Assembly: GCF_055900595.2 (NCBI RefSeq)
Contig: NZ_CM148325.1
Direction: 5' to 3' (one strand)
DNA length: 64,000 nt
A model generated the notes under the pieces. That model worked only from the letters and a program-made list of their open reading frames with translations. It did not search any database and had not been told where the DNA came from. The position numbers and the translations under genes are program-made. Shown here piece by piece: positions 1 through 64,000 of the stretch. How positions within the stretch are numbered: position 1 is the stretch's first letter; each line of letters opens with the position of its first letter.

Positions 1-143
1 GTGTTAAGAGCCATGACGTGCCAAATGTAATAAGAATTAACATTAATATTAACCCATGATGGGAATGATCTTGAGCATTAACGCATTTAATGCTTATTTT
101 AATAGGCTGGCAGTTCCAGGTAAGACAACCAAGTGATTACATA

Positions 144-641
144 ATGAACAAAACAGAATTTTACGCGGATTTAAACCGTGACTTTAACGCGCTGATGGCG
201 GGAGAAACCAGTTTTCTGGCAACGCTGGCAAACACCAGTGCGTTGTTATATGAGCGTCTCACTGACGTAAACTGGGCAGGTTTTTATTTGCTTGAGGACG
301 AGACGTTGGTTCTCGGACCGTTTCAGGGCAAAATTGCTTGTGTACGCATCCCCGTCGGGCGCGGTGTGTGTGGCACTGCAGTTGCCCGTAATGAAGTGCA
401 GCGAATCGAGGATGTTCACGCTTTTGACGGGCATATTGCCTGTGATGCAGCAAGTAATTCTGAAATTGTCCTGCCGCTGGTGGTGAAAAATCAGATTATT
501 GGTGTTCTCGATATCGACAGTACCGTCTTCGGTCGCTTTACAGACGAGGACGAGCAGGGCTTACGTCAGCTTGTGGCACAGCTTGAAAAGGTGCTTGCAA
601 TGACGGATTACAAAAAATTCTTTGCGAGCGTCGCAGGATAA
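144..641 (+). CDS. msrC: free methionine-(R)-sulfoxide reductase, GAF domain (MsrC/YebR)
   Basis: Track ORF 90..641 trimmed to internal ATG at 144 (MNKTEFYADLNRDF...); matches recalled E. coli YebR, ~165 aa. Confidence 0.85.
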   Translation: MNKTEFYADLNRDFNALMAGETSFLATLANTSALLYERLTDVNWAGFYLLEDETLVLGPFQGKIACVRIPVGRGVCGTAVARNEVQRIEDVHAFDGHIACDAASNSEIVLPLVVKNQIIGVLDIDSTVFGRFTDEDEQGLRQLVAQLEKVLAMTDYKKFFASVAG

Positions 642-737
642 TCAACGGATAACGTAGCATTTACTGATGGCGTCATTATAATGACGCCTGTTCATGCCTG
701 CGCTTGTTGGCTACGTCCGTTGTAATCAGGAAATTTC

Positions 738-1436
738 ATGGAAAATCAACCTAAGTTGAATAGCAGTAAAGAAGTAATCGCGTTTCTGGCCGAACGTTTT
801 CCCCACTGTTTCAGTGCGGAAGGTGAAGCGCGTCCGCTGAAAATCGGTATTTTTCAGGATTTGGTCGATCGTGTTGCCGGGGAAATGAACCTGAGCAAAA
901 CGCAATTGCGATCCGCTTTACGTCTCTATACCTCGAGCTGGCGTTACCTTTACGGTGTTAAACCCGGCGCAACGCGTGTCGATCTTGACGGCAACCCATG
1001 CGGTGAGCTGGACGAGCAACATGTAGAGCATGCTCGCAAGCAGCTTGAAGAAGCGAAAGCACGTGTTCAGGCACAGCGTGCTGAGCAGCAAGCGAAAAAA
1101 CGCGAAGCTGCCGCAGCTGCTGGTGAGAAAGAAGACGCACCGCGCCGTGAACGCAAGCCACGTCCGACCACGCCACGCCGCAAAGAAGGCGCTGAGCGTA
1201 AACCACGTGCGCAAAAGCCGGTAGAGAAAGCGCCAAAAACAGCAAAAGCACCTCGCGAAGAACAGCACACCCCAGTTTCTGACATTTCAGCTCTGACTGT
1301 CGGACAAGCCCTGAAGGTGAAAGCGGGTCAAAACGCGATGGATGCCACCGTATTAGAAATCACCAAAGACGGCGTCCGCGTCCAACTGAATTCGGGTATG
1401 TCTTTGATTGTGCGCGCAGAACACCTGGTGTTCTGA
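738..1436 (+). CDS. proQ: RNA chaperone ProQ
   Basis: 232-aa [28 protein letters not shown]..., Lys/Arg/Ala-rich linker and C-terminal domain as in E. coli ProQ. Confidence 0.95.
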
Positions 1437-1455
1437 AACGGAGGCCGGGCCAGGC

Positions 1456-3504
1456 ATGAACATGTTTTTTAGGCTTACCGCGTTAGCTGGCCTGCTTGCA
1501 ATAGCAGGCCAGACCTTCGCTGTAGAAGATATCACGCGTGCTGATCAAATTCCGGTATTAAAGGAAGAGACGCAGCATGCGACGGTGAGTGAGCGCGTAA
1601 CGTCGCGCTTCACCCGTTCTCATTATCGCCAGTTCGACCTCGATCAGGCATTTTCGGCTAAAATCTTTGACCGCTACCTGAATCTGCTCGATTACAGCCA
1701 CAACGTGCTGTTGGCAAGCGATGTTGAACAGTTCGCGAAAAAGAAAACCGAGTTAGGCGATGAACTTCGTTCAGGCAAACTCGACGTTTTCTACGATCTC
1801 TACAATCTGGCGCAAAAGCGCCGTTTTGAACGTTACCAGTACGCTTTGTCGGTACTGGAAAAGCCAATGGATTTTACCGGCAACGACACTTATAACCTTA
1901 ACCGCAGCAAAGCTCCATGGCCGAAAAACGAGGCTGAGTTGAACGCGCTGTGGGACAGTAAAGTCAAATTCGACGAGTTAAGTCTTAAGCTGACAGGAAA
2001 AGCGGATAAAGAAATTCGTGAAACCCTGACTCGCCGCTACAAATTTGCCATTCGTCGTCTGGCGCAAACCAACAGCGAAGATGTTTTCTCGCTGGCAATG
2101 ACGGCGTTTGCTCGTGAAATAGACCCGCATACCAACTATCTTTCCCCGCGTAATACCGAACAGTTCAACACTGAAATGAGTTTGTCGCTGGAAGGTATTG
2201 GCGCAGTGCTGCAAATGGATGATGACTACACCGTTATCAATTCGATGGTGGCAGGTGGCCCGGCAGCGAAGAGTAAAGCTATCAGCGTTGGTGACAAAAT
2301 TGTCGGTGTTGGTCAAACAGGCAAGCCGATGGTTGACGTGATTGGCTGGCGTCTTGATGACGTGGTTGCCTTAATTAAAGGGCCGAAGGGCAGTAAAGTT
2401 CGTCTGGAAATTTTACCTGCTGGTAAAGGGACCAAGACCCGTACTGTAACGTTGACCCGTGAACGTATTCGCCTCGAAGACCGTGCGGTTAAAATGTCGG
2501 TGAAGACCGTCGGTAAAGAGAAAGTTGGCGTGCTGGATATTCCTGGCTTCTATGTGGGGTTGACAGATGATGTCAAAGTACAACTGCAGAAACTGGAAAA
2601 ACAGAATGTCAGCAGTGTGATCATCGACCTGCGTAGCAATGGCGGTGGGGCGTTGACCGAGGCAGTATCGCTTTCAGGCCTGTTTATTCCTGCAGGTCCG
2701 ATTGTTCAGGTTCGTGATAACAACGGTAAAGTTCGTGAAGACAGCGATACCGACGGTCAGGTCTTCTATAAAGGCCCGCTGGTGGTGCTGGTTGACCGCT
2801 TTAGTGCTTCGGCTTCAGAAATCTTTGCTGCGGCAATGCAGGATTACGGTCGTGCGCTGGTTGTGGGTGAACCGACATTTGGTAAAGGCACTGTCCAGCA
2901 GTACCGTTCATTGAACCGTATTTACGATCAGATGTTACGTCCTGAATGGCCAGCTTTGGGTTCTGTTCAATACACGATCCAGAAATTCTATCGCGTTAAC
3001 GGCGGCAGTACGCAACGTAAGGGCGTAACGCCAGACATCATCATGCCGACAGGTAATGAAGAAACGGAAACGGGAGAGAAATTTGAAGATAACGCGCTGC
3101 CGTGGGATAGCATTGATGCTGCAACCTATGTGAAATCAGGCGATTTAACGGCCTTTGAACCGGAGTTGCTGAAGGCGCATAATGCGCGTATCGCGAAAGA
3201 TCCTGAGTTCCAGAACATCATGAAGGATATCGCGCGCTTCAACGCCATGAAGGACAAGCGCAATATCGTTTCTCTGAATTACGCGGTGCGTGAGAAAGAG
3301 AATAATGAAGATGATGCGACGCGTCTGGCGCGTTTGAACGAACGCTTTAAACGCGAAGGTAAACCGGAGTTGAAGAAGCTGGATGATCTACCGAAAGATT
3401 ACCAGGAACCGGATCCTTATCTGGATGAGACGGTGAATATCGCACTCGATTTGGCGAAGCTTGAAAAAGCCAGACCCGCGGAACAACCCGCTCCCGTCAA
3501 GTAA
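1456..3504 (+). CDS. prc: tail-specific periplasmic protease Prc (Tsp)
   Basis: Track ORF 1408..3504 trimmed to ATG at 1456 (MNMFFRLTALAGLLAIAG signal peptide); 682 aa as recalled for Prc. Confidence 0.95.
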   Translation: MNMFFRLTALAGLLAIAGQTFAVEDITRADQIPVLKEETQHATVSERVTSRFTRSHYRQFDLDQAFSAKIFDRYLNLLDYSHNVLLASDVEQFAKKKTELGDELRSGKLDVFYDLYNLAQKRRFERYQYALSVLEKPMDFTGNDTYNLNRSKAPWPKNEAELNALWDSKVKFDELSLKLTGKADKEIRETLTRRYKFAIRRLAQTNSEDVFSLAMTAFAREIDPHTNYLSPRNTEQFNTEMSLSLEGIGAVLQMDDDYTVINSMVAGGPAAKSKAISVGDKIVGVGQTGKPMVDVIGWRLDDVVALIKGPKGSKVRLEILPAGKGTKTRTVTLTRERIRLEDRAVKMSVKTVGKEKVGVLDIPGFYVGLTDDVKVQLQKLEKQNVSSVIIDLRSNGGGALTEAVSLSGLFIPAGPIVQVRDNNGKVREDSDTDGQVFYKGPLVVLVDRFSASASEIFAAAMQDYGRALVVGEPTFGKGTVQQYRSLNRIYDQMLRPEWPALGSVQYTIQKFYRVNGGSTQRKGVTPDIIMPTGNEETETGEKFEDNALPWDSIDAATYVKSGDLTAFEPELLKAHNARIAKDPEFQNIMKDIARFNAMKDKRNIVSLNYAVREKENNEDDATRLARLNERFKREGKPELKKLDDLPKDYQEPDPYLDETVNIALDLAKLEKARPAEQPAPVK

Positions 3505-3509
3505 CATCA

Positions 3510-3540
3510 ATCAGGCACAAGAAATTGTGCCTGATTTTTT
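3510..3540 (+). terminator. intrinsic terminator downstream of prc
   Basis: 11-bp perfect stem atcaggcacaa / ttgtgcctgat with GAAA loop, followed by a 6-T run. Confidence 0.75.
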
Positions 3541-3695
3541 AACAGCGGCAAGATGCCGTAAATCAGATGCTACAAAATGTAAAGTTGTGTCTTTCTGGTG
3601 ACTTACGCACTATCCAGACTTGAAAATAGTCGCGTAACCCATACGATGTGGGTATCGCATATTGCGTTTTGTTAAACTGAGGTAAAAAGAAAATT

Positions 3696-4577
3696 ATGAT
3701 GCGAATCGCGCTCTTCCTGCTAACGAACCTGGCCGTAATGGTCGTTTTCGGGCTGGTACTGAGCCTGACAGGGATACAGTCGAGCAGCGTTCAGGGGCTG
3801 ATGATCATGGCCTTGCTGTTCGGTTTTGGTGGTTCCTTCGTTTCGCTTCTGATGTCCAAATGGATGGCATTACGATCTGTTGGCGGGGAAGTGATCGAGC
3901 AACCGCGTAACGAAAGGGAACGTTGGCTGGTCAATACTGTAGCAACCCAGGCTCGTCAGGCGGGGATCGCTATGCCGCAAGTGGCTATCTACCATGCGCC
4001 GGACATCAACGCTTTTGCAACCGGTGCGCGCCGTGATGCCTCTCTGGTTGCTGTCAGCACCGGTTTGCTGCAGAACATGAGCCCGGATGAAGCTGAGGCG
4101 GTAATTGCTCACGAAATCAGTCACATCGCCAATGGTGATATGGTCACCATGACGCTGATTCAGGGCGTGGTGAACACCTTCGTTATCTTTATTTCACGTA
4201 TTCTGGCGCAGCTGGCTGCTGGTTTCATGGGCGGTAACCGTGACGAAGGTGAAGAGAGCAACGGCAACCCACTGATCTACTTTGCCGTCGCGACGGTGCT
4301 GGAACTGGTGTTTGGTATTCTGGCGAGCATTATCACCATGTGGTTCTCGCGTCACCGTGAATTCCACGCCGATGCGGGTTCAGCAAAACTGGTTGGTCGT
4401 GAGAAAATGATTGCCGCGCTGCAACGCCTGAAAACCAGCTATGAACCACAAGAAGCAACCAGCATGATGGCTTTCTGTATTAACGGGAAGTCGAAATCGC
4501 TCAGTGAGTTGTTCATGACTCACCCGCCGCTGGATAAACGTATTGAAGCTCTGCGTACGGGTGAATACCTGAAGTAA
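3696..4577 (+). CDS. htpX: membrane zinc metalloprotease HtpX
   Basis: 293-aa [22 protein letters not shown]..., HEISH zinc motif present in translation. Confidence 0.95.
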
Positions 4578-4592
4578 TATGAAGTAAATACT

Positions 4593-4625
4593 AAAAAGCG
4601 CGTCCTGATCGACGCGCTTTTTTTA
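4593..4625. terminator. bidirectional intrinsic terminator between convergent htpX and yebQ
   Basis: stem agcgcgtc / gacgcgct flanked by a 5-A run on one side and a 7-T run on the other. Confidence 0.75.
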
Positions 4626-5996
4626 TGCCCTGGATCGTGGCTGGGTAATACGTAAGCCACTGACACAGGCAGCAATCACTGCCAGAATAGCCGCAGCCAT
4701 CAGCGAGACGTGTGTACCATTATCACCAAACTGATTTAGCATCAGCGCCACCAGCGCCGCGCCACTACTCTGACCCAATAGACGAGCCGTCCCTAACATG
4801 CCACTGGCCCCACCGCTACGTTCGCGCGGAGCGGAGGTAATAATGGTGTGGTTATTGGGTGACTGGAATAAGCCAAATCCAGCGCCACATAAGATCATCG
4901 GCCAGATAATATTGATATCCGCAGGTGACGCGGGCAGCAGAACCAGGGAAAAAAGCCCCGCAGACATGATGAACAACCCTAAAGCACCCAGCAATCCTGC
5001 ATGTACGCGTTCAATTAAATAGCCTGCCAGCGGAGCCATCACCATTGTTGCTAACGGCCACGGTGTCAGAAGTAAACCTGTTTCGACTTCACTACGCCCG
5101 AGCACGGTTTGCAGGTAAAAGGGCAGGGAAACCATTGCCAGCATTTGTGCGCAGAAAGAGCAAACAGATGTGCAAATAGAAAGTGAAAACAGCGGGATAC
5201 GCAGTAAATCCACCGGTAGCAGCGGTACGGGAAGAGAAAGCTGGCGGCGAATAAAGAAAATACCAACGACAACCATTACCACCAGTTCCGCGCCAATCAA
5301 CGTCAGCGATTGCCCCTGAGCGAAACCACTCAATGCAGTAATAAGCAGGCCGAAGGTTAACGCGTTCATCACGGCGCTGGGCAGGTCGAAACGGGGTTTA
5401 CTGGCACGAGAGCCATTGGGTGGCAGAAAACGCATGGCCAGAAGCAGGGCGATAATACCCAACGGTACGTTGATTAAAAATAACCATTTCCAGGATGCGA
5501 TGGAGAGGATTGCTGCAGCAATTGTCGGCCCGGCAGCAGAAGAGACGGCAACAATAAACGAGTTTACGCCCATCCCTCTACCCAGAAAACGTTGTGGATA
5601 GATCAGGCGGATAAGTGCGGTATTAACGCTCATCAACGCTGCACCGCCGAAACCTTGTATGACACGCGCAAGGGTGAGCATTTGTAGCGAATCAGAAAGG
5701 GCGCAGAACAGTGAAGACAACAGAAAAACGACCAGACCACATTTATAAATACGTCGATAGCCAAACATATCGCCCAGAAACGAAAACGAGAGCAGGGAGA
5801 TGACAATGGCGATTTGATAGGCGTTCACTACCCAGATGGAACTGGCCGGTGTGGCATGAAGGTCTGTGGCGATTGTTGGCAAGGCGACGTTGGCGATTGC
5901 GCCGTCAAGCACAGCCATCGAAATACCAATCACAATGGTTAATATCGCACCGTATCGCTGGGGCAACGGCAGGCCGTCGGCCTGAACTTTTGGCAT
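4623..5996 (-). CDS. yebQ: MFS transporter YebQ
   Basis: Track ORF 4623..6107 trimmed to ATG at 5996 (MPKVQADGLPLPQRYGAILTIV...); 457 aa, multi-TM MFS-like. Confidence 0.85.
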   Translation of the reverse strand: MPKVQADGLPLPQRYGAILTIVIGISMAVLDGAIANVALPTIATDLHATPASSIWVVNAYQIAIVISLLSFSFLGDMFGYRRIYKCGLVVFLLSSLFCALSDSLQMLTLARVIQGFGGAALMSVNTALIRLIYPQRFLGRGMGVNSFIVAVSSAAGPTIAAAILSIASWKWLFLINVPLGIIALLLAMRFLPPNGSRASKPRFDLPSAVMNALTFGLLITALSGFAQGQSLTLIGAELVVMVVVGIFFIRRQLSLPVPLLPVDLLRIPLFSLSICTSVCSFCAQMLAMVSLPFYLQTVLGRSEVETGLLLTPWPLATMVMAPLAGYLIERVHAGLLGALGLFIMSAGLFSLVLLPASPADINIIWPMILCGAGFGLFQSPNNHTIITSAPRERSGGASGMLGTARLLGQSSGAALVALMLNQFGDNGTHVSLMAAAILAVIAACVSGLRITQPRSRA

Positions 5997-6172
5997 AGGA
6001 ATTTTATATCTTTGGTGAATAATCAACAGGGGTAAGATTCTAGCACTGATATTCACGGTGGATGTCGCAGAATTGTAACTAACCGGCAAAAGATGGATTG
6101 CGACCACCCAGGTGCGAAATTATAATAAAAAACAGTTCTGATTTTTATAAAACACTCGCAATGAGGTGATAA

Positions 6173-6964
6173 ATGGCTAACGCAGATCTGGATAAACAGC
6201 CTGATTCTGTATCTTCCGTGCTGAAAGTTTTTGGCATTTTGCAGGCGCTGGGTGAAGAGCGCGAAATAGGGATAACCGAGCTGTCGCAGCGCGTCATGAT
6301 GTCAAAAAGCACCGTTTATCGCTTTTTACAGACCATGAAAACCCTGGGTTATGTGGCGCAGGAAGGGGAGTCGGAGAAATATTCGCTGACCCTGAAATTG
6401 TTTGAACTGGGCGCTCGCGCGTTACAAAACGTCGATTTAATTCGTAGCGCAGATATCCAGATGCGTGAGATCTCCCGCCTGACGAAAGAAACTATCCACC
6501 TCGGCGCACTGGACGAAGACAGTATTGTTTACATCCACAAAATTGACTCTATGTACAATTTGCGCATGTATTCACGGATTGGTCGTCGTAATCCGCTGTA
6601 CAGCACCGCGATTGGTAAGGTACTGCTGGCATGGCGCGATCGCGATGAAGTGAAGCAAATTCTTGAGGGCGTGGAGTATAAACGCAGTACCGAACGGACC
6701 ATCACCAGTACAGAAGCGTTATTACCCGTTCTGGACCTGGTGCGCGAGCAGGGGTATGGCGAAGATAACGAAGAGCAGGAAGAAGGACTGCGTTGCATTG
6801 CGGTTCCGGTATTTGATCGCTTTGGCGTGGTCATTGCCGGTCTGAGCATCTCCTTCCCGACGTTGCGTTTCTCTGAAGAGCGTTTACAGGAATATGTCGC
6901 AATGTTGCATACCGCGGCGCGCAAAATTTCTGCCCAAATGGGTTATCACGACTATCCGTTCTGA
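6173..6964 (+). CDS. kdgR: IclR-family transcriptional repressor KdgR
   Basis: 263-aa ORF MANADLDKQPDSVSSVLKVFGILQALGEE..., IclR-type HTH and effector domain. Confidence 0.95.
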   Translation: MANADLDKQPDSVSSVLKVFGILQALGEEREIGITELSQRVMMSKSTVYRFLQTMKTLGYVAQEGESEKYSLTLKLFELGARALQNVDLIRSADIQMREISRLTKETIHLGALDEDSIVYIHKIDSMYNLRMYSRIGRRNPLYSTAIGKVLLAWRDRDEVKQILEGVEYKRSTERTITSTEALLPVLDLVREQGYGEDNEEQEEGLRCIAVPVFDRFGVVIAGLSISFPTLRFSEERLQEYVAMLHTAARKISAQMGYHDYPF

Positions 6965-6973
6965 TGAGAGTAA

Positions 6974-7010
6974 GAACCTGTCTGAATATCAAACAGACAG
7001 GTTCTTTATT
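6974..7010 (+). terminator. intrinsic terminator downstream of kdgR
   Basis: 12-bp perfect stem agaacctgtctg / cagacaggttct followed by T-rich tract. Confidence 0.7.
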
Positions 7011-7107
7011 TAGCATGAGAAAAATAAAGTTGAAGGTGGCGTTATATTAAACGCACTTGCGATAAGAATATTTTACTTATGAGTGAGAATCTGGTTATTT
7101 ATTACCC

Positions 7108-7347
7108 TTAACCATTATCGACCACAATATTGCTTTTACGTAACAACGGGCAATCTGTTATCCCCAGAAAACCACTTTTAGTGTGCAGGTATTGTACCGT
7201 GCTGGTGCCTCTGGCGGTCAGATAGGTACATTGCAAACCTAATCCCGCGGCATTCTCTTTGCTTCCAATCAAAACGCCATATCCGCTGAGTAATAATCCT
7301 ATCCATACCAGTGCTATCAGCATAACTGTGCGAATGATGAATCGCAT
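7108..7347 (-). CDS. yobH: small uncharacterized protein YobH
   Basis: 79-aa ORF MRFIIRTVMLIALVWIGLLLSGYG..., N-terminal hydrophobic segment. Confidence 0.8.
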   Translation of the reverse strand: MRFIIRTVMLIALVWIGLLLSGYGVLIGSKENAAGLGLQCTYLTARGTSTVQYLHTKSGFLGITDCPLLRKSNIVVDNG

Positions 7348-7449
7348 TACAACCTCTTCTCTTTTTATGTTCGCTTAATCGTAGCGGCAATATGCGCTGA
7401 AGCAAGCGACTCATTCTGAAAAAGCACGAATATCGACATAGTTAGGCGC

Positions 7450-7467
7450 TGTTTAACTAACACATGC
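7450..7467 (+). promoter_or_regulatory. candidate PhoP box in mgrB promoter
   Basis: TGTTTAA...CACATG direct-repeat-like motif about 40-55 bp upstream of the mgrB GTG, followed by TTTAAT -10-like hexamer; mgrB is a known PhoPQ target. Confidence 0.4.
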
Positions 7468-7505
7468 TAGTTTAATGACATAAGGTAGGTGAAACGGAGA
7501 TTGGA

Positions 7506-7649
7506 GTGAAAAAGTTTCGATGGGTCGTTCTGGTTGTCGTGGTGTTGGCTTGCTTGCTGCTTTGGGCGCAGGTATTCAACATGATGTGCGATCAGGATGT
7601 ACAATTTTTCAGCGGAATTTGTGCCATTAACCAGTTTATCCCGTGGTGA
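7506..7649 (+). CDS. mgrB: PhoQ feedback inhibitor MgrB (47 aa)
   Basis: Translated by hand: GTG start with GGAG 6 nt upstream; [47 protein letters not shown]; absent from track because it is under 60 aa. Confidence 0.9.
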
Positions 7650-7723
7650 TATCATTTTTTCAGCACTAGATTTTCTTCCTCTCCAGCAGTGGTAGAATAG
7701 CGCCTCTACTCAGAGGTGGTGAA

Positions 7724-8011
7724 ATGAACGAAGTTGTAAATTCAGGCGTGATGAACATTGCGTCTTTGGTTGTATCGGTGGTGGTTCTTCTTCTCGGGCT
7801 CATCTTGTGGTTTTTTATCAATCGTGCCAGTTCACGAACTAACGAACAGATTGAACTGCTTGAGGCGTTGCTGGATCAGCAAAAACGTCAAAATGCACTG
7901 TTACGTCGTTTGTGCGAAGCAAACGAACCTGAGAAAGAAGATAAAAAGACCGTTGAGAGTCAAAAATCGGTTGAAGACGAAGATATTATTCGTCTGGTCG
8001 CCGAACGGTAA
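7724..8011 (+). CDS. yebO: small membrane protein YebO
   Basis: 95-aa ORF MNEVVNSGVMNIASLVVSVVVLLLGLILWFFINR... Confidence 0.85.
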   Translation: MNEVVNSGVMNIASLVVSVVVLLLGLILWFFINRASSRTNEQIELLEALLDQQKRQNALLRRLCEANEPEKEDKKTVESQKSVEDEDIIRLVAER

Positions 8012-8680
8012 TCCTTCCTCAATCTTGAGTAACCCCGTCGTTGAAGGGTTACTCAATTCATCCTGATTATACGCACTGTCATGGTGCAACTGCTTCAAAT
8101 TAAAACTCTGGTCTGACTTCAAATAATTATCATATTATTTATTTGCGTAACGGGATATCAGAAAAAGATATTTAGCCCATTAATTTATTAGGATGTTTAC
8201 ATCGGATTTGTGATTAAGCGTGGTATTATTTATTAGCGAAACGTTTCTCTCTTGATTTTTTTGCGCATTCATCAATTTTTCTTATTTTAAATTTACAATA
8301 CCTTTGGCGATTGACTTCTCTTTGGGGTGATTGATAGCCGTTAACTGACTGTTTTATGAGAAAAAGTGATATAACTTTTTATTCATTGCATAGCAGAAAA
8401 TGTGATATTGCACGCACTATGTAATAACTTCTCCCATTGGCCTGGAACAACTGAACTTATTGAACTATGTTAGAAAATACGTCAGTTTAAGTATCTGCCT
8501 GAACTGGCAAGGTTAAGCACAATGATATATCGGCGCGTATTCCGTTGCATAAGTGTGCAAAAAAAGTGGAAGACGTATCGAGATTTGTGCGTCTGATCGA
8601 GACATGTTTAAAAATGGCTTGCCATAATTAACGTTGTATGTGATAACAGATTTCGGGTTAAACGAGGTACAGTTCTGTTT

Positions 8681-8824
8681 ATGTGTGGCATTTTCAGTAA
8701 AGAAGTCCTGAGTAAACACGTTGACGTTGAATACCGCTTCTCTGCCGAGCCTTATATTGGTGCCTCATGCAGTAATGTGTCAGTTTTATCTATGTTATGC
8801 CTGCGGGCGAAGAAAACAATCTAA
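8681..8824 (+). CDS. yobF: small protein YobF (47 aa)
   Basis: Translated by hand: [47 protein letters not shown]; immediately upstream of cspC; absent from track (under 60 aa). Confidence 0.85.
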
Positions 8825-8836
8825 GGAATTTTTCAA

Positions 8837-9046
8837 ATGGCAAAGATTAAAGGTCAGGTTAAGTGGTTCAACGAGTCTAAAGGTTTTGGCTTCATCACTC
8901 CGGCTGATGGCAGCAAAGACGTGTTCGTACACTTCTCCGCTATCCAGGGTAATGGCTTCAAAACTCTGGCTGAAGGTCAGAACGTTGAGTTCGAAATTCA
9001 GGACGGCCAGAAAGGTCCGGCAGCTGTTAACGTAACAGCTATCTGA
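8837..9046 (+). CDS. cspC: cold-shock-domain protein CspC
   Basis: 69-aa [40 protein letters not shown]..., canonical CSD RNP motifs. Confidence 0.97.
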
Positions 9047-9091
9047 TCGAATCCACTGATCTGAAGTGTGAAGACACTTCAATCTCGCTAT

Positions 9092-9118
9092 AAAGCCTCG
9101 TCGAATGCGAGGCTTTTT
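9092..9118 (+). terminator. intrinsic terminator downstream of cspC
   Basis: stem aaagcctcg / cgaggcttt followed by a 5-T run. Confidence 0.8.
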
Positions 9119-9211
9119 ACTTTGCTTTATCTTCGCTCCTGGCATTCGGATATTTGCCCGCCGCGTGATTCGCGTTACACTTGCGGACTTTAGTATCCTG
9201 CCGGAGTTGTC

Positions 9212-10021
9212 ATGTCGTTTTCCTGTCCACTTTGCCATCAGCCTCTCTCGCGTGAAAAAAACAGCTATATCTGTCCCCAGCGACATCAGTTTGATATGGC
9301 GAAAGAAGGGTATGTCAACCTGTTGCCTGTTCAGCATAAACGATCTCGTGATCCGGGCGACAGCGCGGAAATGATGCAAGCACGACGCGCATTCTTAGAT
9401 GCCGGACATTATCAGCCGCTGCGTGATGCAATTGTTGCCCAACTGCGGGAACAGCTTGATGAAACGGCCACGGCGGTGCTGGATATCGGCTGTGGTGAAG
9501 GGTATTACACACACGCATTTGCCGATGCGTTGCCCGAAATCACCACGTTTGGTCTGGATGTCTCGAAGGTGGCGATCAAAGCTGCGGCAAAACGCTATCC
9601 GCAGGTCACTTTTTGTGTCGCTTCCAGTCACCGTTTGCCGTTTGCCGATGCCAGCATGAACGCCATTATTCGCATCTATGCGCCGTGTAAAGCAGAAGAA
9701 TTAGCGCGCGTAGTGAAGCCCGGCGGTTGGATCATTACAGCTACGCCGGGACCGCGACATTTGATGGAGCTGAAGGGGCTGATTTACAATGAAGTACATC
9801 TTCATGCACCTCATGCAGAACAACTGGAAGGTTTTACATTACAGCAGAGTGATGAGTTGTGTTATCCGATGCGTCTTCGCGGTGACGAAGCCGTCGCGTT
9901 ATTGCAGATGACGCCGTTTGCCTGGCGAGCGAAGCCAGAAGTCTGGCAAACGCTGGCAGCAAAAGAAGTGTTTGACTGCCAGACGGACTTTAATATTCAC
10001 CTCTGGCAGCGTTCTTATTAA
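9212..10021 (+). CDS. rlmA: 23S rRNA (guanine745-N1)-methyltransferase RlmA
   Basis: 269-aa [31 protein letters not shown]... (zinc-ribbon N-terminus, SAM-MTase fold motif DIGCGEGYY). Confidence 0.95.
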
Positions 10022-10584
10022 CCGTGGAAGTGCGTCCAGAGGATCTGGACGCCGATGCCGATCAGTACCAGCCCGCCGAGAATTTCCGCTTTCTTCCCAA
10101 TAATTGAGCCGATAAAGCGACCAACCATCATCCCTAATGTCGACATAATCAAGGTTGCACAACCAATGGCTAATGCGGTCGCGATAATGTTGACCTGCAG
10201 GAAGGCCAGACCAACCCCCACAGCCATCGCATCCAGGCTGGTGGCAATCGCGGTGGTTACCAGTAGCCAGAAACCGTGTCGACGGCGCGGTTCTTCATCT
10301 TCATCATCTGCACCACGAAAACCCTCGATAATCATTCGCCCACCGAGGAATATCAGCAGCACAAACGCAATCCAGTGATTCCATTCAAGGACAAACCGGC
10401 TGGCTAACATGCCCATTCCCCAGCCGATCAGCGGCGTCAGGGTTTCGACGGCACCAAAAATAAGGCCAGTTCGCAAAGCTTCAGAAAATTTCGGTTTATG
10501 GAGGGTGGCACCTTTACCGATTGATGCAGCAAATGCATCCATCGACATACCAAACGCAAGAAGAACAGTAGCAGTGATATTCAT
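10018..10584 (-). CDS. mntP: manganese efflux pump MntP
   Basis: Track ORF 10018..10638 trimmed to ATG at 10584 ([21 protein letters not shown]...), AGGA Shine-Dalgarno 10 nt upstream; 188 aa. Confidence 0.9.
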
Positions 10585-10699
10585 GACAACGTCCTGACCG
10601 GGGTATCCATAAAACACATCATCGCCCCCAGCAAACATGCATACATGAACAACAAACCGCGATGATTTTCGCGTTCATGCAGGCATAGCGATTGATGTG

Positions 10700-10805
10700 C
10701 ATATGGTCTCGCCTGACTGAAAGTGTTCAGTTCGTACGTGCCACGTTTTGCAACGAGTATGTTGACACGTACATTTCCGGAATCTGGAAATCGGCTACTC
10801 CCCAA
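10700..10805 (-). promoter_or_regulatory. yybP-ykoY family Mn(II) riboswitch aptamer in mntP 5' leader
   Basis: Minus-strand leader carries conserved GGGGAGUAGCC ... GUCAACAUAC ... CAGGCGAGACC blocks typical of the yybP-ykoY motif, upstream of mntP. Confidence 0.7.
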
Positions 10806-11012
10806 ATGAGGGCGCAACATTAACATATTTTTAGAATATAAAACAACTGTTGGGATATATTATTTCAGCAGTTAATTGATAACGATTTTCATTTAGATTT
10901 ATATATCAATGAAACGTTAAAATAAATAACAAATAAGGGATGGGATAATATAGCCTAAGCTATGTCTGATTATTTAAAATACAGCAAACATAGCTTTGGC
11001 TAAATTCATAAC

Positions 11013-11471
11013 TTATTGAGTGGAAACAAGAAGTTTATAAATTTTCTCCAGGTCGTCGATATTTCGAACGCGGATTAACAGCCGGCGCTGTTCTAATTGC
11101 ATCACTAACACGCCATCTTCAGACAAGTTCATCGCTTTAATTCGACTATATTCAATCCAGACATTGGCGAAGAAAAAACCTTTTTGTTTAAAGATGATCT
11201 TCGGAACGCGGATCCAGAAAATATAAAACCCCATTAGAGCCAGTGCACTTAATAACCATGTCGTTATTTGCGCGCCATGATTCGTGACGTTGTTATAGAT
11301 AAGAATGACAATCAGTCCTACGAAGATAACGCTGTCGATGCGGCCACGTCGGAGCAAAGGAATTGCCAGCAGGGTGGGGCCGTTGCGGCGGGGCATGATG
11401 AACTGATCGTAGATCGCGAAGGTCAGGAGTGCGGCGATAAAAAGAATCAGTACCAGGTCCGTGATTGTCAT
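11013..11471 (-). CDS. yobD: UPF0266 membrane protein YobD
   Basis: 152-aa [27 protein letters not shown]..., multi-TM. Confidence 0.85.
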
Positions 11472-11525
11472 TAATCCTCCAGATAAAAAAACGGGGCCAA
11501 AAGGCCCCGGTAGTGTACAACAGTC

Positions 11526-12386
11526 TTACAGTCCCAGCAGGCCGCAAGCATAACCCGCGATACCGATGACGAAGAAGCCAACGATGATCCACAGCGGATT
11601 AACTTTTTTGCGCAGCAGCCACATACAAGCAAAGGTCAGCAGTAGCGGTACCAGGCCCGGCATTAACTGGTCAAGAATAGTCTGGACAGTGGTAACGTGT
11701 TCTTTGCCCGTCTGGTCAGTAATGCGAGAGACAACCAGCGGGATGTTGACATGTGTCCACTTGTTAACCAATGCCCCCATGACAAACAGGCCGAGAATAG
11801 ACGCCCCTTCCGTCAGTTTTTGCAGGAAGCCGCCACCCATATCTTTAACGATATCGATACCTTTGGAGTAACCATACGCTACGCCGTAGTAACGGGTTGC
11901 CAGACGCACCAGGTTAAACAGGATGAAGAACAGAAGCGGACCTAACAGGCTGCCGCTCATCGCGATACCGGCACCCAGCGCTGCAAATACCGGACGTACG
12001 GTTCCCCAGAAGATCGGGTCGCCCACACCAGCCAGCGGGCCCATCAAACCAACTTTGATACCGTTGATAGCACCGTCATCGATCTCTGCGCCATTAGCAC
12101 GCTGTTCTTCCAGCGCCAGGGTTACGCCGAGAATCGGCGCAGCCACGAACGGCTGGGTGTTAAAGAACTCCAGGTGACGGCGAATAGCTTGTTTACGAGC
12201 TTCGTTGTTCTCAGGGTAGAGGCGACGAATTGCCGGTACCATAGAGAAGCAGAAACCCAGTGCCTGCATACGTTCGAAGTTCCATGAACCCTGGAAGAGG
12301 TTAGAACGCAGGAAGACGCCACGAATATCACTTTGAGTGAGTTTTTTCTCGGTGGTAGTTTGAGTTGTATCAACCATTTCGCTCAC
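11526..12386 (-). CDS. manZ: mannose PTS EIID component ManZ
   Basis: ORF translation ...VDTTQTTTEKKLTQSDIRGVFLRSNLFQGSWNFERMQALGF...; true start may be the Met 3 codons in (12377). Confidence 0.92.
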   Translation of the reverse strand: MSEMVDTTQTTTEKKLTQSDIRGVFLRSNLFQGSWNFERMQALGFCFSMVPAIRRLYPENNEARKQAIRRHLEFFNTQPFVAAPILGVTLALEEQRANGAEIDDGAINGIKVGLMGPLAGVGDPIFWGTVRPVFAALGAGIAMSGSLLGPLLFFILFNLVRLATRYYGVAYGYSKGIDIVKDMGGGFLQKLTEGASILGLFVMGALVNKWTHVNIPLVVSRITDQTGKEHVTTVQTILDQLMPGLVPLLLTFACMWLLRKKVNPLWIIVGFFVIGIAGYACGLLGL

Positions 12387-12389
12387 CTG

Positions 12390-13190
12390 TTAGTCCAGTT
12401 CGTTATCGAGATCGTTGTTACCAGCGGCCTGAGCAGGCGCACCGGCTACGCGGTTGTATTTCGGGCTAAGTTGGATGTAGAGCACTGCCATAACAGTACC
12501 AATCACACCCAGAGCAACCAGGTTAAAGTTGGTGAATGCTGCGGTTACGAAGCCGAGGTAGAAGAACGGCATCAGGTAGCCAGCACGCATCATGTTGATA
12601 ACCATCGCATAACCAACCACCACGATCATGCCACCGGCGATATTCAGACCATTGGTCACCACTTCCGGAATCGCATTCAGCATGTTCTGGACTTCGCTGG
12701 TACCAACAGACAGCGCAACGATGACGGCCGGAATAGCCACACGCATTGCTTGCAGGAACAGAGAAGAAACGTGGATCCAGGAAATCGCTGTCAGGTTGCC
12801 GTTATCAGCAGCCTTATCCGCAGCGTGCTGGAAAGCAACGGTAATAGTACGAACGATGATGGTCAGTACCTGACCTGCAGCAGCCAGAGGGATTGCCAGT
12901 GCGATACCCGCACCAATGCTCTGATGACCTGCGATAACCAGAATGGTAGAAATGATAGAAGCCAGAGCGGCGTCAGGCGCAACGGCAGCACCGATGTTCA
13001 TCCAGCCCAGCGCGATCATTTCCAGCGTACCACCGATAATAATACCGGTTTTCATATCGCCAAGAACGATACCCACCAGGGTACACGCGATTAGCGGACG
13101 GTGAAACTGAAATTCATCGAGGATTGATCCCATACCTGCGATACAGGCTACGATAAATACCAGCACAATTTGAAGAGTGGTAATCTCCAT
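12390..13190 (-). CDS. manY: mannose PTS EIIC component ManY
   Basis: 266-aa ORF MEITTLQIVLVFIVACIAGMGSILDEFQFHRPLIACTLVG... Confidence 0.95.
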   Translation of the reverse strand: MEITTLQIVLVFIVACIAGMGSILDEFQFHRPLIACTLVGIVLGDMKTGIIIGGTLEMIALGWMNIGAAVAPDAALASIISTILVIAGHQSIGAGIALAIPLAAAGQVLTIIVRTITVAFQHAADKAADNGNLTAISWIHVSSLFLQAMRVAIPAVIVALSVGTSEVQNMLNAIPEVVTNGLNIAGGMIVVVGYAMVINMMRAGYLMPFFYLGFVTAAFTNFNLVALGVIGTVMAVLYIQLSPKYNRVAGAPAQAAGNNDLDNELD

Positions 13191-13252
13191 TGTACTTCTC
13201 CTGTTTACGTAAGACTTAAGTGTGAAAACTGAGTGATAATCAACACAATACG

Positions 13253-14224
13253 TTACTTATCGATTTTGCTGATCAGATCCATCATTTTCAGTTTCGGATC
13301 GGTGGAAACCTTACGGACTTCCAGCTCAATACCGCGCGCATTCAGTTTCTTGAACGCCTCGATATCTTTTTCATCAACCGAAACCGCGTTATTCACCTGG
13401 GTTTTACCCTGACGGAATGCCATACCACCAACGTTAACAGAGGTGATTTTCACGCCGCCTTCAACGAGACGCTCTACATCTGTAGGGTTGGTAAATAACA
13501 GCATTACGCGTTCGCCAGCATATTTCGGGTTGTTGTAGACGCGAATCATTTTGGCAACATCAACTACGTGTGCTGTTACGCCCGGAGGTGCAACCTGGGT
13601 GAGCAGTGTCTTACGAACGGTATCCGCAGCCACTTCATCACTAACAACAATAATACGGGAGACATTGGTTTCTTTGGTCCAACGGGTGGCGACCTGACCG
13701 TGAATCAGACGGTCGTCGATACGCGCAAGGCCAATAACCATGTAGTCGTTTGGTCCCATTGGTTTTGCCGGAGTTGGAGCCGCTTTTGGTGCTGCGGCAA
13801 CGGGTGCTGGCGCGGCTTTTTCAACCGGTTTGGCTTTCAGTGCTTTCACGCCTTCACGGCCTGTTTCTACTGCCAGCGCCACCAGTTCATCAAAGCTTGG
13901 GTCATCATCACGGGCCATTAACGTTTCCACGAGCATTGGAATGTTAACGCCTGCAATGACTTCATAATGCTCTTTGTCGACGACAATGCGGCTGGCAGCA
14001 TTGAACGGGCTGCCTCCCCATGTATCAACGAGAAACAGCACGCCTTTAGTGGTGTCGAGTTTTGCCAACTGAGCGTTGTACTTTTCAATCAGCGTTTCGG
14101 CATTTTCACCTGGAACGAAATCGATCCAGCCGACGTTTTCCTGCTCGCCTAACAGCATTTCTGCCGTTTTAAGCAACTGCTCTGCAGCCCAACCATGTGT
14201 GCCTATAACAATAGCAATGGTCAC
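13253..14224 (-). CDS. manX: mannose PTS EIIAB component ManX
   Basis: 323-aa ORF MTIAIVIGTHGWAAEQLLKTAEMLLGEQENVGWIDFVPGE..., Ala/Pro-rich interdomain linker. Confidence 0.95.
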   Translation of the reverse strand: MTIAIVIGTHGWAAEQLLKTAEMLLGEQENVGWIDFVPGENAETLIEKYNAQLAKLDTTKGVLFLVDTWGGSPFNAASRIVVDKEHYEVIAGVNIPMLVETLMARDDDPSFDELVALAVETGREGVKALKAKPVEKAAPAPVAAAPKAAPTPAKPMGPNDYMVIGLARIDDRLIHGQVATRWTKETNVSRIIVVSDEVAADTVRKTLLTQVAPPGVTAHVVDVAKMIRVYNNPKYAGERVMLLFTNPTDVERLVEGGVKITSVNVGGMAFRQGKTQVNNAVSVDEKDIEAFKKLNARGIELEVRKVSTDPKLKMMDLISKIDK

Positions 14225-14329
14225 TTGCTACCTCCTTTATTATCGTTAACACCTCAACGTGCCAGATGTATTTTTGAATCGTCGTCCACAATCGAATCGA
14301 TTCAGATAAGGGCTACAACCAAAAACCCC

Positions 14330-14350
14330 TGCGTTTCGCGATTTATTTTA
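14330..14350 (-). promoter_or_regulatory. candidate Mlc/NagC-type operator in manX promoter region
   Basis: AT-rich element centred on TTTCGCGATTTATTTT about 110 bp upstream of manX start; manXYZ is a known Mlc target; exact site not verified. Confidence 0.3.
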
Positions 14351-14686
14351 GATATCGAAAAAATTATTTTATGTGATGAAGATCCGTAATTTAACTTTCG
14401 ATTAGCAGAAATTTCGAAAGGTAAAATATCCTTGTCACATTCGTTTGCAAAGGAAGGTAAATCTTTGCCAAATCAGATGTGTCTCTGATATGTTTAACTC
14501 CCGTTTAACAACCATGGAGTATAGGGCAGTAGCCCGCAGTATGGATCGTCACCGACGTCATTTCAGCATCAGGCCTTTTAACGCCTGCTTTTCTGGCACT
14601 TTATGCCGCACCTTTCGTTTGCCTTTTGTCGTTACGCCTGCATTATTTCTGGCGCCGAATAGCTATTCCTTAAGCAGGAGCTTGTC

Positions 14687-16243
14687 ATGGAATTCTTAAT
14701 GGACCCCTCAATTTGGGCGGGGCTACTCACGCTTGTTGTTCTCGAAATTGTGCTGGGTATCGATAACCTGGTCTTCATCGCCATTCTTGCTGACAAACTG
14801 CCGCCAAAACAACGCGATAAAGCGCGTTTGCTGGGATTATCACTGGCGCTGATTATGCGTCTGGGGCTGCTGTCGCTGATTTCATGGATGGTCACGCTGA
14901 CCAAACCGCTATTTACCGTCATGGATTTCTCCTTCTCCGGACGCGACCTGATTATGTTGTTCGGGGGGATATTCTTGCTGTTCAAAGCAACAACCGAACT
15001 GCATGAACGGCTGGAAAACCGCGATCATGATTCCGGCCACGGTAAAGGCTACGCCAGTTTCTGGGTGGTCGTCACACAGATCGTCATCCTTGACGCCGTC
15101 TTCTCGTTGGATGCGGTAATTACGGCAGTAGGGATGGTTAACCATCTACCGGTGATGATGGCGGCGGTGGTGATTGCGATGGCGGTCATGTTGCTGGCAT
15201 CGAAACCGCTGACGCGATTTGTTAATCAGCATCCAACGGTGGTGGTGCTCTGTCTGAGCTTCCTGTTAATGATTGGTCTGAGTCTGGTGGCAGAAGGTTT
15301 CGGTTTCCACATTCCGAAAGGTTACCTGTATGCCGCGATTGGCTTCTCGATCATCATCGAAGTGTTTAACCAGATTGCGCGTCGCAACTTTATTCGTCAC
15401 CAGTCGACTTTGCCGCTGCGTGCGCGTACTGCCGATGCCATCCTGCGTTTGATGGGGGGGAAACGTCAGGCCAATGTTCAGCACGATGCCGATAACCCGA
15501 TGCCTATCCCGGTACCGGAAGGTGCGTTTGCCGAAGAAGAACGTTACATGATTAACGGTGTATTGACGCTGGCGTCGCGTTCTCTGCGCGGGATCATGAC
15601 GCCGCGCGGTGAAATAAGCTGGGTTGACGCTAATCTCGGGGTCGATGAAATCCGTGAGCAGCTGCTCTCCTCACCGCACAGTCTGTTCCCGGTATGTCGC
15701 GGTGAACTGGATGAAATCATCGGTATCGTACGTGCTAAAGAACTGCTGGTGGCGCTCGAAGAAGGTGTTGATGTGGCGGCGATTGCTTCGGCGTCTCCGG
15801 CGATTATCGTCCCTGAAACCCTTGACCCGATCAACCTACTGGGCGTGCTGCGTCGTGCTCGCGGGAGCTTCGTTATCGTGACCAACGAGTTTGGTGTGGT
15901 ACAAGGCCTGGTCACGCCGCTGGATGTGCTGGAAGCCATTGCGGGTGAATTCCCGGACGCTGACGAAACGCCGGAAATCATTACCGATGGTGACGGCTGG
16001 CTGGTAAAAGGCGGTACAGATTTGCATGCCTTGCAGCAGGCGCTTGATGTTGAGCACCTTGCCGATGACGATGATATCGCGACGGTCGCGGGCCTCGTGA
16101 TCTCGGCAAATGGTCACATTCCCCGTGTGGGCGATGTGATTGATGTAGGGCCACTGCATATCACCATCATTGAAGCCAATGATTATCGTGTTGATCTGGT
16201 TCGCATTGTTAAAGAGCAACCGGCGCACGATGAAGATGAGTAA
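14687..16243 (+). CDS. yoaE: TerC-family membrane protein with CBS pair and CorC domains (YoaE)
   Basis: 518-aa [37 protein letters not shown]... Confidence 0.9.
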
Positions 16244-16246
16244 GCG

Positions 16247-17845
16247 TTAACGTAACGGCATAACGGGCGTGATATGTCCATTATGCCGGGCGGGCGGCGG
16301 TTGGCTGCCCGCCAGCCATTTGGGAAAATCACGTAGCGGCATCGGCTGTGCGTACAAATACCCTTGCAAAATATGCACGCCATGACGGCGCAAATACTTC
16401 GCCTGTTCTTGTGTTTCCACACCCTCCGCCACCAGTTCAATATTCAGTCTTTGCCCCAGTGCGATGATGATATCGGTCACCGTCGAGTTAACCGCGTCAG
16501 AACCTATAGCTGCGGTAAATGACTTATCAATTTTCAGCACGTCAGGACGTAATGTTTCAAGCCAGGAAAATGAACTGTTGCCGGTGCCGAAGTCATCAAT
16601 CGCCAGTTTGACGTTTTTACGATGCAGCTCGCGGGCAATCCGATAATCAACATCCAGTAAGGCATCGCGTTCGGTGATTTCGAGGATCAGTTGCTGAATC
16701 GGGTGAGCGCTAAACCAGTACTGATTGAGATCTTTTATCAGCACACCACGGCGAAAATGGCTGGGTGCGACGTTAATGCCAACATGAAACTGACTACTCA
16801 TTGGGAAAACATGCCGCTGACGGATGGTTTCTGCCATCACATAGCGGGTCAGTGGCACAATTAAATGATGTTCTTCCGCGATAGGAATAAACACATCCGG
16901 TGAAATCCAGCCCTGACGTGGATTGTTCCAGCGCAGCAAAATCTCTACACCAATACATTGCTGGCTGCGCGCATTAAGCAAAGGCTGGCAGAACAATTCG
17001 AACTCATGTTGCGCCAGGCCCAGATTGATTTCACGGGAAAAACTCATCCGGTAAGCGGTCGCCAGCCAGGCGATATAGCCCACAAGTAAACTTAGCAGCA
17101 CCGCCAGCGGTAATTGTGTTGGAAGATAGTGCCATGCCAGCGCCGTAGCCCCCGGACCATTAACGTTAATGGTAAAAGGAAAGCGTTGCGAAGAAACATG
17201 ATAGTTTTCATTGTCTTCAGGTTGCGGAAGGGAATCTACCAGCCCATTACCATAGAGCAAATGCCGATCGTCCACCGTCAGGCTGGCGCTACTGATTTGC
17301 GGCAGTTGTGGCTCAAGCAGCATTGCCGCCAGTAAGTCGATGTTGATCATCTCCATGACCCCAGCATTGCTACTGCCCGCTGCAGGCGTCCATTGAATCA
17401 AAACCGGACTGCCTTTAATCAGGGCATGGTCGGTCGTCAGTCGTAAAAGTGGTTGCGGTGCAGGAAGTTCAGCCAGAATGTCCACGACGGGCACATTGCG
17501 ATAACCAAAAATGCTGGAGCAATAAAGTGTGCCGTCTTGCACCAGGCCAATGGATCGCACAGTTTGGAGTTTTGCCGCCTGTTTACGTAATGGCAAATGG
17601 GCGACAGAGCAGGGCAGACCAATTAGCGGAAGTAAGACTTCACTACCTGCCTGTAGGGGAAGCAGTACTTTATCTAATTCCTCTACAGCGTGATTGGCGA
17701 ATTGTACTACCCGTTGTTGATTTAAGTTACGCTGTGAAATAAATCGCACGCTCAGGGTCGAAGCGAGCGTAACGAGTGCGCAAATCGTACAAACAATCAT
17801 TCGATTACGGCGATAGGTTTTAATGATCCGTTGTGCTTTTTGCAT
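16247..17845 (-). CDS. pdeD: c-di-GMP phosphodiesterase PdeD (YoaD), CSS sensor plus EAL domain
   Basis: Track ORF 16247..17875 trimmed to ATG at 17845 (MQKAQRIIKTYRRNRMIV...); EAL signature ELVAEGVE present. Confidence 0.85.
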   Translation of the reverse strand: MQKAQRIIKTYRRNRMIVCTICALVTLASTLSVRFISQRNLNQQRVVQFANHAVEELDKVLLPLQAGSEVLLPLIGLPCSVAHLPLRKQAAKLQTVRSIGLVQDGTLYCSSIFGYRNVPVVDILAELPAPQPLLRLTTDHALIKGSPVLIQWTPAAGSSNAGVMEMINIDLLAAMLLEPQLPQISSASLTVDDRHLLYGNGLVDSLPQPEDNENYHVSSQRFPFTINVNGPGATALAWHYLPTQLPLAVLLSLLVGYIAWLATAYRMSFSREINLGLAQHEFELFCQPLLNARSQQCIGVEILLRWNNPRQGWISPDVFIPIAEEHHLIVPLTRYVMAETIRQRHVFPMSSQFHVGINVAPSHFRRGVLIKDLNQYWFSAHPIQQLILEITERDALLDVDYRIARELHRKNVKLAIDDFGTGNSSFSWLETLRPDVLKIDKSFTAAIGSDAVNSTVTDIIIALGQRLNIELVAEGVETQEQAKYLRRHGVHILQGYLYAQPMPLRDFPKWLAGSQPPPARHNGHITPVMPLR

Positions 17846-17975
17846 GCGGGCCACCCTGTAAGCGTATGGCGACAAACGCCTGACGCAACAGTGGAAGTGT
17901 AGTGGGGAAAATTACAGCAGACGAGAAAGCAGGGATAAATTCGCCCATCCGTTGCAGATGGGCGAGGATAAAGTA

Positions 17976-19340
17976 TTAGTCACACTGGACTTTAATTGCC
18001 AGACCACCACGAGACGTTTCGCGGTACTTGGCGTTCATGTCTTTACCGGTTTCGTACATCGTTTCGATGACTTTATCCAGCGAGACGCGCGGCGCACTGG
18101 TGCGACGCAGGGCCATCCGCGCGGCGTTAATCGCCTTGACTGACGCAATGGCGTTACGTTCAATGCACGGCACCTGAACTTGCCCTGCAACAGGGTCACA
18201 GGTCAGACCGAGGTTGTGCTCCATGCCAATTTCCGCTGCCACACAAACCTGTTCCGGGCTACCGCCCAACAGCTCGGCAAGGCCCGCAGCAGCCATTGAA
18301 CAGGCAACACCCACTTCGCCCTGGCAACCGACTTCCGCACCGGAAATAGAGGCGTTCATTTTATACAGTGCACCAATCGCGCCCGCAGCCATAAAGTAAC
18401 GGGTATAGATGTCCGGGCTAACCGATTCAATAAAGTGGTCATAATAAGCCAGCACTGCCGGAACAATGCCACAAGCACCGTTGGTTGGCGCTGTTACCAC
18501 ACGACCACCGGCGGCGTTTTCTTCGTTAACTGCCAGCGCAAACATGTTTACCCAGTCAATGACATTCATCGGATCGTTAGACAGTTTATCGCTGGAAACC
18601 AGCATCCGGCGCAGGGCCGACGCACGACGCGGCACGCGCAGCGGGCCTGGCAGTACGCCTTCGGTGTTCATCCCGCGATCGATACATGCCTGCATGGTTT
18701 GCCAGACATGCGCGAAATACTCGTCGATCTCTTTCTTGCTGTGCAGCGCCAGTTCGTTCTGCATAGCGAGACCAGACAGCGAATAGCCGGTTTCATTACA
18801 GTACGCGAGCAGTTCGGTGGCAGATTTGAACGGATACGGCACGCTCACTTCGTTGGCGGCATCCTGACCAAAGTGTTCTTCATCGACGATAAAACCGCCG
18901 CCGATGGAATAATAAGTTTTGCTGTAGACGACTTCATCGCCGTTATAGGCGTGGATTTGCATACCGTTTTCATGCAGCGGCAGGTTGCCGTTATGAAAAC
19001 GCATCCCGTTGTCGCGCGGGAAATCCACTTCATGCCGTCCCTGTGCCAGCAGCAGACGTTCGCGCTCTTCTACGTCGCGAATAAAACCGGGAATACTGTC
19101 GATATCCACGGTGGCAGGTTCGTTACCTGCAAGACCCATAATAATGGCGATATCGGTGTGGTGGCCTTTACCCGTCAGCGACAGTGAACCATAAACGTCC
19201 ACGGCAACGCGAGTAACGCTATCCAGTAAGCCTTTTTCGACCAGATCATCGACGAACTGTTTACCCGCCTTCATAGGCCCTACGGTATGGGAAGATGAGG
19301 GACCAATCCCCACCTTAAACATGTCGAATAGACTAATCAC
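17976..19340 (-). CDS. sdaA: L-serine dehydratase 1 (SdaA)
   Basis: 454-aa [32 protein letters not shown]... Confidence 0.95.
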
Positions 19341-19523
19341 GATAATACTCCTGACAAGGTGACTGGACTTCCAGTAACGAACGAATAACAGCGCATAGTG
19401 TAAGAGGGAACGCGGCGACTGGCTTAACTATTCACATGAATTAAACTAATCAAAAACCGCGATTTAACTAATATTGCGATGATTGTCTCAAGTAGTGTTT
19501 TGTAGATGTAAAGATAAGTATAG

Positions 19524-20102
19524 TCAGGGTTTCACACCAATTTGCAGCGCCAGCTCACGAATTATGCCTGCGGTCATTCCCCATACAAAATACTGTTCAT
19601 ACCAGGACAGCCATACCCGATGAGAATCGCCACGGCGGTAGATATCTAAAGGGTGATAACGACCCAGATGTAATGCCTGGGCGAGCGGCATTTCAAACAC
19701 AGCGGAGACTTCATCTTCACTGGCGCGATACGGTAGATCGGGCGGGATAATGCCGACCACCGGGGTTACCTGGTAGCCAGTTACGCTATCGACGGGCGGC
19801 AGCACGCCGATAACTTCAACGGCGGAAGGCGGTATAGCGACCTCTTCTTCAGCTTCGCGCAGCGCGGCGGCGATAACGGATGTGTCCGTGTCATCGACTG
19901 CACCTCCAGGGAATGCCACTTGTCCGGCGTGTTTACGCAGATGAATCGAACGCTGAGTCAGCAACAACCCCGGTTGCGGTCGACGGACGATGGGGATTAA
20001 CACGGCAGCCTGACGATGATTTAGGGTTTCCCGGTTAATTTGCGGGCGCAAAAGTTGAAAACGCGATAAAAAATCATCAAGCGTCAGGCTACGGTATTCC
20101 AC
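19524..20102 (-). CDS. nudL: Nudix CoA pyrophosphatase NudL
   Basis: 192-aa ORF; Nudix box region [27 protein letters not shown]. Confidence 0.9.
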
Positions 20103-20104
20103 GT

Positions 20105-21466
20105 TTATTTCTCCAGTTGCTTCAGGATACGATTAACTTTATCAAAAGTTTCCTGATATTCCGCTTCTTCCTGGCTATCAGCGACAATTCCACCGCCCGC
20201 AGAGCAGTATATTTGTCCGTTAATGGCAGTCAGCGTGCGGATAGTAATGCTGGTATCCATGTTGCCGCAAAAGCTCAAATAGCCAATGCTGCCGCACCAG
20301 GCATTGCGTCGCTGCGGTTCCAGTTCGTCGATAATTTCCATAGCCCGTACTTTCGGTGCTCCAGTTATTGAGCCACCAGGAAAAGCTGCGCGCAGCAGAT
20401 CGCTGGTGTGTAACTGTTCTGGTAGTTGCGCCGTTATGGTGCTGACCAGATGATGCACGGCAGGGAAGGGTTCCACCACGAACAGCTCTGGTACTTTTAC
20501 CGAACCTGCTACGGCAACACGACCGATATCATTACGCATTAAATCGACAATCATCAGATTTTCGGCACGATCTTTCGCTGAGTTCGCCAGTTTTTCTGCT
20601 TGTTTGCTATCTTCCTGAGGATCGGGTAGGCGTGGTAGCGTGCCTTTAATCGGGCGGGTCTGGATTTCACTATTATCACAAAGAATAAACCGCTCTGGCG
20701 AAAGGCTTAAAATCGCGCCCTGTTCAAGACGTAAAAAAGCGCTAAATGGCGCGCGGTTGGCCTGATTAAGCTGAAGGAATGCCTGCCATTCATCGCCAGA
20801 ATAGGTCGCATGGAAACGCTGGGCGAGATTCACCTGATAGCAATCACCGCTGTGCAGATATTCCTGTACCTGGCGAAATTTTTCGCCGTACAGCTCGCGG
20901 GTCATATTGGATTGCCAGTCGGAAGTGAGCGTGAAATCTTCCTGCGGCGAGAATTGCTGGCTTTCCAGCCAGGCCCGACGGGCATTGACATCATTATGAC
21001 TCAGCAAAGAAACTGTTTGACGCTGGTGGTCGACAATGAGCGCCCAGTCGTAGATACCCACAGCCATATCCGGCAGAACGATATCTTGCTGCGCAATTTC
21101 TGGCAGTGACTCAAAACGGCGGCCCAGATCGTAGCCAAACAACCCCATCGCGCCGCCCTGAAATGGCAAATCTTCGTTATGCGCTGGGCGAATGTCTGCG
21201 CGATCCAGCACCTGCTGGAGCACCTGTAGCGGGTCATCAGTGGTCGTTGTGCGTTTTTCGCTTTCACTAACAACGGTTTCTTTACCGAAAGTGGTTAAAG
21301 TGCAAATCGGCTCGGCGACCACAATATCAAAGCGGCTATATGGATGATCGGCATAGCCGGAGTGTAAAAGCATCGCCCACGGCAGGTGACTTAAGCGGGA
21401 GAAATAAAATTCAGCGGCGTCCTGACGCCAGGGTAAAGTAATCACAGCGGGAGATAACGTCTTCAT
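20105..21466 (-). CDS. pabB: aminodeoxychorismate synthase component I (PabB)
   Basis: 453-aa [50 protein letters not shown]... Confidence 0.95.
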
Positions 21467-21539
21467 CAGTCCTGACTCTACTGGCTATGTGCCGGGTAGC
21501 ATGAAATAATTAGCGCCAACAATTTAGCAGGAGTTAACA

Positions 21540-21719
21540 ATGTTTGCAGGTTTACCTTCACTCACCCATGAACAGCAGCAAAAAGCCGTCGAGCGGATCC
21601 AGGAACTGATGGCACAAGGGATGAGCAGCGGCCAGGCAATCGCGTTGGTGGCAGAAGAGCTGCGTGCCAACCATTCCGGTGAGCGAATCGTGGCGCGTTT
21701 TGAGGATGAAGACGAGTAA
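21540..21719 (+). CDS. yoaH: UPF0181 small protein YoaH (59 aa)
   Basis: Translated by hand: [59 protein letters not shown]; absent from track (under 60 aa). Confidence 0.85.
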
Positions 21720-21777
21720 CACACTAATCCGTATCGCTTTCGTTATACAAGCCGATGGTTATTTGATTGTGAGAAAA

Positions 21778-21810
21778 AGGACGCTTTTCATATGTGATTA
21801 AAAGCGTCCT
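21778..21810. terminator. hairpin terminator between convergent yoaH and yoaC
   Basis: 11-bp perfect stem aggacgctttt / aaaagcgtcct; 5-A run upstream gives a U-run on the minus strand (yoaC side). Confidence 0.7.
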
Positions 21811-21838
21811 GACCCATTTATGCTGATGTAAATTTAAC

Positions 21839-22138
21839 TTAGACCAGTGCTTTTAGTTCTTCCTGCATATATGTTGAAAAGTATTCAGGATTTTTAATCA
21901 CAATGCGTTCACCAGACTCCATTTTTTTTGCCCATCCAACCATTTTTTCCGTGAACCCTGGGTTCCAGCCTTCCTGGTCAGCTCGCGCCGTAATATCAGC
22001 GGCACTCGCGGGTACTCCCAGTTCTTTCAAATATTTAAAGATTCCCTTCGCCGTGCTTTCATTCATCGAACTTGGTGTTGGCGCTGATACATCCATGGCA
22101 CCAATGAAATCCAGGGCTTTATCTATTACAGCAGGCAT
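21839..22138 (-). CDS. yoaC: DUF1889 protein YoaC
   Basis: Track ORF 21839..22198 trimmed to ATG at 22138 (MPAVIDKALDFIGAMDVSAPT...); 99 aa. Confidence 0.8.
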   Translation of the reverse strand: MPAVIDKALDFIGAMDVSAPTPSSMNESTAKGIFKYLKELGVPASAADITARADQEGWNPGFTEKMVGWAKKMESGERIVIKNPEYFSTYMQEELKALV

Positions 22139-22559
22139 ATTCTTATCCTTAAAATTAACCATGTTATCGATAAGGCTATATATGACCTTAATTTGCATCT
22201 AATATCAAAGGGATTATAACGATATGGCACGAGTTAACCTGTTGACATTCAGGTGTTTTAAAGGTAGCAGCTCATGGTGTGTTATCCAGTAAGAGGGAGA
22301 AAATTAACGGTCAGTTCTCACGCTATAACCAGATTGTTCAGCTAAGAAAGAAAACAAGAGATGCTAATCGAAGGGCGAACACAACGGCATTGTTATGTTT
22401 ATTTATATAGTTAGTTTTATAGCTAAAATTGAAATTATAAAAATAAATAATGAATTAGCAGGAGCATCAACAGTAATATCTTAATCTCTGGTCGATTTAT
22501 GTAAAACCGACCAGTATTATCGATAAATTATCGTCTGACTTATTTTGCTTCGATAAAGC

Positions 22560-22904
22560 TTACACCGCAGCCACAATCTTAATTTCAACTTTATACTTCG
22601 GGTTCATCAAACCCGCTTGTACCGTGCAGCGCACCGGCGCATGACCCGCGACAACCCAGGCATCCCACGCTTTATTCATCGCCGCGAAGTCGTTTTTATC
22701 AGCCAGGAAAATGGTGGCATCCAGAATGCTCGATTTATTGCTGCCCTGTTTTTCCAGCACGGCGTCAATCTGCGCCAGCGTGTTGGCGGTTTGCTCAAAG
22801 GCATTGGCGTCGAGGTTTTCCGGTACACCAGTGTAGTAGAGCGTGTTGTTGTGGATTACTACATCAGACCAGCGGGCTTCAGCATCGATACGAACGATAG
22901 TCAT
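22560..22904 (-). CDS. yoaB: RidA/YjgF-family protein YoaB
   Basis: Track ORF 22560..22952 trimmed to ATG at 22904 (MTIVRIDAEARWSDVVIHNNTLYYTG...); 114 aa. Confidence 0.85.
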   Translation of the reverse strand: MTIVRIDAEARWSDVVIHNNTLYYTGVPENLDANAFEQTANTLAQIDAVLEKQGSNKSSILDATIFLADKNDFAAMNKAWDAWVVAGHAPVRCTVQAGLMNPKYKVEIKIVAAV

Positions 22905-23035
22905 CATTTTGTCCTCATTATCCTTCCATTTTCGTGCTGCAAAGACTGCCACAATGTGAGGTCGCCGTCACCACTTCAACTGGCGAAAGCGCCCTCATCC
23001 TGACATAATCCCTGTTCAAATCAACAGGGGGTAGT

Positions 23036-24946
23036 GTGACGGACGATTTTGCACCAGACGGTCAGCTGGCGAAAGCGATACCAGGCTTTAAGCCGCGAGA
23101 ACCACAGCGACAGATGGCGGTAGCCGTCACCCAGGCGATAGAAAAAGGCCAGCCGCTGGTGGTGGAAGCAGGAACCGGTACGGGCAAAACCTACGCTTAC
23201 CTGGCTCCTGCGCTGCGGGCGAAAAAGAAAGTCATTATCTCGACCGGCTCAAAAGCGTTGCAGGATCAGCTCTACAGCCGCGATTTGCCAACAGTCTCAA
23301 AGGCATTGAAATATACGGGCAACGTGGCGCTGCTGAAAGGGCGCTCTAACTACCTCTGCCTCGAACGTCTCGAACAGCAGGCGCTGGCGGGTGGCGATCT
23401 ACCGGTACAAATTTTAAGCGATGTGATCCTGCTGCGCTCCTGGTCTAATCAAACAGTCGATGGTGATATCAGCACCTGCGTCAGCGTGGCGGAAGATTCA
23501 CAGGCGTGGCCGCTGGTCACCAGCACCAACGACAACTGCCTTGGCAGCGACTGCCCGATGTATAAAGATTGCTTTGTGGTCAAAGCACGCAAAAAAGCGA
23601 TGGACGCCGATGTGGTGGTGGTAAACCATCATCTCTTTCTGGCGGATATGGTGGTGAAAGAGAGTGGATTTGGCGAACTGATCCCGGAAGCGGACGTCAT
23701 GATCTTTGACGAAGCCCATCAGCTGCCCGACATTGCCAGCCAGTATTTTGGTCAGTCACTCTCCAGTCGACAACTGCTCGACCTGGCAAAAGACATCACC
23801 ATCGCCTACCGCACCGAATTAAAAGACACCCAGCAGTTACAAAAGTGCGCCGACCGCCTTGCCCAGAGCGCGCAGGATTTTCGCCTGCAATTAGGTGAGC
23901 CAGGTTATCGTGGTAACCTGCGCGAACTGTTAGCTAATCCGCAAATTCAGCGAGCATTTTTACTGCTCGATGACACCCTGGAACTTTGTTATGACGTGGC
24001 GAAACTGTCGCTGGGGCGTTCCGCCTTGCTGGATGCGGCATTTGAGCGCGCCACGTTGTATCGTACGCGGCTGAAACGGCTAAAAGAGATCAATCAGCCG
24101 GGCTACAGCTACTGGTACGAATGCACTTCGCGCCATTTTACTCTGGCACTCACGCCGCTCAGCGTGGCGGATAAATTCAAAGAGTTAATGGCGCAAAAAC
24201 CAGGTAGCTGGATCTTTACCTCAGCAACGCTGTCGGTGAATGACGATCTGCATCATTTTACCTCGCGGCTTGGCATTGAACAGGCAGAGTCGTTGCTGTT
24301 ACCCAGCCCGTTTGATTACAGCCGCCAGGCGTTACTCTGTGTGCCGCGCAACCTGCCGCAAACCAACCAGCCGGGCTCCGCACGGCAACTGGCGGCAATG
24401 CTGCGACCGATCATCGAAGCTAACAACGGTCGTTGTTTTATGCTTTGTACCTCGCACGCCATGATGCGCGATCTGGCTGAGCAGTTCCGCGCCACCATGA
24501 CGCTTCCCGTGTTGTTGCAGGGGGAAACCAGCAAAGGCCAACTGCTACAGCAGTTTGTCAGCGCCGGTAACGCGCTGCTTGTGGCGACCAGCAGTTTCTG
24601 GGAGGGGGTGGATGTGCGTGGCGATACATTGTCATTGGTGATTATCGACAAGTTGCCGTTTACCTCCCCAGATGACCCGTTGTTAAAAGCGCGCATGGAA
24701 GATTGCCGTTTGCGCGGTGGTGACCCGTTCGATGAAGTACAGCTGCCGGATGCGGTCATTACTCTCAAGCAGGGAGTAGGGCGACTGATTCGCGACGCCG
24801 ACGATCGAGGGGTTTTGGTGATTTGCGATAATCGGCTGGTGATGCGTCCTTACGGCGCGACCTTCCTCGCCAGTCTGCCGCCCGCGCCACGCACCCGTGA
24901 CATTGCCCGTGCGGTTCGTTTCCTTGCGATACCATCCTCCAGGTAA
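23036..24946 (+). CDS. yoaA: DinG-family ATP-dependent DNA helicase YoaA
   Basis: 636-aa ORF; Walker A GTGTGKT and DEAH-like box DEAHQL in translation. Confidence 0.92.
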   Translation: MTDDFAPDGQLAKAIPGFKPREPQRQMAVAVTQAIEKGQPLVVEAGTGTGKTYAYLAPALRAKKKVIISTGSKALQDQLYSRDLPTVSKALKYTGNVALLKGRSNYLCLERLEQQALAGGDLPVQILSDVILLRSWSNQTVDGDISTCVSVAEDSQAWPLVTSTNDNCLGSDCPMYKDCFVVKARKKAMDADVVVVNHHLFLADMVVKESGFGELIPEADVMIFDEAHQLPDIASQYFGQSLSSRQLLDLAKDITIAYRTELKDTQQLQKCADRLAQSAQDFRLQLGEPGYRGNLRELLANPQIQRAFLLLDDTLELCYDVAKLSLGRSALLDAAFERATLYRTRLKRLKEINQPGYSYWYECTSRHFTLALTPLSVADKFKELMAQKPGSWIFTSATLSVNDDLHHFTSRLGIEQAESLLLPSPFDYSRQALLCVPRNLPQTNQPGSARQLAAMLRPIIEANNGRCFMLCTSHAMMRDLAEQFRATMTLPVLLQGETSKGQLLQQFVSAGNALLVATSSFWEGVDVRGDTLSLVIIDKLPFTSPDDPLLKARMEDCRLRGGDPFDEVQLPDAVITLKQGVGRLIRDADDRGVLVICDNRLVMRPYGATFLASLPPAPRTRDIARAVRFLAIPSSR

Positions 24947-25003
24947 TTTGTGATGGAGTATGGTATGATGCGCGCCTTTTTATTGATCTAAGCACGAAGA
25001 CCC

Positions 25004-25699
25004 ATGCGAATTCTGGCTATCGATACCGCGACAGAGGCCTGCTCTGTCGCCCTGTGGAACGACGGTACTGTCAACGCTCATTTTGAGCTTTGCCCTCGTG
25101 AACATACTCAACGAATCTTACCGATGGTGCAGGATATCCTGACCACCAGCGGAACTTCCCTGACGGACATAAATGCTCTGGCTTACGGGCGCGGCCCCGG
25201 TAGCTTTACCGGCGTGCGCATTGGTATTGGCATTGCGCAAGGGCTGGCGCTTGGCGCGGAATTACCGATGATTGGCGTCTCCACGCTAATGACGATGGCG
25301 CAAGGGGCGTGGCGCAAAAACCGCGCAACCCGCGTGCTGGCAGCCATTGACGCGCGAATGGGCGAAGTTTACTGGGCCGAATATCAGCGTGATGAAAATG
25401 GTATCTGGCACGGTGAAGAAACCGAAGCCGTACTCAAACCTGAACTCGTTCATGAACGGATGCAACAGCTTTCCGGCGAATGGGTGACGGTAGGGACGGG
25501 CTGGCAAGCCTGGCCGGATCTCGGTAAAGAGAGCGGTTTGGCCCTGCGCGATGGCGAAGTGTTACTGCCCGCTGCAGAAGATATGCTGCCGATTGCTTGT
25601 CAGATGTTTGCCGAGGGTAAAACGGTGGCGGTGGAACATGCCGAACCGGTTTATTTACGTAACAACGTCGCATGGAAGAAACTTCCGGGCAAAGAATGA
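25004..25699 (+). CDS. tsaB: tRNA t6A37 biosynthesis protein TsaB (YeaZ)
   Basis: 231-aa [45 protein letters not shown]... Confidence 0.95.
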
Positions 25700-25738
25700 A
25701 TCTTAAGAGTATGCCCTGAGAAAAAAAGGAGTCGCATC

Positions 25739-26320
25739 ATGGCGGTTCAAAAGAATGTTATCAAAGGCATACTGGCAGGTACGTTTGCGCTAATGCTGAG
25801 CGGTTGTGTCACTGTGCCGGACGCCATTAAAGGCAACAGTCCCACGCCGCAACAAGATTTAGTTCGGGTAATGAGTGCGCCGCAGCTGTACGTTGGTCAG
25901 GAGGCACGCTTTGGCGGCAAAGTGGTTGCGGTACAAAACCAGCAAGGGAAAACCCGGCTGGAAATTGCCACCGTACCGCTGGACAGTGGAGCCAGACCGA
26001 CGCTGGGAGAACCTTCTCGCGGTCGTATTTATGCCGATGTGAACGGTTTTCTGGATCCGCTAGATTTTCGTGGACAATTGGTCACGGTAGTTGGACCAAT
26101 CACCGGTGCGGTTGACGGCAAAATCGGCAACACGCCCTATAAATTTATGGTGATGCAGGTAACGGGTTACAAACGTTGGCATTTAACCCAGCAGGTGATT
26201 ATGCCGCCTCAGCCGATTGATCCATGGTTTTATGGCGGTCGTGGCTGGCCCTATGGCTACGGTGGATGGGGCTGGTATAATCCCGGCCCCGCGAGAGTAC
26301 AAACTGTTGTAACTGAATAA
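25739..26320 (+). CDS. yeaY: Slp-family outer-membrane lipoprotein YeaY
   Basis: 193-aa ORF with lipoprotein signal (…LMLSGC). Confidence 0.85.
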
Positions 26321-26524
26321 TTGCTTGTTTTTAAAGAAAAAGAAACAGCGGCTGGTCCGCTGTTTCTGCATTCTTACGGTAAAGATAAAAATAAATAGTG
26401 ACGCGCTTCGCAACCTTTTCGTTGGGTAATTATCAAGCTGGTATGATGAGTTAATATTATGTTAACAGCATGTATATCATTTGGGGTTGCGATGACGACG
26501 AACACGCATTTTAGAGGTGAAGAA

Positions 26525-28210
26525 TTGAAGAAGGTTTGGCTTAACCGTTATCCCGCGGACGTTCCGACGGAGATCAACCCTGACCGTTATCAATCTCTGG
26601 TAGATATGTTTGAGCAGTCGGTCGCGCGCTACGCCGATCAACCCGCGTTTGTGAATATGGGGGAGGTGATGACCTTCCGCAAACTGGAAGAACGCAGTCG
26701 CGCGTTTGCCGCTTATTTGCAACAAGGGTTGGGACTGAAGAAAGGCGATCGCGTTGCGTTGATGATGCCTAATTTATTGCAATATCCGGTGGCGCTGTTT
26801 GGCATTTTGCGTGCCGGGATGATCGTTGTAAACGTTAACCCGTTGTATACCCCGCGTGAGCTGGAGCATCAGCTTAACGATAGCGGCGCATCAGCGATTG
26901 TTATCGTGTCTAATTTTGCCCACACTCTGGAAAAAGTGGTTGATAAAACCGCCGTTCAGCACGTTATTCTGACCCGTATGGGCGATCAGCTATCCACGGC
27001 AAAAGGCACGGTAGTCAACTTCGTTGTTAAATACATCAAGCGTCTGGTGCCGAAATACCATCTTCCAGATGCCATCTCATTTCGCAGCGCACTGCATAAC
27101 GGCTACCGGATGCAGTACGTCAAACCCGAACTGGTGCCAGAAGATTTAGCTTTCCTGCAATATACCGGCGGTACCACTGGTGTGGCGAAGGGCGCGATGC
27201 TGACTCACCGCAATATGCTGGCGAATCTGGAACAAGTTAACGCGACTTATGGGCCGCTGTTGCATCCGGGCAAAGAGCTGGTGGTGACGGCACTGCCGCT
27301 GTATCACATTTTTGCTCTGACCATTAACTGCCTGCTGTTTATTGAACTGGGTGGGCAGAACCTGCTTATCACTAACCCGCGCGATATTCCGGGGTTGGTA
27401 AAAGAGTTAGCGAAATATCCGTTTACCGCGATAACCGGCGTTAACACCTTGTTCAATGCGTTGCTGAACAATAAAGAGTTCCAGCAGCTGGATTTCTCCA
27501 GTCTGCATCTTTCTGCAGGCGGTGGTATGCCTGTTCAACAAGTGGTGGCTGAACGTTGGGTGAAACTGACCGGACAGTATCTGCTGGAAGGTTATGGCCT
27601 GACCGAGTGTGCGCCGCTGGTCAGCGTTAACCCGTATGATATTGATTATCATAGTGGTAGCATCGGTTTGCCGGTGCCGTCGACGGAAGCCAAACTGGTG
27701 GATGATGATGATAATGAAGTACCACCGGGTCAACCGGGTGAGCTTTGTGTCAAAGGACCGCAGGTGATGCTGGGTTACTGGCAGCGTCCGGATGCTACCG
27801 ATGAAATCATCAAAAATGGCTGGTTACACACCGGCGATATCGCGGTGATGGATGAAGAAGGATTCCTGCGCATTGTCGATCGTAAAAAAGACATGATTCT
27901 GGTTTCCGGTTTTAATGTCTATCCCAACGAAATTGAAGATGTCGTCATGCAGCATCCTGGCGTACAGGAAGTCGCAGCTGTTGGCGTACCTTCCGGCTCC
28001 AGTGGTGAAGCGGTGAAAATCTTCGTAGTGAAAAAAGATCCATCGCTTACCGAAGAGTCACTGGTGACCTTTTGCCGCCGTCAGCTCACGGGCTACAAAG
28101 TACCGAAGCTGGTGGAGTTTCGTGATGAGTTACCGAAATCTAACGTCGGAAAAATTTTGCGACGAGAATTACGTGACGAAGCGCGCGGCAAAGTGGACAA
28201 TAAAGCCTGA
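26525..28210 (+). CDS. fadD: long-chain fatty acid-CoA ligase FadD
   Basis: Track ORF 26459..28210 trimmed to TTG at 26525 so the product begins (M)[19 protein letters not shown]..., 561 aa; AMP-binding motif [12 protein letters not shown]. Confidence 0.93.
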
Positions 28211-28227
28211 GCGTTAAGTCAGTCGTC

Positions 28228-28255
28228 AGACGCCGGTTAATCCGGCGTTTTTTTT
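28228..28255 (+). terminator. intrinsic terminator downstream of fadD
   Basis: stem cgccgg / ccggcg with TTAAT loop followed by an 8-T run. Confidence 0.8.
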
Positions 28256-28279
28256 GACGCCCACTAAAGAGAATACAAT

Positions 28280-29407
28280 TTGAATTACCAAATGATTACC
28301 ACGGACGATGCGCTGGCTTCTTTGTGTGAAGCCGTCCGTGCCTTTCCGGCGATAGCCCTGGATACTGAATTTGTTCGTACGCGCACCTATTACCCGCAGC
28401 TGGGTCTAATTCAACTTTTTGATGGTGAGCATCTGGCGCTAATTGATCCTCTCGGGATCTCCGACTGGTCACCGCTGAAAGCGATACTGCGCGATCAGTC
28501 CATCACAAAATTTCTCCATGCGGGCAGTGAAGATCTGGAAGTGTTCCTCAATGTCTTTGGCGAATTACCACAACCCTTGATTGACACGCAAATCCTTGCT
28601 GCCTTCTGCGGACGCCCGATGTCATGGGGTTTCGCTTCCATGGTGGAAGAGTATTCCGGCGTTACGCTGGACAAGAGTGAATCGCGCACCGACTGGCTGG
28701 CCAGACCGCTGACCGAACGTCAGTGTGAATACGCAGCGGCGGATGTCTGGTATCTGTTACCGATCACCGCAAAGCTTATGGTAGAAACGGAGGCCTCCGG
28801 CTGGCTACCTGCGGCGCTGGATGAATGCCGCCTGATGCAAATGCGTCGTCAGGAAGTCGTTGCACCGGAAGATGCCTGGCGTGATATCACCAATGCCTGG
28901 CAGTTACGCACACGCCAACTGGCCTGTCTGCAACTGTTAGCCGACTGGCGACTGCGCAAGGCGCGGGAGCGCGATCTGGCGGTGAACTTTGTCGTGCGTG
29001 AAGAGCATTTGTGGTCGGTAGCGCGTTATATGCCGGGAAGTTTAGGCGAACTGGACAGCCTGGGCTTATCCGGTAGCGAAATCCGCTTTCACGGTAAAAC
29101 GCTGCTGGCGCTGGTGGAAAAAGCGCAGACATTGCCGGAAGAGGCCTTACCGCAGCCGATGCTTAACCTGATGGACATGCCGGGTTATCGTAAAGCGTTT
29201 AAAGCGATTAAGTCGCTGATTACTGACGTGAGCGAAACACACAAGATCAGCGCCGAATTGCTGGCATCGCGTCGGCAAATCAACCAGCTGCTGAACTGGC
29301 ACTGGAAACTGAAACCGCAGAACAATTTGCCGGAGCTGATTTCCGGCTGGCGTGGTGAGCTGATGGCGGAAGCATTACACAATTTATTGCAGGAATATCC
29401 ACAGTAA
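28280..29407 (+). CDS. rnd: ribonuclease D
   Basis: 375-aa ORF starting at TTG (rnd is known to use a UUG start); (M)NYQMITTDDALASLCEAVRAFPAIALDTEFVRTRTYYPQLGLIQL... Confidence 0.92.
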   Translation: MNYQMITTDDALASLCEAVRAFPAIALDTEFVRTRTYYPQLGLIQLFDGEHLALIDPLGISDWSPLKAILRDQSITKFLHAGSEDLEVFLNVFGELPQPLIDTQILAAFCGRPMSWGFASMVEEYSGVTLDKSESRTDWLARPLTERQCEYAAADVWYLLPITAKLMVETEASGWLPAALDECRLMQMRRQEVVAPEDAWRDITNAWQLRTRQLACLQLLADWRLRKARERDLAVNFVVREEHLWSVARYMPGSLGELDSLGLSGSEIRFHGKTLLALVEKAQTLPEEALPQPMLNLMDMPGYRKAFKAIKSLITDVSETHKISAELLASRRQINQLLNWHWKLKPQNNLPELISGWRGELMAEALHNLLQEYPQ

Positions 29408-29413
29408 AATCTT

Positions 29414-29455
29414 CCGAAGCCGGACTGGGCGCGCTCAGCGCCACATCCGGCTTCG
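29414..29455. other. nested inverted repeat between convergent rnd and yeaX
   Basis: 11-bp perfect outer stem ccgaagccgga / tccggcttcgg enclosing a second GC-rich palindrome (ggcgcgctcagcgcc); no adjacent U-run. Confidence 0.5.
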
Positions 29456-29460
29456 GCAAA

Positions 29461-30426
29461 CTACAAATCCAACACCAGGCGTTTACCCTTCGCGCGTGAA
29501 CAACAGATCAACATACTTTGCTGGCTGGCACGCTCTTCATCGCTAAAATACTGATCCCGATGGTCAGCTTCACCTTCCAGTATTGCCGTTTCGCAGGTTC
29601 CGCATACCCCTTCACGACATAAACATTCCACTTTAGCTGCTTTACTATTTTCAATAACCTGCAAAATAGTCATCTCTTCCGGCACCACAAACTCTTTTCC
29701 GGAACGGGCAAGCACCAGCGTAAATGCATCGCCGGTTTTGTCTTCGATAGCAAATTGCTCAAAGTGCAGCGTATCGGTGGCGATGTCCAGACGCGCAGCT
29801 TCACTTCTTACCGCCTCATTTAGCGCCTCGGGGCCACAGGTATAAACATGTGTGCCAGGTTCGATATCCGCCAATAATCGCGCTAATTCCAGTCGTGTTC
29901 CGGTTGATGAATGATGCAAATGGACTTTCTCGGCCTGCGGATGCTGGACTAGCTCATCACGAAATGCGCAACTTTCTGGATTTCGCGAGCAGTAATGTAA
30001 CTGCCAGTCGACGTCGCTGTATTGCAACTCTGCCATGTGCGACAGGAAAGGGGTGATACCAATACCGCCCGCGATAAACAGATGCTTTCTGGCCGAGGGA
30101 ATTAGCGCAAACAGATTATTAGGCGTCGAAATGGTCAACCGATCGCCTGCTTTCACCTGCTGATGCAAAAAGCGCGAACCACCGCGCGAGTTTTCTTCCA
30201 GCCGAACGGCAATCTGATAACGAGACGTATCGAGTGGCGAACTCAGCAGTGAGTACGCATTGCTGTACTGGTTATCACCATCGCTCATCTGCACAATGAT
30301 GTGACTTCCTCCAGTAAACGCAGGTAATGGTTTGCCATCGGTTGCCACCAGCGTGAAGCGTTTCACCTGTTCGGTAAGGGGGTCAACCTGACTCACCTGT
30401 ACTTCAAACATTTGGTAGTTTGACAT
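29461..30426 (-). CDS. yeaX: carnitine monooxygenase reductase subunit (YeaX/CntB)
   Basis: 321-aa ORF; C-terminal plant-type [2Fe-2S] Cys cluster (CREGVCGTCE) and flavin reductase-like N-terminus. Confidence 0.9.
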   Translation of the reverse strand: MSNYQMFEVQVSQVDPLTEQVKRFTLVATDGKPLPAFTGGSHIIVQMSDGDNQYSNAYSLLSSPLDTSRYQIAVRLEENSRGGSRFLHQQVKAGDRLTISTPNNLFALIPSARKHLFIAGGIGITPFLSHMAELQYSDVDWQLHYCSRNPESCAFRDELVQHPQAEKVHLHHSSTGTRLELARLLADIEPGTHVYTCGPEALNEAVRSEAARLDIATDTLHFEQFAIEDKTGDAFTLVLARSGKEFVVPEEMTILQVIENSKAAKVECLCREGVCGTCETAILEGEADHRDQYFSDEERASQQSMLICCSRAKGKRLVLDL

Positions 30427-30481
30427 TGCTGTACTCCATCAAAAATCAGCCCAGCGGCGGAAAATACCGCCGCCGATGTCA

Positions 30482-31606
30482 TTAGTCCTTAAACACCTGC
30501 GCCAGCAGATTATGGAAATGGGCGATACCATGTTCGGAAATTCCGCTACCGCTACTGTCGGCCATGATGCGCCCCTGACCACGATAGCCACGCGATTTCA
30601 GCCCTTTCTGTACGCTTTCAACCAGACGTAAATCTTCCGGACGGAACACGTCGCGATACCACTCAATCAGTGATTTTTGCTCGTCGGTTAACTCTTCATT
30701 GGTGAAGTAAATATCGTAGTTTTGCAGGGTAGTTTCAGAATCCACCGGGAATTCATAAATGACCGTCATCATGCCTTTGAGCGGGGTGACGTTCAGCATC
30801 GTGCACGGCCACAGCCAGAAACCATGGAATGCCGCATCCGTGCCCTCTTCGAATTTGAAAGACTGTTCGGACGGTTTGGCGAAACCGTACTGTAGCGTCC
30901 AGTTACCGTGCATGGTGTGCCAGTAACGATCAACCTGAACGGAGTCGGAGAAACCTGGATGCGCCGGACCACAGTGATAGCACTCGAGATAGTTATCGAC
31001 AATGTTCTTCCAGTTGGCAGGCGTGCGGGTGGTAAAGCGAGCCGCCAGTTTCAGGTTGTGGACTTCCGGGCAGGCTTCCAGCACTTTCGCCCCCAGACCG
31101 GGTAACTGATCTTCTACGCTGGTGGCGTTGGGGTCCATGTTGATGAAGACGAATCCGGCATATTCTTCCAGACGTACTGGAACCAGTTGCGCTTTGTCGC
31201 TATCGAAATTGGCGACGTTTTCGCAGTTACGCGCATGGGCCAGGTTGCCATCGAGTTTGAATGCCCAGGCGTGATACGGGCAGGTAATCACATTTTTCGC
31301 TTTCCCTTCGCCGCTCAATAACTGATGACCACGGTGCGGGCAAACGTTATAGAACGCGCGCAAAACCTTATCACGACCGCGTACCAGCACGATGCTTTCG
31401 CCAATGATCTCACGCGTCACATAATCATTGGCATTCGCCAGTTCGCTGCTGTGAGCGACGCAAATCCAGCTTTTGGCGAAGACGTTCTCTTTTTCGTGTT
31501 CAAACGCGTTCTGATCGGTATAAAAACGGGCAGGAATGGTCCACGCCTCTTGTGGGTTAGCGCAAAAATTTTCGGGTAGTACAAAGTCAGGGCTCAGATT
31601 GCTCAT
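30482..31606 (-). CDS. yeaW: carnitine monooxygenase oxygenase subunit, Rieske type (YeaW/CntA)
   Basis: Track ORF 30482..31726 trimmed to ATG at 31606 (MSNLSPDFVLPENF...); Rieske motif CPHRGH ... CPYHAW. Confidence 0.9.
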   Translation of the reverse strand: MSNLSPDFVLPENFCANPQEAWTIPARFYTDQNAFEHEKENVFAKSWICVAHSSELANANDYVTREIIGESIVLVRGRDKVLRAFYNVCPHRGHQLLSGEGKAKNVITCPYHAWAFKLDGNLAHARNCENVANFDSDKAQLVPVRLEEYAGFVFINMDPNATSVEDQLPGLGAKVLEACPEVHNLKLAARFTTRTPANWKNIVDNYLECYHCGPAHPGFSDSVQVDRYWHTMHGNWTLQYGFAKPSEQSFKFEEGTDAAFHGFWLWPCTMLNVTPLKGMMTVIYEFPVDSETTLQNYDIYFTNEELTDEQKSLIEWYRDVFRPEDLRLVESVQKGLKSRGYRGQGRIMADSSGSGISEHGIAHFHNLLAQVFKD

Positions 31607-31637
31607 AGGGATACCTTTATCGTTAGGATGATGGCGT

Positions 31638-33248
31638 TCAGTTGTCGCCTTTGAATACGGTTCCAGCAGGAAGCACTGGCGCTTTTCCCGGGGCTTCAAC
31701 CGGTGTCTGCGGGAGATAATGTTCAACTTGATGAGCTGGAATGTCGGCGTAATCCTGTTTCAGCCAGCGAATAAATCCGCCGACTTTCACCAGTAAAATG
31801 GCGAGGAAGGGAAGGGCAGTGAGGACGACGGTAGTTTTCATTGTTTCCAGCGAAGCACCGGTAAACAAGATGGAAAGCGGGATCAGAGTGATCACTACGC
31901 ACCAGAACAGACGCAGCCCACGGTCAGGATCGTCACCTTCCTGGAGATTACGCGTGCTGGTCGCCGCCATGGTGTAAGCCACCGCATCCATATGCGAGGC
32001 GAGGAAGATAATCATCACGCCCAGATAGGCCGCGAGGAACAATTTACCGGCTGGTAGAGACATCAGAACTTGCTGCACAGCTGTTTCGCCGCCCAGTGTT
32101 TCCAGCACCTGTGGGACGTTGATTACGCCATTGATAAACTGATGAATGGCATAGCTTTCCATTACGCCGAAGAAGAACCAGCAACCGACGGTGCTGCCGA
32201 GGATCAGTCCCCAGATAACTTCTTTAATCTTACGACCGCGCGAAACTCGGGTGACAAACATTGCTACGCCAGGGGTGTATGAGATCCACCACAGCCAGTA
32301 GAAAACGGTCCAGTTGCGGGTAAATGAACCATCGCCAAGCGGATCGGTGAATAAGCTCATTTGCAGGAAGTTTTGCGTGGTCAGGCCGATGGCATTGATG
32401 ATGCTGTTGGTAATAAATTCGGTTGGACCGACAATCAGCACCAGTAATGGCAGCAGGAATGCGCCCCAGCCAACCATTTTGCTTAGACGTTGCAAACCGT
32501 TGTTGATACCAATCCACGAGCTTAGGCAAAAAATGCCGCCGGAAAGCAGGATCACAAATGCCTGTACGGTAAAGTTATCGGGTAAACCGGTCAGCGCGGA
32601 AAGCCCACGGGTAAAGGTTGCTGCGGTGACAACAAGGGAAATGGTCAGTGCGCCGACAGTGGCGATCAGGAACATCAAATCGACCAGTTTCCCCCACGGG
32701 CCTTGCGGGCGAACGCCGGTAATAGCAGCAATAATGCCGGAAAGGCTCAGCCCTTTATTTTTCCGCACATGAAAGTGATAAGCCATGATTAATGAGGCCA
32801 GCGTATAAGTTGCCCAGGCGCTGATGCCCCAGTGGAAGAAGGAGTAGGGAACGCTAAATTCGAGTGCCTGTTGTGAACGCGGTGCGATATTTAATCCAGG
32901 CGTTTGATAATAATAGGCCCATTCAGCAACCCCCCAATAAAGCGTAGAAGAACCTAAACCTGCACAAATAAACATAAACAGCCAGGAGAGCGTGCTGTAT
33001 TCCGGTTTTCCTTCGCCAAGACGAATATTGCCGTATTTACTGGTGGCTAAATAAATCACCAGTCCCATTGCCAGCAAAACCAATACCTGTACGGCGGAAC
33101 CTAACGTACGCGTAACAAAAGTGTATATTGCGTTGGCCGCGTCGGCCGATTGTTGTGGGAAAAGGCTTAATGCAGCTGCGATGAAAAGAATGGCCACCAG
33201 GCTGATGCTTATCAACGGCACATCTTTTTTCTTAACATTGCTCATCAT
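31638..33248 (-). CDS. yeaV: BCCT-family transporter YeaV
   Basis: 536-aa multi-TM ORF with BCCT-like N-terminus; start taken from track, true start may be internal. Confidence 0.82.
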
Positions 33249-33497
33249 GAGTCATCTCCTGGGCATAAAAGCCCGTCTCTGGCTTTTGCCAGTTGTAATT
33301 ATTTGCAGGGTATGAGTTGTATGTTGTGTTTAACAAATTGATTATTTACATGTTACATAAATTAAACAATTAAGAATACGGAAAGCCATAAAACACGAAA
33401 CGGAAACAATAAAAGGTGAAATGACGCAGGTTATTTACTGCAAAGAACGAATAAAAAAACCGCGTCAGTGACGCGGTTCAAATAAACTGGTTTGACC

Positions 33498-34583
33498 TTA
33501 ACGCAAAAGAATTTTGCAAATCGCGTCGGCAACCTGTGGCGTGGTGGCATTGCCTTTCATATCAGGTGTTTTCGGCCCGTGAGCAATCACTTCTTCAATC
33601 GCGGCCAGAATACCGTTATGCGCTTGCTGGAAACGCTCATCGCCATTGCCGAGAAAATCGAGCATCATTGCACCGGCCCAAATCGTGGCGATAGGGTTAG
33701 CAATATTTTTCCCGTAGATATCCGGCGCGGAACCGTGGACTGGCTCGAAGAGCGACGGGAAAGTGCGTTCGGGATTCAGGTTGGCGGATGGGGCAATGCC
33801 AATGGTGCCGGTGCAGGCCGGGCCAAGATCGGAAAGGATATCGCCAAACAAATTGGACGCCACTACCACATCGAAGCGTTCCGGCTGCATCACAAAACGT
33901 GCGCAGAGAATGTCAATATGCTGCTTGTCCCAGCGGATCTCCGGGTAATTCTCAGCCATTGCTTCCACTCGCTCATCCCAGTACGGCATGCTGATGGCTA
34001 AACCGTTCGATTTAGTGGCAGAAGTTAGCGTCTTACGTGGGCGGCTTTGCGCAAGTTCAAAGGCATAGCGCAAAATACGATCGACACCACGACGAGTAAA
34101 TACCGATTCCTGAATGACGACTTCATGCTCTGTACCTTCATTCACTCTACCGCCGAGCGAGGAATATTCGCCTTCGGTGTTTTCCCTGACCACGTAAAAA
34201 TCGATGTCGCCAGGCTGTTTTCCCGCCAGCGGGCAGGGAACGCCAGGAAAGAGACGAACCGGGCGCAGGTTGACGTACTGGTCGAACTCACGACGAAATT
34301 TCAGCAGCGAACCCCACAACGAAATATGGTCCGGAACGGTATCCGGCCAGCCGACGGCACCAAAATAGATGGCGTCGAAACGGCTAAGTTGCTCATGCCA
34401 GTCGTCCGGCATCATTTTACCGTGATGGCTGTAATACTCGCAGCTCGCCCACTCCATTTGCTCAAAACTCAAGGCGAAGCCCCAGCGCTCAGCGGCAGCC
34501 TGTAACACGCGAATCCCTTCAGGAAGGACTTCTTTGCCAATCCCGTCTCCCGGGATCGCAGCAATACGCATCGTTTTCATCAT
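33498..34583 (-). CDS. dmlA: D-malate/3-isopropylmalate dehydrogenase DmlA (YeaU)
   Basis: 361-aa ORF MMKTMRIAAIPGDGIGKEVLPEG..., isocitrate/isopropylmalate dehydrogenase family. Confidence 0.9.
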   Translation of the reverse strand: MMKTMRIAAIPGDGIGKEVLPEGIRVLQAAAERWGFALSFEQMEWASCEYYSHHGKMMPDDWHEQLSRFDAIYFGAVGWPDTVPDHISLWGSLLKFRREFDQYVNLRPVRLFPGVPCPLAGKQPGDIDFYVVRENTEGEYSSLGGRVNEGTEHEVVIQESVFTRRGVDRILRYAFELAQSRPRKTLTSATKSNGLAISMPYWDERVEAMAENYPEIRWDKQHIDILCARFVMQPERFDVVVASNLFGDILSDLGPACTGTIGIAPSANLNPERTFPSLFEPVHGSAPDIYGKNIANPIATIWAGAMMLDFLGNGDERFQQAHNGILAAIEEVIAHGPKTPDMKGNATTPQVADAICKILLR

Positions 34584-34685
34584 TGGGTTCTCACTTCCTG
34601 ACCATCAAAATTGACAATACCCTCATCCTATAATTGACTGAAAAGGAATTAATCCCCGTAACTGGTGAAACATAAAACACGAATC

Positions 34686-35609
34686 ATGAATAATTTACCG
34701 CTGCTGAACGATTTGCGCGTCTTTATGCTGGTGGCTCGCCGGGCTGGTTTTGCCGCTGTGGCGGAAGAATTGGGCGTTTCACCGGCGTTCGTCAGCAAGC
34801 GCATCGCCTTGCTGGAGCAAACGCTAAACGTGGTGTTGTTACACCGCACCACCCGCCGCGTCACCATTACCGAAGAAGGAGAGCGGATTTATGAATGGGC
34901 GCAGCGGATTTTGCAGGATGTTGGTCAAATGATGGACGAACTTTCTGACGTGCGTCAGGTGCCGCAGGGGATGCTGCGTATTATCAGCAGCTTTGGTTTT
35001 GGACGACAGGTAGTGGCTCCGGCGTTATCAGCGCTGGCGAAAGCGTATCCGCAACTGGAGTTACGTTTTGATGTGGAAGACCGACTGGTCGATTTGGTCA
35101 ATGAAGGCGTCGATCTCGATATTCGCATTGGCGATGATATCGCCCCTAATTTAATCGCCCGCAAACTGGCGACTAATTACCGCATTCTCTGCGCGTCGCC
35201 GGAATTTATTGCGCAACATGGCGCGCCGAAACATTTAACCGATCTTTCTGCATTGCCGTGCCTGGTCATTAAAGAGCGCGATCATCCTTTTGGTGTCTGG
35301 CAATTACGCAATAAAGAAGGCCACCATGCGATTAAAGTTACCGGCCCACTGTCGTCTAATCATGGAGAAATTGTCCATCAGTGGTGTCTCGATGGGCAGG
35401 GGATTGCTCTGCGCTCCTGGTGGGATGTTAGCGAAAACATTGCCAGTGGTCATTTAGTACAAGTGCTACCGGAATATTACCAGCCAGCAAATGTCTGGGC
35501 CGTTTATGTTTCAAGGCTGGCGACGTCAGCGAAAGTGCGGATAACGGTAGAATTTTTACGCCAGTATTTTGCCGAGCACTACCCGAATTTTTCACTGGAC
35601 CACGCCTGA
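34686..35609 (+). CDS. dmlR: LysR-type regulator DmlR (YeaT)
   Basis: Track ORF 34665..35609 trimmed to ATG at 34686 (MNNLPLLNDLRVFMLVARRAGFAAVAEELGVSPAFVSKRI...); divergent from dmlA. Confidence 0.9.
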   Translation: MNNLPLLNDLRVFMLVARRAGFAAVAEELGVSPAFVSKRIALLEQTLNVVLLHRTTRRVTITEEGERIYEWAQRILQDVGQMMDELSDVRQVPQGMLRIISSFGFGRQVVAPALSALAKAYPQLELRFDVEDRLVDLVNEGVDLDIRIGDDIAPNLIARKLATNYRILCASPEFIAQHGAPKHLTDLSALPCLVIKERDHPFGVWQLRNKEGHHAIKVTGPLSSNHGEIVHQWCLDGQGIALRSWWDVSENIASGHLVQVLPEYYQPANVWAVYVSRLATSAKVRITVEFLRQYFAEHYPNFSLDHA

Positions 35610-35717
35610 TTAATGATTCAATTATCGGGTTGATATCAGGTTAAACCCTGATTTTCTCCTTTCTAAGCCGCTAGAGATTGGTTAGCATATTCACCTTTAA
35701 TCGCGCATGATCGATAG

Positions 35718-36374
<657 letters not shown>

Positions 36375-36457
36375 TGCTTTCAGCCCGCGTTATCGCGGGC
36401 TTCCTGCCTGTAATCTTTCCTTATTCATCGCTGATACGGTGCTAAAGAGTAACCAAT

Positions 36458-36482
36458 AAATGGTATTTAAAATGCAAATTAT
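36458..36482 (+). promoter_or_regulatory. candidate NsrR operator upstream of yeaR-yoaG
   Basis: imperfect palindrome aatGGTATTTAAAATGCAaat resembling the NsrR 11-1-11 consensus, about 65 bp upstream of yeaR. Confidence 0.4.
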
Positions 36483-36546
36483 CAGGCGTACCCTGAAACG
36501 GCTGAAATAAACTGTTTTCAGCACATTCATCGAAGGAGGGAAAAGG

Positions 36547-36906
36547 ATGCTGCAAATCCCACAGAATTATATTCATACGCGCTCAACGCCTTTCTGGAAT
36601 AAACAAACTGCGCCTGCCGGAATATTCGAACGTCATCTTGATAAAGGAACGCGCCCGGGGGTTTACCCACGCCTTTCCGTTATGCATGGGGCGGTCAAAT
36701 ATCTCGGCTACGCTGATGAACACAGTACAGAGCCTGATCAAGTGATCCTTATCGAAGCGGGGCAGTTTGCGGTGTTCCCTCCAGAAAAGTGGCACAACAT
36801 TGAAGCCATGACTGACGACACTTATTTCAACATTGACTTCTTCGTTGCTCCTGAAGTCCTGATGGAAGGCGCGCAACAACGAAAAGTCATTCATAACGGG
36901 AAATGA
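36547..36906 (+). CDS. yeaR: DUF1971 protein YeaR
   Basis: 119-aa ORF MLQIPQNYIHTRSTPFWNKQTAPAGIFERHLDKGTRPG... Confidence 0.85.
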   Translation: MLQIPQNYIHTRSTPFWNKQTAPAGIFERHLDKGTRPGVYPRLSVMHGAVKYLGYADEHSTEPDQVILIEAGQFAVFPPEKWHNIEAMTDDTYFNIDFFVAPEVLMEGAQQRKVIHNGK

Positions 36907-36909
36907 ATC

Positions 36910-37092
36910 ATGGGCAAAGCAACGTATACCGTGACCGTCACCAATAACAGTAATGGCGTTTCTGTCGATTATGAAACAGAGACGCCGATGACTTTGCTGG
37001 TGCCAGAAGTGGCGGCTGAAGTGATAAAAGATCTGGTGAATACCGTGCGTTCTTATGACACGGAAAACGAACATGATGTTTGTGGTTGGTAA
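36910..37092 (+). CDS. yoaG: DUF1869 small protein YoaG
   Basis: 60-aa ORF MGKATYTVTVTNNSNGVSVDYETETPMTLLVPEVAAEVIKDL..., 3 nt after yeaR stop. Confidence 0.85.
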   Translation: MGKATYTVTVTNNSNGVSVDYETETPMTLLVPEVAAEVIKDLVNTVRSYDTENEHDVCGW

Positions 37093-37239
37093 TTATCACT
37101 GATCGTAGATGGCGCAATTTCTGCGCCATCGCAAAAAAATCCTCCGTGATGCTTGTCACAAATCTTGCCCTCCTGATGTTGTGCTATGCTTTTTATCAGC
37201 GACTAACCCGCTAATGCAAAACAGATAAGTGAGGAAACA

Positions 37240-37488
37240 ATGGGCATTCTGTCATGGATTATTTTTGGGCTTATTGCCGGTATTCTGGCGAAGTGGATCA
37301 TGCCAGGTAAAGATGGTGGTGGATTCTTTATGACTATCCTGCTGGGGATAGTCGGTGCCGTAGTCGGCGGATGGATCAGCACGCTGTTTGGCTTTGGTAA
37401 AGTCGATGGCTTCAATTTTGGCAGCTTCGTGGTTGCCGTTATTGGTGCGATTGTCGTGCTGTTTATCTACAGAAAGATCAAAAGTTAA
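37240..37488 (+). CDS. yeaQ: GlsB/YeaQ/YmgE-family small membrane protein YeaQ
   Basis: 82-aa ORF MGILSWIIFGLIAGILAKWIMPGKDGGGFFMTILLGIVGAVVGGW... Confidence 0.88.
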   Translation: MGILSWIIFGLIAGILAKWIMPGKDGGGFFMTILLGIVGAVVGGWISTLFGFGKVDGFNFGSFVVAVIGAIVVLFIYRKIKS

Positions 37489-37501
37489 CGCGTAAATTGC
37501 A

Positions 37502-37537
37502 CAAAGGCTGCACACAGGCAGCCTTTGCTATTTTTTA
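37502..37537 (+). terminator. intrinsic terminator downstream of yeaQ
   Basis: 10-bp stem caaaggctgc / gcagcctttg followed by a 6-T run. Confidence 0.75.
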
Positions 37538-37546
37538 GATGTGACG

Positions 37547-37621
37547 TTACCACCATCCCAACTCAGTGCCGAGAACGACAATAATCGCTACGCCCATCAT
37601 AATAATCGTTGTTTTTTTCAT
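37547..37621 (-). CDS. yoaJ: small hydrophobic protein, 24 aa (YoaJ-like)
   Basis: Translated by hand on minus strand: MKKTTIIMMGVAIIVVLGTELGWW*; name assignment yoaJ versus yoaK from memory. Confidence 0.65.
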   Translation of the reverse strand: MKKTTIIMMGVAIIVVLGTELGWW

Positions 37622-37623
37622 CT

Positions 37624-37722
37624 TTACGCTCCCGGGGCAGCATAGCCGCCAATAAAAAACCATGCTAAAAATACGACCGCTGTAATAAAGATTACAACCG
37701 GAAAAATAATACCGATTCGCAT
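37624..37722 (-). CDS. yoaK: small hydrophobic protein, 32 aa (YoaK-like)
   Basis: Translated by hand on minus strand: MRIGIIFPVVIFITAVVFLAWFFIGGYAAPGA*; stop lies 2 nt before the start of the 24-aa ORF. Confidence 0.65.
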   Translation of the reverse strand: MRIGIIFPVVIFITAVVFLAWFFIGGYAAPGA

Positions 37723-37754
37723 GTTATCACCAATCAAAAGGATGTGAATACGCC

Positions 37755-38780
37755 TCAGGAATGTAGCGCTGAATGCGCGACAAAAGGTGTTTTCTGTTTG
37801 TGTTTTTTCTCCTGATACATCGCGATATCGGCAGCATGCAGGGCGCTGTCTGCATCGGTCGTTTCAGGATCGACTTCTACTATGCCAAGACTGGCACCAG
37901 GATAATACAAATCAACATCACCTAAGTGATATTCTCCGCGTATTTGCTGTTGAATACGTTCTCGCAGCGATGGAATATCCGCATTCTCATTGTTCAGTGA
38001 AACAACCAAAAACTCATCACCGCCGAGACGACCAATAACTTCGCCATTTTGCTGGAGCGTATTAAGGCGCTCGCCAACCTGAATAAGAAACAGATCGCCA
38101 CTATTATGACCAAAACGATCATTGATTAATTTGAAGTTATCCAGATCGATAAATGCGATCATTATCTTATGGTTAAGATGCCTCGCAAGAGAAAACAGCG
38201 TCGTCAGGTTTTCAAAAATCGCCCGCCGATTCGGTAGCCCGGTTAACGAGTCGGTATACGATTGCGCAATCAGTGCGGCATTTGCTTCGCGCAGCTGTTC
38301 AACCAGCGCCTCTTTTTGAATATATTGTGCAATCAGTCCGGCGAATAGCTGTAAAACCTGTTCCGCGCGTTCACTCCACTGGCGCTTCTCACTGCTGGCG
38401 GCGCAAAGTGTGCCATAGAATGATCCATCCGGTAAGTGAATTGGCGTGCTCAGAAATGTGGTGATGCCAAGATTTCGTGCCGCAACACAGTCGCCCCAAC
38501 GGTCGGGGACTTCATCGCTGAAAAAGCAGTTTTCATCAATGGCGCGTTTGCATAACGAGTAATCCCACGAGACGGTAAAATTCTCCGGGATGTGCATTTT
38601 CTGGCTATTACGGGCAAACATTATATGCTGCAGGCGCGCTTCGACATCCACTTTGGTCAGGTAGGTTGACTCCATATCAGTGACCATTTCCAGCATCTCC
38701 AGAAGCTGTCGGACCAGACTTTCCAGTGACTGTTCTTTGGCAAGGGATTGCGAGACGCGGGCGATAATCTGATCTGACAC
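37755..38780 (-). CDS. dgcP: diguanylate cyclase DgcP (YeaP), GAF plus GGDEF
   Basis: Track ORF 37755..38909 trimmed to GTG at 38780 ((M)SDQIIARVSQSLAKEQ...); GGDEF motif RLGGDEF present; 341 aa. Confidence 0.88.
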   Translation of the reverse strand: MSDQIIARVSQSLAKEQSLESLVRQLLEMLEMVTDMESTYLTKVDVEARLQHIMFARNSQKMHIPENFTVSWDYSLCKRAIDENCFFSDEVPDRWGDCVAARNLGITTFLSTPIHLPDGSFYGTLCAASSEKRQWSERAEQVLQLFAGLIAQYIQKEALVEQLREANAALIAQSYTDSLTGLPNRRAIFENLTTLFSLARHLNHKIMIAFIDLDNFKLINDRFGHNSGDLFLIQVGERLNTLQQNGEVIGRLGGDEFLVVSLNNENADIPSLRERIQQQIRGEYHLGDVDLYYPGASLGIVEVDPETTDADSALHAADIAMYQEKKHKQKTPFVAHSALHS

Positions 38781-38962
38781 GAAACAACTCCAGGATACGG
38801 CGGGTAAATGCTGATTATTTAATCTTTGCAGGCATGATAAAACATCATCAACAAAGATGAAACAAGACGTAATATGTTTTGAGTGAATGTAATAAAAATA
38901 GTGCTGCAAAACAAAACGATACCGCGATACTCTAAGCTTGGATAAATATGTGAGATCAATAA

Positions 38963-39217
38963 ATGAAAATTATCAGTTTTGTTCTGCCTTGCTTGCTGGT
39001 CCTGGCTGGTTGTTCAACCCCTTCTCAGCCAGAAGCACCTAAACCGCCGCAGATTGGTATGGCAAATCCGGCGTCGGTCTATTGCCAGCAGAAGGGCGGG
39101 ACGCTCATTCCTGTGCAGACAGCGCAAGGGGTCAGCAACAATTGCAAATTACCGGGCGGTGAAACGATTGATGAATGGGCATTGTGGCGACGGGACCATC
39201 CGGCTGGTGAAAAATAA
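38963..39217 (+). CDS. yoaF: DUF333 lipoprotein YoaF
   Basis: 84-aa ORF with lipoprotein signal MKIISFVLPCLLVLAGCS. Confidence 0.85.
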   Translation: MKIISFVLPCLLVLAGCSTPSQPEAPKPPQIGMANPASVYCQQKGGTLIPVQTAQGVSNNCKLPGGETIDEWALWRRDHPAGEK

Positions 39218-39238
39218 CCGCCGGATGCTGCACTAAAA

Positions 39239-39586
39239 TCACAAGCTACGTAGCCAGTCTGCCAGCACCAGCGCATGGTTCTGTGTGGTGTTTTTTGCTG
39301 AGTAGAGCAGGGTCAGCGGCTGTTTTTTGGCGATGTCTGCCAGCCGCTTTCCTTCTTGCTCGTGTTGCGCCAGTTCTGCAAGATATTGCTCGCGAAAGGT
39401 TGCAAAATCGACGACTTCGCCGTGAAAGGCTTTGCGCAGCTCCGTTGACGGCGTGATTTCTTTATCCCACTCATCAAGGGCTAAATCGGTTTTTTTGATA
39501 CCGCGTGGCCAGAGGCGGTCGACCAGTACGCGATAACCATCGCTCTGTTCAGCCGGATCATAAACGCGTTTGCACTGAATATTCAT
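39239..39586 (-). CDS. yeaO: DUF488 protein YeaO
   Basis: Track ORF 39239..39607 trimmed to ATG at 39586 (MNIQCKRVYDPAEQSDGYRVLVDRLWPRG...). Confidence 0.8.
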   Translation of the reverse strand: MNIQCKRVYDPAEQSDGYRVLVDRLWPRGIKKTDLALDEWDKEITPSTELRKAFHGEVVDFATFREQYLAELAQHEQEGKRLADIAKKQPLTLLYSAKNTTQNHALVLADWLRSL

Positions 39587-39640
39587 CGTATTTGTTCTTC
39601 CTTTCACGCATGATTTGTCACGTCACTATAGCACCGGATA

Positions 39641-40822
39641 TTAGCGAATTTCTTTGTCTCTCCCGGCGCAAAGTCCGAAAATCGCCATCAGTAGTGAAAG
39701 TATTGCAACACCCATCAGTGGTACGGACCAGTCACCGTTAGCATCGTGTATTTTACCCATCAGCGGCGGCCCACAGGCTGCCAGCAAATACCCGACGGAT
39801 TGTGCCATCCCCGAGAGTGCTGCCGCCTGATGCGCAGAACTTGCCCGAAGACCAATGAACGTCAACCCCAGTATCATTGTTGCGCCGGAACCAAAACCGA
39901 AAAGCAGAGTCCAGGTGATCGCGTGTGCTGGCATAAAGCAGAGCCCAACCGCGCCCACTGCGCACATCAAGGCAACGAACGCTGCAATACCACGCTGATC
40001 TTTCACATGATGTAAGAAAAGTGGGATCAGCAAACCGGGAGCTGCTGTGGCTAGTTGCAGCAAACCATGCAGTGAACCCGCCTGTGCTTCGCTATAGCCG
40101 TGACTGATGAGGATCGCCGGAAGCCAGCCAATAATCACGTAATAGACGAGTGAGTTGATCCCAAGAAACAATGTTACCTGCCAGGCAAGCGGCGAACGCC
40201 AGATACCCCGAGTATGTAAGGCGCGTGAGGTACTCAAATTTGCATGTTGTTGACTTCGCCACTGTGGCAGCCATAAAAAAAGAGCCAGCAGAGGAAAACA
40301 CATCAGCATGAGCAACGCGCCTTGCCAGCCAAAACCGTTCAAAGCCAGCGGCACGACCATAGCCGATCCCAGTGCCGCCGCAGCTCCCATTGTCAGGGAA
40401 TATGCGCCGGTAAGTCTGGCGACGGAATGAGGGAAATCGCGTTTAATTAATCCTGGCAGTAAGACATTGCCTAATGCAATCCCACCGCCAATGACCGCTG
40501 TACCGCCAAATAATAAGTAAGGCGAAGGGAGAGAGCGAATTGCGATACCTGCACAGATCAAAAGTAACGCGGCAAACAGGCTACGTTCCATACCAAAACG
40601 TCGCGCCACCGGGGCGGCAAGAGGTGAGATTAGCGCAAAGGCCAATAATGGCAGGGTGGTTAATAAGCCGGTTTGCGCCGTCGTTAGCGAGTAAGCGGAA
40701 CGAATCGTATCCAGTAACGGTGCTGCGCCGGTAAAGGTGACGCGTAATGTTGTGGCAATCATCAGAATGCCAGCGATAAGGACAATCCTGTTTTTGCCGC
40801 TTAATGAAGTTGAACAGGCCAT
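39641..40822 (-). CDS. nimT: MFS transporter NimT (YeaN)
   Basis: 393-aa multi-TM ORF MACSTSLSGKNRIVLIAGILMIATTLRVTFTGAAPLL... Confidence 0.88.
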   Translation of the reverse strand: MACSTSLSGKNRIVLIAGILMIATTLRVTFTGAAPLLDTIRSAYSLTTAQTGLLTTLPLLAFALISPLAAPVARRFGMERSLFAALLLICAGIAIRSLPSPYLLFGGTAVIGGGIALGNVLLPGLIKRDFPHSVARLTGAYSLTMGAAAALGSAMVVPLALNGFGWQGALLMLMCFPLLALFLWLPQWRSQQHANLSTSRALHTRGIWRSPLAWQVTLFLGINSLVYYVIIGWLPAILISHGYSEAQAGSLHGLLQLATAAPGLLIPLFLHHVKDQRGIAAFVALMCAVGAVGLCFMPAHAITWTLLFGFGSGATMILGLTFIGLRASSAHQAAALSGMAQSVGYLLAACGPPLMGKIHDANGDWSVPLMGVAILSLLMAIFGLCAGRDKEIR

Positions 40823-40918
40823 ATGTTTCTCATTGATACAAACGAGGCTGTACCTTACCGTTTTTATTGTTATGTTGAATCAAGTTAAAATGACAAATTA
40901 TCGCTAAATTCGGACAAA

Positions 40919-41740
40919 ATGATGCACAGGTTGAATCTCAATGGTTATGAACCCGACCGACACCATGAAGCCGCGGTCGCATTTTGTATTCACGCCGGAA
41001 CGGATGAGTTAACCAGTCCTGTACATCAGCACCGCAAAGGGCAGCTGATACTGGCGCTACATGGTGCAATTACCTGTACGGTGGAAAATGCTTTGTGGAT
41101 GGTGCCGCCACAATATGCGGTTTGGATACCGGGCGGGGTGAAACATAGCAATCAAGTGACAGCTAACGCTGAACTCTGTTTTCTGTTTATAGAGCCCAGC
41201 GCAGTGACAATGCCGACAACATGTTGCACATTGAAAATATCGCCCTTATGCCGGGAATTAATTTTAACCCTGGCAAACAGGACGACGACTCAGCGTGCTG
41301 AGCCGATGACCCGCAGATTAATTCAGGTCCTGTTTGATGAACTCCCTCAGCAGCCACAACAACAGCTGCACCTGCCCGTTTCTTCTCATCCTAAAATCCG
41401 CACGATGGTGGAGATGATGGCGAAAGAGCCTGTCGAGTGGGGGGCATTGGGGCAATGGGCTCGCTTTTTTGCGATGAGTGAACGCAATCTTGCCCGACTG
41501 ATAGTGAAAGAGACGGGGTTGAGTTTTCGCCAGTGGCGTCAGCAGTTACAGCTGATTATGGCGCTTCAGGGATTAGTGAAAGGCGATACTGTACAGAAAG
41601 TTGCTCATACGCTGGGGTATGATTCAACAACGGCCTTTATTACTATGTTTAAGAAAGGCCTGGGGCAAACGCCAGGCCGATATATTGCGGGATTAACTAC
41701 TGTTTCCCCACAATCAGCGAAACCAGACCCGCGGCAATAA
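40919..41740 (+). CDS. nimR: AraC-family regulator NimR (YeaM)
   Basis: 273-aa ORF, cupin-like N-terminus and AraC HTH C-terminus; divergent from nimT. Confidence 0.88.
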
Positions 41741-42143
41741 GCGGGCCAACCGGTACGCCGCGAAACAGCGCCACGCCCAAAACAGTGCCCACCAGCAGCC
41801 CGGCGACCAGTTGCGGCTGGCTGCCCATTAACGTCACGCCGCGCCCACCTAGCCAGGAGACAATAACGCCTACTGCAATTGCCACCAGCGATTTCCAGTT
41901 CAGAAACGAGTGAATCAGGGTTGAGGGCGGTAGCGTCCCGCTGGCGATGGGGGCCATAACGCCAATCGTCAGAATGATTATCCCGATACTTAGCCCCTGT
42001 TTTTCAATCCACGGGAAAAAGGTGCTTAACGGTGTGACGCGGACAATGATTAACACCAGAATTGAAACGGCGACAGTGGTGTTATGACTGATAAAGCCCA
42101 GCGCAGCTAACCCGAGCAGGATCAGCAAAGTGACATCAAACAT
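41697..42143 (-). CDS. yeaL: DUF441 membrane protein YeaL
   Basis: 148-aa [39 protein letters not shown]... Confidence 0.85.
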
Positions 42144-42312
42144 CGTGGTTTCCTTGCCAAAAAATAATAAGCCTGCTTACTTTACGCTTGCTGCAGGAAG
42201 GAAGTAGAAAATCTTTACGTTTTTTGCATAAAAAATCAGGCGAACTGTCATCAAACTGCCATTTGTGCACGCTAACAATAACGTGAAAACAGCTATCTCC
42301 CCGGGGCATACT

Positions 42313-42417
42313 ATGAACGATCAAATGTTTGTCGAGACACTGATTATCACGTCATCGTTTTTTGCCATTGCTGTTGTGCTGGTTTTGTCCGTTCTGCTTA
42401 TTGAACGGACAGGCTAG
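42313..42417 (+). CDS. yoaI: small membrane protein YoaI (34 aa)
   Basis: Translated by hand: [34 protein letters not shown]; absent from track (under 60 aa). Confidence 0.75.
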
Positions 42418-42921
42418 TTACGCAGTGCGGCGGAAATTGACCAGTTCTGGTTGCGCAATGCGCAAATAATCCGCGGTTTTCAAAATAACGGATTTATCCA
42501 GCATGCCTGCATTGAAGGCGATTTCATCAAATCGTTCGAAGAGTAGGGGGTCGGCAACCAGTTTGAGTTTTGGATGGAAGCTGAAAGGGGGGATCGCGCC
42601 GAAGACACAGCCTGTGAGTTCATCGACTTCCGCCGGGCTGGCCAACGAAGCGCGTAATCCGCCTATATGGATGGCAAGTTGGCTCAGATCGGCCTGTTGA
42701 TCGGCAGCGAGGATCGCCAGAACATGTTGATTTACGCCATTGCCTTTGACTTTACATACCAGTGCCTTAGCCCCCTGGCCTAAAGCGGTGCCACGAATTT
42801 CTGACACCGCTTCGCATTTACCTACCGCCTCATGGGTAACGACGCGGAAGTCAGCACCTTCTTGTGATAATAAAGCGATTAACCGCTGATGCGTCACGCT
42901 TCCTTTAGCCATTTCAGTCAT
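42418..42921 (-). CDS. yeaK: YbaK/ProX-family aminoacyl-tRNA deacylase YeaK
   Basis: 167-aa ORF MTEMAKGSVTHQRLIALLSQEGADFRVVTHEAVGKCEAVSEIRG... Confidence 0.88.
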   Translation of the reverse strand: MTEMAKGSVTHQRLIALLSQEGADFRVVTHEAVGKCEAVSEIRGTALGQGAKALVCKVKGNGVNQHVLAILAADQQADLSQLAIHIGGLRASLASPAEVDELTGCVFGAIPPFSFHPKLKLVADPLLFERFDEIAFNAGMLDKSVILKTADYLRIAQPELVNFRRTA

Positions 42922-42963
42922 TTCACGCTCCTGAGATTACAAGCAAACAACCACAGAAGATTA

Positions 42964-44454
42964 TCATGAACGGCTGTTTTTGTTCTGCTTATTGACATAT
43001 AAACGCTCATCGGAAGCTTTATACGCATCATGTAACGTATCGTTTTCTTTCATCGCATAAATACCGGAAGAGAAGCCGATCTCTTTCTGCGGCGCGATAT
43101 GTTGCAGACGTTTTTCGATACGTTCAGGCAGTTGTGCTGCAATTTGCGGCGTCGAATCGACAAGAATGATGCAGAATTCATCGCCACCGAGTCGGATGGC
43201 ATAATCACTTTTACGAATCGACTGTTTAATCGCCTGAGCTAATAACGTAATCGCTAAATCTCCTTCCTGATGACCGAGCGTGTCATTTATTTGCTTTAAC
43301 TTGTCCATGTCAATTGCAATAAACATCACCGAAGAACCAGATTGCACCAGTTTTTGCAACCGCTGCTCCAGTTCAGGGGTTAATATTTTGCGATTATACA
43401 GTCCGGTCATCGCATCACTAATATTTTCTCGCGACACATTTTGGTATAAACGGAAGTGCATCCGCACCATATTCAGCAAAATTAACGCCGTCAAAATCCA
43501 GAACAGAACGCTTTTCCACGAAGATGTGATAAAGTAAAGAATATCAATGGATAACGATACACGAATGCCGCCCGGTAAGTCATGGACGTAACTGACATAC
43601 TGGAACAGATTATCTTCGCTCTGGTTGATGATAATGTCGCGCCCAGAATCTGTATCGGTTAGCGTGACATTGAGAAAACGCCAGAGGAGAGGGCGGTCAT
43701 GCGTGTAAAAGATATTCCGCAGATTGTTTTTGTTAATATCCAGCAGCACAATTCCTTTTAGCTGCCCTGCAACATACACTGGCGTCAGCAAACTCATCAC
43801 GTTCTGTTTAGTACGCTGATCCTGGTAAATGCTCGATAATACGGTGCGACCGGTAAAAACTTTTTCAATATCTTTGCGATCGATGCCAATGCTTCCTGAC
43901 TGCAGGAAGGACCAGTTATTCATCGCAAAGTACTCAACATTAACCGGCTCATAAAAATAGACATAGAGGTCATTGAGATCGAGATAATAGTGAAATTTCT
44001 CTTCGGCCATTCCAAGACCTGAACCATAATCATCCTGGTGGCGGTTGCCTTCCACTGCCTGATCAAAAGCGGGTAATAGTGCTGCAGCTTCCACAATTGT
44101 GTCGCATTCAGTGGATGCGGTTTGTAGTGTACCGTGTAAGCCCGTGTACTTATGGGCAGTCAGGTTTAAGCCATGGGTATTATTGGCAGACTCAAAAGCC
44201 TCGCAGATGGTACGCCGCTGTTCTGGCGACACTTCCGACTGCTCAGCAGCGAGAGCGCGCATCACATGCGCGGCAATACTCTGATTTTGATACTTGTCAT
44301 AAAGAAAGGAGGAATCTGCTCTCTGCACGATATAGCGCAGATAGGCACTCATTGCTCTGTCGCTGGCGACAAGTTCAAAAATAAGGAAGGAAGATGTCAG
44401 CACAATGACACTTGCGGCGATAAAATGCCGGAGCATTCTATGGTGCAATTTCAT
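42964..44454 (-). CDS. dgcJ: diguanylate cyclase DgcJ (YeaJ), membrane sensor plus GGDEF
   Basis: Track ORF 42964..44634 trimmed to ATG at 44454 (MKLHHRMLRHFIAASVIVLTSSF...); GGDEF motif RLGGDEF; 496 aa. Confidence 0.88.
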   Translation of the reverse strand: MKLHHRMLRHFIAASVIVLTSSFLIFELVASDRAMSAYLRYIVQRADSSFLYDKYQNQSIAAHVMRALAAEQSEVSPEQRRTICEAFESANNTHGLNLTAHKYTGLHGTLQTASTECDTIVEAAALLPAFDQAVEGNRHQDDYGSGLGMAEEKFHYYLDLNDLYVYFYEPVNVEYFAMNNWSFLQSGSIGIDRKDIEKVFTGRTVLSSIYQDQRTKQNVMSLLTPVYVAGQLKGIVLLDINKNNLRNIFYTHDRPLLWRFLNVTLTDTDSGRDIIINQSEDNLFQYVSYVHDLPGGIRVSLSIDILYFITSSWKSVLFWILTALILLNMVRMHFRLYQNVSRENISDAMTGLYNRKILTPELEQRLQKLVQSGSSVMFIAIDMDKLKQINDTLGHQEGDLAITLLAQAIKQSIRKSDYAIRLGGDEFCIILVDSTPQIAAQLPERIEKRLQHIAPQKEIGFSSGIYAMKENDTLHDAYKASDERLYVNKQNKNSRS

Positions 44455-44634
44455 GATAAATGGCACTCCTTCGGTTAGTGAAACGAGAAAACCAGATAAA
44501 GTTCGATTGCGGCCTGGCACAGGGGCGCTAATTATACTCATCTCTGCGCCGCTGGGGAGGGGAAATTTAGGGGTAATAGTAATAAATTGTATGCAAAAGC
44601 CACGCAAAAAGCATGGCTCTGAATATTTTTGCAC

Positions 44635-46083
44635 TTAAATATGATGAATAATCACTTTGTTGCCCCCCTCGCTTTTCGCTTCGCGTAAGGCTTTATCTGC
44701 TTCCGTCATGACAAGCGAGATATTACGCGTGTCACCCGTTGAAAAAACCGTGCCAATACTGATGGTCATTTGTTCAGGAACATCATATCTGTTACTAAAA
44801 CCGGTCAGGAGTTCGACATTTTTACGCATACGTTCCGCAATGATTTTTGCCTGGGCACTATTGAGTTCGGTAAATAGCAAGCCAAACACCTCACCCTCCA
44901 GTCGCGCTAAAATATCATCGGGGCGGATGCTTTGCTGGATAATATCGACAATTGAAACCAGCACTTTATCACCCACACGATGTCCCCATTGGGCATTGAT
45001 GCGCTTGAACTGATTAATATCAACCAGCATGACACAAAAGTCCTTAACAACAGGTCGCGACAATAATGACTCTACGCTGTTGAAAAAGTAGCGCCGATTA
45101 TAAATATTGGTCAGTACATCATGAACTGCCAGTTTGCTGGAGAGTTGCAGTTCCTGAAAAATGTTATAAATCAGAAAAGACACAACAAACAGTTTACTGG
45201 AAACTTCAATCCCGCGACTGATATACCAGATGGTGTAATTATACTCATCCAGAGTCAGTAGAAGTAAGTTGCAGCATAGCGATGCCAGACATAATAATGC
45301 TATTAACGGCCATAGTTCGCTGGCTAATCGTGTACGCATGATAATAAAGAACAGTAAAAATGCCCACAGACAAACCAATATTTTTGTATAGTTGATTCCC
45401 CAGGTCGCAGTATGGTTGTCCGGACAGTAATCGACGACATACAAAGAATAGTCAGCGTTATAACTGCTCAGATTGTGTGCCAGAAGGGGAAATACTAAAA
45501 AAGGGATCAGCGTCAGTAACAGGATCCCCGTTTTTTTCTTATTGTTGTTAAGAATGTTGTCTTTACCATAACAAAAGAGCGCCAGCGAGGTTAAACAAAT
45601 AAAACTGAGTTGGCGGAAAATATAGAAAATAGAAACATCATTCGACTTTGTCTGGATCAGTGTACTGCCGTTGATTGGTTTATGGATAATTACAATGGTT
45701 TCAACTAAATAGATAAGGCCACTTAAAAATGCAAGGCTTAAAATGAGTGTTGGTAAAATTTGTTTGTTAGTGAAATATTTCATCAACATGAAAAGAAAAA
45801 TGACGGCGTTAAGGAAGAACAAAGCCACAACAACCATCAGGTAATTCATCTGTGGAATGAGTTTTACATTCGTGTTTTCGTTATATAAGGTGGTGATGCA
45901 AAATAAAATTAACGTCAGCAATAAGCTGAAAATAAAAAAGCCTTGAGCTTTTAATTTTTGTGTACCCATAGAAACCATAAAAAGGAGAGCAATGTGAGTG
46001 CTGGATTTTATTGATGGCAGAGATATATGGTTTTGACCAAGATCAATTTTCGGTAACGATGCAAAATAATTAAAGAATAACAC
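44635..46083 (-). CDS. cdgI: GGDEF-domain membrane protein CdgI (YeaI)
   Basis: 482-aa track ORF from GTG; multi-TM N-terminal region and C-terminal GGDEF-like domain (RLEGEVFG); strongly AT-rich; true start uncertain. Confidence 0.8.
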   Translation of the reverse strand: MLFFNYFASLPKIDLGQNHISLPSIKSSTHIALLFMVSMGTQKLKAQGFFIFSLLLTLILFCITTLYNENTNVKLIPQMNYLMVVVALFFLNAVIFLFMLMKYFTNKQILPTLILSLAFLSGLIYLVETIVIIHKPINGSTLIQTKSNDVSIFYIFRQLSFICLTSLALFCYGKDNILNNNKKKTGILLLTLIPFLVFPLLAHNLSSYNADYSLYVVDYCPDNHTATWGINYTKILVCLWAFLLFFIIMRTRLASELWPLIALLCLASLCCNLLLLTLDEYNYTIWYISRGIEVSSKLFVVSFLIYNIFQELQLSSKLAVHDVLTNIYNRRYFFNSVESLLSRPVVKDFCVMLVDINQFKRINAQWGHRVGDKVLVSIVDIIQQSIRPDDILARLEGEVFGLLFTELNSAQAKIIAERMRKNVELLTGFSNRYDVPEQMTISIGTVFSTGDTRNISLVMTEADKALREAKSEGGNKVIIHHI

Positions 46084-46255
46084 GGGTAAATACGTGTTGA
46101 ACGAAGCATTTTTCCGAATGATTGTTTTCTGGAACTAAATTGTGTAAAGGTTGTGCTGTTATATTTAAAGCGATTGTAAGTTAATGTATATAATAAATGA
46201 GATGATTTACAGTGTGCTAAAAAACAGCCAGGCGACGATGACCCGGCTGATAGTT

Positions 46256-47551
<1,296 letters not shown>

Positions 47552-47651
47552 CTACATTTGCCAACTGTTTGCTACGCCTGTGTTGCCGCTTCTCTGGCCC
47601 ACGGTTCGCTGTCGTTGTAGGCCCGGTAGCATGCGTACCGGGCCATGGTTG

Positions 47652-49586
47652 TTAAGACGATTTACGTACGCGCAAATACCATTCGCACAGTAAACGCACC
47701 TGTTTACGGGTGTAGCCTTTTTCCATCATACGGTCGACAAAATCGTCGTGTTTCTTCTGCTCGTCGGTTGACGTTTTGGCGTTAAACGAAATAACCGGCA
47801 ACAGCTCCTCGGTATTAGAGAACATTTTCTTCTCAATAACCGTGCGCAGTTTTTCATAGCTGGTCCAGTTCGGATTGCGTCCGCTGTTATTCGCTCTGGC
47901 GCGCAGTACGAAGTTGACAATCTCGTTGCGGAAATCTTTTGGATTACTGATCCCCGCCGGTTTCTCAATTTTCTCCAGCTCAGCGTTGAGAGATTCGCGG
48001 TCAAATAGCTGCCCGGTATCCGGGTCGCGATACTCCTGATCCTGAATCCAGAAATCTGCATACGTGACATAACGGTCAAAAATGTTTTGTCCATATTCAG
48101 AATAGGATTCAAGATACGCAGTCTGAATCTCTTTACCGATAAACTCGGCATATTTCGGAATCAAGTAACCTTTCAGGAACTCGAGATAACGCTCAGCCTG
48201 CTCCTGAGGGAACTGCTCGCGCTCGATCTGCTGTTCCAGGACGTAGAACAGATGAACAGGGTTTGCTGCCACTTCCACGTGGTCGAAGTTGAACACGCGA
48301 GAGAGGATCTTAAACGCAAAACGCGTGGACAGACCGTTCATCCCTTCATCAACGCCTGCGTAGTCACGATATTCCTGATACGACTTGGCTTTCGGATCGG
48401 TGTCTTTCAGACTTTCGCCATCATAAACCCGCATCTTCGAATAAATGCTGGAGTTTTCCGGCTCTTTCAGACGCGAAAGAATGGAAAAACGAGACAGCGT
48501 TTCCAGCGTGCCAGGTGCGCAGGGGGCGTGAGTCAGTTCACTGTGATTAAGCAATTTCTCGTAGATTTTGATCTCTTCGGAAATACGCAAGCAATATGGC
48601 ACCTTCACGATATAAACACGATCGAGGAAGGCTTCGTTGTTCTTGTTATTACGGAAAGTGACCCATTCGGATTCGTTCGAATGGGCGAGAATAATCCCGT
48701 TAAACGGCAGGGCGGAGATACCTTCCGTCCCGTTGTAGTTACCTTCCTGAGTGGCGGTTAACAGGGGATGCAGCACTTTAATCGGGGCTTTAAACATCTC
48801 GACAAACTCCATGATCCCCTGGTTGGCGCGGCATAGTGCACCGGAATATCCGTAGGCGTCCGGATCGTTCTGCGCGTAGTGTTCGAGTTTACGGATATCG
48901 ACTTTCCCTACCAGCGCTGAGATGTCCTGGTTGTTCTCATCGCCAGGTTCCGTTTTGGCGATAGCAATTTGTTGCAGAATTGACGGCCAGACCTTTACCA
49001 CCCGGAACTTAGTAATATCGCCACCAAATTCATGCAGGCGTTTTGCTGCCCACGGCGACATGATGGTGCCAAGATAGCGTCGAGGAATGCCATACTCTTT
49101 TTCCAGAATCTGCGCATCTTCTTGCGGATTGAAAAGACAGAACGGATGATCGTTGACCGGGCTCCGCTCACCGTTAGCGCTTAATACATAGATCGGCACG
49201 AGCTGCATTAATGATTTCAGTCGCTCAGCAAGCGATGATTTACCCCCACCCACAGGCCCCAGCAGATACAGGATTTGTTTCTTCTCCTCCAGCCCCTGAG
49301 CCGCGTGTTTCAGATAAGAGACAATCTGTTCAATCGCGTCTTCCATGCCGTAAAACTCTTCAAAGGCTGGGTAACGTGCAATGACCCGGTTAGAAAAGAG
49401 TCGAGAAAGTCTGGGTTCCTGGGCTGTATCGACCATGACAGGCTCACCGATAGCCATCAATAGCCGCTCAGCCGCGTTGGCATAAGCACTGCGATCTTGC
49501 CGACAAGTGGTAAGAAACTCCTGCAGTGTGAACTCTTCGTTCTTGGCAGCTTCATATCGCTGGCGATAGTGATCGAATATATTCAT
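47652..49586 (-). CDS. yeaG: PrkA-family serine protein kinase YeaG
   Basis: 644-aa ORF MNIFDHYRQRYEAAKNEEFTLQEFLTTCRQDRSAYANAAERLL..., Walker A-like LLGPVGGGKSS. Confidence 0.95.
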   Translation of the reverse strand: MNIFDHYRQRYEAAKNEEFTLQEFLTTCRQDRSAYANAAERLLMAIGEPVMVDTAQEPRLSRLFSNRVIARYPAFEEFYGMEDAIEQIVSYLKHAAQGLEEKKQILYLLGPVGGGKSSLAERLKSLMQLVPIYVLSANGERSPVNDHPFCLFNPQEDAQILEKEYGIPRRYLGTIMSPWAAKRLHEFGGDITKFRVVKVWPSILQQIAIAKTEPGDENNQDISALVGKVDIRKLEHYAQNDPDAYGYSGALCRANQGIMEFVEMFKAPIKVLHPLLTATQEGNYNGTEGISALPFNGIILAHSNESEWVTFRNNKNNEAFLDRVYIVKVPYCLRISEEIKIYEKLLNHSELTHAPCAPGTLETLSRFSILSRLKEPENSSIYSKMRVYDGESLKDTDPKAKSYQEYRDYAGVDEGMNGLSTRFAFKILSRVFNFDHVEVAANPVHLFYVLEQQIEREQFPQEQAERYLEFLKGYLIPKYAEFIGKEIQTAYLESYSEYGQNIFDRYVTYADFWIQDQEYRDPDTGQLFDRESLNAELEKIEKPAGISNPKDFRNEIVNFVLRARANNSGRNPNWTSYEKLRTVIEKKMFSNTEELLPVISFNAKTSTDEQKKHDDFVDRMMEKGYTRKQVRLLCEWYLRVRKSS

Positions 49587-50021
49587 GGTATGCCGTCCTT
49601 TCGTTTTTTAGCACAGGTTAAGAGCCGTTCATATGAATAGTAGAGGCTCCCGGAAGAGGTAAACTGAACGACGTCTCTTGCTAAAACACAGCAACTCTCA
49701 TGCCATTTTATCGACGATGAGAACAACGTGCCCGGTGATACACCTTCAAAATTAAGCGTAGATGGCAAATGGAAAACTTGCCTGCACGGCTTTCTTAATT
49801 TCAATGGCATATCAACAACTCATCCATAAAATTTGCATAATTAATGTAAAGACCAGGGTCGCCAGTAACGCGTAATTCATTTGGCTGTAAGCGTGGTGTC
49901 ATCTGCGTCAGGAAAATTAAACAGTTACTTTAAAAAATGAAAACGTAAAAAGGTTGGGTTTCGATGTATTGACGGGTAAACTTTGTCGCCCGCTAAACAT
50001 TTGTTTAAGGAATGATTAATT

Positions 50022-50768
50022 GTGACCAAACTCAAACTTCTGGCACTTGGAGTGCTTATCGCAACGTCTGCAGGCGTAGCGCACGCTGAAGGTAAATTTT
50101 CCCTGGGCGCAGGCGTAGGTGTCGTTGAACACCCATATAAAGATTACGATACCGATGTTTACCCAGTACCGGTAATCAACTATGAAGGCGATAACTTCTG
50201 GTTCCGTGGCTTAGGTGGTGGTTACTACCTGTGGAATGACGCAACGGATAAACTTTCAATTACCGCTTACTGGTCGCCGCTTTACTTCAAAGCTAAAGAC
50301 AGTGGCGATCACCAAATGCGTCACCTGGATGACCGTAAGAGCACCATGATGGCTGGTCTGTCTTATGCTCACTTTACCCAGTACGGTTACCTGCGTACCA
50401 CCCTGGCTGGCGATACCCTGGATAACAGCAACGGCATCGTCTGGGATATGGCCTGGTTGTATCGTTACACCAACGGTGGCCTGACCGTGACTCCGGGTAT
50501 TGGTGTGCAGTGGAACAGCGAAAACCAGAACGAATACTATTATGGCGTATCGCGTAAAGAGTCTGCGCGCAGCGGTCTGCGTGGCTATAACCCGAATGAC
50601 AGCTGGAACCCTTACCTGGAGCTAAGTGCCAGCTACAACTTCCTCGGCGACTGGAGTGTTTACGGCACCGCACGCTACACTCGTCTGTCTGATGAAGTTA
50701 CTGACAGCCCAATGGTGGATAAATCCTGGACTGGCCTGATTTCTACCGGGATCACCTACAAATTCTGA
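50022..50768 (+). CDS. mipA: MltA-interacting outer-membrane protein MipA
   Basis: 248-aa ORF with signal peptide MTKLKLLALGVLIATSAGVAHA and C-terminal ...ITYKF. Confidence 0.92.
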   Translation: MTKLKLLALGVLIATSAGVAHAEGKFSLGAGVGVVEHPYKDYDTDVYPVPVINYEGDNFWFRGLGGGYYLWNDATDKLSITAYWSPLYFKAKDSGDHQMRHLDDRKSTMMAGLSYAHFTQYGYLRTTLAGDTLDNSNGIVWDMAWLYRYTNGGLTVTPGIGVQWNSENQNEYYYGVSRKESARSGLRGYNPNDSWNPYLELSASYNFLGDWSVYGTARYTRLSDEVTDSPMVDKSWTGLISTGITYKF

Positions 50769-50857
50769 TAATGCATCTTTCCAGGGCATTTTGTGCATAA
50801 AAACAGGGCGTAATGCCCTGTTTTGCATTACGGTGGTGCAATACCTGGGAGGAAACA

Positions 50858-51712
50858 ATGCAACAAAAAATGATTCAATTTAGTGGCGATGTCTCACTGC
50901 CAGCCATAGGGCAGGGAACATGGTATATGGGCGAAGATGCCAGTCAGCGTAAAACAGAAGTTGCTGCACTACGCGCGGGCATTGAACTCGGTTTAACCCT
51001 CATTGATACCGCCGAAATGTATGCCGATGGTGGTGCCGAAAAGGTGGTTGGGGAAGCATTAACCGGTCTGCGTGAGAACGTCTTTCTCGTCTCTAAAGTC
51101 TATCCGTGGAATGCTGGCGGGCAAAAAGCGATAAATGCATGCGAAGCCAGTTTACGCCGTCTCAATACTGATTATCTCGATCTCTACCTATTACACTGGT
51201 CTGGCAGTTTCGCTCTCGAAGAGACTGTCGCAGCGATGGAAAAATTGATCGCCCAGGGAAAAATCCGCCGCTGGGGCGTTTCTAACCTTGATTATGCCGA
51301 TATGCAGGAACTCTGGCAGCTGCCGGGGGGAAATCAGTGTGCCACTAATCAGGTGCTTTACCATCTCGGTTCACGAGGGATTGAGTACGATCTACTTCCC
51401 TGGTGCCAGAAACAGCAGATGCCGGTGATGGCTTACAGTCCATTAGCCCAGGCCGGGCGGTTGCGCAATGGACTGTTAAAAAATGCGGTAGTCAACGAAA
51501 TTGCACATGCTCACAATATCAGTGCGGCACAAGTATTGTTGGCGTGGGTAATCAGCCATCAGGGTGTGATGGCGATTCCAAAAGCGGCAACTGTCGCACA
51601 TGTCCAACAAAATGCGGCTGTGCTTGAGGTTGAACTTTCGTCAGCGGAATTAGTTATGCTGGATAAAGCGTATCCGGCACCAAAAGGAAAAACTGCGCTG
51701 GATATGGTGTGA
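50858..51712 (+). CDS. yeaE: aldo-keto reductase YeaE
   Basis: Track ORF 50813..51712 trimmed to ATG at 50858 (MQQKMIQFSGDVSLPAIGQGTWYMGEDA...); GGAGGA Shine-Dalgarno upstream. Confidence 0.9.
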   Translation: MQQKMIQFSGDVSLPAIGQGTWYMGEDASQRKTEVAALRAGIELGLTLIDTAEMYADGGAEKVVGEALTGLRENVFLVSKVYPWNAGGQKAINACEASLRRLNTDYLDLYLLHWSGSFALEETVAAMEKLIAQGKIRRWGVSNLDYADMQELWQLPGGNQCATNQVLYHLGSRGIEYDLLPWCQKQQMPVMAYSPLAQAGRLRNGLLKNAVVNEIAHAHNISAAQVLLAWVISHQGVMAIPKAATVAHVQQNAAVLEVELSSAELVMLDKAYPAPKGKTALDMV

Positions 51713-51762
51713 TGTTGATACGTGCCGGATGCATCGCACCCGGCACACAATATTAACGCAAA

Positions 51763-52647
51763 TTAACGTTTCGCAACGCGAATGGATTGCGCCAGATGTG
51801 CAGGTTTCTCTTTGGTGACTTTTTGCGTTTCTGAAGCGTATGCCGTTTCTACACAAACAAAGGTCTTGTAGCCATCATCCGGCATATCGCCCATGCTAAC
51901 TGAAAGCGCCGGTCCTGGGTTCCAGCCTACAACGTTCAGATGATGCTGGTGGCCTACGGCGATAATACGATTCAGCGCTTCGTCATTAATTACGCTGCAA
52001 TCTTGCGGATTCAGATACACGCGATCGGTACGGTCAGGGAAGGTCTGAATACCGTCGGTCAGTACATCTTCTTTCGCGTCATTTACTTTATCAATGAAGC
52101 GATCGCCTAGTCCACTGACGCTTACCTTAGCGATATCACCCACGTTAAAGTAGGTATGCAGAGCAGAGGTAGTTTCAAATTCGCCGTGTGCTTCAAGATC
52201 GATTTCACAGGTTTTACCCACGTGGAAATGCGCTAACAGCGTAAAGTCGTGCGGCCAGAATTTTTTCGTCTCTTCGCTTTGTGTCAATTCAAAAGTCAGC
52301 GCTACACCATCAGCATCTTCACGATGTGATTTCAGCGTCCACGGCAGGTTGCGGGCAAAACCGTGCGCAGGCAGACCTTGTTGTGCAGCCGGACCAAACC
52401 ACGGCCAGCAAACCGGTATGCCACCGCGAATGGCGACGCCATTTTTGAACGGTGTGTTGTTACTCAACCACAGAACTTCTTCTTCACCCGCAGGTTTCCA
52501 CGAGAGAAGGTGTGCGCCCTGTAATGCAAAAGAGGCTTTTACCTGGGGATGATCGACCACAATGAGGTCCAGTTCATCCAGTTTACGACGGGAGAGGACA
52601 GGGGAGATTTGTTCGATGACCGGAAGGGCAAAAATTTTCTTAATCAT
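51763..52647 (-). CDS. yeaD: putative glucose-6-phosphate 1-epimerase YeaD
   Basis: Track ORF 51763..52668 trimmed to ATG at 52647 (MIKKIFALPVIEQISPVLSRRKLDELDLIVVDHPQ...). Confidence 0.9.
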   Translation of the reverse strand: MIKKIFALPVIEQISPVLSRRKLDELDLIVVDHPQVKASFALQGAHLLSWKPAGEEEVLWLSNNTPFKNGVAIRGGIPVCWPWFGPAAQQGLPAHGFARNLPWTLKSHREDADGVALTFELTQSEETKKFWPHDFTLLAHFHVGKTCEIDLEAHGEFETTSALHTYFNVGDIAKVSVSGLGDRFIDKVNDAKEDVLTDGIQTFPDRTDRVYLNPQDCSVINDEALNRIIAVGHQHHLNVVGWNPGPALSVSMGDMPDDGYKTFVCVETAYASETQKVTKEKPAHLAQSIRVAKR

Positions 52648-52678
52648 GACGCAGTCCTTTAACTTCATTTTATCAGGT

Positions 52679-52710
52679 AAAAAAAAGAGCGACCGAAGTC
52701 GCTCTTTTTA
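52679..52710 (-). terminator. intrinsic terminator downstream of gapA
   Basis: stem aagagcgac / gtcgctctt with CGAA loop, flanked by A-run and T-run (bidirectional geometry). Confidence 0.8.
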
Positions 52711-52730
52711 GATCACAGTGTCATCTCAAC

Positions 52731-53738
<1,008 letters not shown>

Positions 53739-54067
53739 CTATTTGTTAGTGAATAAAAGGTTGCCTGTAAAATTACAAAAACCTTACGCAGCGTCAAGCG
53801 GAATCGTGTCAATCATTGCGACAAATCAATCCTGTGCCTAAGCATTATGCGACTGACTCGCCTCACTCTTCCTTTGGGCTTGAGACCACATGGGGTCGGC
53901 GCCCCGAATTTTAAAGGGCAATTACGATAAAAATGTGATTTTCATCACGATTTAGGTGCAGCTATTTCGTCGAGATCAAGTTTAGGACAAAATTTTGCCA
54001 GTTGGTGTTAATGTTTTGTTAGAATCAGTCGCGTAATGTGAGCACGATTAAAGTGAGATGTGAGCAA

Positions 54068-54481
54068 ATGGCTAATAAACCTTCGGCAGAAGAACTGAAA
54101 AAAAATTTGTCCGAGATGCAGTTCTACGTGACGCAGAATCATGGGACAGAGCCGCCATTTACGGGTCGTTTACTGCATAACAAGCGTGACGGCGTATATC
54201 ACTGTTTGATCTGCGATGCCCCGCTGTTTCATTCCCAAACCAAGTATGATTCCGGCTGTGGCTGGCCCAGTTTCTACGAACCGGTGAGTGAAGAATCCAT
54301 TCGTTATATCAAAGACTTGTCACATGGAATGCAGCGCATAGAAATTCGTTGCGGTAACTGTGATGCCCATCTGGGGCATGTCTTCCCCGACGGGCCGCAG
54401 CCAACGGGTGAACGTTATTGTGTTAACTCAGCCTCTTTACGCTTTACCGATGGCGAAAACGGCGAAGAAATCAACGGTTGA
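54068..54481 (+). CDS. msrB: peptide methionine sulfoxide reductase MsrB
   Basis: Track ORF 54038..54481 trimmed to ATG at 54068 ([33 protein letters not shown]...); CxxC zinc pairs present. Confidence 0.93.
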
Positions 54482-54522
54482 AAAAACGATTCAGCAACTT
54501 ATTCCACAGGAGCGGAAAAATT

Positions 54523-54795
54523 ATGAATCTTGATGACATTATCAACAGCATGACGCCTGATGTATACCAGCGTTTGTCGACTGCCGTTGAGCTGGGGAAA
54601 TGGCCCGATGGCGTTGCGCTGACCGAGGAACAAAAAGAGAACTGCCTACAGCTGGTGATGCTGTGGCAAGCCCGCCATAATACCGAAGCACAGCATATGA
54701 CAATTGACACACATGGTCAGATGGTTATGAAGAGCAAACAACAGTTAAAAGAAGATTTTGGTATCTCAGCAAAGCCTATTGCCATGTTTAAGTGA
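54523..54795 (+). CDS. yeaC: DUF1315 protein YeaC
   Basis: Track ORF 54478..54795 trimmed to ATG at 54523 (MNLDDIINSMTPDVYQRLSTAVELGKWPDG...). Confidence 0.88.
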   Translation: MNLDDIINSMTPDVYQRLSTAVELGKWPDGVALTEEQKENCLQLVMLWQARHNTEAQHMTIDTHGQMVMKSKQQLKEDFGISAKPIAMFK

Positions 54796-54901
54796 ATGAG
54801 TTGTCTAGTATTTAAGCCTGTTATTAAGGGAGGGCAAATAGACTTGTTCGGACGTCGTGTTTTAGCTGCAAGTAGGTTAAATGCAACACTGACAAGTATT
54901 A

Positions 54902-54938
54902 TCTGGCCTACAATGTCATTGAGGAAATGTAGGCCAGA
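54902..54938. repeat. 11-bp perfect inverted repeat in the yeaC-pncA junction
   Basis: tctggcctaca ... (15-nt loop) ... tgtaggccaga; no adjacent U-run on either strand. Confidence 0.6.
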
Positions 54939-54955
54939 GATGAATCCAACTAATA

Positions 54956-55597
54956 TTACTCCTGCGTCTCTTCCCAGTCTGCAAGCGTATATAGCGTTGC
55001 CCCAGCTGCTGACATCTCCATAAACGCGTGCGCACTGTCCTGTGGCTGGATATTCACGCCACGACAACCATCGGTAATCACATTAACCTTATAACCTAAC
55101 TGTAACGCGTCCAGCACGGTAAACTTCACGCAATAGTCAGTAGCCAGGCCCATAATGATCAATTCATCGATTTCATGATCGCGTAACCAGTCATCGAGCG
55201 TGGTTTTCTGCCGACGGCCGTTATCAAAAAAGGCACTGTAACTGTCAACTAAAGGATTTTCGCCTTTATGGAACACCGCTGCGATCGCTTTTTGGTTCAG
55301 TAACGGATGTAATTGTGCGCCTTCACTGTTCTGCACACAGTGATCTGGCCAGAAGGTTTGTGGCAAACCGTCGATTTGGCCTGGCGTATAAGGCTCTACA
55401 CCGTGCTGACTGGCAAAACTGCCGTGATTCGCCGGGTGCCAGTCTTGACTGGCGATAACCGCTTCACCGCGTGACTGGCACCAGTCAATCAGGCGGTTAG
55501 CGACATCCACCGTACTGTCACCTTCCGGCACGGCGAGCGCGCCACCAGCACAGAAATCATTTTGTAAATCGACCAGTAACAGGGCGCGAGGGGGCAT
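54956..55597 (-). CDS. pncA: nicotinamidase/pyrazinamidase PncA
   Basis: Track ORF 54956..55615 trimmed to ATG at 55597 (MPPRALLLVDLQNDFCAGGALAV...). Confidence 0.93.
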   Translation of the reverse strand: MPPRALLLVDLQNDFCAGGALAVPEGDSTVDVANRLIDWCQSRGEAVIASQDWHPANHGSFASQHGVEPYTPGQIDGLPQTFWPDHCVQNSEGAQLHPLLNQKAIAAVFHKGENPLVDSYSAFFDNGRRQKTTLDDWLRDHEIDELIIMGLATDYCVKFTVLDALQLGYKVNVITDGCRGVNIQPQDSAHAFMEMSAAGATLYTLADWEETQE

Positions 55598-55607
55598 TGC
55601 AGTCTCC

Positions 55608-56624
55608 TTAATCATCCGGCGTCAGTTCGCCGCGCAGGTTTTGGCTCATGGCCTTGCGAATGGTTTCAGTATCCAGTTCCTGGCTAAGCAGGTAATGCAG
55701 TTTGGTTAGCGTGGCTTCTACAGTCATATCTGCACCGCCAATAACGCCGGCATGGGCGAGGGCGTTACCGGTGGCATAACCCCCCATGTTCACTTTACCG
55801 GACATACATTGTGTCAGGTTGACTACCACAATTCCGCGATCGCTGGCTTCTTGTAATTCTTGCAGGAAGGCTTTGTTTTGTGGCGCATTACCCACGCCAT
55901 ATGAGCGCAGAATCAATGCTTTCACCGGTTGGCGCAGAAAATTGCGCACGACGTCAGCAGAAATCCCTGGATAAATCGTCACTACGCCAATTGGTTGTGG
56001 GGTGATTGGATGAACGATCAATTCCCCTTCACCGTGCGGGGCGGGTGGCGTATTCAAACGACGAATATGGATACCTGCTTCCAGTAACGGAGGAAGGTTT
56101 GGAGAGGCAAACGCATCAAAACCATCGGCATGGGCTTTGGTGGTACGGTTGCCACGATAAAGTCGATTATTAAAAAAGAGAGTTACTTCGTTGATAGGAT
56201 AATTCGCCGCAACGTACAACGCATTCAGCAGATTAATTTGTCCGTCAGAGCGTAACTCAGCCAGCGGGATTTGTGACCCTGTCACAATGACCGGTTTACC
56301 GAGATTCTCGAGCATGAACGACAGCGCAGAGGCGGTATACGCCATCGTGTCGGTGCCGTGCAGAATGACAAAACCATCATAGTCGTCATAATGCGCTTTA
56401 ATATCTTCAGCAATATGCTGCCAGTCTTCTGGCGTCATATCTGAAGAGTCCATCAGCGGCGTATATTCATGAATGGTGAAATCTGGCATCTCCGGGCGAT
56501 GGAATTCCGGCATCAGCGCCAGTTGGCGTTGTAGATGACCTGACACCGGAATATAACCCTGCTCGGAACGCTGCATCCCGATGGTCCCGCCCGTGTAGGC
56601 GACGTAAATTGATTTCTTTTGCAT
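55608..56624 (-). CDS. ansA: cytoplasmic L-asparaginase 1 (AnsA)
   Basis: 338-aa ORF MQKKSIYVAYTGGTIGMQRSEQGYIPVSGH...; start 10 nt upstream of pncA. Confidence 0.95.
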   Translation of the reverse strand: MQKKSIYVAYTGGTIGMQRSEQGYIPVSGHLQRQLALMPEFHRPEMPDFTIHEYTPLMDSSDMTPEDWQHIAEDIKAHYDDYDGFVILHGTDTMAYTASALSFMLENLGKPVIVTGSQIPLAELRSDGQINLLNALYVAANYPINEVTLFFNNRLYRGNRTTKAHADGFDAFASPNLPPLLEAGIHIRRLNTPPAPHGEGELIVHPITPQPIGVVTIYPGISADVVRNFLRQPVKALILRSYGVGNAPQNKAFLQELQEASDRGIVVVNLTQCMSGKVNMGGYATGNALAHAGVIGGADMTVEATLTKLHYLLSQELDTETIRKAMSQNLRGELTPDD

Positions 56625-56755
56625 GATATTGATATGAATGATATCGAAAGAGCAAAAGTATATACGTGAGGGGCAGCGAGCGCACCTGGATACTCTGTGG
56701 ATATGAGAAAAGTCCGGCAGAACGGAGGGATTAGTGTCCCGCCGGAGAAAAGTGG

Positions 56756-57478
56756 TTAATCCTGCAACGCATAGGTTACGGTGGTGACTACGCGTACCGT
56801 TTTATTAATCGCCGTAGGATCATCTTCATCACTGCCACTGGCGAAGATCTGGAACACGCCTTGTGAGGCATCGCTAATTGACCCCACCTGGCTACCTGAG
56901 TCCGTTGCAAATTGTAATGCTGCGTTGCGTGCATCTTTGGTGGCGGCGGCAATCATCTCAGCGCGCAGTGCGCCAATACCATTAAAGCGATAGGCGACTT
57001 TGCTCTCAGCGATAGCGCCCTCCGTAGCGACTTGCAGTTCGTTTAATTTCGCGACGACTTTTTCGACAGCAGCAACATTATGGGTTTTTATCGTCACTGA
57101 CCCGTCTGCGTTATAGCGTGGCATTGTGGGATCATCTTTCAGATAAAAGGAATCTGTTCGCTTGCTTGTCCATTGGCCCAGGGTTATCTCTTTCTCGTTA
57201 ATCCCCTGAGCATTGAGTTCGGCAACAATTTTTTTCTGCGCGTCTTCCAGTTTCGGGAACAGTTCGCCGGGAATATTACCCTTAAAGTTAATCGCAATTG
57301 TTAATTCTGCCGTATCTGCGCGAACTTCTTTTTCAGAAAGCCCACGCACATTTACATAACGGTTATTGGTTTTCAAATGTTTAACACCATCGCCAACAAA
57401 ATAACCACAGGCGCTAATCCCCAGTCCGAGGACGATAGCGGCAATTAAAGAGGGGGCCTTATTCACTGATGACTCCAT
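56756..57478 (-). CDS. SIMPL/DUF541-like putative lipoprotein
   Basis: C-terminal ~240 codons of track ORF 56756..57925; ATG at 57478 (MESSVNK...) or, better supported, GTG at 57466 with GGAG 6 nt upstream giving (M)NKAPSLIAAIVLGLGISAC lipobox signal; family call from recalled SIMPL architecture. Confidence 0.55.
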   Translation of the reverse strand: MESSVNKAPSLIAAIVLGLGISACGYFVGDGVKHLKTNNRYVNVRGLSEKEVRADTAELTIAINFKGNIPGELFPKLEDAQKKIVAELNAQGINEKEITLGQWTSKRTDSFYLKDDPTMPRYNADGSVTIKTHNVAAVEKVVAKLNELQVATEGAIAESKVAYRFNGIGALRAEMIAAATKDARNAALQFATDSGSQVGSISDASQGVFQIFASGSDEDDPTAINKTVRVVTTVTYALQD

Positions 57479-57717
57479 ATCAGATGCTAAATGAGCAAGG
57501 GAATGTAGTGGAGAGAGGGAGTGAAAGACAGTCCGATTCAGGAGTGTGGCCGACAGCATATCGGCCACATTTTTGTGCACAGAAAACCCCCAGCTAGGCT
57601 GGGGGTTCCGGAAAGCTTTCAGCTTTGAGCCAGTTATTAAAACCCCTTTTGATTTGTTAAAACACCTTGCGGTCTGGCAACTGCAAGTGTCAAACAAGAA
57701 ATCAAAAGGGGGTCCCA

Positions 57718-58176
57718 ATGGGGGACGAAAAGAGCTTAGCGCACACCCGCTGGAACTGTAAATATCACATAGTTTTTGCGCCGAAATACCGAAGACTGGC
57801 GTTTTACGGAGAGAAGCGTAGGGCGATAGGCAGTATTTTGAGAAAGCTGTGTGAGTGGAAAAGCGTACGGATTCTGGAAGCAGAGTGCTGCGCAGATCAT
57901 ATCCATATGCTTGTGGAAATCCCACCCAAAATGAGCGTATCCGGCTTTATGGGATATCTGAAAGGGAAAAGCAGTCTGATGCTTTACGAGCAGTTTGGGG
58001 ATTTGAAATTCAAATACAGAAACAGGGAGTTCTGGTGCCGAGGGTACTATGTCGATACGGTGGGTAAGAACACGGCGAAGATACAGGACTACATAAAGCA
58101 CCAGCTTGAAGAGGATAAAATGGGGGAGCAGTTATCGATTCCATATCCGGGCAGCCCGTTTACGGGCCGTAAGTAA
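57718..58176 (+). CDS. tnpA: IS200 transposase TnpA (HUH/Y1 family)
   Basis: Track ORF 57667..58176 trimmed to ATG at 57718: MGDEKSLAHTRWNCKYHIVFAPKYRR...HIHMLVEIPPK...; HUH motif (HIHML) and catalytic-Tyr region recognisable. Confidence 0.92.
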   Translation: MGDEKSLAHTRWNCKYHIVFAPKYRRLAFYGEKRRAIGSILRKLCEWKSVRILEAECCADHIHMLVEIPPKMSVSGFMGYLKGKSSLMLYEQFGDLKFKYRNREFWCRGYYVDTVGKNTAKIQDYIKHQLEEDKMGEQLSIPYPGSPFTGRK

Positions 58177-58252
58177 CGAAGTTGAATGCAAATGTCAGAT
58201 CGTATGCGCCTGTTAGGGCGCGGCTGGTAACAGAGCCTTACAGGCGCATTTG

Positions 58253-58276
58253 AAAAACCTCCGGCTATGCCGGAGG
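58253..58276 (-). terminator. intrinsic terminator 16 nt downstream of sppA stop
   Basis: minus-strand stem cctccgg / ccggagg with 5-nt loop followed by UUUUU; may lie inside the IS200 right end. Confidence 0.6.
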
Positions 58277-58292
58277 ATATTTATTGCAGGAT

Positions 58293-60149
58293 TTAACGCA
58301 CGTTGGCGCAGGTCAGGCAAAACGCATAACGGTTTTGTGGGTCGTTAAACGCTGCCAGCTTGTCGCTTTCACTTTTAACGGTAGAGGCTACCGAGGCCAG
58401 CGGTGCAGGTAACATGGCCTGGAACGCATCTGGCAACATTGCCCGGACAGAACCAGACATATTGTCCATCACTTTGTCGAAGAAGGTCGGTTCATCAACG
58501 TAGTATTCCAGATGCCACTGTTTCACTTTTGCCAGCTCTGCCGCTTTGGCAACCGCATCATCGAAATCCCCGAGACTATCGACCAGCCCGTTAGCTTTTG
58601 CATCCTGACCGGTCCAGACGTGGCCCTGGGCGATTTTATCAATCTGCTCCGGCGTCGAATGACGCGCATCAGCAACCAGCGTGATAAAGCGTTTATAGCC
58701 ATTCTCAATGCTTAACTGCATCATCTGCTGCGCTTCCGGCGGCAGTGCCTTGGTGATAGAAACATCCGCTAGCGGTGAAGTTGAGACGCCATCGGTATGA
58801 ACACCAATCGAATCCAAACTATTTTCTACGGTAGTGATCACGCCGAAGATACCGATAGAACCGGTCAGGGTGCTGGGGTTAGCCACAATGTAATTAGCTG
58901 GCGTGGAAATCCAGTAACCACCAGATGCCGCCATGCCGCCCATCGATACAACCACCGGCTTACCCGCTGCCCTGGCTGCTGCCAGTTCAGCGCGAATCAC
59001 TTCAGAGGCGGTAACGCTGCCGCCAGGGCTATTAACACGCAGAACAATCGCTTTCACTTTCGGGTCAAGGCGAGCGTCGCGGATTTGTGCCGCAGTGGTA
59101 TCACCGCCAACATTCCCCTGAGTTTCCTCGCCATCCATAATTGCGCCATTAGCGAAGACGACACCGATACTGTCACCGGTATCTGCCGGCGTTTTCAATG
59201 CGTAATCGTAATAACTGATGGCGCGATAATTTTTATCAGTCTTACTCCAGCCGAACTCTTTGGTCAGAGCTTTTTCGATTTCGGCACTTGATGCCAGTGC
59301 ATCGACCAGCTTGTTTTCCAGCGCATATTTCGCGGTATCGCCACCGGTTTTGGTTAAACCCTTAAGCAACCCTTGCGCACCAGGGAATACCTGCTGAGCA
59401 GGGATCTGCCGGTTAGCGGCAACAGTATTCAGATAGTTTTGCCACAGCTCACCGATCCAGCGGCTGTCAGCTTCGCGGGCTGCCGGTGACATATCATCAC
59501 GAATAAACGGTTCAACGGCAGATTTATACGTACCCACGCGGAACACATGGGTGGAAACTTTCAGCTTATCCAGCAACGATTTGTAGTACAGGCCGTTGGT
59601 AGCAAAACCGTGCAGATCCACCACGCCTTGTGGAGATAGCCAAATTTTGTTGGCGAAACTGGCGAGATAATATTGCCCCTGGCTGTAGTTCTCGCCTATG
59701 GCATAAACTGGTTTCCCGCTGTCACGAAACTCTTTCAGGGCTTTGCCGATGTACTGCATAGACGGCTGGTCGCCGCCTGCGAAGTTTTTCAGATCCATCA
59801 CGATACCGGTGATATTGCGGTCGTCCTTCGCCTGGCGAATGGTGTTGACGATATCAAACAGTGAGTTTTCCTGCAGACGATCGGAACTGGCACCAAGCAG
59901 CTGGCGGCTTAGCTTACTAAACCGCTGAGAACTGTCGGGTTTATCGACGATTACACCAGATATGTCCAGCAGCAGCGCGCCACGACTGGCCGTTTCTTTC
60001 GAATCACCACCACTGACCTGCATCCAAATCCCCACACCAACCAGTACGAGAAAAATAAAGAACAGGTTAAGTACCATTTCACGGACGAAATTCAGCAGAC
60101 GCCACGTCCATTTAAAAAATCCGGCAATAAATCGCCAAAGGGTTCGCAT
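58293..60149 (-). CDS. sppA: signal peptide peptidase SppA (protease IV)
   Basis: Track ORF 58293..60161 trimmed to ATG at 60149 ([38 protein letters not shown]...); 618 aa. Confidence 0.95.
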
Positions 60150-60309
60150 GTATTCTCCCAACTAAAGGTCACACCTGTCACAGGCGCAATAGATGTGGTT
60201 ATCGTAATGACCCAACCGGCACTTGTCAGCAGGAATTGCGGACTGTGCTGTAACAAAATCCACTCTCGTGTTAATTTTGTGAATAAATATCATGACAGGA
60301 GTTAATCAA

Positions 60310-60861
60310 ATGGATGCACTCGAACTATTGATCAATCGCCGTAGCGCCTCCCGCCTGGCTGAACCTGCGCCAACGGGTGAACAACTGCAAAACATACTGC
60401 GAGCGGGTATGCGTGCCCCGGACCATAAGTCCATGCAACCGTGGCATTTTTTTGTGATTGAAGGGGAAGGACGCGAGCGTTTCAGCGCATTATTGGAACA
60501 GGGGGCGATTGCTGCCGGTAGTGATGACAAAGCTATCGACAAAGCGCGTAATGCGCCGTTCCGCGCACCGCTCATCATAACGGTGGTGGCAAAATGCGAA
60601 GAAAATCATAAAGTCCCGCGCTGGGAACAGGAAATGTCTGCGGGATGTGCGGTCATGGCGATGCAAATGGCAGCAGTTGCCCAGGGGTTTGGCGGCATCT
60701 GGCGCAGTGGCGCATTAACTGAAAGTCCGGTAGTGCGTGAAGCATTCGGTTGCCGTGAGCAGGATAAAATTGTCGGTTTTCTCTACCTTGGTACGCCGCA
60801 GTTGAAAGCATCTACGTCGATAAACGTTCCGGACCCGACGCCGTTTGTGACTTATTTCTGA
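60310..60861 (+). CDS. ydjA: NAD(P)H nitroreductase YdjA
   Basis: Track ORF 60292..60861 trimmed to ATG at 60310 ([30 protein letters not shown]...); 183 aa. Confidence 0.9.
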
Positions 60862-60977
60862 TAATTGTCGCGAAACTGTCTGGATTGTGAGCAAAGGCGC
60901 AGGAATTCAGACACTCTCACTTATCACTTCATGGAATGAGGGTTACCATACCCGGATTGCATTGACAGGAGATGTCC

Positions 60978-62021
60978 ATGAGCGAGAACTCGATTCGTTT
61001 GACCCAATACAGCCACGGTGCAGGTTGCGGCTGTAAAATTTCCCCAAAAGTGTTGGAAACCATCCTGCACAGTGAGCAGGCGAAGTTTGTTGATCCGAAT
61101 TTGCTTGTGGGTAATGAAACCCGCGACGATGCGGCGGTGTACGATCTGGGCAATGGCACCAGCGTTATCAGTACCACCGACTTCTTTATGCCGATCGTTG
61201 ATAATCCTTTCGATTTTGGCCGCATTGCGGCGACTAACGCCATCAGCGATATCTTCGCGATGGGTGGCAAACCGATTATGGCGATTGCGATTCTCGGCTG
61301 GCCTATTAACAAACTTTCCCCTGAAATTGCCCGCGAAGTAACCGAAGGTGGACGCTATGCATGCCGTCAGGCGGGTATTGCGCTGGCTGGCGGTCACTCC
61401 ATCGATGCGCCGGAGCCGATTTTTGGTCTGGCGGTAACGGGGATCGTACCGACCGAGCGGGTGAAGAAAAACAGTACTGCACAAGCCGGATGCAAACTGT
61501 TCCTGACGAAACCGCTGGGAATTGGCGTTCTTACTACGGCTGAGAAAAAATCACTGCTGAAACCAGAACATCAGGGACTAGCGACGGAAGTGATGTGCCG
61601 GATGAACATCGCAGGCGCGTCCTTTGCCAACATCGAAGGCGTAAAAGCGATGACTGACGTGACTGGTTTTGGTCTGCTGGGGCATTTGAGCGAAATGTGT
61701 CAGGGTGCTGGTGTGCAGGCGCGAGTCGACTATGAAGCGATCCCGAAACTGCCGGGGGTTGAAGAGTACATTAAGTTGGGCGCAGTGCCTGGCGGCACCG
61801 AACGTAACTTTGCCAGCTATGGGCATCTGATGGGTGAAATGCCGCGTGAAGTGCGCGATCTGCTGTGCGATCCGCAAACTTCTGGCGGTCTGCTGCTGGC
61901 GGTCATGCCGGAAGCAGAAAATGAGGTCAAAGCTACAGCCGCCGAGTTTGGCATTGAACTGACGGCGATTGGCGAACTGGTGCCAGCGCGCGGCGGTCGT
62001 GCCATGGTTGAGATCCGTTAA
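60978..62021 (+). CDS. selD: selenide, water dikinase (selenophosphate synthetase) SelD
   Basis: Track ORF 60972..62021 trimmed to second ATG at 60978 ([26 protein letters not shown]...). Confidence 0.95.
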
Positions 62022-62025
62022 TTCA

Positions 62026-63981
62026 ATGCGGTTGTTTATTGCCGAAAAACCGAGTCTGGCGCGCGCCATTGCTGATGTCCTGCCCAAACCGCACCGGAAA
62101 GGCGATGGCTTTATCGAGTGCGGTAATGGCCAGGTGGTGACCTGGTGTATCGGTCACCTGCTTGAGCAGGCGCAGCCAGACGCCTACGACAGTCGCTATG
62201 CGCGCTGGAACCTGGCCGATCTCCCCATTGTCCCGGAAAAGTGGCAATTACAGCCACGACCCTCCGTGACCAAACAACTTAACGTCATCAAACGCTTTCT
62301 GCATGAAGCCAGCGAAATCGTTCACGCCGGTGACCCGGACCGTGAAGGGCAATTGCTGGTAGATGAAGTGCTGGACTACCTGCAACTGGCACCAGAAAAG
62401 CGCCAGCAGGTACAGCGTTGTTTGATAAACGACCTGAACCCGCAGGCGGTTGAGCGGGCGATCGATCGTCTTCGCTCCAATAGCGAGTTTGTACCACTGT
62501 GCGTTTCTGCGCTGGCGCGAGCACGAGCCGACTGGTTATACGGCATCAATATGACCCGCGCGTACACCATTCTCGGTCGTAATGCGGGTTATCAGGGCGT
62601 GCTTTCCGTGGGCCGCGTGCAGACGCCCGTGCTCGGGCTGGTGGTGCGCCGCGATGAAGAAATTGAAAACTTCGTGGCGAAAGACTTCTTTGAAGTCAAA
62701 GCGCATATCGTGACACCTGCCGATGAGCGGTTTACCGCTATCTGGCAACCGAGCGAAGCGTGTGAACCGTACCAGGATGAAGAAGGGCGCTTGTTACATC
62801 GTCCGCTGGCGGAGCATGTGGTCAACCGCATCAGCGGCCAACCGGCTATTGTCACCAGCTATAACGATAAACGGGAATCAGAATCCGCACCGCTGCCGTT
62901 TTCGCTTTCGGCGTTGCAGATTGAAGCGGCTAAACGCTTTGGTCTGAGTGCGCAGAACGTGCTTGATATCTGCCAGAAGTTGTACGAAACGCACAAGCTA
63001 ATCACTTATCCGCGTTCCGATTGTCGCTATCTGCCAGAAGAGCATTTTGCCGGACGCCACGCGGTGATGAATGCTATCGGCGTCCATGCGCCGGATCTGT
63101 TGCCGCAACCAGTGGTAGATCCAGATATACGCAACCGCTGTTGGGATGACAAAAAGGTCGATGCGCACCACGCCATCATCCCGACCGCGAGGAGTTCTGC
63201 CATCAACCTGACGGAAAACGAGGCGAAGGTCTATAACCTGATTGCTCGTCAGTATTTGATGCAGTTCTGTCCGGACGCGGTGTTCCGCAAGTGTGTTATC
63301 GAACTGGAAATAGCCAAAGGCAAATTTGTCGCTAAAGCCCGTTTTCTTGCTGAAACAGGCTGGCGCACACTGTTAGGCAGCAAAGAGCGCGATGAAGAAA
63401 ACGACGGCACGCCACTGCCTGTGGTGGCGAAAGGCGATGAGTTGCTGTGTGAAAAAGGTGAAGTGGTAGAGCGGCAAACCCAGCCGCCGCGCCATTTTAC
63501 CGATGCAACACTGCTTTCGGCGATGACCGGGATCGCGCGCTTTGTGCAGGACAAAGATCTGAAAAAGATCCTTCGTGCCACCGATGGTCTGGGGACAGAA
63601 GCAACCCGTGCCGGGATTATTGAACTGTTGTTCAAGCGTGGCTTTCTGACCAAAAAAGGGCGCTATATCCACTCCACCGACGCCGGAAAAGCGTTATTCC
63701 ATTCACTGCCAGAAATGGCTACGCGACCGGACATGACCGCGCACTGGGAATCGGTGCTGACGCAAATCAGCGAAAAGCAGTGCCGCTATCAGGACTTTAT
63801 GCAACCGTTGGTGGGGACGCTGTATCAGTTGATTGATCAGGCCAAACGTACGCCGGTGCGGCAGTTTCGCGGCATAGTGGCTCCAGATGGCGGAGAAGGA
63901 AATAAAAAGACTTCACCCCGTAAGCGAGCAGCGAAAAAAAGCCCGCCAGCAGCAGAGGCGGGCAGTGGAGTGATAATGTAA
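62026..63981 (+). CDS. topB: DNA topoisomerase III (TopB)
   Basis: Track ORF 61969..63981 (TTG-initiated) trimmed to ATG at 62026 ([46 protein letters not shown]...); 4 nt after selD stop. Confidence 0.93.
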
Positions 63982-64000
63982 TGCTCTGATGCAGTCAGTT

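Follow-up and report, generated by a model that had tools for sequence, protein, structure and literature searches.

Genomic setting of the yoaB-yoaC spacer

The window analysed here, by which we mean the whole 64,000-bp stretch of DNA, is part of an E. coli chromosome: a 1.4-kb query taken around the palindromes described below found matches in 5,425 of 5,426 complete E. coli genomes, with 100% identity to strain Z0117EC0005 and about 97.7% identity to K-12. The genes of the region are pabB (20105-21466, minus strand), yoaH (21540-21719, plus strand), yoaC (21839-22138, minus strand), yoaB (22560-22904, minus strand) and yoaA (23036-24946, plus strand). yoaC starts with the ATG at 22138-22136 and encodes a 99-residue DUF1889 protein. 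Between yoaB and yoaC lies a 421-bp AT-rich spacer (22139-22559), for which a preliminary description of this DNA gave the gene names, the length and all coordinates correctly. The GC content of the spacer is 0.33, and 0.28-0.31 over 22300-22600. Neither PGAP nor the curated MG1655 record annotates any feature within it, and no regulator gene adjoins it. A small ORF or sRNA in the spacer was considered and rejected: the middle 200 bp are poorly conserved, rich in indels, partly deleted in one other Escherichia lineage (Escherichia sp. MOD1-EC7003, here L005) and unannotated.

In Salmonella, Klebsiella and Enterobacter the stop codons of yoaB and yoaH are only 0-11 bp apart, and the 840-bp segment found between the stop codons of these convergent genes in E. 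coli (21720-22559) is absent, so we regard this segment as an Escherichia-specific, AT-rich insertion. It comprises yoaC, the 421-bp spacer and the intrinsic terminator of yoaC (21778-21812, minus strand), an 11-bp stem followed by UUUUU (-18 kcal/mol, z -3.8), and its GC content is 0.376, compared with 0.495 for the window. In a search of one genome per species, close relatives of YoaC were found beside yoaB and yoaH in Escherichia only; the yoaC homologues of Citrobacter, Buttiauxella and Lelliottia lie at unrelated loci.

The insertion thus shares several traits with AT-rich islets under xenogeneic silencing, which are likewise short low-GC insertions confined to one genus, possess their own promoter and terminator, and sit between conserved core genes while homologues occur elsewhere in other genera. 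It differs from them in that it has no integrase, no repeat boundaries and no plasmid or phage match, and in that its silencing is a prediction. Comparison with plasmids and phages gave no true match: the "plasmid" hits were mislabelled chromosomes. A mobile-element origin was rejected for want of a genuine plasmid or phage match.

Two palindromes and a family of related words

The preliminary description drew attention to the perfect 10-bp palindrome TTATCGATAA, and both of the copies it listed are confirmed: site 1 at 22164-22173 and site 2 at 22517-22526. No further copy exists in the window, for which whole-window shuffles predict 0.02. Site 1 occupies positions 26-35 upstream of the yoaC ATG, in agreement with the distance of about 26 bp that had been given, and approximately +34 to +43 of the predicted leader. 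Site 2 belongs to the A/T-rich flank of a stem-loop at the 3' end of yoaB, on the side that faces the yoaB stop codon. The further CGATAA-like repeats that had been noted are also real: CGATAA or TTATCG half-sites start at 22164, 22168, 22517, 22521, 22528 and 22551, six in total, with the additional ones outside the palindromes being TTATCG at 22528-22533 and CGATAA at 22551-22556.

Since the spacer is far richer in AT than the window (GC 0.33 vs 0.495), we evaluated these counts against local null models. Dinucleotide shuffles that preserve local composition contain on average 0.78 perfect 10-bp palindromes per 421-bp spacer. The same palindrome occurs twice in 0.275% of them (P = 0.00275), and an exact repeat of any 10-mer occurs in 43% (P = 0.43). 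When each 421-bp block of the window was shuffled separately, some 10-bp palindrome was repeated within 500 bp in 16 of 300 shuffled windows (5%), and several such cases are therefore to be expected per genome. The exact coincidence of the two palindromes is thus only marginal once the search space of the reader who noticed it is counted.

The broader family of TTATNGATAA and CGATAA words is more clearly enriched in the spacer. The six half-sites compare with an expectation of 0.38 when the dinucleotides of the spacer are shuffled (P < 2e-4). If one mismatch to the palindrome is allowed, K-12 has three copies where 0.067 would be expected (P < 2e-4); if two are allowed, the window strain has four, with an expectation of 0.69 (P = 0.004). 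A further 208 kb of K-12 DNA holds one copy of TTATCGATAA, inside the yadE coding sequence, so that across the 272 kb sampled the sole copy beyond the spacer pair is intragenic. Searching the literature for the word TTATCGATAA returned unrelated vector and primer sequences only. A different 10-bp palindrome, CAACCGGTTG, occurs inside ftsK, three times in a stretch of 160 bp.

The palindromes within and beyond E. coli

We aligned the spacers of the E. coli window strain, K-12, E. albertii, E. whittamii and three other Escherichia lineages: Escherichia sp. E1V33 (L006), SCPM-O-B-8794 (L009) and L005. Both E. coli sequences read TTATCGATAA at site 1 and at site 2. The corresponding positions of sites 1 and 2 read TTATCGATCA and TTATCGAAAA in E. 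albertii (L008), TTGTTGTTCA and TTATCGAAAA in E. whittamii (L007), TTATTGTTCA and TTATCTAAAA in L006, TTATTGTTCA and TTATCGAAAC in L009, and TTATTGATTA and ACTTGATAAT in L005. Neither palindrome is kept in any of the five lineages outside E. coli. What is conserved is the stem-loop that follows yoaB and about 150 bp upstream of yoaC; the middle of the spacer is poorly conserved, and approximately 150 bp of it are deleted in L005.

In E. albertii each site is a 9/10 version of the E. coli palindrome, from which a single substitution separates it. Beside the stem-loop, the plus strand of E. albertii reads TATTTTCGATAAATT, and a T-to-A change in it yields site 2 of E. coli. Judged from the alignment rather than from a formal tree, both palindromes appear to be derived and to have arisen within E. 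coli. Of 5,426 E. coli genomes, 5,384 (4,011 + 1,373; 99.2%) have an intact site 1, and a position two bases away from it is polymorphic in 25%. Site 2 is intact in 4,541 (83.7%); in 844 (15.6%), including Nissle 1917, CFT073 and an ST131 strain, it reads TTGTCGATAA, so that it has been broken again in phylogroup-B2-type strains. A lack of conservation in orthologous regions had been named as a refuting observation, and by that test the operator idea fails: the palindromes are absent from five other Escherichia lineages, and 15.6% of E. coli genomes have a broken site 2.

These observations bear directly on the possibility that the palindromes are operators. A dimeric helix-turn-helix repressor could in principle bind both, loop the 353 bp between them and shut off yoaC: the two identical perfect dyads bracket the promoter, one of them just downstream of the predicted transcription start, in a layout like that of the classic two-operator systems. 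As in the looping systems of lac, gal and deo, identical perfect dyads stand a few hundred bp apart on either side of a promoter. The yoaC spacer differs from those systems in having no known cognate repressor, no conservation across species, one polymorphic site and an out-of-phase spacing, as 353 bp corresponds to 33.6 helical turns. Moreover, the sites are not kept in any sister species despite 88-98% identity of YoaC there, the TTGTCGATAA allele breaks site 2 in 15.6% of E. coli genomes, and no regulator gene is adjacent. We consider looping repression very improbable: because the palindromes are not conserved in orthologous regions and site 2 is polymorphic, a dedicated operator pair is unlikely, and the two TTATCGATAA copies are not an old, dedicated one.

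To our knowledge, no E. coli operator consensus matches TTATCGATAA. Comparison by eye with the consensus sites of Fur, IHF, GlpR, GntR, Cra, ArcA, FadR, RutR and DnaA gave nothing convincing. The IHF consensus WATCAANNNNTTR fits 12/13 at 22519-22531, and Fur-like GATAAT hexamers are present, never in a valid arrangement. YoaC itself was considered as a DNA-binding regulator and set aside: it is a DUF1889 protein, and the related solved structures, 2ES9 and 2JN8, are titled simply "putative cytoplasmic protein". Self-regulation through the palindromes was rejected in the same way, as they are missing where YoaC is 98% identical.

Another reading is that the palindromes have no activity, two single-base substitutions in neutral AT-rich DNA having happened to make the same word twice. 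The family-wise probability of about 5% for a window of 64 kb and the frequent repetition of 10-mers in shuffled spacers (P = 0.43) are consistent with this, as are the single substitutions that separate both sites from E. albertii, the polymorphism of site 2, the intragenic position of the one other copy in 208 kb, and the ftsK repeat, which is functionless. Against it stand the local probability of 0.003 for an identical palindrome twice, the enrichment of the word family (P < 2e-4 to 0.004), the integrity of site 1 in 99.2% of genomes though a position two bases off is polymorphic in 25%, and the fact that the region is bound by protein in vivo according to published ChIP. Pure coincidence is in our judgement a possible explanation, though not a probable one.

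A conserved stem-loop at the 3' end of yoaB

A hairpin had been noticed at 22490-22512. It is real, and consists of an inverted repeat with 11-bp arms (22488-22498 and 22504-22514) that forms a stem-loop at 22488-22514 on the minus strand, about 45 nt past the yoaB stop codon. In an alignment of seven sequences, pairing is maintained in 92% of cells, with two compensatory pairs, compared with 16-48% in slid controls. Folding energies favour the yoaB strand, with -22.5 kcal/mol (z -3.8) against -16.8 kcal/mol (z -1.8) for its complement, and three lineages have G.U pairs that exist on the yoaB strand only and would be A.C mismatches on the opposite one. The element is most simply read as a 3' end structure or terminator of the yoaB transcript.

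In E. coli there is no U-tract 3' of the stem, where the tail reads AGAGAUUAAGAUAUUA, and a simple terminator scan found nothing. L006 has UGUUUUAG 3' of the stem, and some sister lineages have a U-tract on both sides. In the minimum-free-energy fold, site 2 of E. coli extends the base of the stem-loop. A known structured RNA family was rejected for the region 21400-23300, where an Rfam scan gave matches at chance level only (E 0.4-9.5, far under gathering scores).

Predicted promoter and leader of yoaC

The sequence upstream of yoaC contains a predicted -10 element, TATAAT, at 22213-22218 on the minus strand, with no recognisable -35 element, which would place the transcription start near 22206; paper supplements yielded no experimental start for yoaC. 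The TATAAT is kept in five of the six Escherichia lineages and reads GATAAT in E. whittamii, and related hexamers occur at the equivalent place in Lelliottia and Citrobacter. Activator-dependent promoters often have a good -10 without a -35, and in this respect the predicted yoaC promoter resembles the targets of LysR-type regulators. Upstream of the predicted -10, a block with the sequence CTGCTACCTTTAAAACACCTGAATGTCAACAGGTTAAC (22233-22270, minus strand) is conserved across Escherichia and may be a contact region for an activator or for RNA polymerase.

The translation-initiation region GGTTAATTTTAAGGATAAGAAT (22139-22160, minus strand), with the Shine-Dalgarno sequence AAGGA at 22150-22146, is nearly invariant among 16 sequences from four genera. 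The yoaC genes of Citrobacter, Buttiauxella and Lelliottia have kept the same leader, GGTTAATTTTAAGGATAAGA, and a similar sequence after the -10 despite their different loci. Site 1 falls within the most variable stretch of the predicted leader in the 16-sequence alignment. An N-terminal extension of YoaC across site 1 was also considered, and rejected: a frameshift puts the upstream ATG out of frame in E. albertii, a TAG interrupts the extension in B. gaviniae, and the start codon is missing in two other sequences.

One could imagine that the palindromes act at the level of RNA and control translation, with site 1 of the yoaC leader pairing either with the ribosome-binding region or, in a transcript that reads through from yoaB into yoaC, with site 2. 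An imperfect inverted repeat of 19 nt (22161-22179 and 22137-22155) does cover the Shine-Dalgarno sequence and the start codon, and site 2 lengthens the base of the yoaB stem-loop as described above. The predicted leader, however, folds no better than shuffled sequence (z 0.04), the 16-sequence alignment has no covariation and a consensus fold of only -1.3 kcal/mol, and the columns of site 1 are the most variable of the leader alignment. The fold and the alignment essentially exclude leader structure or sequestration of the Shine-Dalgarno sequence by site 1, and we regard an RNA element of either kind as extremely unlikely.

Reported occupancy of the spacer by YhaJ and YeiE

Two LysR-type regulators have been reported at this locus. 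At yoaC, ChIP-exo placed YeiE upstream of the site of RNA polymerase, and Gao et al. use the gene as their example of the upstream mode of YeiE binding, which is more commonly activating (PMC6237786). Connolly et al. list yoaC among the known YhaJ-regulated genes and report a YhaJ ChIP-seq peak there both in EHEC (scores 10.4 and 21.1; the fourth strongest) and in CFT073 (PMC6765310, SI Tables S3/S4). The motif published for the yoaC peak is TTATAGATAAAATTGA, 65-66 bp from the peak centre (PMC6765310 SI). The YhaJ box itself is described as an interrupted dyad, T-N11-A, of the form TCA-N7-TGA (PMC5031710).

When the CFT073 coordinates were mapped onto the window through the RefSeq record, the peak centres of this uropathogenic strain (2045463 and 2045445) fell at 22480-22498, within a peak of approximately 22279-22708; the EHEC centre has the same 65-bp offset from the same motif. 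The centres are thus on or just beyond the yoaB stem-loop, at a distance of 19-46 bp from site 2 and, in the opposite direction, of 48-81 bp from the published motif. The peak includes site 2 but not site 1, and its resolution is too low for assignment to a single site. The published motif, a T-N11-A candidate at 22417-22432 on the plus strand, is also the third member of the word family: it reads TTATAGCTAAAATTGA in the window and TTATAGATAAAATTGA in K-12, EHEC and CFT073, and the first 10 nt of the latter (TTATAGATAA) match the palindrome at 9/10 positions. In MG1655 the spacer corresponds to 1,893,712-1,894,132, where site 2 lies at about 1,893,745-1,893,754, this middle copy at about 1,893,839-1,893,854 and site 1 at about 1,894,098-1,894,107.

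No canonical YhaJ box was found in the spacer. A weight matrix built from 11 strong published sites, which score 12-20 bits on themselves, gives at most 2.8 bits in the spacer, and 320 positions of the window score as well or better. An exact TCA-N7-TGA is absent from 22100-22600; the best candidates there have one mismatch, at 22249 and 22272, and the better of them, TCAGGTGTTTTAA at 22249-22261 on the plus strand, lies inside the conserved block upstream of the -10. A canonical box at the palindromes themselves was rejected, since they do not match it and have no internal spacer.

The preliminary description had left the choice between a regulator binding site and plain AT-rich promoter DNA. 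The AT-rich promoter DNA is borne out, and so is occupancy of the region by regulators, namely YhaJ and YeiE in the published data (PMC6765310, PMC6237786). Nothing ties YhaJ or YeiE to the palindromes themselves: matrix scores do not exceed 2.8 bits, the published motif is at 22417-22432, and site 1 is outside the peak. The spacer is like the YhaJ targets yqjF, yhaK and yhhW (PMC5031710, PMC6765310) and the YeiE target yeiH (PMC6237786, PMC12880088) in being occupied according to published ChIP. It differs from LysR targets in the position of the ChIP centre, which precedes the predicted transcription start by about 280 bp and so lies much further out than the usual -65, and in that it has no TCA-N7-TGA box of normal quality, the palindromes being uninterrupted dyads. 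yoaC presents one of the strongest YhaJ peaks without a recognisable YhaJ box.

One explanation would be that the TTATNGATAA words are true, non-canonical contacts of YhaJ or YeiE, gained by point mutation, with a tetramer bridging 22517 and 22417. The YhaJ peak centres at 22480-22498 lie between site 2 and the weak published motif, and a strong peak, fourth in EHEC, stands over a spacer with no canonical box. In K-12, EHEC and CFT073 the published motif begins with TTATAGATAA, a 9/10 copy of the palindrome, which keeps this reading alive. Related words also occur at other YhaJ peaks, with TTATCGATCGTTTTAT at two cah peaks and TTATCAA... at gadX and yedL (PMC6765310 SI); the yoaC peak relative to that of yqjF is weaker in CFT073, in which site 2 is broken, a comparison of two strains that is anecdotal; and YeiE too binds upstream of yoaC (PMC6237786).

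Several points argue in the other direction. LysR boxes are interrupted dyads, whereas the two halves of these 10-bp palindromes adjoin directly. Even at validated sites, peak centre and motif can be as much as 93 bp apart (PMC6765310 SI), so the peak centre cannot identify the YhaJ site. Site 1 is outside the peak, and CFT073 still has a peak with its site 2 broken. Finally, AT-rich loci of the type silenced by H-NS (gadX, fimA, cah and nleA) recur in the YhaJ list, which suggests a general affinity of YhaJ for AT-rich DNA. We consider non-canonical LysR contacts unlikely, and rank them below the absence of any activity.

An H-NS-type motif beside site 2

The high-affinity consensus of H-NS is tCGATAAATT, with a central T-A step (Lang et al. 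2007, PMC2094087). An exact 10/10 match, TCGATAAATT, overlaps site 2 at 22520-22529 on the plus strand and is the sole exact match in the window; an exact match in the spacer has P = 0.005 in local shuffles. Weaker matches are found at 22161-22170, 22525-22534 and 22550-22559, and the words TCGATAACAT, ACGATAATTT and TCGATAAAGC are among those around the exact match. The spacer contains four decamers within two mismatches of the motif, compared with 1.4 expected (P = 0.05, marginal), and 15 within three mismatches, compared with 9.1 expected (P = 0.04), an enrichment tempered by the fact that any AT-rich DNA scores fairly well against this motif.

The TCGATAAATT decamer is better conserved than the site 2 palindrome: E. 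albertii and L009 keep it unchanged, L006 and E. whittamii keep it with one mismatch, L005 lacks it, and the B2 variant of site 2 leaves it untouched. This conservation may come simply from the A/T tract beside the terminator-like stem-loop, a tract that forms a T-run on the opposite strand in the sister species.

Because the TTATNGATAA and TCGATAA words coincide with the H-NS high-affinity motif, low-specificity contact with H-NS is the activity they would most likely have. H-NS binding is suggested here by the sequence together with the foreign, AT-rich character of the spacer; the literature searched yielded no H-NS occupancy or hns-mutant expression data for yoaC: the supplements of PMC4720273 and PMC8282354 have no entry for the gene, and the one paper found to name both yoaC and H-NS does so in another sense. 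Like the negative regulatory element of proU (Lang et al., PMC2094087), the spacer is rich in AT and in TpA steps and has candidate sites both upstream and downstream of the promoter. As with the high-affinity nucleation sites of H-NS, an exact match with weaker ones around it lies in horizontally acquired DNA. The proU sites are footprinted and functional; those of the yoaC spacer are candidates read from the sequence, with marginal enrichment, and the exact match adjoins a terminator-like stem-loop that alone could explain its conservation.

A foreign AT-rich control region

As the AT-rich control region of yoaC, an orphan gene that was acquired horizontally, the spacer is ordinary regulatory DNA. 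Within it, we read the palindromes as young, incidental words that are probably contact sites of H-NS, with YhaJ or YeiE activating on the same DNA. This reading, which holds about half of our confidence, ranks first, ahead of no activity and then of non-canonical LysR contacts. Some observations sit uneasily with the term "incidental", namely the enrichment of half-sites (P < 2e-4), the three near-copies in K-12 (P < 2e-4) and the 99.2% fixation of site 1.

yoaC entered the Escherichia lineage inside the 840-bp AT-rich insertion between the convergent yoaB and yoaH. At the yoaB end of the spacer stands the conserved stem-loop, which probably closes the yoaB transcript and whose A/T-rich flank holds site 2. 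The middle is a fast-evolving AT-rich stretch, occupied in vivo by YhaJ and YeiE according to published ChIP. The yoaC end carries the conserved predicted promoter, with a -10 but no -35, followed by the conserved leader and ribosome-binding site; site 1 falls where the leader varies. In the H-NS-based reading, H-NS would nucleate at TCGATAAATT, spread over the foreign AT-rich DNA and silence yoaC, and YhaJ or YeiE would activate the gene against this silencing. A striking pair of perfect palindromes can thus be a young, lineage-specific trait of foreign AT-rich DNA rather than a conserved operator. The analysis also gives a context to yoaC, a gene of unknown function that is a target of LysR-type regulators in two published ChIP studies.

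It is also conceivable, and in our estimation rather doubtful, that the TTATNGATAA words are new, E. coli-specific docking sites that recruit YhaJ or YeiE to the foreign orphan gene. If they are, the spacer would represent regulatory capture by point mutations caught in the act, and the loss-of-site alleles of B2 strains would be available for comparison. The natural variants of the spacer, with site 2 intact or broken and with A or C in the middle copy, in any case offer a cheap route to how YhaJ recognises this DNA. A more drastic natural variant also exists: in one strain, IS1 has replaced most of the spacer together with the start of yoaC.

yoaC lies on an inserted segment

An 840-bp insertion (21720-22559) comprises yoaC and both of its flanks and is placed between the stop codons of the convergent genes yoaB and yoaH. 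In the comparison loci from Salmonella, Klebsiella and Enterobacter (L024-L026, about 2846-2860), these two stop codons are only 0-11 bp apart. The yoaC-bearing segment is an Escherichia-specific insertion.

Homologues of yoaC in Citrobacter, Buttiauxella and Lelliottia are housed in unrelated loci (L010-L023, around 2930-3000; compare window 22139-22212): that of C. youngae adjoins a diol-dehydratase reactivase gene and a leuC-like gene, and that of Buttiauxella has fis/dusB nearby. The leader GGTTAATTTTAAGGATAAGA is common to Escherichia yoaC and the homologues in all three genera, and a box past the predicted -10 hexamer (22213-22218), CTCTTTGA(T/A)AT, is also retained in Citrobacter and Lelliottia. 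yoaC looks like a single-gene cassette that moves together with its own promoter and carries no visible gene for mobility.

The locus also varies in structure. Escherichia sp. MOD1-EC7003 (L005, about 2730-3000) lacks about 150 bp of the mid-spacer, the yoaA-yoaB interval of ‘E. coli’ SCPM-O-B-8794 (L009 1735-2204) is longer by about 340 bp, and in E. coli XJ5.2 (L035 182-879) IS1 replaces most of the spacer together with the 5' part of yoaC.

Boundaries of the yoaC transcription unit

An in-frame ATG (22162-22160, minus strand) lies eight codons 5' of the annotated yoaC start, which explains the longer yoaC ORFs found in ORF lists. A frameshift in E. albertii and a TAG codon in B. gaviniae disrupt the N-terminal extension that this ATG would add, MVNFKDKN, and the annotated start of the 99-aa protein is therefore right. 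Downstream, yoaC has an intrinsic terminator (21778-21812, minus strand; −18 kcal/mol, z −3.8) with an 11-bp stem followed by UUUUU, which a simple terminator scan missed because its loop is 11 nt. An Rfam SpR14 match overlapping the terminator is weak (E 0.4) and was dismissed as chance.

Regulator binding in the spacer

In published YhaJ ChIP-seq data, the yoaC peak ranks among the strongest in EHEC. The spacer contains no canonical YhaJ box: the training sites score 12-20 bits, and the best spacer match reaches 2.8 bits. The peak centres (22480-22498) fall on the yoaB stem-loop (22488-22514), and the motif put forward by the authors of those data (22417-22432) lies 65 bp away.

This motif coincides with the middle copy upstream of yoaC, whose K-12 version reads TCAATTTTATCTATAA. 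For YeiE, the comparison was with one validated target region, the yeiE-yeiH intergenic region of MG1655 (L003 4620-4717), in which the 10-mer TCAATTTTAT of the K-12 middle copy recurs exactly. The chance of such sharing between two AT-rich regions is roughly 0.4, and the shared word is only a lead for YeiE.

As an empirical control, a natural case of a repeated perfect 10-bp palindrome was taken from ftsK of MG1655 (L037 35453-35609), where CAACCGGTTG occurs three times inside the gene within 160 bp.

Follow-up and report, generated by a model that had tools for sequence, protein, structure and literature searches.

Non-ATG start codons of fadD, rnd and dgcP in an Escherichia coli chromosome segment, and the longer open reading frames around them

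Introduction

Where do fadD, rnd and dgcP begin? The 64,000 nucleotides of contig NZ_CM148325.1 analysed here (the window) come from an E. coli chromosome and match the 1.85-1.92 Mb region of MG1655 at about 97% identity, in reverse orientation. In the open reading frame (ORF) track made for it, the frames covering the three genes are 26459..28210 (583 aa, ATG), 28280..29407 (375 aa, TTG) and 37755..38909 (384 aa, TTG). An earlier note on this DNA proposed non-ATG starts for all three, and these codons can be read directly as TTG at 26525-26527 (fadD), TTG at 28280-28282 (rnd) and GTG at 38780-38778 on the minus strand (dgcP). Relative to them, the track overshoots by 22, 0 and 43 codons, respectively. 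Initiation at UUG or GUG is less efficient than at AUG. The evidence below makes it very probable that fadD and rnd initiate at UUG and dgcP at GUG, with the longer track frames being an artefact of the ORF rule.

Results

Non-ATG starts in the window

Annotations of MG1655 and of PGAP, the automated pipeline of NCBI, were mapped onto the window, and the three starts were also checked within MG1655 itself. TTG 26525, TTG 28280 and GTG 38780 are the curated MG1655 starts of fadD, rnd and dgcP at the exact positions. The comparison that the earlier note had named, a search for curated N-termini differing from the given starts, was run, and the MG1655 record shows no difference for any of the three. 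The three non-ATG starts are already documented in E. coli and are nothing new in kind. As a list of non-ATG starts, the naming of fadD, rnd and dgcP was correct but incomplete, with nine more in the window: GTG in mgrB, manX, sdaA, nudL, yoaA, leuE, mipA and a SIMPL-domain gene, and TTG in K-12's yeaV. Start-codon usage across the window (ATG 57, GTG 9, TTG 3) is ordinary for E. coli.

Mechanistically, UUG and GUG would be decoded by the initiator tRNA once a Shine-Dalgarno sequence sets the codon in the ribosomal P site. The sequences that would do so are AGAGGUG in fadD, AAAGAG in rnd and GGAG in dgcP, lying 5, 8 and 7 nt upstream, respectively.

The genes fadD (long-chain acyl-CoA synthetase) and rnd (RNase D) are adjacent housekeeping genes, with dgcP 10 kb off. 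We considered a meaning in the adjacency of two TTG-start genes and gave it no weight, since with TTG at about 3% of starts a genome should contain a few such neighbours.

The fadD start codon

26525..28210, plus strand: fadD coding sequence, TTG start, 561 aa; MG1655 and 6/6 PGAP genomes agree
26513..26519, plus strand: fadD Shine-Dalgarno sequence AGAGGTG, 5-nt spacer to the TTG

Of 80 Enterobacterales genomes, 75 start fadD with TTG and the other 5 with GTG; ATG, CTN and TTA never occur at this position. Drift to CTN or TTA would have been synonymous had the codon at 26525 been an internal leucine. Codon periodicity, with third-position-dominated variability, sets in exactly at the TTG in this set, and the AGAGGTG positions are the most conserved columns of the leader. 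Five of the 80 leaders offer no alternative start in frame, and a stop at -6 occurs in one lineage. The predicted anti-Shine-Dalgarno binding of AGAGGTG, -7.1 kcal/mol, is the best among the three candidate starts of fadD.

Protein data place the start at the same codon: the EcoGene set of N-terminally sequenced proteins includes FadD, with the true start 11 codons downstream of a rival ATG (PMC1805508). Neither the TRAINSPOTTER supplement (PMC13245402) nor the Salmonella riboproteogenomics supplement has an entry for fadD. The E. coli fadD already described (Black et al. 1992; PMC3460868) has these operator sites and this CRP site, together with the same Shine-Dalgarno sequence and TTG. The 60-nt leader is nearly identical to that of MG1655.

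Upstream starts of the longest frames in fadD and dgcP

26351..26367, plus strand: FadR operator site 2 of fadD; matches the fadD-FadR-site2 oligo of PMC3460868
26397..26412, plus strand: fadD promoter CRP site AGTGAcgcgctTCGCA; matches the validated fadD-CRP-site oligo (PMC3460868)
26436..26452, plus strand: FadR operator site 1 of fadD AGCTGGTATGATGAGTT; placed by motif position
26455-26460, plus strand: inferred fadD -10 hexamer TATTAT; overlaps the track-ORF ATG at 26459-26461
37755..38780, minus strand: dgcP coding sequence, GTG start, 341 aa; MG1655 and PGAP agree in every sampled genome
38788..38791, minus strand: dgcP Shine-Dalgarno sequence GGAG, 7-nt spacer to the GTG
38907..38909, minus strand: TTG heading the 384-aa track ORF; the sole other in-frame start codon, not a start

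The simplest alternative is that the longest ORFs are the true genes, with fadD running from ATG 26459 (583 aa) and dgcP from TTG 38909 (384 aa). Both frames are open over the added length, and a 583-aa FadD is found on at least 1000 contigs in public databases. The fadD version, however, begins inside a promoter, which is known to be controlled by FadR, CRP and ArcA. The two FadR sites lie 68 bp apart, in agreement with the spacing in PMC3460868, and a review puts the distal one roughly 100 bp before the point where transcription begins (PMC9329746). FadR site 2 also sits inside the yeaY-distal hairpin at 26341-26367. ATG 26459 falls within the -10 element, ahead of the published start of transcription (near 26465), and lacks a Shine-Dalgarno sequence, with a predicted 16S rRNA anti-Shine-Dalgarno binding of only -2.8 kcal/mol. 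In many genera it is out of frame or preceded by stops; Enterobacter-type leaders, for example, have TATAAT at the -10 position, the ATG out of frame and a stop at -24. ATG 26459 is not a start codon. An alternative -10 element from a promoter scan, TATCAT at 26475-26480, was rejected, as neither the published leader length of 60 nt nor the positions given for the FadR sites agree with it.

The longer dgcP frame fares no better. Its 129-nt extension has 34% GC against 48% within the coding sequence, and a comparison with about 15 billion public proteins yields the 341-aa form on 226 contigs and the 384-aa form on none. The predicted binding of GGAG is -5.9 kcal/mol, compared with -3.0 kcal/mol for TTG 38909. 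DgcP N-terminal peptides (MSDQIIAR and SDQIIAR) begin at the GTG, which also carries a retapamulin ribosome-profiling (Ribo-RET) signal (PMC13245402 supplement). The TRAINSPOTTER supplement lists dgcP as 'Ribo-RET, INRI' with the GTG at NC_000913:1877715 (PMC13245402), a coordinate that maps to window position 38780. We therefore give the longest-ORF reading of fadD and dgcP virtually no chance of being right.

A possible second start in fadD

26483-26486 (Shine-Dalgarno-like GGGG) and 26492-26494 (in-frame ATG, 5-nt spacer), plus strand: candidate secondary start, 572-aa form

A different matter is the in-frame ATG between the promoter and the TTG. At about +28 of the mRNA, taking the transcription start near 26465, AUG 26492 might also be used in vivo to give a 572-aa FadD, or might load ribosomes for the UUG or tune initiation there; we regard this as possible, at somewhat less than an even chance. 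Its GGGG has a predicted binding of -5.4 kcal/mol. The ATG is kept in 67/77 unique sequences spanning Enterobacteriaceae, Erwiniaceae, Pectobacteriaceae, Serratia and some Yersinia, and it is missing from 10 leaders, mostly of Yersiniaceae and Edwardsiella. A GAGG or GGGG 5-8 nt before it is conserved along with it even where the flanks diverge. A Shine-Dalgarno-like element of -4 kcal/mol or stronger is present in 57 of 60 unique leaders, compared with 41% of shuffles of the same composition, and the motif is weaker in 7 of the 10 leaders without the ATG.

The sequence between the two codons speaks less clearly for a protein extension. Codon periodicity there is faint, being confined to codons -10 and -8, and conservation is poor past MTTN; the Chimaeribacter ATG lies in another frame, with a stop ahead of the TTG. 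The frame from ATG 26492 to the TTG is open, with no in-frame stop in 51/51 unique leaders, but this test is confounded by the Shine-Dalgarno sequence and the kinship of the genomes. In-frame stops number 0, against 12 and 89 in the other frames; we rejected this openness as uninformative, because the ATGA and Shine-Dalgarno motifs themselves create the other-frame stops and the sequences are related.

The same codon has come up in genome-wide screens. In tetracycline ribosome profiling (TetRP) it appears as 'alt-N'(new) fadD -33', at a TetRP value of 4.04 and a chloramphenicol ribosome profiling (CmRP) value of 0 (PMC4909307 Table S5). That value is low against the tens to hundreds typical of the supplementary tables of PMC4909307 and is a single entry from conditions in which fadD is repressed; moreover, fadD is absent from the re-mapped starts in Table S2 of the same paper. 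The Hon-yaku predictor scored ATG 26492 at 0.663 against 0.013 for the verified site, and proposed a multi-start gene (PMC1805508), although the verified FadD N-terminus is at the TTG. The 572-aa FadD is widely annotated publicly, whereas the TRAINSPOTTER and Salmonella riboproteogenomics supplements hold no N-terminal peptide for it. ATG 26492 has thus been flagged twice (2007 and 2016), stands outside curated annotation, and was the subject of no dedicated study that we found.

Conservation of the leader block could have another cause, and a C/A-rich block in the leader could instead act as a translational enhancer for the UUG (reviewed in PMC7769764). RNA structure was rejected as an explanation, the 106-nt leader folding less stably than shuffles (z = +1.5). 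So was a small-RNA site: nucleotides 33-43 of GcvB perfectly complement leader positions 26500-26510 (11 nt), but the match is probably due to chance, since the segment lies in the variable part of the leader and the energy of the duplex as a whole is unremarkable, being equalled by 33/500 shuffles.

Set beside the alternative in-frame upstream starts found by TetRP and Ribo-RET (PMC4909307; bioRxiv 10.1101/520783), fadD ATG 26492 is itself one of the TetRP entries and combines a start codon, a Shine-Dalgarno-like motif and an open frame. The annotated UUG of fadD is N-terminally verified, making fadD a dual-start gene at most. The curated description of E. coli fadD makes no mention of this conserved ATG or of the Shine-Dalgarno-like motif before it. 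Tentatively, then, fadD may be a conserved dual-start gene in which an AUG with a weak Shine-Dalgarno sequence lies 11 codons 5' of a UUG with a strong one, serving a proteoform or tuning.

The rnd start codon

28280..29407, plus strand: rnd coding sequence, TTG start, 375 aa; curated so in MG1655
28266..28271, plus strand: weak rnd Shine-Dalgarno-like AAAGAG, 8-nt spacer to the TTG
28292..28294, plus strand: ATG within rnd, where PGAP begins the gene (371 aa); in all likelihood an internal codon, Met5

For rnd the track agrees with the curated start, and the competing codon lies downstream. An in-frame TAA at 28265-28267, 5 codons before the TTG, means that no start further upstream is possible, and stops occur 2-5 codons 5' of the TTG in many of the 80 genomes. 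The start codon is TTG in 76 of these genomes and GTG in 3, and never a synonymous leucine codon; nor does it turn into ATG, except that Edwardsiella rnd has an ATG one codon upstream. The residues N-Y-Q that follow the TTG are conserved with synonymous variation, and third-position variability begins at the TTG. The AAAGAG has a predicted binding of -2.9 kcal/mol, and the AAGAGA motif is conserved at the same spacing. The UUG start goes back to Zhang & Deutscher, whose work is cited to this effect in PMC7769764. There is no entry for rnd in the TRAINSPOTTER supplement (PMC13245402) or the Salmonella riboproteogenomics supplement.

The PGAP annotation implies instead that rnd starts at ATG 28292 (371 aa) and that TTG 28280 belongs to an untranslated leader. 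PGAP chooses this codon in 6/6 sampled E. coli genomes, ATG is the preferred start codon, and public records of this rnd allele carry the 371-aa form on 590 contigs but the 375-aa form on 5. Against it, the codon aligned to ATG 28292 is ATG in only 56 of 80 genomes (TTG in 16) and is not start-competent in 8 (CTG in 4; ATA, TTT, TAC and TTA in one each). The N-Y-Q before the ATG is conserved as protein, with third-position variability, whereas sequence 5' of the TTG is unconstrained. Furthermore, the ATG lacks a Shine-Dalgarno sequence (+0.4 kcal/mol, against -2.9 for the TTG), and UUG is the start used for rnd both by the curated MG1655 record and by the experiments cited in PMC7769764. We consider initiation at ATG 28292 highly improbable; judged from the sequence comparison, the PGAP start, 4 codons late, looks like an annotation error.

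The rnd leader

28230-28248, then 28248-28255, plus strand: GC-rich hairpin followed by T8, from a terminator-like scan; looks like the fadD terminator, in the rnd leader
28169..28254, plus strand: sroD small RNA, Rfam RF00370, 115 bits, full length 86/86

The weak Shine-Dalgarno-like sequence of rnd is preceded by a hairpin that stands out from background in its fold (z = -3.1). Nineteen diverse genomes retain it, and 4/10 of its pairs show compensatory changes, while the U-run after it is swapped for a GU-rich run in Yersiniaceae. A U-rich translational enhancer of rnd is cited in PMC7769764; its U-run is reported to be needed for translation though not for the level of mRNA (Zhang & Deutscher 1992). 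The same kind of arrangement, a GC hairpin and U-run between the promoter and the Shine-Dalgarno sequence of a UUG-initiated gene, is present here, and initiation at rnd would be helped by the upstream hairpin and U8 element.

Positions 28230-28282 hold the same GC hairpin, U8, weak Shine-Dalgarno sequence and UUG as the E. coli rnd of Zhang & Deutscher (1988, 1989, 1992), and one base differs from MG1655 in the 75 nt upstream. What is added here to known E. coli rnd is the conservation of UUG, hairpin and N-Y-Q in the Enterobacterales set of 80 genomes, with the change of the U-run in Yersiniaceae, together with the PGAP start lying 4 codons late. The small RNA sroD (RF00370; Vogel et al. 2003), matched at full length at 28169-28254, spans the fadD 3' end, terminator hairpin and U-run, the latter two being common to it and the rnd leader.

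Overshoot of the ORF track

The earlier note had reported that the track ORF begins upstream of the true start in about 20 genes, by 2-60 codons. The overshoot is real, but the number was too low: 31 of the 69 annotated coding sequences are affected (27/61 at 60 aa or longer; 25/53 at 100 aa or longer). The range is exact for genes shared with K-12, from 2 codons in selD to 60 in dgcJ, but one non-K-12 gene overshoots by 153.

This behaviour follows from the ORF rule alone, which picks the first ATG, GTG or TTG past a stop and so yields longer ORFs; random sequence places such a codon before the nearest upstream stop in about half of cases. The number of overshooting genes, 31, compares with 32.9±4.4 after shuffling of the upstream sequence, and their median overshoot, 16 codons, with 14. 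In 26 of the 31 genes the annotated start beats the longest-ORF start on Shine-Dalgarno strength. Both the match to the shuffles and the stronger Shine-Dalgarno sequences of the annotated starts bear out the earlier reading of the overshoot as a track artefact. As its frequency equals the chance expectation, the overshoot is mechanical bookkeeping with no biology behind it. In a verified E. coli set, 62.6% of genes use the first possible start (PMC1805508). Longest-ORF mis-assignment in general thus shows no difference in kind, at 45% here, 37% in that set (PMC1805508) and about 48% in random sequence.

Discussion

The gene starts given in the earlier note are trustworthy, and a longest-ORF track sets the start too far upstream for about 45% of genes, just the share expected by chance. 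Two consequences concern the public records. FadD circulates publicly at 561, 572 and 583 aa, the last of these beginning within the promoter, and rnd would be mis-started in RefSeq (PGAP), a correctable error that is spreading through protein databases.

The keeping of TTG or GTG across the order Enterobacterales suggests that selection favours a codon able to initiate but weak, and with it modest expression, and we infer this as the selective reason for the retention of weak start codons. The TTG starts of fadD and rnd would then be deeply conserved examples of such selection, and the conserved upstream AUG of the fadD leader offers a testable candidate for dual initiation.

Start codons of fadD, rnd and dgcP

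The curated MG1655 annotation and the Z0117EC0005 annotation made by PGAP, the automated NCBI pipeline, were projected onto window coordinates through BLAST alignments. Identity to strain Z0117EC0005 was 99.6-99.98% over the whole length, and identity to MG1655 was ~97%, in reverse orientation, at MG1655 ~1.852-1.916 Mb. The region 26300-29500, comprising yeaY, fadD, rnd and yeaX, is matched by 5,425 of 5,426 complete E. coli genomes. The starts proposed in an earlier note, TTG 26525 for fadD, TTG 28280 for rnd and GTG 38780 (minus strand) for dgcP, were all located as claimed and coincide exactly with the curated MG1655 starts (561 aa, 375 aa and 341 aa, respectively). The mechanical ORFs, which begin at the most upstream start codon, are:

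26459..28210, plus strand, fadD: ATG start, 583 aa
28280..29407, plus strand, rnd: TTG start, 375 aa
37755..38909, minus strand, dgcP: TTG start, 384 aa

As a list of non-ATG starts, the three of the earlier note are right but incomplete: mgrB, manX, sdaA, nudL, yoaA, leuE, mipA and a SIMPL-domain gene also start with GTG, and the TTG start of K-12's yeaV was likewise missing. Start codons in the window number 57 ATG, 9 GTG and 3 TTG, the usual E. coli mix.

fadD initiates at TTG 26525

The fadD frame offers three candidate starts, ATG 26459, ATG 26492 and TTG 26525. Three sites upstream match oligonucleotides of Feng & Cronan (PMC3460868):

26351-26367: FadR site 2
26397-26412: CRP site of the fadD promoter
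26436-26452: FadR site 1

ATG 26459 overlaps a TATTAT hexamer at 26455-26460, and the distal FadR site, put at ~-100 in a review (PMC9329746), is compatible only with reading this hexamer as the promoter -10. This layout therefore places ATG 26459 upstream of the mRNA 5' end; the codon also lacks a Shine-Dalgarno sequence (-2.8 kcal/mol), and we rejected it as the fadD start. This exact FadD occurs in public databases at 561, 572 and 583 aa, each form on at least 1000 contigs, the longest starting within the promoter -10 hexamer.

The sequence AGAGGTG lies upstream of TTG 26525, separated from it by 5 nt (-7.1 kcal/mol predicted). Among 80 genomes from different Enterobacterales species, 75 have TTG at the aligned codon and 5 have GTG; none of the 80 carries ATG or a synonymous leucine codon there, a position at which an internal leucine would permit synonyms. 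Five leaders have no alternative in-frame start, and that of Chimaeribacter has a stop codon 6 codons upstream. Column entropy is irregular before the TTG and switches exactly at 26525 to a coding pattern, with codon positions 1 and 2 near-invariant and position 3 free. PMC1805508 places FadD in the EcoGene N-terminally sequenced set, its true site being 11 codons further downstream than a predictor's choice, and PGAP uses the TTG in all six genomes sampled. TTG 26525 is the principal, verified fadD start and is not displaced by ATG 26492.

The upstream ATG 26492 of fadD

ATG 26492 lies 11 codons upstream of the TTG, at ~+28 of the mRNA, and is kept in 67 of 77 unique sequences. GGGG or GAGG stands 5-8 nt before it, retained despite diverged flanks. 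Binding of -4 kcal/mol or stronger was predicted ahead of it in 57 of 60 unique leaders. Shuffles of the same composition reach this level in 41% of cases and ATG triplets across the window in 16%; among the 10 leaders without the ATG, the motif is weaker in 7. Tetracycline ribosome profiling lists fadD -33 as 'alt-N'(new) (TetRP 4.04, CmRP 0; Table S5), one of five new starts counted for known genes (PMC4909307), and Hon-yaku (2007) had earlier put fadD forward as a possible multi-start gene (PMC1805508). We consider only tentatively that ATG 26492 may be a real, selected initiation site. Several observations speak against a feature at the protein level: periodicity across the 10 intervening codons is only faint, the extension peptide is variable past MTTN, the upstream ATG of Chimaeribacter is out of frame, and the TetRP value (4.04) is low. 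No peptide from the extension was found in the published supplements examined (TRAINSPOTTER and a Salmonella riboproteogenomics set, neither with a fadD entry). The block could possibly be a C/A-rich translational enhancer of the type reviewed in PMC7769764. The leader showed no structure above shuffles (z = +1.5).

Outside the window, iclR, also FadR-controlled, has an alternative in-frame start at the same offset, 33 nt (11 codons) upstream, flagged in Table S5 of PMC4909307 and Table 6 of PMC1805508. Separately, fadD leader positions 26500-26510, GAACACGCAUU, are complementary at all 11 nt to the sRNA GcvB (MG1655 gcvB nt 33-43). The stretch lies in a non-conserved part of the leader, and the overall duplex energy is matched by 33 of 500 shuffles; the complementarity is probably chance.

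rnd initiates at TTG 28280

An in-frame TAA at 28265-28267, 5 codons upstream, closes the rnd frame, so that only TTG 28280 and ATG 28292 can serve as starts. MG1655 carries the TTG (375 aa), whereas PGAP chose the ATG (371 aa) in all six RefSeq E. coli genomes sampled, and contigs with this allele list the 371-aa protein 590 times and the 375-aa protein 5 times. The codon aligned to ATG 28292 is ATG in only 56 of the 80 genomes (TTG 16, CTG 4, and ATA, TTT, TAC and TTA 1 each), and it has no Shine-Dalgarno motif (+0.4 kcal/mol). At TTG 28280, 76 genomes have TTG and 3 have GTG; Edwardsiella has an ATG one codon upstream. Residues 2-4 (N-Y-Q) are conserved, with variation mostly at third codon positions, coding periodicity starts at the TTG, and many genomes have stops 2-5 codons upstream. 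A weak AAAGAG precedes it by 8 nt (-2.9 kcal/mol). The comparative data decide for TTG 28280 as the rnd start; on this evidence the PGAP model is wrong, and its mis-start at the internal ATG appears systematic.

Three elements lie in the rnd leader or extend into it:

28169-28254, plus strand: sroD sRNA (Rfam RF00370), full-length match, 86 nt, 115 bits
28230-28248, plus strand: hairpin
28248-28255, plus strand: T8 run following the hairpin

Conservation of the hairpin and U-run extends over 19 diverse genomes, and 4 of 10 pairs show compensatory changes; Yersiniaceae have a GU-rich run in place of the U-run. Changing the rnd UUG to AUG reportedly increased RNase D about ten-fold in a 1989 study. 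The sroD match takes in the final 42 nt of fadD together with the terminator hairpin and U8 run. PMC7769764, citing Zhang & Deutscher 1992, presents rnd as a UUG-initiated mRNA dependent on a U-rich translational enhancer. The sroD hairpin and U8 run are this same element. Described as encoded at the fadD 3' end (PMC5874903), sroD may represent a 3' fragment of fadD, or else a transcript of the rnd leader that terminates early.

dgcP initiates at GTG 38780

The dgcP frame holds only two start codons, TTG 38909 and GTG 38780. GGAG lies 7 nt before the GTG, with predicted binding of -5.9 kcal/mol versus -3.0 for the TTG. The 129-nt extension is 34% GC versus 48% for the gene, and the 384-aa form does not occur among ~15 billion public proteins. 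The peptides MSDQIIAR and SDQIIAR, together with Ribo-RET support, fall at the GTG (TRAINSPOTTER supplement, PMC13245402). TTG 38909 was rejected, and GTG 38780 is settled as the dgcP start.

The ORF rule produces the overextension

The number of genes whose longest ORF overshoots the annotated start, earlier put at about 20, is 31 of 69 annotated CDS (27 of the 61 that reach 60 aa; 25 of the 53 that reach 100 aa). The accompanying range of 2-60 codons is right for genes shared with K-12 (selD 2, dgcJ 60); the non-K-12 SIMPL-domain gene reaches 153. When the upstream sequence of every gene was shuffled and overshooting genes were recounted, 32.9±4.4 were obtained versus 31 observed, with median overshoots of 14 and 16 codons, respectively; across these 69 CDS there was no excess over chance. 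Of the 31 genes that overshoot, 26 have stronger predicted anti-Shine-Dalgarno (16S rRNA) binding at the annotated start (means -5.7 versus -1.9 kcal/mol at the longest-ORF start). In a published benchmark (PMC1805508), the first possible start is the one used by 62.6% of E. coli genes with a verified N-terminus. The overextension comes from the ORF rule, not from the genome.

Other features of the window

The yeaV 5' end (33121-33343, minus strand) includes ~223 bp without counterpart in MG1655, containing yeaV ATG 33248 and the region upstream of it. K-12 yeaV is shorter (481 aa, TTG, versus 536 aa in the window) because this segment is deleted there; the region is polymorphic, complete in 2,925 of 5,426 genomes and deleted in K-12, ATCC 8739 and others. 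For cdgI (44635-46109, minus strand), annotated starts disagree: ATG 46109 in MG1655 (491 aa) versus ATG 45978 in PGAP (447 aa). At 8662-9121 (plus strand) the yobF-cspC region is matched by the Rfam cspA thermoregulator model at 136 bits; the gene is cspE in PGAP and cspC in MG1655. At 54800-58300 the K-12 ydjE-ydjL sugar-acid cluster (pncA-yeaC interval) is missing; the elements between sppA and ansA listed below are carried instead. Further features are:

10581-10702, minus strand: 40-aa hypothetical ORF that follows the aptamer and precedes the mntP start, in PGAP only and absent from the MG1655 annotation
10715-10811, minus strand: mntP manganese riboswitch aptamer, 39.1 bits, missed by the default scan because it scores under the Rfam gathering score of 45
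56756-57466: SIMPL-domain gene with GTG start, non-K-12, between sppA and ansA
57585-57708: STnc490 Hfq-binding RNA match, 146 bits, between sppA and ansA
57718-58176: IS200 transposase between sppA and ansA

Possible selection for weak initiation of fadD and rnd

The start positions, Shine-Dalgarno motifs, conservation and agreement with curated and experimental N-termini are shown. The earlier observation is confirmed and its interpretation supported, and all of its content was already curated in MG1655 or published. Our analysis adds the deep conservation of both TTG codons, the apparently systematic PGAP mis-start of rnd, the Shine-Dalgarno-like motif co-conserved with the fadD upstream ATG, and a quantitative chance model of overshoot; none of these four is new in kind. 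The initiator tRNA reads UUG and GUG, with weaker initiation than at AUG, and IF3 discriminates against both. Across the order, fadD and rnd retain TTG or GTG and essentially never ATG, a pattern suggesting that both genes may be under selection for weak initiation, which would keep their expression low.

Follow-up and report, generated by a model that had tools for sequence, protein, structure and literature searches.

The gap between rnd and yeaX

The window, i.e. the whole stretch of 64,000 nt that was analysed, is E. coli chromosome; a 701-nt query placed around the site described here matches 5,425 of 5,426 complete E. coli genomes. According to the RefSeq annotation of near-identical E. 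coli genomes, the site is flanked by rnd on the plus strand, which encodes RNase D, and by yeaX on the minus strand, which encodes the carnitine monooxygenase reductase; this annotation bears out the gene names used in a preliminary description of the DNA. Sequence and annotation place the TAA stop codon of rnd at 29405-29407 (+) and the TAG stop codon of yeaX at 29463-29461 (−), leaving a gap of 53 bp (29408-29460) between the convergent genes, as that description had it. Window positions convert to K-12 coordinates by subtraction (K-12 = 1916271 − window). At the other end of rnd, a very strong Term-seq 3' end, that of the fadD terminator / sroD, is recorded by Adams et al. 2021 (PMC7815308) at K-12 1888018-1888020 (−). 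It falls at window positions ~28251-28253 (+), with only 27-29 nt between it and the rnd ORF downstream, and expression of rnd must therefore need read-through or a promoter in this short gap.

A single hairpin of 43 nt occupies most of the 53 bp, separated from the rnd stop by a 6-nt spacer, AATCTT (29408-29413, +), and from the yeaX stop by 4 nt (29457-29460). Its outer stem is formed by CCGAAGCCGGA (29414-29424) and TCCGGCTTCGG (29446-29456), which pair perfectly over 11 bp; of these, the outermost 3 bp are confined to E. coli and the clade nearest to it. Enclosed by this stem, as had been noted from the letters, is a second palindrome, an inner stem of 5 bp made of GGCGC (29428-29432) and GCGCC (29438-29442). 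The two stems are separated by a 3x3 internal loop, CTG (29425-29427) opposite ACA (29443-29445), and the inner one is capped by the apical loop GCTCA (29433-29437), which varies among Escherichia. The CTG/ACA loop is that of the plus-strand fold; in the minus-strand fold the mid-stem zone is a 2x2 GU/CA loop.

The predicted stability of the hairpin is exceptional on both strands. The RNA minimum free energy is −34.4 kcal/mol on the plus strand (z −7.7) and −37.2 kcal/mol on the minus strand (z −6.5), and in either case none of 200 shuffled sequences folds as well. Among 25,582 windows of 50 nt covering both strands of the 64 kb, the hairpin ranks first at −35.5 kcal/mol, against a background with a mean of −9.5 and a standard deviation of 4.2. 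The pattern GCCGGA-N15-30-TCCGGC, which describes part of the outer stem, occurs once in the window, with 0.09 occurrences expected.

Two other folds in the window may be mentioned in their own right. The second most stable 50-nt fold lies at 16266-16315 (+) and reaches −33.6 kcal/mol (GCCGGGCGGGCGGCGG...CTGCCCGCC). In the gap between yeaW and yeaX, at 30427-30481 (−), a hairpin of −25.9 kcal/mol (GGCGGCGG-TATTTT-CCGCCGC) is followed, on the operon strand, by a T-rich stretch and may serve as an attenuator or stabiliser within the operon.

Termination signals and stop codons near the hairpin

An intrinsic terminator consists of a GC-rich hairpin and a subsequent U-rich tract of 7-8 nt. At the end of rnd, the hairpin is present and the tract is missing: the plus-strand sequence following the stem is CAAACUACAAAU, with no U-tract. 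On the minus strand the stem is followed by AAGAUUUUAC, in which a short UUUU appears in the yeaX-sense RNA 4 nt past the stem (29409-29406, −). This run is the complement of the rnd stop codon plus AA, and is thus fixed by the stop-codon context of rnd. The preliminary statement that U-runs are lacking is accordingly right for the plus strand and needs this amendment for the minus strand. A scan with a terminator consensus does not call the site.

Downstream of the hairpin, the rnd-sense strand is C-rich and G-poor and constitutes a putative rut region (29457-29700, +; C/G 2.29). The C/G ratio is 1.73 over 29457-29600, which corresponds to the 98.7th percentile, and peaks at 4.0 near 29600. 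Supplementary file 2 of Adams et al. 2021 (PMC7815308) lists a Rho termination region at K-12 1886672 (−), with a Rho score of 5.03 and p 9.1e-8. It converts to window position 29599 (+), ~143 nt beyond the hairpin and antisense to yeaX, a position that is approximate because the Rho score is computed on 800-nt windows. The curated Term-seq lists of the same study, covering three conditions, contain no 3' end at K-12 18868xx on either strand; rnd is weakly expressed.

Such a configuration is familiar. Dar & Sorek 2018 (PMC6061677) found stable stem-loops without U-tracts at the ends of Rho-terminated E. coli mRNAs, with rut sites located just downstream; these ends are made by PNPase and RNase II, which trim the transcript, and the stem-loops protect the mRNA. 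Where they touch on REPs, they cite a proposal by Peters et al. that places these palindromes in a protective role. The end of rnd shares the features by which this class (Peters et al. 2012; Dar & Sorek 2018) is recognised: a stable hairpin lacking a U-tract just after the ORF, a tract with C in excess over G directly downstream, and published bicyclomycin-dependent read-through within ~150 nt. It differs in that the steady-state 3' end at the hairpin foot, which defines the class, has no entry for rnd in the lists of Adams et al. 2021, and in that the rnd hairpin, which is shared with a convergent gene, greatly exceeds typical terminator hairpins in strength. The missing U-tract, the C-rich tract, the published Rho region and the existence of a known U-less class together point to the hairpin as an exonuclease barrier for an rnd mRNA whose transcription would be terminated by Rho.

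The proximity of the hairpin to both stop codons raises the possibility of an effect on translation. Expression of rnd is kept low through a UUG start. With the stem beginning 6 nt past the rnd stop and 4 nt past the yeaX stop, the hairpin might stall terminating ribosomes and lower the amounts of both proteins. This action, compatible with a role at the mRNA 3' end, is conceivable though somewhat doubtful. The spacing on the rnd side is kept in those Escherichia lineages in which the rnd stop is intact, i.e. excluding Escherichia sp. MOD1-EC7003. As summarised in PMC12306157, Liang, Rudd & Deutscher 2015 describe REPs located <16 nt from a stop codon as lowering translation, and both spacings, as read from the sequence, lie inside that limit; the rnd-yeaX element, unlike the elements described there, is not a canonical REP. 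In MOD1-EC7003, however, the rnd ORF enters the stem and the gene is not obviously lost, and the constraint on the stem described below is equally explained by protection of the 3' end.

Less probable is that the hairpin itself dislodges RNA polymerase arriving from the rnd and the yeaX side, the Rho-independent bidirectional attenuator of the preliminary description. A very stable hairpin placed exactly between convergent genes would suit this role, as would the AAGAUUUUAC that follows it on the yeaX-sense strand, and in bidirectional intrinsic terminators one hairpin in a short convergent gap likewise serves both transcripts. The rnd-yeaX hairpin, however, is devoid of the A-tract and U-tract flanks of such terminators: past the stem, U residues are absent from the rnd strand and limited on the other to the U4 at a distance of 4 nt. 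Moreover, the consensus scan does not call it, the lists of Adams et al. 2021 place no Term-seq 3' end here, and ~140 nt downstream on the rnd strand read-through is controlled by Rho. The bicyclomycin dependence of this read-through implies that polymerases pass the hairpin. The attenuator is therefore an unlikely description of the site, and Rho-dependent termination of rnd beyond a protective hairpin is preferred.

A true bidirectional terminator does occupy the same position in other genera, as seen in an RNase D-anchored scan of one genome per species (80 loci). The convergent partner of rnd in Klebsiella, Kosakonia and Kluyvera is minE, and the gap between the two is filled by a canonical bidirectional terminator, AAAAAAGGCAGAA...TTCTGCCTTTTTT. 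In Enterobacter, rnd is followed by GTAG/CTAC-tagged REPs. Several Citrobacter species that possess yeaX have another REP-like palindrome, which is oriented the opposite way and scores ~11-12 bits with the REP covariance model introduced below; these palindromes probably represent an independent occupancy of the gap by REP-like sequence. Outside Escherichia and some Citrobacter, rnd faces minE instead of yeaX, and the filler of the gap, terminator or REPs, varies by genus. The position after rnd is thus always taken by some strong hairpin, the type of which is interchangeable.

REP ancestry and constraint

The REPs of E. coli (Y, Z1 and Z2; group 2 REPtron, substrates of TnpA-REP, also termed RayT) are extragenic, GC-rich imperfect palindromes of ~35 nt, within a general range of 20-50 nt. 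They share a lower stem GCCGGA/TCCGGC, an unpaired or irregular mid-stem zone and an upper stem GGCG(C)/(G)CGCC. The rnd-yeaX hairpin has this architecture throughout: its core, GCCGGA-CTG-GGCGC-GCTCA-GCGCC-ACA-TCCGGC (29419-29451, +), is laid out in REP (GTAG-first) orientation, and the REP strand is the rnd-sense strand. The sequence of the mid-stem zone departs from the consensus AA/GC, the internal loop being 3x3 instead of 2x2, with ACA at 29443-29445 where the REP consensus and other Escherichia have GCA. Searched for with ≤6 edits allowed, the 1984 REP consensus has its sole match in the 64-kb window at the rnd-yeaX element; the same pattern finds known REPs in the K-12 malE region, which was scanned alongside.

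Profile methods do not recognise the E. coli copy. A REP covariance model (R1) was built from 20 seed sequences among 26 REPs gathered from 250 kb of K-12, and true K-12 REPs, a set that includes six non-seed sequences, reach 36-60 bits with it. The window copy attains 7.5 bits (E 9.3) and ranks 13th among the matches in the window, which is the level of noise. Searches with nhmmer and short REP HMMs are likewise not significant (E 1.8); they have low power and suffer heavy bias correction, and the covariance model was used instead.

What the copy lacks are features needed for mobility. The tetranucleotide GTAG that precedes the palindrome in canonical REPs is replaced by a decayed head, CGAA (29415-29418, +), and the stem has grown by 3 bp into this former head. 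Of the lower-stem positions contacted by TnpA-REP, T11 is lost (C29425, with C in all Escherichia orthologues) and G32 is kept (G29449). Corneloup et al. 2021 (PMC8266576) found GTAG to be crucial for TnpA-REP, and both binding and cleavage to be seriously affected by mutation of T11 (T11A). From the loss of both, cleavage or recombination of the window copy by TnpA-REP (RayT) is predicted not to occur.

High-copy dispersal is absent as well: the 53-mer has a median of one place per genome across 5,423 E. coli genomes, and blastn finds it in no phage and, among plasmids, only in mislabelled chromosomes. The parent REP family, in contrast, is multi-copy, and the rnd-yeaX copy is presumably immobile. 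Nor is the element a BIME, which comprises two inverse REPs and a linker motif, because the gap holds one palindrome only. The earlier reading of the element as a REP-type extragenic palindrome thus stands with regard to descent and architecture, since the orthologues of sister lineages score significantly, and falls short for the window copy itself: set against the REP/BIME consensus, this copy agrees within six edits and disagrees in covariance score, head, T11, copy number and BIME pairing.

Several observations accompany these searches. In ~1,800 E. coli genomes, for example those of O157:H7 and ST131 strains and not that of K-12, the 53-nt query also matches, more weakly, at a second place. 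With 14.2 bits (E 0.27), the window's best match to the covariance model is a GTAG-headed palindrome, GTAGGCCCGGTA...ACCGGGC, at 47617-47643 (+), which may be a REP of another subtype. The K-12 annotation was tried as a source of evidence and discarded: the copy of NC_000913.3 used here carries zero repeat_region features, and the missing annotation is uninformative because even the classical malE-malF REPs are unlisted there. A single Rfam match, to a snoRNA (E 6), was taken as chance. A literature search found no link of rnd or yeaX to REPs.

The ancestry of the element becomes apparent in its orthologues. An alignable element is present at the same position in all six Escherichia lineages. 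In strain E69, whose rnd has 93% nucleotide identity, it reads GTAAGCCGGACAAGGCGC-AACCA-GCGCCGCATCCGGC, has the head GTAA, and scores 33.3 bits with the REP covariance model (E 1.3e-5). The orthologue of Escherichia sp. E1V33 scores 19.5 bits (E 0.018), and that of E. albertii, which has kept GTAA and in which the upper stem is decayed, 12.1 bits. The agreement between E69 and REPs is not confined to paired positions but extends to unpaired ones, namely the GTA in the head as well as both bulges, AA and GC. The 3' half GCGCCGCATCCGGC, common to several Escherichia lineages, equals the REP consensus exactly, and E. coli is one G->A change away from it. In E1V33 and SCPM-O-B-8794 the head is CTGA. 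The REP-like character of these positional orthologues is what identifies the rnd-yeaX element as, by descent, a decayed single-copy REP that was inserted before the Escherichia species diverged; as the window copy is not significantly REP-like, it is orthology that carries the case for its ancestry. At two 5' bulge positions parsimony gives an ambiguous result, since CTG is present in both E. albertii and E. coli; the CAA state of E69 could be derived instead of ancestral. Escherichia sp. MOD1-EC7003 has TAC in place of the rnd stop TAA, and the ORF continues for 7 codons into the 5' arm of the hairpin before a TGA ends it; a rearrangement is also seen in the sequence that lies downstream of the hairpin.

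GC-rich palindromes look alike, and a hairpin that arose de novo at this gene pair could resemble a REP by convergence. The failure of the window copy to match REP models significantly and its single-copy state would fit such convergence. Convergence is nevertheless an improbable source of the resemblance, as it does not account for the orthologues, which match REPs at positions irrelevant to structure and over an exact 3' half with an E-value of 1e-5, or for the selectivity of the 1984 consensus, which at ≤6 edits picks solely this element in 64 kb and, in the K-12 malE region, known REPs. Descent from a REP remains the preferred origin.

The core stem of the hairpin is under constraint. In the Escherichia set, one of its 16 columns is variable, compared with 57% of the four-fold sites of rnd, and the lone change converts an A-U pair to G.U, by which pairing is kept; the binomial P for this difference, printed as 0.0000, is ~3e-5 by hand. 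Elsewhere in the element variation is frequent: 4 of 5 columns are variable in the loop, 4 of 6 in the internal loop, and all 6 in the outer 3 bp. The comparison of rates with the four-fold sites of rnd was used in place of a covariation test; among 10 Escherichia sequences there are no compensatory changes on both sides, and the covariation signal is not above that of shuffles. At the foot of the stem, head and tail have changed in the direction of pairing in two clades. In E. coli and the nearest clade, GTAA has become CGAA, which pairs with the pre-existing TTCGG, and in E1V33 and SCPM-O-B-8794 the change of GTAA to CTGA is accompanied by TTCGG to TTCAG, with pairing in a shifted register.

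Within E. coli, the element is kept in 5,423 of 5,426 genomes, in three main allelic forms. The window sequence itself is found in 2,019 genomes. A one-SNP class comprises ~2,049 genomes; both of the two members sampled carry C29454T in the 3' arm of the outer stem, which gives G.U in the rnd-sense RNA and an A.C mismatch in the yeaX-sense RNA. The third class (~1,350 genomes, 80-90% identity) includes genomes with and without yeaX; in the genomes inspected, a 7-bp deletion of CGCCACA (equivalent to 29439-29445) results in a perfect 14-bp stem, CCGAAGCCGGACTG/CAGTCCGGCTTCGG. Every allele folds at −29 to −37 kcal/mol. The hairpin also follows rnd in ~1,052 E. coli genomes that lack the genes from yeaX through dmlA, and its retention is hence linked to rnd no less than to yeaX. 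In these genomes (~1,052 of 5,425, without yeaX-yeaW-yeaV-dmlA), the match to the window ends 24 bp into the 3' end of yeaX (window ~29484), and rnd faces dmlA and dmlR fragments. A junction much like this one is present in a different lineage, Escherichia SCPM-O-B-8794, which suggests an old polymorphism or transfer.

These data bear on whether the element is a functionless fossil, neutral debris of a mobile element that persists only through the shortness of the gap. The head and T11, needed for recognition by the transposase, are gone, the covariance score has decayed to noise, and compensatory double changes number zero, all of which a fossil would show. Mere debris is quite unlikely even so: the core stem is far more conserved than nearby four-fold sites while the loops evolve freely, pairs result from every derived head and tail substitution in two lineages, the stem is perfect again in the indel allele, and the element is retained in genomes that have lost yeaX. 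Whether as an active substrate of RAYT/TnpA-REP or as a gyrase or IHF site of the BIME type, action on the level of DNA is highly improbable, for although such roles are known for REPs and BIMEs and rayT is present in K-12, the crucial GTAG is absent, T11 is mutated, neither a BIME pair nor a linker exists, and blastn with the 53-mer yields no meaningful second copy in E. coli genomes, plasmids or phages.

A probable path from mobile repeat to mRNA 3' end

Taken as a whole, the rnd-yeaX hairpin is best read as a decayed REP that now serves as a shared 3'-end hairpin, acting as an exonuclease barrier for the Rho-terminated rnd mRNA and also ending the yeaX mRNA; a probability of roughly 0.6 is assigned to this reading. 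Its descent and its presumed action can be put as follows. A single REP of the enterobacterial Y/Z type became established between rnd and yeaX before the Escherichia species split, and the copy of E. coli has since dropped the GTAG head needed by the REP transposase and gained three base pairs. RNA polymerase coming from rnd would pass the hairpin, which lacks a U-tract, and enter the untranslated, C-rich antisense of yeaX, where Rho would terminate the transcript. 3'-5' exonucleases may then trim the rnd mRNA back to the foot of the hairpin, which would protect it from further degradation. Hairpin structure, descent from a REP, constraint on the stem, the C-rich stretch and, from published data, Rho dependence close by are shown; passage of the polymerase, trimming and protection are inferred. 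For the yeaX mRNA, the same hairpin followed by AAGAUUUUAC may give weak intrinsic termination.

Head loss, stem extension and strong purifying selection are evidence for domestication of the REP. In its strongest form, domestication would comprise two separate selective replacements of the transposase-recognition head by stem-lengthening bases (GTAA to CGAA in E. coli; GTAA to CTGA plus a 3' change in another clade), converting a mobile repeat into a gene-specific structure that, through its distance of 6 nt and 4 nt from the two stop codons, jointly sets mRNA 3'-end stability and the efficiency of translation termination for both genes. This full scenario is speculative and rather unlikely to hold in all its parts; of the two genes that it would affect, one encodes RNase D, itself a 3' exoribonuclease.

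The preferred reading, a decayed REP acting at the 3' ends of both mRNAs, explains why rnd has no recognisable terminator, and it predicts the location of the 3' ends of the rnd and yeaX mRNAs. A REP-derived 3' hairpin without a U-tract at a Rho-dependent gene end is of a known type and does not represent a new kind of biology. The rnd-yeaX element would rather provide a small and clean case of a selfish repeat turned into a fixed, constrained 3'-end structure, in which the features of mobility, GTAG and T11, are gone and the stem is kept and lengthened. Fossils of this kind are missed by profile searches of single genomes; it is only the orthologues of sister species that reveal their ancestry.

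Follow-up and report, generated by a model that had tools for sequence, protein, structure and literature searches.

The locus at positions 29461–33248 raises the question of whether it encodes an intact system for the cleavage of dietary carnitine to trimethylamine (TMA), and which role such a system would play in its host. The window, i.e., the whole 64-kb stretch of DNA that was analyzed, is E. coli chromosome, and RefSeq already names the three genes yeaV, yeaW, and yeaX. With a probability of roughly 0.9, we read them as the chromosomal E. coli operon for an aerobic two-component carnitine monooxygenase (CntA/CntB type, EC 1.14.13.239) with a dedicated BCCT transporter. The gene set is known and well studied in E. 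coli, and it is ordinary here save for the full-length yeaV, a form that has partly been lost from laboratory strains. A preliminary description of this DNA had likewise seen a known CntA/CntB system and no novelty, which agrees with the purification and characterization of E. coli YeaX and YeaW (PMC9508527).

Gene layout and identity of the locus

According to the open reading frame list of the window, three minus-strand frames tile the interval 29461–33248 exactly. Neither frameshifts nor internal stops were found in yeaV, yeaW, or yeaX, and the genes are separated by 31 nt (yeaV–yeaW) and 55 nt (yeaW–yeaX). The interval and the co-directional arrangement thus stand as first described, to which the minus strand can now be added. 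Together with their two upstream neighbors, the genes are:

29461..30426, minus strand: yeaX (cntB), NADH-dependent FMN/plant-type [2Fe-2S] reductase of the phthalate-dioxygenase-reductase type, 321 aa
30482..31606, minus strand: yeaW (cntA), catalytic Rieske/mononuclear-iron oxygenase subunit, 374 aa from ATG
31638..33248, minus strand: yeaV, BCCT-family transporter, 536 aa, full-length allele
33498..34583, minus strand: dmlA, D-malate/tartrate dehydrogenase (decarboxylating), Pfam Iso_dh, TIGR02089 at 565 bits
34686..35609, plus strand: dmlR, divergent LysR-type regulator, Pfam HTH_1 and LysR_substrate, named DmlR by PGAP

The mechanically called yeaW frame starts further upstream, with a TTG (31726). 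The region matches E. coli NZ_CP098223.1 with 100% identity, and PGAP there names the products "BCCT family transporter YeaV", "carnitine monooxygenase, oxygenase subunit YeaW", and "carnitine monooxygenase reductase subunit YeaX". Most E. coli differ from it at approximately 3% of the nucleotides, and an identity of at least 99% is reached in only 10 of the 5426 complete genomes. Compared with K-12, dN/dS ranges from 0.017 to 0.087 across yeaV, yeaW, and yeaX and from 0.015 to 0.087 across all five genes from dmlR to yeaX, which points to strong purifying selection on the entire set between the source strain and K-12.

Oxygenase, reductase, and transporter

YeaW contains the Pfam domains Rieske (1e-23) and Ring_hydroxyl_A (5e-23) and matches the crystal structure of A. 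baumannii CntA (PDB 6y8j) with E=4.5e-196 and 73% identity. The motif CPHRGH...CPYHAW, from which a Rieske oxygenase had initially been deduced, is found within VCPHRGHQLL...ITCPYHAWAF. Its Rieske ligands C89-x-H91-x17-C109-x2-H112 align exactly with C86, H88, C106, and H109 of CntA, and the 2-His-1-carboxylate triad of the mononuclear iron, H211/H216/D325 (CntA H208, H213, D323), is kept. The same applies to the bridging glutamate E208 (CntA E205), the pi-cation residue Y206 (CntA Y203), the cysteine pair C209/C212 (CntA C206/C209), and the pocket residues F260, Y317, F321, Y228, N272, and Y297 (CntA F258, Y315, F319, Y225, N270, and Y295). Overall, 19 of 19 functional residues checked are the same as in CntA, including the carnitine contacts near the 3-hydroxyl, and the docking residues R83/K104/K117/E330 are present. 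The roles of the residues aligned with CntA were taken from work on that protein, in which E205 mutants revealed the bridging function in intersubunit electron transfer and an aromatic residue at the pi-cation position was described as the signature of group Va, with Asn in group Vb (PMC7948474). Between yeaV and rnd, there is no gene for a small beta subunit, and the only frames in this stretch are yeaW, yeaX, and antisense or overlapping frames. Judged by ligands, triad, bridging Glu, Tyr, pocket, and this alpha-only gene content, YeaW is assigned to the group Va CntA/YeaW oxygenases. It differs from K-12 YeaW by two amino acids, none of them at a functional position (99.5% identity, dN/dS 0.017).

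In YeaX, one chain carries FAD_binding_6 (9–103), NAD_binding_1 (117–207), and Fer2 (240–313, 6e-14), and it aligns end to end with PDB 2pia (E=7e-57) and 6kbh (E=1e-62). The domain scan proposed in the preliminary description therefore recovered both Rieske and FNR-like domains with scores far beyond chance. All cluster cysteines are in place (C270-x4-C275-x2-C278-x29-C308), bearing out the [2Fe-2S] motif noticed earlier, as are the FMN contacts E77 and S84, the docking residues R271, K313, and D320, and likewise H221, T277, and E279. In total, YeaX keeps 18 of the 18 residues named in a mutagenesis study of the E. coli protein, which defined the roles of cluster, FMN, and docking residues and described its cofactors as FMN plus one [2Fe-2S] cluster of the plant type (PMC9508527). 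None of its 10 amino acid differences from K-12 affects a functional position. By domain order, ligands, and FMN and docking residues, YeaX is classified as a CntB/YeaX reductase of the PDR type, class IA. Neither in this protein nor in YeaW was a Rieske or [2Fe-2S] ligand lost, and the catalytic residues checked, whose integrity had been proposed as a test, are all kept. Gene names and the conversion of carnitine to trimethylamine as originally suggested are likewise supported by the PGAP names, the 6y8j match, and the conserved residues.

The third protein, YeaV, is covered by Pfam BCCT with E=4e-121 (protein 14–499, model 3–485 of 485), so that the transporter claim also held up. It scores 1028 bits against the NCBIfam equivalog NF007412 (cut-off 647) over residues 1–536 of 536, and its first hydrophobic helix spans aa 12–30. 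The gene is preceded by the Shine–Dalgarno (SD) sequence GGAG, 7 nt ahead of the ATG. With CaiT, DddT, and BetP, YeaV shares a full-length BCCT fold and the trimethylammonium aromatic box, here W140/W145/W320/W321/Y324 (CaiT W142, W147, W323, W324, Y327). Its homology to CaiT, the E. coli L-carnitine/gamma-butyrobetaine antiporter, with 344 bits to the CaiT model and PDB matches to 2wsx/3hfx at E=1e-69, could suggest a substrate/product antiporter (carnitine exchanged for a product) instead of an ion-coupled importer. However, 344 bits fall short of the cut-off of 541 of the CaiT equivalog NF002887, the identity is only 29%, and among solved structures the DMSP transporter DddT, not CaiT, comes closest. 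Moreover, CaiT Met331 and Arg262, which stand in for the Na1 and Na2 ions in a study that also assigned the aromatic box roles (PMC3442516), are replaced by Val328 and Val259 in YeaV. Carnitine uptake by the A. baumannii transporter Aci01347 is energy-dependent (PMC6562126), and YeaV is 55% identical to the BCCT encoded beside cntA at the orthologous position of the A. baumannii locus. As we further infer that TMA and the aldehyde are not BCCT-type substrates, an antiport function appears very improbable. YeaV is instead probably an importer of carnitine or quaternary amines, at which, in E. coli, only overexpression metabolomics in K-12, which has the truncated gene, hints.

In the proposed mechanism, L-carnitine, and probably gamma-butyrobetaine too, would be imported by YeaV. 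The FMN of YeaX would take two electrons from NADH and hand them on singly through the [2Fe-2S] cluster of plant type (C270/C275/C278/C308) to the Rieske cluster of trimeric YeaW (C89/H91/C109/H112), from where they would pass via Glu208 across the subunit interface to the neighbor's mononuclear iron (H211/H216/D325). O2 would be activated at this iron. Tyr206 would hold carnitine through a pi-cation contact, and hydroxylation next to the nitrogen would give an intermediate that breaks down to trimethylamine and malic semialdehyde. All steps after import have been shown with near-identical E. coli proteins biochemically (PMC9508527) and with CntA structurally (PMC7948474), and the full conservation of the residues checked supports them for the source strain's proteins. 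YeaX and YeaW from E. coli KO11FL, the latter a trimer with Rieske and Fe centers, used O2 and NADH to convert L-carnitine to TMA and malic semialdehyde (PMC9508527). The E. coli enzyme was still active at 0.4% O2, and YeaX/YeaW and CntA/CntB cross-complement, with subunits interchangeable in vitro.

Transcription unit and cluster composition

The non-coding elements around the three genes are the following:

29414..29456, no strand assigned: long hairpin where yeaX and rnd converge, fold −37.2 kcal/mol, z=−5.3, followed by UUUU
30441..30476, minus strand: hairpin in the yeaW–yeaX gap, 10-bp GC-rich stem at 30451–30476, followed by GCTGATTTTT shortly before the yeaX SD (GGAG)
30446..30491, minus strand: site at which the gene for malic-semialdehyde dehydrogenase (msadh) is missing, 46 nt in E. 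coli compared with approximately 1.5 kb including msadh in K. pneumoniae
33249..33456, minus strand: yeaV upstream region, presumed promoter/operator and 5'UTR, the latter with a pair of small hairpins ahead of the SD
33457..33479, minus strand: intrinsic terminator after dmlA, GAACCGCGTCACTGACGCGGTTT and then a T-run, fold −16.7 kcal/mol, z=−3.1

The term operon was judged from gene spacing and flanking terminators. Upstream, the 249-nt spacer that sets dmlA and yeaV apart contains a strong intrinsic terminator; downstream, the long hairpin, identical in K-12 and SE11, is likely the bidirectional end of both the yeaX and rnd transcripts. This hairpin may be REP-like. Between these two borders, yeaVWX probably form one transcript. 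Upstream of yeaV, a simple scan for sigma-70 promoters detected none on the minus strand; E. coli and K. pneumoniae share long conserved blocks in this region. Within the proposed unit, the 71-nt spacer at the yeaW–yeaX hairpin folds with −29.9 kcal/mol (z=−4.1) and gives a terminator-like match; the hairpin is 100% conserved in K-12 and SE11, and K. pneumoniae has a different hairpin with T6 at the same place ahead of cntB. This element may serve as a partial terminator or in mRNA stability, and together with its T-run it could end some transcripts. Of the operon claimed in the preliminary description, co-directionality is confirmed, but the single unit rests on spacing and flanking terminators and has a hairpin with a T-run inside it.

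The three genes represent the distal half of a cluster in the order dmlR, dmlA, yeaV, yeaW, yeaX, which sequence comparison identifies as orthologous to the Acinetobacter carnitine catabolic cluster, with dmlR as the orthologue of CarR. In Acinetobacter, CarR binds the control region of its own operon in a carnitine-dependent manner, and a DmlA-type dehydrogenase is the downstream enzyme of the carnitine pathway (PMC11353897). In four genera (A. baumannii, K. pneumoniae, Psychrobacter, and B. multivorans), cntA and cntB flank an SSADH-like gene (msadh) that the E. coli cluster lacks. In the blastn alignment to the Klebsiella locus, the match stops at window position 30492 and restarts at 30445, skipping Klebsiella positions 9116–10630, and tblastn detected no homologues of msadh or of the acylcarnitine hydrolase gene hyd in the 64-kb window. 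Since msadh is missing, the aldehyde would need an enzyme encoded elsewhere before DmlA could turn D-malate into pyruvate, and the full catabolic route in E. coli is thus unproven. The 31-nt gap between yeaV and yeaW holds no acylcarnitine hydrolase gene. This gene is likewise absent from the Klebsiella and Psychrobacter clusters.

Physiological role and comparison with known systems

The source strain carries the complete yeaV allele, not the 5'-deleted form of K-12 and BL21, as defined by one further feature:

33121..33343, minus strand: 223-bp segment deleted in K-12 MG1655 and BL21(DE3), at which the blastn alignment of the window with K-12 breaks exactly

Within this segment lie the first 128 nt of yeaV, which encode the first transmembrane helix, as well as the SD and a further 95 nt upstream. 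Of 5426 complete E. coli genomes, 2930 (54%) have it, O157:H7 genomes among them, while 1439 (27%) have the K-12 deletion junction and 19% lack the cluster; SE11 is intact. In the one ST131 genome inspected, all five genes were deleted together, some genomes have IS insertions, and the annotation of BL21 lists yeaV as a pseudogene "missing N-terminus".

Whether E. coli uses the pathway physiologically is disputed: BL21, B, and K12 did not grow on carnitine, BL21 extract was without activity, and public expression data indicate little cntA transcription (PMC11353897). No E. coli strain is known from the literature to grow on carnitine. The authors of that study proposed a decaying remnant or another role, e.g., the trimming of intracellular carnitine that serves as a compatible solute, that yields no carbon and little TMA in vivo. 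The absence of msadh and hyd, the yeaV deletion or cluster loss in the above shares of genomes, the IS insertions, and the failure of the three strains to grow or show activity are in line with such a view. However, the low dN/dS of all five genes and the majority held by the intact form argue against decay, and of the three strains named as failing to grow, two, K-12 and BL21(DE3), carry the deleted allele. Furthermore, SE11 with its intact allele is listed as TMA-positive on carnitine, and yeaV and yeaW are upregulated in O157:H7 Sakai at the growth transition and in stationary phase. Taken together, we regard such a remnant or other role as possible but rather doubtful.

A different substrate is less probable still. 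CntA/YeaW turn over gamma-butyrobetaine about as well as carnitine, so that carnitine may not be the sole or main natural substrate, and a structure of CntA with bound gamma-butyrobetaine exists (PMC7948474). If gamma-butyrobetaine from the cell's own anaerobic cai pathway were the physiological substrate, cleavage would give TMA and succinic semialdehyde, which housekeeping succinate-semialdehyde dehydrogenases can oxidize; msadh would thereby become dispensable and its loss, as we infer, easier to tolerate. Nevertheless, the linkage to dmlA and dmlR (D-malate) has been kept under selection and fits a carnitine-to-D-malate route only, and all carnitine contacts of CntA, those near the 3-hydroxyl included, recur in YeaW. 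Gamma-butyrobetaine as the physiological substrate in place of carnitine is therefore unlikely in our view, and we retain the reading as a carnitine monooxygenase.

With regards to known systems, the closest is the same locus of E. coli K-12 itself, where b1802/b1803 (YeaW/YeaX) share order, lengths (374 and 321 aa), and identical intergenic hairpins. The K. pneumoniae yeaW cluster (locus L011) encodes DmlR, DmlA, YeaV, and YeaW with 88–90% identity, has a conserved yeaV upstream region, and also places a hairpin with a T-run ahead of the reductase gene; however, it retains msadh between yeaW and the reductase gene, and its reductase is only 70% identical to YeaX. Outside this cluster type, YeaX shares the flavin, NAD, and C-terminal plant-type ferredoxin layout and the ligand pattern C-x4-C-x2-C...C with phthalate dioxygenase reductase (2PIA) and with self-sufficient P450s in their reductase domains (6KBH, 6LAA). 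These serve an aromatic-ring dioxygenase or a P450, whereas the partner of YeaX is a quaternary-amine oxygenase, and their flavin motif RxYSL reads NAYSL in YeaX, positions at which K-12 is unsubstituted. Finally, the A. baumannii cluster carR-mdh-bcct-hyd-cntA-msadh-cntB has five orthologues in the same order and orientation in E. coli, with identities of 46, 73, 55, 74, and 52% for DmlR, DmlA, YeaV, YeaW, and YeaX (published values: 45, 72, 56, 72, and 52%). The metal ligands, bridging Glu, pi-cation Tyr, and substrate pocket of its CntA (6y8j, 6y8s, 6y9d) equal those of YeaW. It includes both msadh and the acylcarnitine hydrolase gene, which the E. coli cluster lacks, and its mdh–bcct gap measures 20 nt compared with the 249-nt spacer and terminator between dmlA and yeaV. 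The E. coli genes would hence not form an Acinetobacter-type single operon from mdh through cntB, while the five genes common to both species keep the same arrangement.

Gene content and catalytic integrity

The stretch from 29461 to 33248 is exactly tiled by three open reading frames, all on the minus strand, which confirms the co-directional arrangement that had been proposed from the sequence alone:

29461-30426, minus strand, yeaX, 321 aa
30482-31606, minus strand, yeaW, 374 aa counted from the ATG (the mechanical ORF reaches a TTG at 31726)
31638-33248, minus strand, yeaV, 536 aa

The genes are separated by 31 nt (yeaV-yeaW) and 55 nt (yeaW-yeaX), and no internal stop codon was found in any of the three ORFs. 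Domain scans bore out the expected transporter, Rieske oxygenase and ferredoxin-reductase: YeaV carries a full-length BCCT domain (Pfam, E = 4e-121) and matches the NCBIfam YeaV equivalog model over positions 1-536 of 536 with 1028 bits, YeaW contains the Pfam domains Rieske and Ring_hydroxyl_A, and YeaX contains FAD_binding_6, NAD_binding_1 and Fer2. A 414-aa form of YeaW starting at TTG 31726 was rejected, since the 374-aa form aligns with CntA, the Acinetobacter baumannii counterpart, from its residue 4 onwards, and the ATG at 31606 is the start in both PGAP and K-12.

The window is part of an E. coli chromosome, and the region matches E. coli strain Z0117EC0005 with 100% identity. In that strain, PGAP has already assigned the names yeaV, yeaW ("carnitine monooxygenase, oxygenase subunit") and yeaX ("reductase subunit"), in line with the view of the preliminary description that this is the known CntA/CntB system and not a novelty. 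The flanking genes match those of K-12: rnd and fadD lie on one side, dmlA, dmlR and leuE on the other. The lineage is uncommon, with an identity of at least 99% over the region in only 10 of 5426 complete genomes and around 97% in most.

YeaW matched A. baumannii CntA, represented by crystal structures such as 6y8j, with E = 4.5e-196, and the two proteins share 73% identity. When the residues with roles assigned in the structural paper on CntA (PMC7948474) were mapped onto YeaW, all 19 were found to be conserved. The Rieske ligands C89, H91, C109 and H112 are kept within the quoted motif (C89-P-H91...C109-P-Y-H112), as are the iron triad H211, H216 and D325, the bridging glutamate E208, the π-cation residue Y206 that defines group Va, and the C209/C212 pair. 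The pocket (F219, Y228, F250, F260, N272, Y297, Y317, F321) completes these 19 residues. In addition, YeaW retains the docking residues R83, K104, K117 and E330.

Phthalate dioxygenase reductase and the reductase domains of self-sufficient P450s could each be aligned to YeaX from end to end. YeaX retains all residues from the E. coli YeaX mutagenesis study, namely the cluster cysteines of the predicted [2Fe-2S] motif (C270-x4-C275-x2-C278...C308) as well as E77, S84, H193, Y195, H221, R241, E259, R271, T277, E279, I282, K313, D320 and L321. While the flavin-binding motif of phthalate dioxygenase reductase and the P450 reductase domains is RxYSL, residues 56-60 of YeaX read NAYSL, a position without substitution relative to K-12. 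Compared to K-12, YeaW differs by 2 and YeaX by 10 substitutions, none of them at the checked functional sites, and dN/dS amounted to 0.017 (yeaW), 0.087 (yeaX) and, for the part of yeaV that both strains have, 0.032. With unbroken ORFs and conserved catalytic residues, there is no sign of the frameshifts or ligand losses that would have spoken against a functional system. The operon observation is therefore real, rightly interpreted and already known.

The mechanism of the encoded enzymes would be the one described in the literature for near-identical proteins, from which it is taken over. YeaW assembles into a trimer and contains a Rieske cluster and a mononuclear iron (PMC9508527). Electrons pass from NADH via FMN and the YeaX cluster to the Rieske cluster, and from there through the bridging Glu across the subunit interface to the iron, where O2 is activated and carnitine is converted to trimethylamine (TMA) and malic semialdehyde (PMC9508527; PMC7948474). 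The E. coli YeaX/YeaW enzyme is active at 0.4% O2, its subunits are exchangeable with CntA/CntB, and γ-butyrobetaine is turned over approximately as well as carnitine.

With regards to transport, YeaV shares 29% identity with E. coli CaiT and retains the aromatic box for trimethylammonium binding (W140, W145, W320, W321, Y324). In CaiT, Met331 and Arg262 substitute for two sodium ions and thereby render the exchanger ion-independent, whereas YeaV has Val at both positions. The possibility of a CaiT-type antiporter was rejected, as these two residues are absent and the NCBIfam cut-off for CaiT was missed. Among solved structures, YeaV is closest to the DMSP transporter DddT (E = 6.5e-100, compared to 1e-69 for CaiT), and the BCCT gene in the orthologous position of an A. 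baumannii locus shows 55% identity to YeaV. Since Val occupies both CaiT sites and A. baumannii Aci01347 is a proven energy-dependent importer of carnitine and choline (PMC6562126), we infer that YeaV is an ion-coupled importer of carnitine-like compounds. Substrate data for E. coli YeaV come only from K-12 overexpression metabolomics, and the K-12 gene is truncated.

Transcription unit and surrounding sequence

An intrinsic terminator follows dmlA at 33457-33479 (-16.7 kcal/mol, then a T-run) within the region upstream of yeaV, where the spacer after dmlA measures 249 nt. At the other end, a 43-nt hairpin at 29414-29456 (-37 kcal/mol, z = -5.3), which we take to be REP-like, lies between the convergent yeaX and rnd. 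Because the three genes are flanked by this terminator and hairpin and separated by short gaps, the layout lends good support to a probable operon. An Rfam match to the sRNA sroD (115 bits) lies just upstream of the convergent end, at 28169-28254 on the plus strand, where it occupies the 3' end of fadD ahead of rnd.

Between yeaW and yeaX, a 10-bp GC-rich hairpin at 30451-30476 is followed five bases on by TTTTT and then by the yeaX Shine-Dalgarno sequence. K-12 and SE11 carry the identical hairpin; in Klebsiella, the corresponding site before the reductase gene is occupied by another hairpin with T6. The element may reduce expression near the reductase gene or stabilise it.

A scan for the sigma-70 consensus over 29200-34800 returned no minus-strand site upstream of yeaV and 2 sites overall, compared to 5.6 expected; inspection by eye revealed only weak -10/-35 candidates upstream of yeaV. 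Between E. coli and Klebsiella, this region shows strong conservation, which would fit an activator-dependent promoter. A long block at 33375-33432 (minus strand) is conserved in both organisms and contains two direct repeats that resemble each other, TTTTATTGTTTCCG and TTTTATGGCTTTCCG. This block, which is kept in K-12, may serve as a binding site for a regulator. In O157:H7 Sakai, both yeaV and yeaW are upregulated at the growth transition or in stationary phase.

Further features were observed elsewhere in the window. A match to the cspA thermoregulator 5'UTR family lies at 8662-9121 (plus strand, Rfam, 136 bits), a region annotated as yobF-cspE on the opposite strand in the closest genome. 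A match to STnc490 at 57585-57708 (plus strand, Rfam, 146 bits) adjoins an IS200/IS605 tnpA (~57718-58176), and together with a SIMPL-domain protein gene (~56756-57466) both lie between sppA and ansA, where K-12, BL21 and SE11 have nothing. At ~54796-54955, yeaC directly follows pncA, and the ~9-kb ydjE-ydjL sugar-utilisation cluster, which BL21 and SE11 carry between these genes, is absent from the window lineage. The otherwise near-identical NZ_CP098223.1 shows 172 differences to the window over the first 29 kb, of which 114 are concentrated at 9-13 kb (rlmA/mntP/yobD/manZ area), and only 5 differing positions in the remaining 30 kb; the accumulation at 9000-13000 looks like a recombination patch.

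Allele states at the 5' end of yeaV

Compared to the window, K-12 MG1655 lacks exactly 33121-33343 (223 bp), and the same segment is missing in BL21(DE3). Its coding part, the initial 128 nt of yeaV, specifies the first transmembrane helix (aa 12-30). It also contains the Shine-Dalgarno sequence and, upstream of the gene, 95 conserved nt. K-12 YeaV is annotated as a 481-aa protein with an internal TTG start, and BL21(DE3) yeaV is a PGAP pseudogene ("missing N-terminus"). Three states were distinguished among complete genomes.

Allele states of the yeaV region in complete E. coli genomes
223-bp segment present: 2930 of 5426 (54%)
K-12 deletion junction: 1439 of 5426 (27%)
Cluster absent (rnd flank match only): ~1057 of 5426 (~19%), by subtraction

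The difference could be an insertion in the window or a deletion in the other strains. Its boundaries have approximately 1 nt in common, and no direct repeats were seen flanking it. An insertion was rejected and the difference is read as a deletion, because the 536-aa YeaV fits the family model end to end and Klebsiella shares the same 5' end.

With regards to physiology, BL21, B and K12 showed no growth on carnitine (Piskol et al.), and SE11, which has the intact allele, is listed as a TMA producer from carnitine. K-12 and BL21(DE3), two strains in the published negative physiology, are without an intact allele, which is a correlation across few strains. A table entry of K12 as "positive for carnitine" (PMC6200775, citing Rath 2017) was discounted as a physiological test, as K12 DNA served only as a qPCR standard in Rath 2017. 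We found no paper discussing the 223-bp deletion. On a tentative reading, to which we assign a probability of roughly 0.3, expression of the operon and uptake of carnitine by an E. coli strain depend on this segment. If true, the published lack of growth or activity of K-12 and B-lineage laboratory strains on carnitine would reflect a laboratory-lineage deletion rather than E. coli biology, and gut-metagenome TMA estimates that count cntA/yeaW would need three allele classes (intact, 5'-deleted, absent).

Few bacterial routes that lead from dietary carnitine to trimethylamine have been defined, and carnitine monooxygenase is one of them. Trimethylamine gives rise to TMAO, a compound linked to cardiovascular disease. 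In human gut samples, E. coli is the main cntA carrier (PMC5433236). The window copy itself is no new biology and serves mainly to illustrate the intact allele, in which yeaV is full-length and its upstream region is present. The allele polymorphism is the sole element that may be worth following up, as it bears on cntA as a predictor of TMA.

Comparison with clusters of other genera

The three genes form the distal part of a five-gene cluster, in which dmlR is divergent from dmlA-yeaV-yeaW-yeaX. Since all five were deleted together in the inspected ST131 genome, they are treated as one unit: in strain MB1159 (locus L004, 7201-7524) the whole block is gone between rnd and leuE, and all that remains are fragments of dmlA (156 nt) and dmlR (168 nt). 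The same gene order was found in A. baumannii, K. pneumoniae and a Psychrobacter plasmid, with protein identities to the window of 46-74% for Acinetobacter and 70-90% for Klebsiella, in agreement with published values (PMC11353897). This context stems from a protein search of a plasmid collection, several records of which look like chromosome fragments because they carry coaD/hemJ or puuD/yccA.

In Acinetobacter, carnitine is converted to TMA and malic semialdehyde, which is oxidised to D-malate by MSA-DH (malic-semialdehyde dehydrogenase) and further to pyruvate and CO2 by the DmlA orthologue, under the control of the LysR regulator CarR. An SSADH-like msadh gene (~1.45 kb) lies between cntA and cntB in all four other genera (Acinetobacter, Klebsiella, Psychrobacter, Burkholderia). 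In contrast, E. coli has only 46 nt (30446-30491) where the K. pneumoniae cluster (locus L011, 9116-10630) has ~1.5 kb. In both, a hairpin and T-run directly precede the reductase gene. No msadh or hydrolase homologue was found within the 64-kb window. Due to the missing msadh, the E. coli cluster is a reduced version of the Klebsiella and Acinetobacter clusters, which matters for how far cntA in E. coli indicates TMA production. The simplest reading of these alignments would be a loss of msadh in the Escherichia lineage.

Follow-up and report, generated by a model that had tools for sequence, protein, structure and literature searches.

The question raised by the locus examined here is whether an imperfect palindrome upstream of yeaR-yoaG is an operator for NsrR, and how it lies relative to the promoter of these genes. 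NsrR is a repressor of the Rrf2 family that carries an iron-sulfur cluster and senses nitric oxide; nitrosylation of the cluster by NO relieves repression. The window analyzed is a stretch of 64,000 nt of E. coli DNA in which leuE, yeaR and yoaG follow in order. A sequence-only reading of this window had placed an NsrR-like operator at 36458-36482 (AAATGGTATTTAAAATGCAAATTAT as read), on the grounds of a core resembling the NsrR consensus and of its location in the expected promoter position. It had suggested as checks a matrix scan for NsrR and NarL sites and a comparison with the K-12 yeaR promoter.

Over 7 kb the region is 97.5% identical to, and collinear with, K-12 dmlA-dmlR-leuE-yeaR-yoaG-yeaQ. 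The ORF upstream of the spacer, leuE (35736-36374), has 212 codons. Downstream, yeaR (36547-36906, plus strand) encodes a 119-aa DUF1971 protein, an assignment based on the ORF and on the way RefSeq annotates K-12 and genomes with 100% identity. The second gene of the operon, yoaG (36910-37092, plus strand), encodes a 60-aa DUF1869 protein and was assigned from its ORF and its collinearity with K-12 yoaG (b1796). A Shine-Dalgarno sequence for yeaR, AAGGAGG, was read from the sequence at 36533-36539 (plus strand) and is kept in all orthologs. When a 401-bp query over the spacer was searched against complete E. coli genomes, 5,419 of 5,426 matched, with the flanks there annotated as leuE and yeaR. 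At 36382-36401, 8 nt past the leuE stop codon, there is a G+C-rich hairpin with a perfect stem of 8 bp, AGCCCGCG-ttat-CGCGGGCT, which is kept in all E. coli compared and has no clean T-run; it is probably the leuE terminator.

The palindrome itself proved to be real. Within the 172-bp intergenic spacer between leuE and yeaR, the 23-mer AAATGGTATTTAAAATGCAAATT at 36458-36480 (no strand assigned) forms an imperfect inverted repeat of 11-1-11 architecture, AAATGGTATTT-A-AAATGCAAATT, with its symmetry axis at A36469 and 8 of 11 arm positions self-complementary. The core, ATTTAAAAT, occupies 36465-36473. Sixteen of 22 positions agree with the idealized NsrR consensus AAGATGCATTT-N-AAATGCATCTT. The interval first proposed for this element therefore holds for 36458-36480; its last two bases, AT at 36481-36482, fall outside the 11-1-11 unit. 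The element ends 66 nt before the yeaR ATG at 36547, a distance of 78 nt when counted from its center.

A symmetrized log-odds matrix for NsrR was built from 16 distinct ChIP-seq-positive 11-1-11 sites (Table 4 of PMC5320621), with the yeaR site excluded. Scanned with this matrix, the yeaR site scored 20.7 bits and ranked first of the 63,978 positions in the 64-kb window, against 10.8 bits for the runner-up, which bears out the NsrR half of the matrix check. Its two half-sites contributed 11.3 and 9.6 bits, the latter from the right half. At window composition, the tail probability of the score was 5e-8 per position, equivalent to 0.003 expected hits per window; at the composition of the spacer it was 1.5e-7. 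The score was not attained once, either in 200 dinucleotide-preserving shuffles of the window or when the 172-bp spacer was shuffled 20,000 times. These shuffles and composition-adjusted probabilities ruled out the palindrome as a chance event of AT-rich DNA. With the same matrix, bona fide NsrR sites span 12.8-30.9 bits, so that the yeaR site is mid-range. The ytfE, hcp and hmp operators share with it the 11-1-11 architecture, the A/T-rich center and the AA...TT ends; that of ytfE scores 30.9 bits as compared with 20.7 for yeaR.

The literature on this operon points in the same direction. The 23-mer is letter-for-letter the yeaR NsrR site listed for strain CFT073 (PMC5320621, Table 4), where it has a PatSer ln P of -17.05, beyond the authors' cut-off of -14.28, and stands 11th of 27 genome-wide sites. 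That study describes yeaR as a known NsrR target, for which it refers to Bodenmiller & Spiro 2006 and Lin et al. 2007, and reports yeaR (160-fold) and yoaG (168-fold) among the most induced genes in nitrate-grown anaerobic cultures (PMC5320621). NsrR ChIP-seq of aerobic CFT073 cultures gave no yeaR peak, which the authors suspect to be a false negative (PMC5320621). The comparative NsrR regulon paper of Rodionov 2005 makes no mention of yeaR. The nsrR gene lies outside the window, and its presence in this strain is presumed from the complete E. coli genomes, 5,425 of 5,426 of which carry it.

The location of the element relative to the promoter can be derived from the published NarL site. The yeaR NarL site given in the NarL cryo-EM study is TAACCAATAAATGGTA, centered at -43.5 and immediately ahead of a -35 element that is intrinsically weak, and its identity rests on cryo-EM, footprint and genetic data (PMC10853779). 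Phosphorylated NarL bound there activates yeaR independently of FNR via the alpha C-terminal domain (PMC10853779 for the site). An exact match to this 7-2-7 activator site is found in the window at 36450-36465 (no strand assigned), which corresponds to -51 to -36. Setting its center, 36457.5, at -43.5 puts the putative transcription start at a G at 36501 (plus strand), in agreement with the G-initiated transcript of the cryo-EM scaffold (PMC10853779), and the operator consequently at -43 to -21, centered at -32. From this start, the predicted -10 hexamer is TACCCT at 36489-36494 (plus strand; -12 to -7). The predicted -35 hexamer, TTTAAA, is weak and lies at 36466-36471 (plus strand; -35 to -30); it was placed by allowing a 17-bp spacer before the -10 hexamer and by the adjacent upstream NarL site. 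In these derived coordinates the operator covers the entire -35 hexamer and the entire promoter-proximal NarL heptamer (36459-36465), which is inside the left NsrR half-site. The expected promoter position upstream of yeaR-yoaG is, more precisely, the core promoter.

Consensus searches were of little use at this promoter. For NarL, a scan of the window with TACYYMT-NN-AKRRGTA, allowing up to 2 mismatches, gave 4 matches against 3.0 expected and missed the published site. This site, arranged as TAACCAA-TA-AATGGTA, has mismatches at 4 of 14 consensus positions, and about 200 positions in the window match equally well; the consensus string is therefore useless here. The proposed matrix check came out positive for NsrR, with the top site of the window; for NarL, a plain consensus overlooks a structurally verified site. 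Similarly, a simple sigma-70 consensus scan of 36300-37300 detected no promoter, a result that fits a weak, activator-dependent promoter and is no argument against one. Overall, 36458-36480 is predicted to be the NsrR operator of the sigma-70 promoter of yeaR-yoaG, a reading to which we assign a probability of roughly 0.9.

From the presumed start site, the yeaR mRNA would begin with a 7-bp hairpin from +1 (36501-36522, GCUGAAA-N8-UUUCAGC), and the 49-nt leader has a folding z of -2.9 in single-sequence folds. Citrobacter and Salmonella yeaR leaders have a hairpin in the equivalent place with another stem (CAGCG...CGCUG), and Silvania has none. This 5'-terminal hairpin may be a 5' stabilizing stem-loop. 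Rfam yielded no match to 36300-37300 in an E-value search, and RNAalifold predicted no pairs on the MAFFT-aligned yeaR 5' untranslated regions, an alignment that was poor.

Comparison with K-12, the other check suggested, gave a clear result: the window and K-12 are identical over the 56 bp of 36449-36504, the 23 operator positions included. With 20 differences, all of them outside this 56-bp core, the 250-nt bin that holds the promoter is the most diverged from K-12 in the 7 kb. K-12 differs only outside the site, in the spacer upstream of 36449 and at a few positions of the 5' untranslated region, where the window has a rare allele. Just upstream of the NarL site, the spacer at 36400-36447 is a rare allele with about 10 differences from K-12 in roughly 45 nt. 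CFT073 has the same 23-nt operator as K-12, and the gene order leuE-yeaR-yoaG is shared. Among the 5,426 complete E. coli genomes, a 44-bp core (36451-36494) had a megablast match in 5,098 and was identical in 4,938; the adjacent 44-bp spacer (36400-36443) had a megablast match in only 15.

Two variants of the promoter were observed within the species. In 295 of the 5,426 complete genomes (for example L005 and NC_013008.1), T is replaced by A at position 16 of the NsrR site (window 36473). This is the most informative position of the matrix, and the change lowers the score from 20.7 to 16.1 bits. Among the 40 such genomes listed, all those serotyped are O157:H7, including TW14359, ATCC 43888 and Show KS 470-1; the canonical T is present in at least one O157:H7 strain (PV15-279), as well as in the window. 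In E. coli N10 (L003, NZ_CM165902.1), GTACCCT in the -10 region (window 36488-36494) is changed to GAGCCCT, and the annotation gives yeaR as a truncated pseudogene; in this strain, decay of the operon seems to be under way.

A wider comparison drew on a single protein-seeded scan of species-representative genomes, which yielded 26 yeaR loci that could be used. These loci are from Escherichia spp., Citrobacter spp., Salmonella enterica subsp. arizonae and diarizonae, and Silvania. In all 26, the best match to the NsrR matrix within 1.1 kb was located 73-84 nt upstream of the yeaR ATG, with scores of 11.2-24.0 bits. Between genera the upstream spacer is unalignable; the conserved segment begins with the NarL site and ends with the -10 element. 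The NarL site is invariant in most orthologs, and the -10 region is kept as GCGTAMCCT across genera. In the Citrobacter sedlakii group and Silvania there are 6-8 substitutions relative to the E. coli site, yet the scores are 21-23 bits; the same number of random substitutions gave 0-5 bits (p <= 0.001 each). In closely related orthologs this test of score retention was not significant (median p about 0.09-0.14). Conservation per position was correlated with the information content of the matrix (Spearman 0.52, p 0.01). In three Citrobacter sedlakii/amalonaticus-like loci (L013, L021 and L030, at about 600-631), the NarL/NsrR overlap has become TGCCCCTTTTGGTGTATTT; in these lineages the left NarL heptamer is nearer to consensus and the left NsrR half is TTGGTGTATTT. 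The overlapping NarL and NsrR sites seem to have evolved in concert there.

The promoter geometry also suggests another origin for the palindrome, namely that it is a by-product of the NarL heptamer and the A+T-rich weak -35 element and spacer, with NsrR acting indirectly or elsewhere. The NarL heptamer does occupy 36459-36465 and the -35 hexamer 36466-36471, and the left NsrR half-site is under NarL constraint too. Conservation spans -51 to -7, the entire core promoter, and takes in a GGCG before the -10 element that is no part of the operator; since conserved bases extend beyond the operator, conservation by itself is not specific to NsrR. The lack of a yeaR peak in the CFT073 ChIP-seq (PMC5320621) could be read in the same way. 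However, most of the right half-site (36470-36480) falls within the spacer between the -35 and -10 elements, where neither NarL nor sigma-70 requires a specific sequence, and nevertheless this half contributes its 9.6 bits. In this half, outside the NarL site, conservation runs parallel to the information content of the NsrR matrix (rho 0.67). In Silvania the right NarL heptamer is lost, but the NsrR match is improved to 23.1 bits, and the rest of the window never exceeds the runner-up score. We therefore consider a by-product of promoter architecture improbable.

Even less probable, in our estimate, is that the A+T-rich element is mainly a site for Fis or another nucleoid protein that damps the promoter in rich medium, its likeness to NsrR sites being secondary. 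In one study of Fis at the yeaR promoter, a Fis site reportedly overlaps the NarL site at -43.5. Fis sites are degenerate and would account neither for 20.7 bits against a specific 11-1-11 motif nor for an NsrR match kept through sequence turnover. Several proteins can share the same DNA, hence binding of NsrR remains compatible with that of Fis. Fis-dependent repression at the yeaR promoter is indicated by the title of one published study; Fis would be an additional occupant of the promoter and no rival to NsrR.

With 36458-36480 as the NsrR operator, a likely sequence of events can be proposed. Regulation by NsrR and NO, and NarL binding and activation, are taken from the literature; the present analysis contributes the sequence identity to sites already published, the score against the matrix, the promoter geometry and the conservation data. 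The geometry suggests steric occlusion and competition between NsrR and NarL. An NsrR dimer on -43 to -21 would lie over the weak -35 hexamer as well as over the NarL heptamer proximal to the promoter. Bound holo-NsrR would then block RNA polymerase by occluding sigma region 4 at -35, and would probably exclude phospho-NarL through a clash with the proximal NarL monomer. On nitrosylation of the NsrR cluster by NO, the repressor would leave the operator, and phospho-NarL, formed in response to the nitrate/nitrite signal, could recruit polymerase via the alpha C-terminal domain. A stronger version of this scheme, which we put forward as a tentative and rather doubtful possibility, is that the 8-bp overlap makes NsrR and NarL binding mutually exclusive, and that NsrR is mainly an anti-activator gating NarL, instead of acting solely as a block to polymerase, so that the promoter works as a nitrate AND NO gate. 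The T-to-A change at position 16 in the O157:H7 lineage might retune such an NsrR/NarL gate.

The yeaR operator differs from the canonical operators of ytfE, hcp and hmp in that its left half doubles as a NarL heptamer. On the activator side of the same promoter, the closest comparison is ogt: both yeaR and ogt are NarL-only promoters, FNR-independent and activated via the alpha C-terminal domain, but ogt requires two NarL sites whereas yeaR has a single 7-2-7 site at -43.5 abutting the -35 element.

The yeaR NsrR operator was already known and is intact and canonical in the present strain; in this respect there is nothing new. The true 23-bp operator could be located to the base from its letters alone. 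The dual-input promoter, responding to nitrate via NarL and to NO via NsrR, is intact here, which adds little new knowledge. The yeaR promoter is widely used as a part in biosensors of nitrate and inflammation. Modest additions are the footprint across genera and the variant operator of O157:H7, which could help in planning mutational studies of this promoter.
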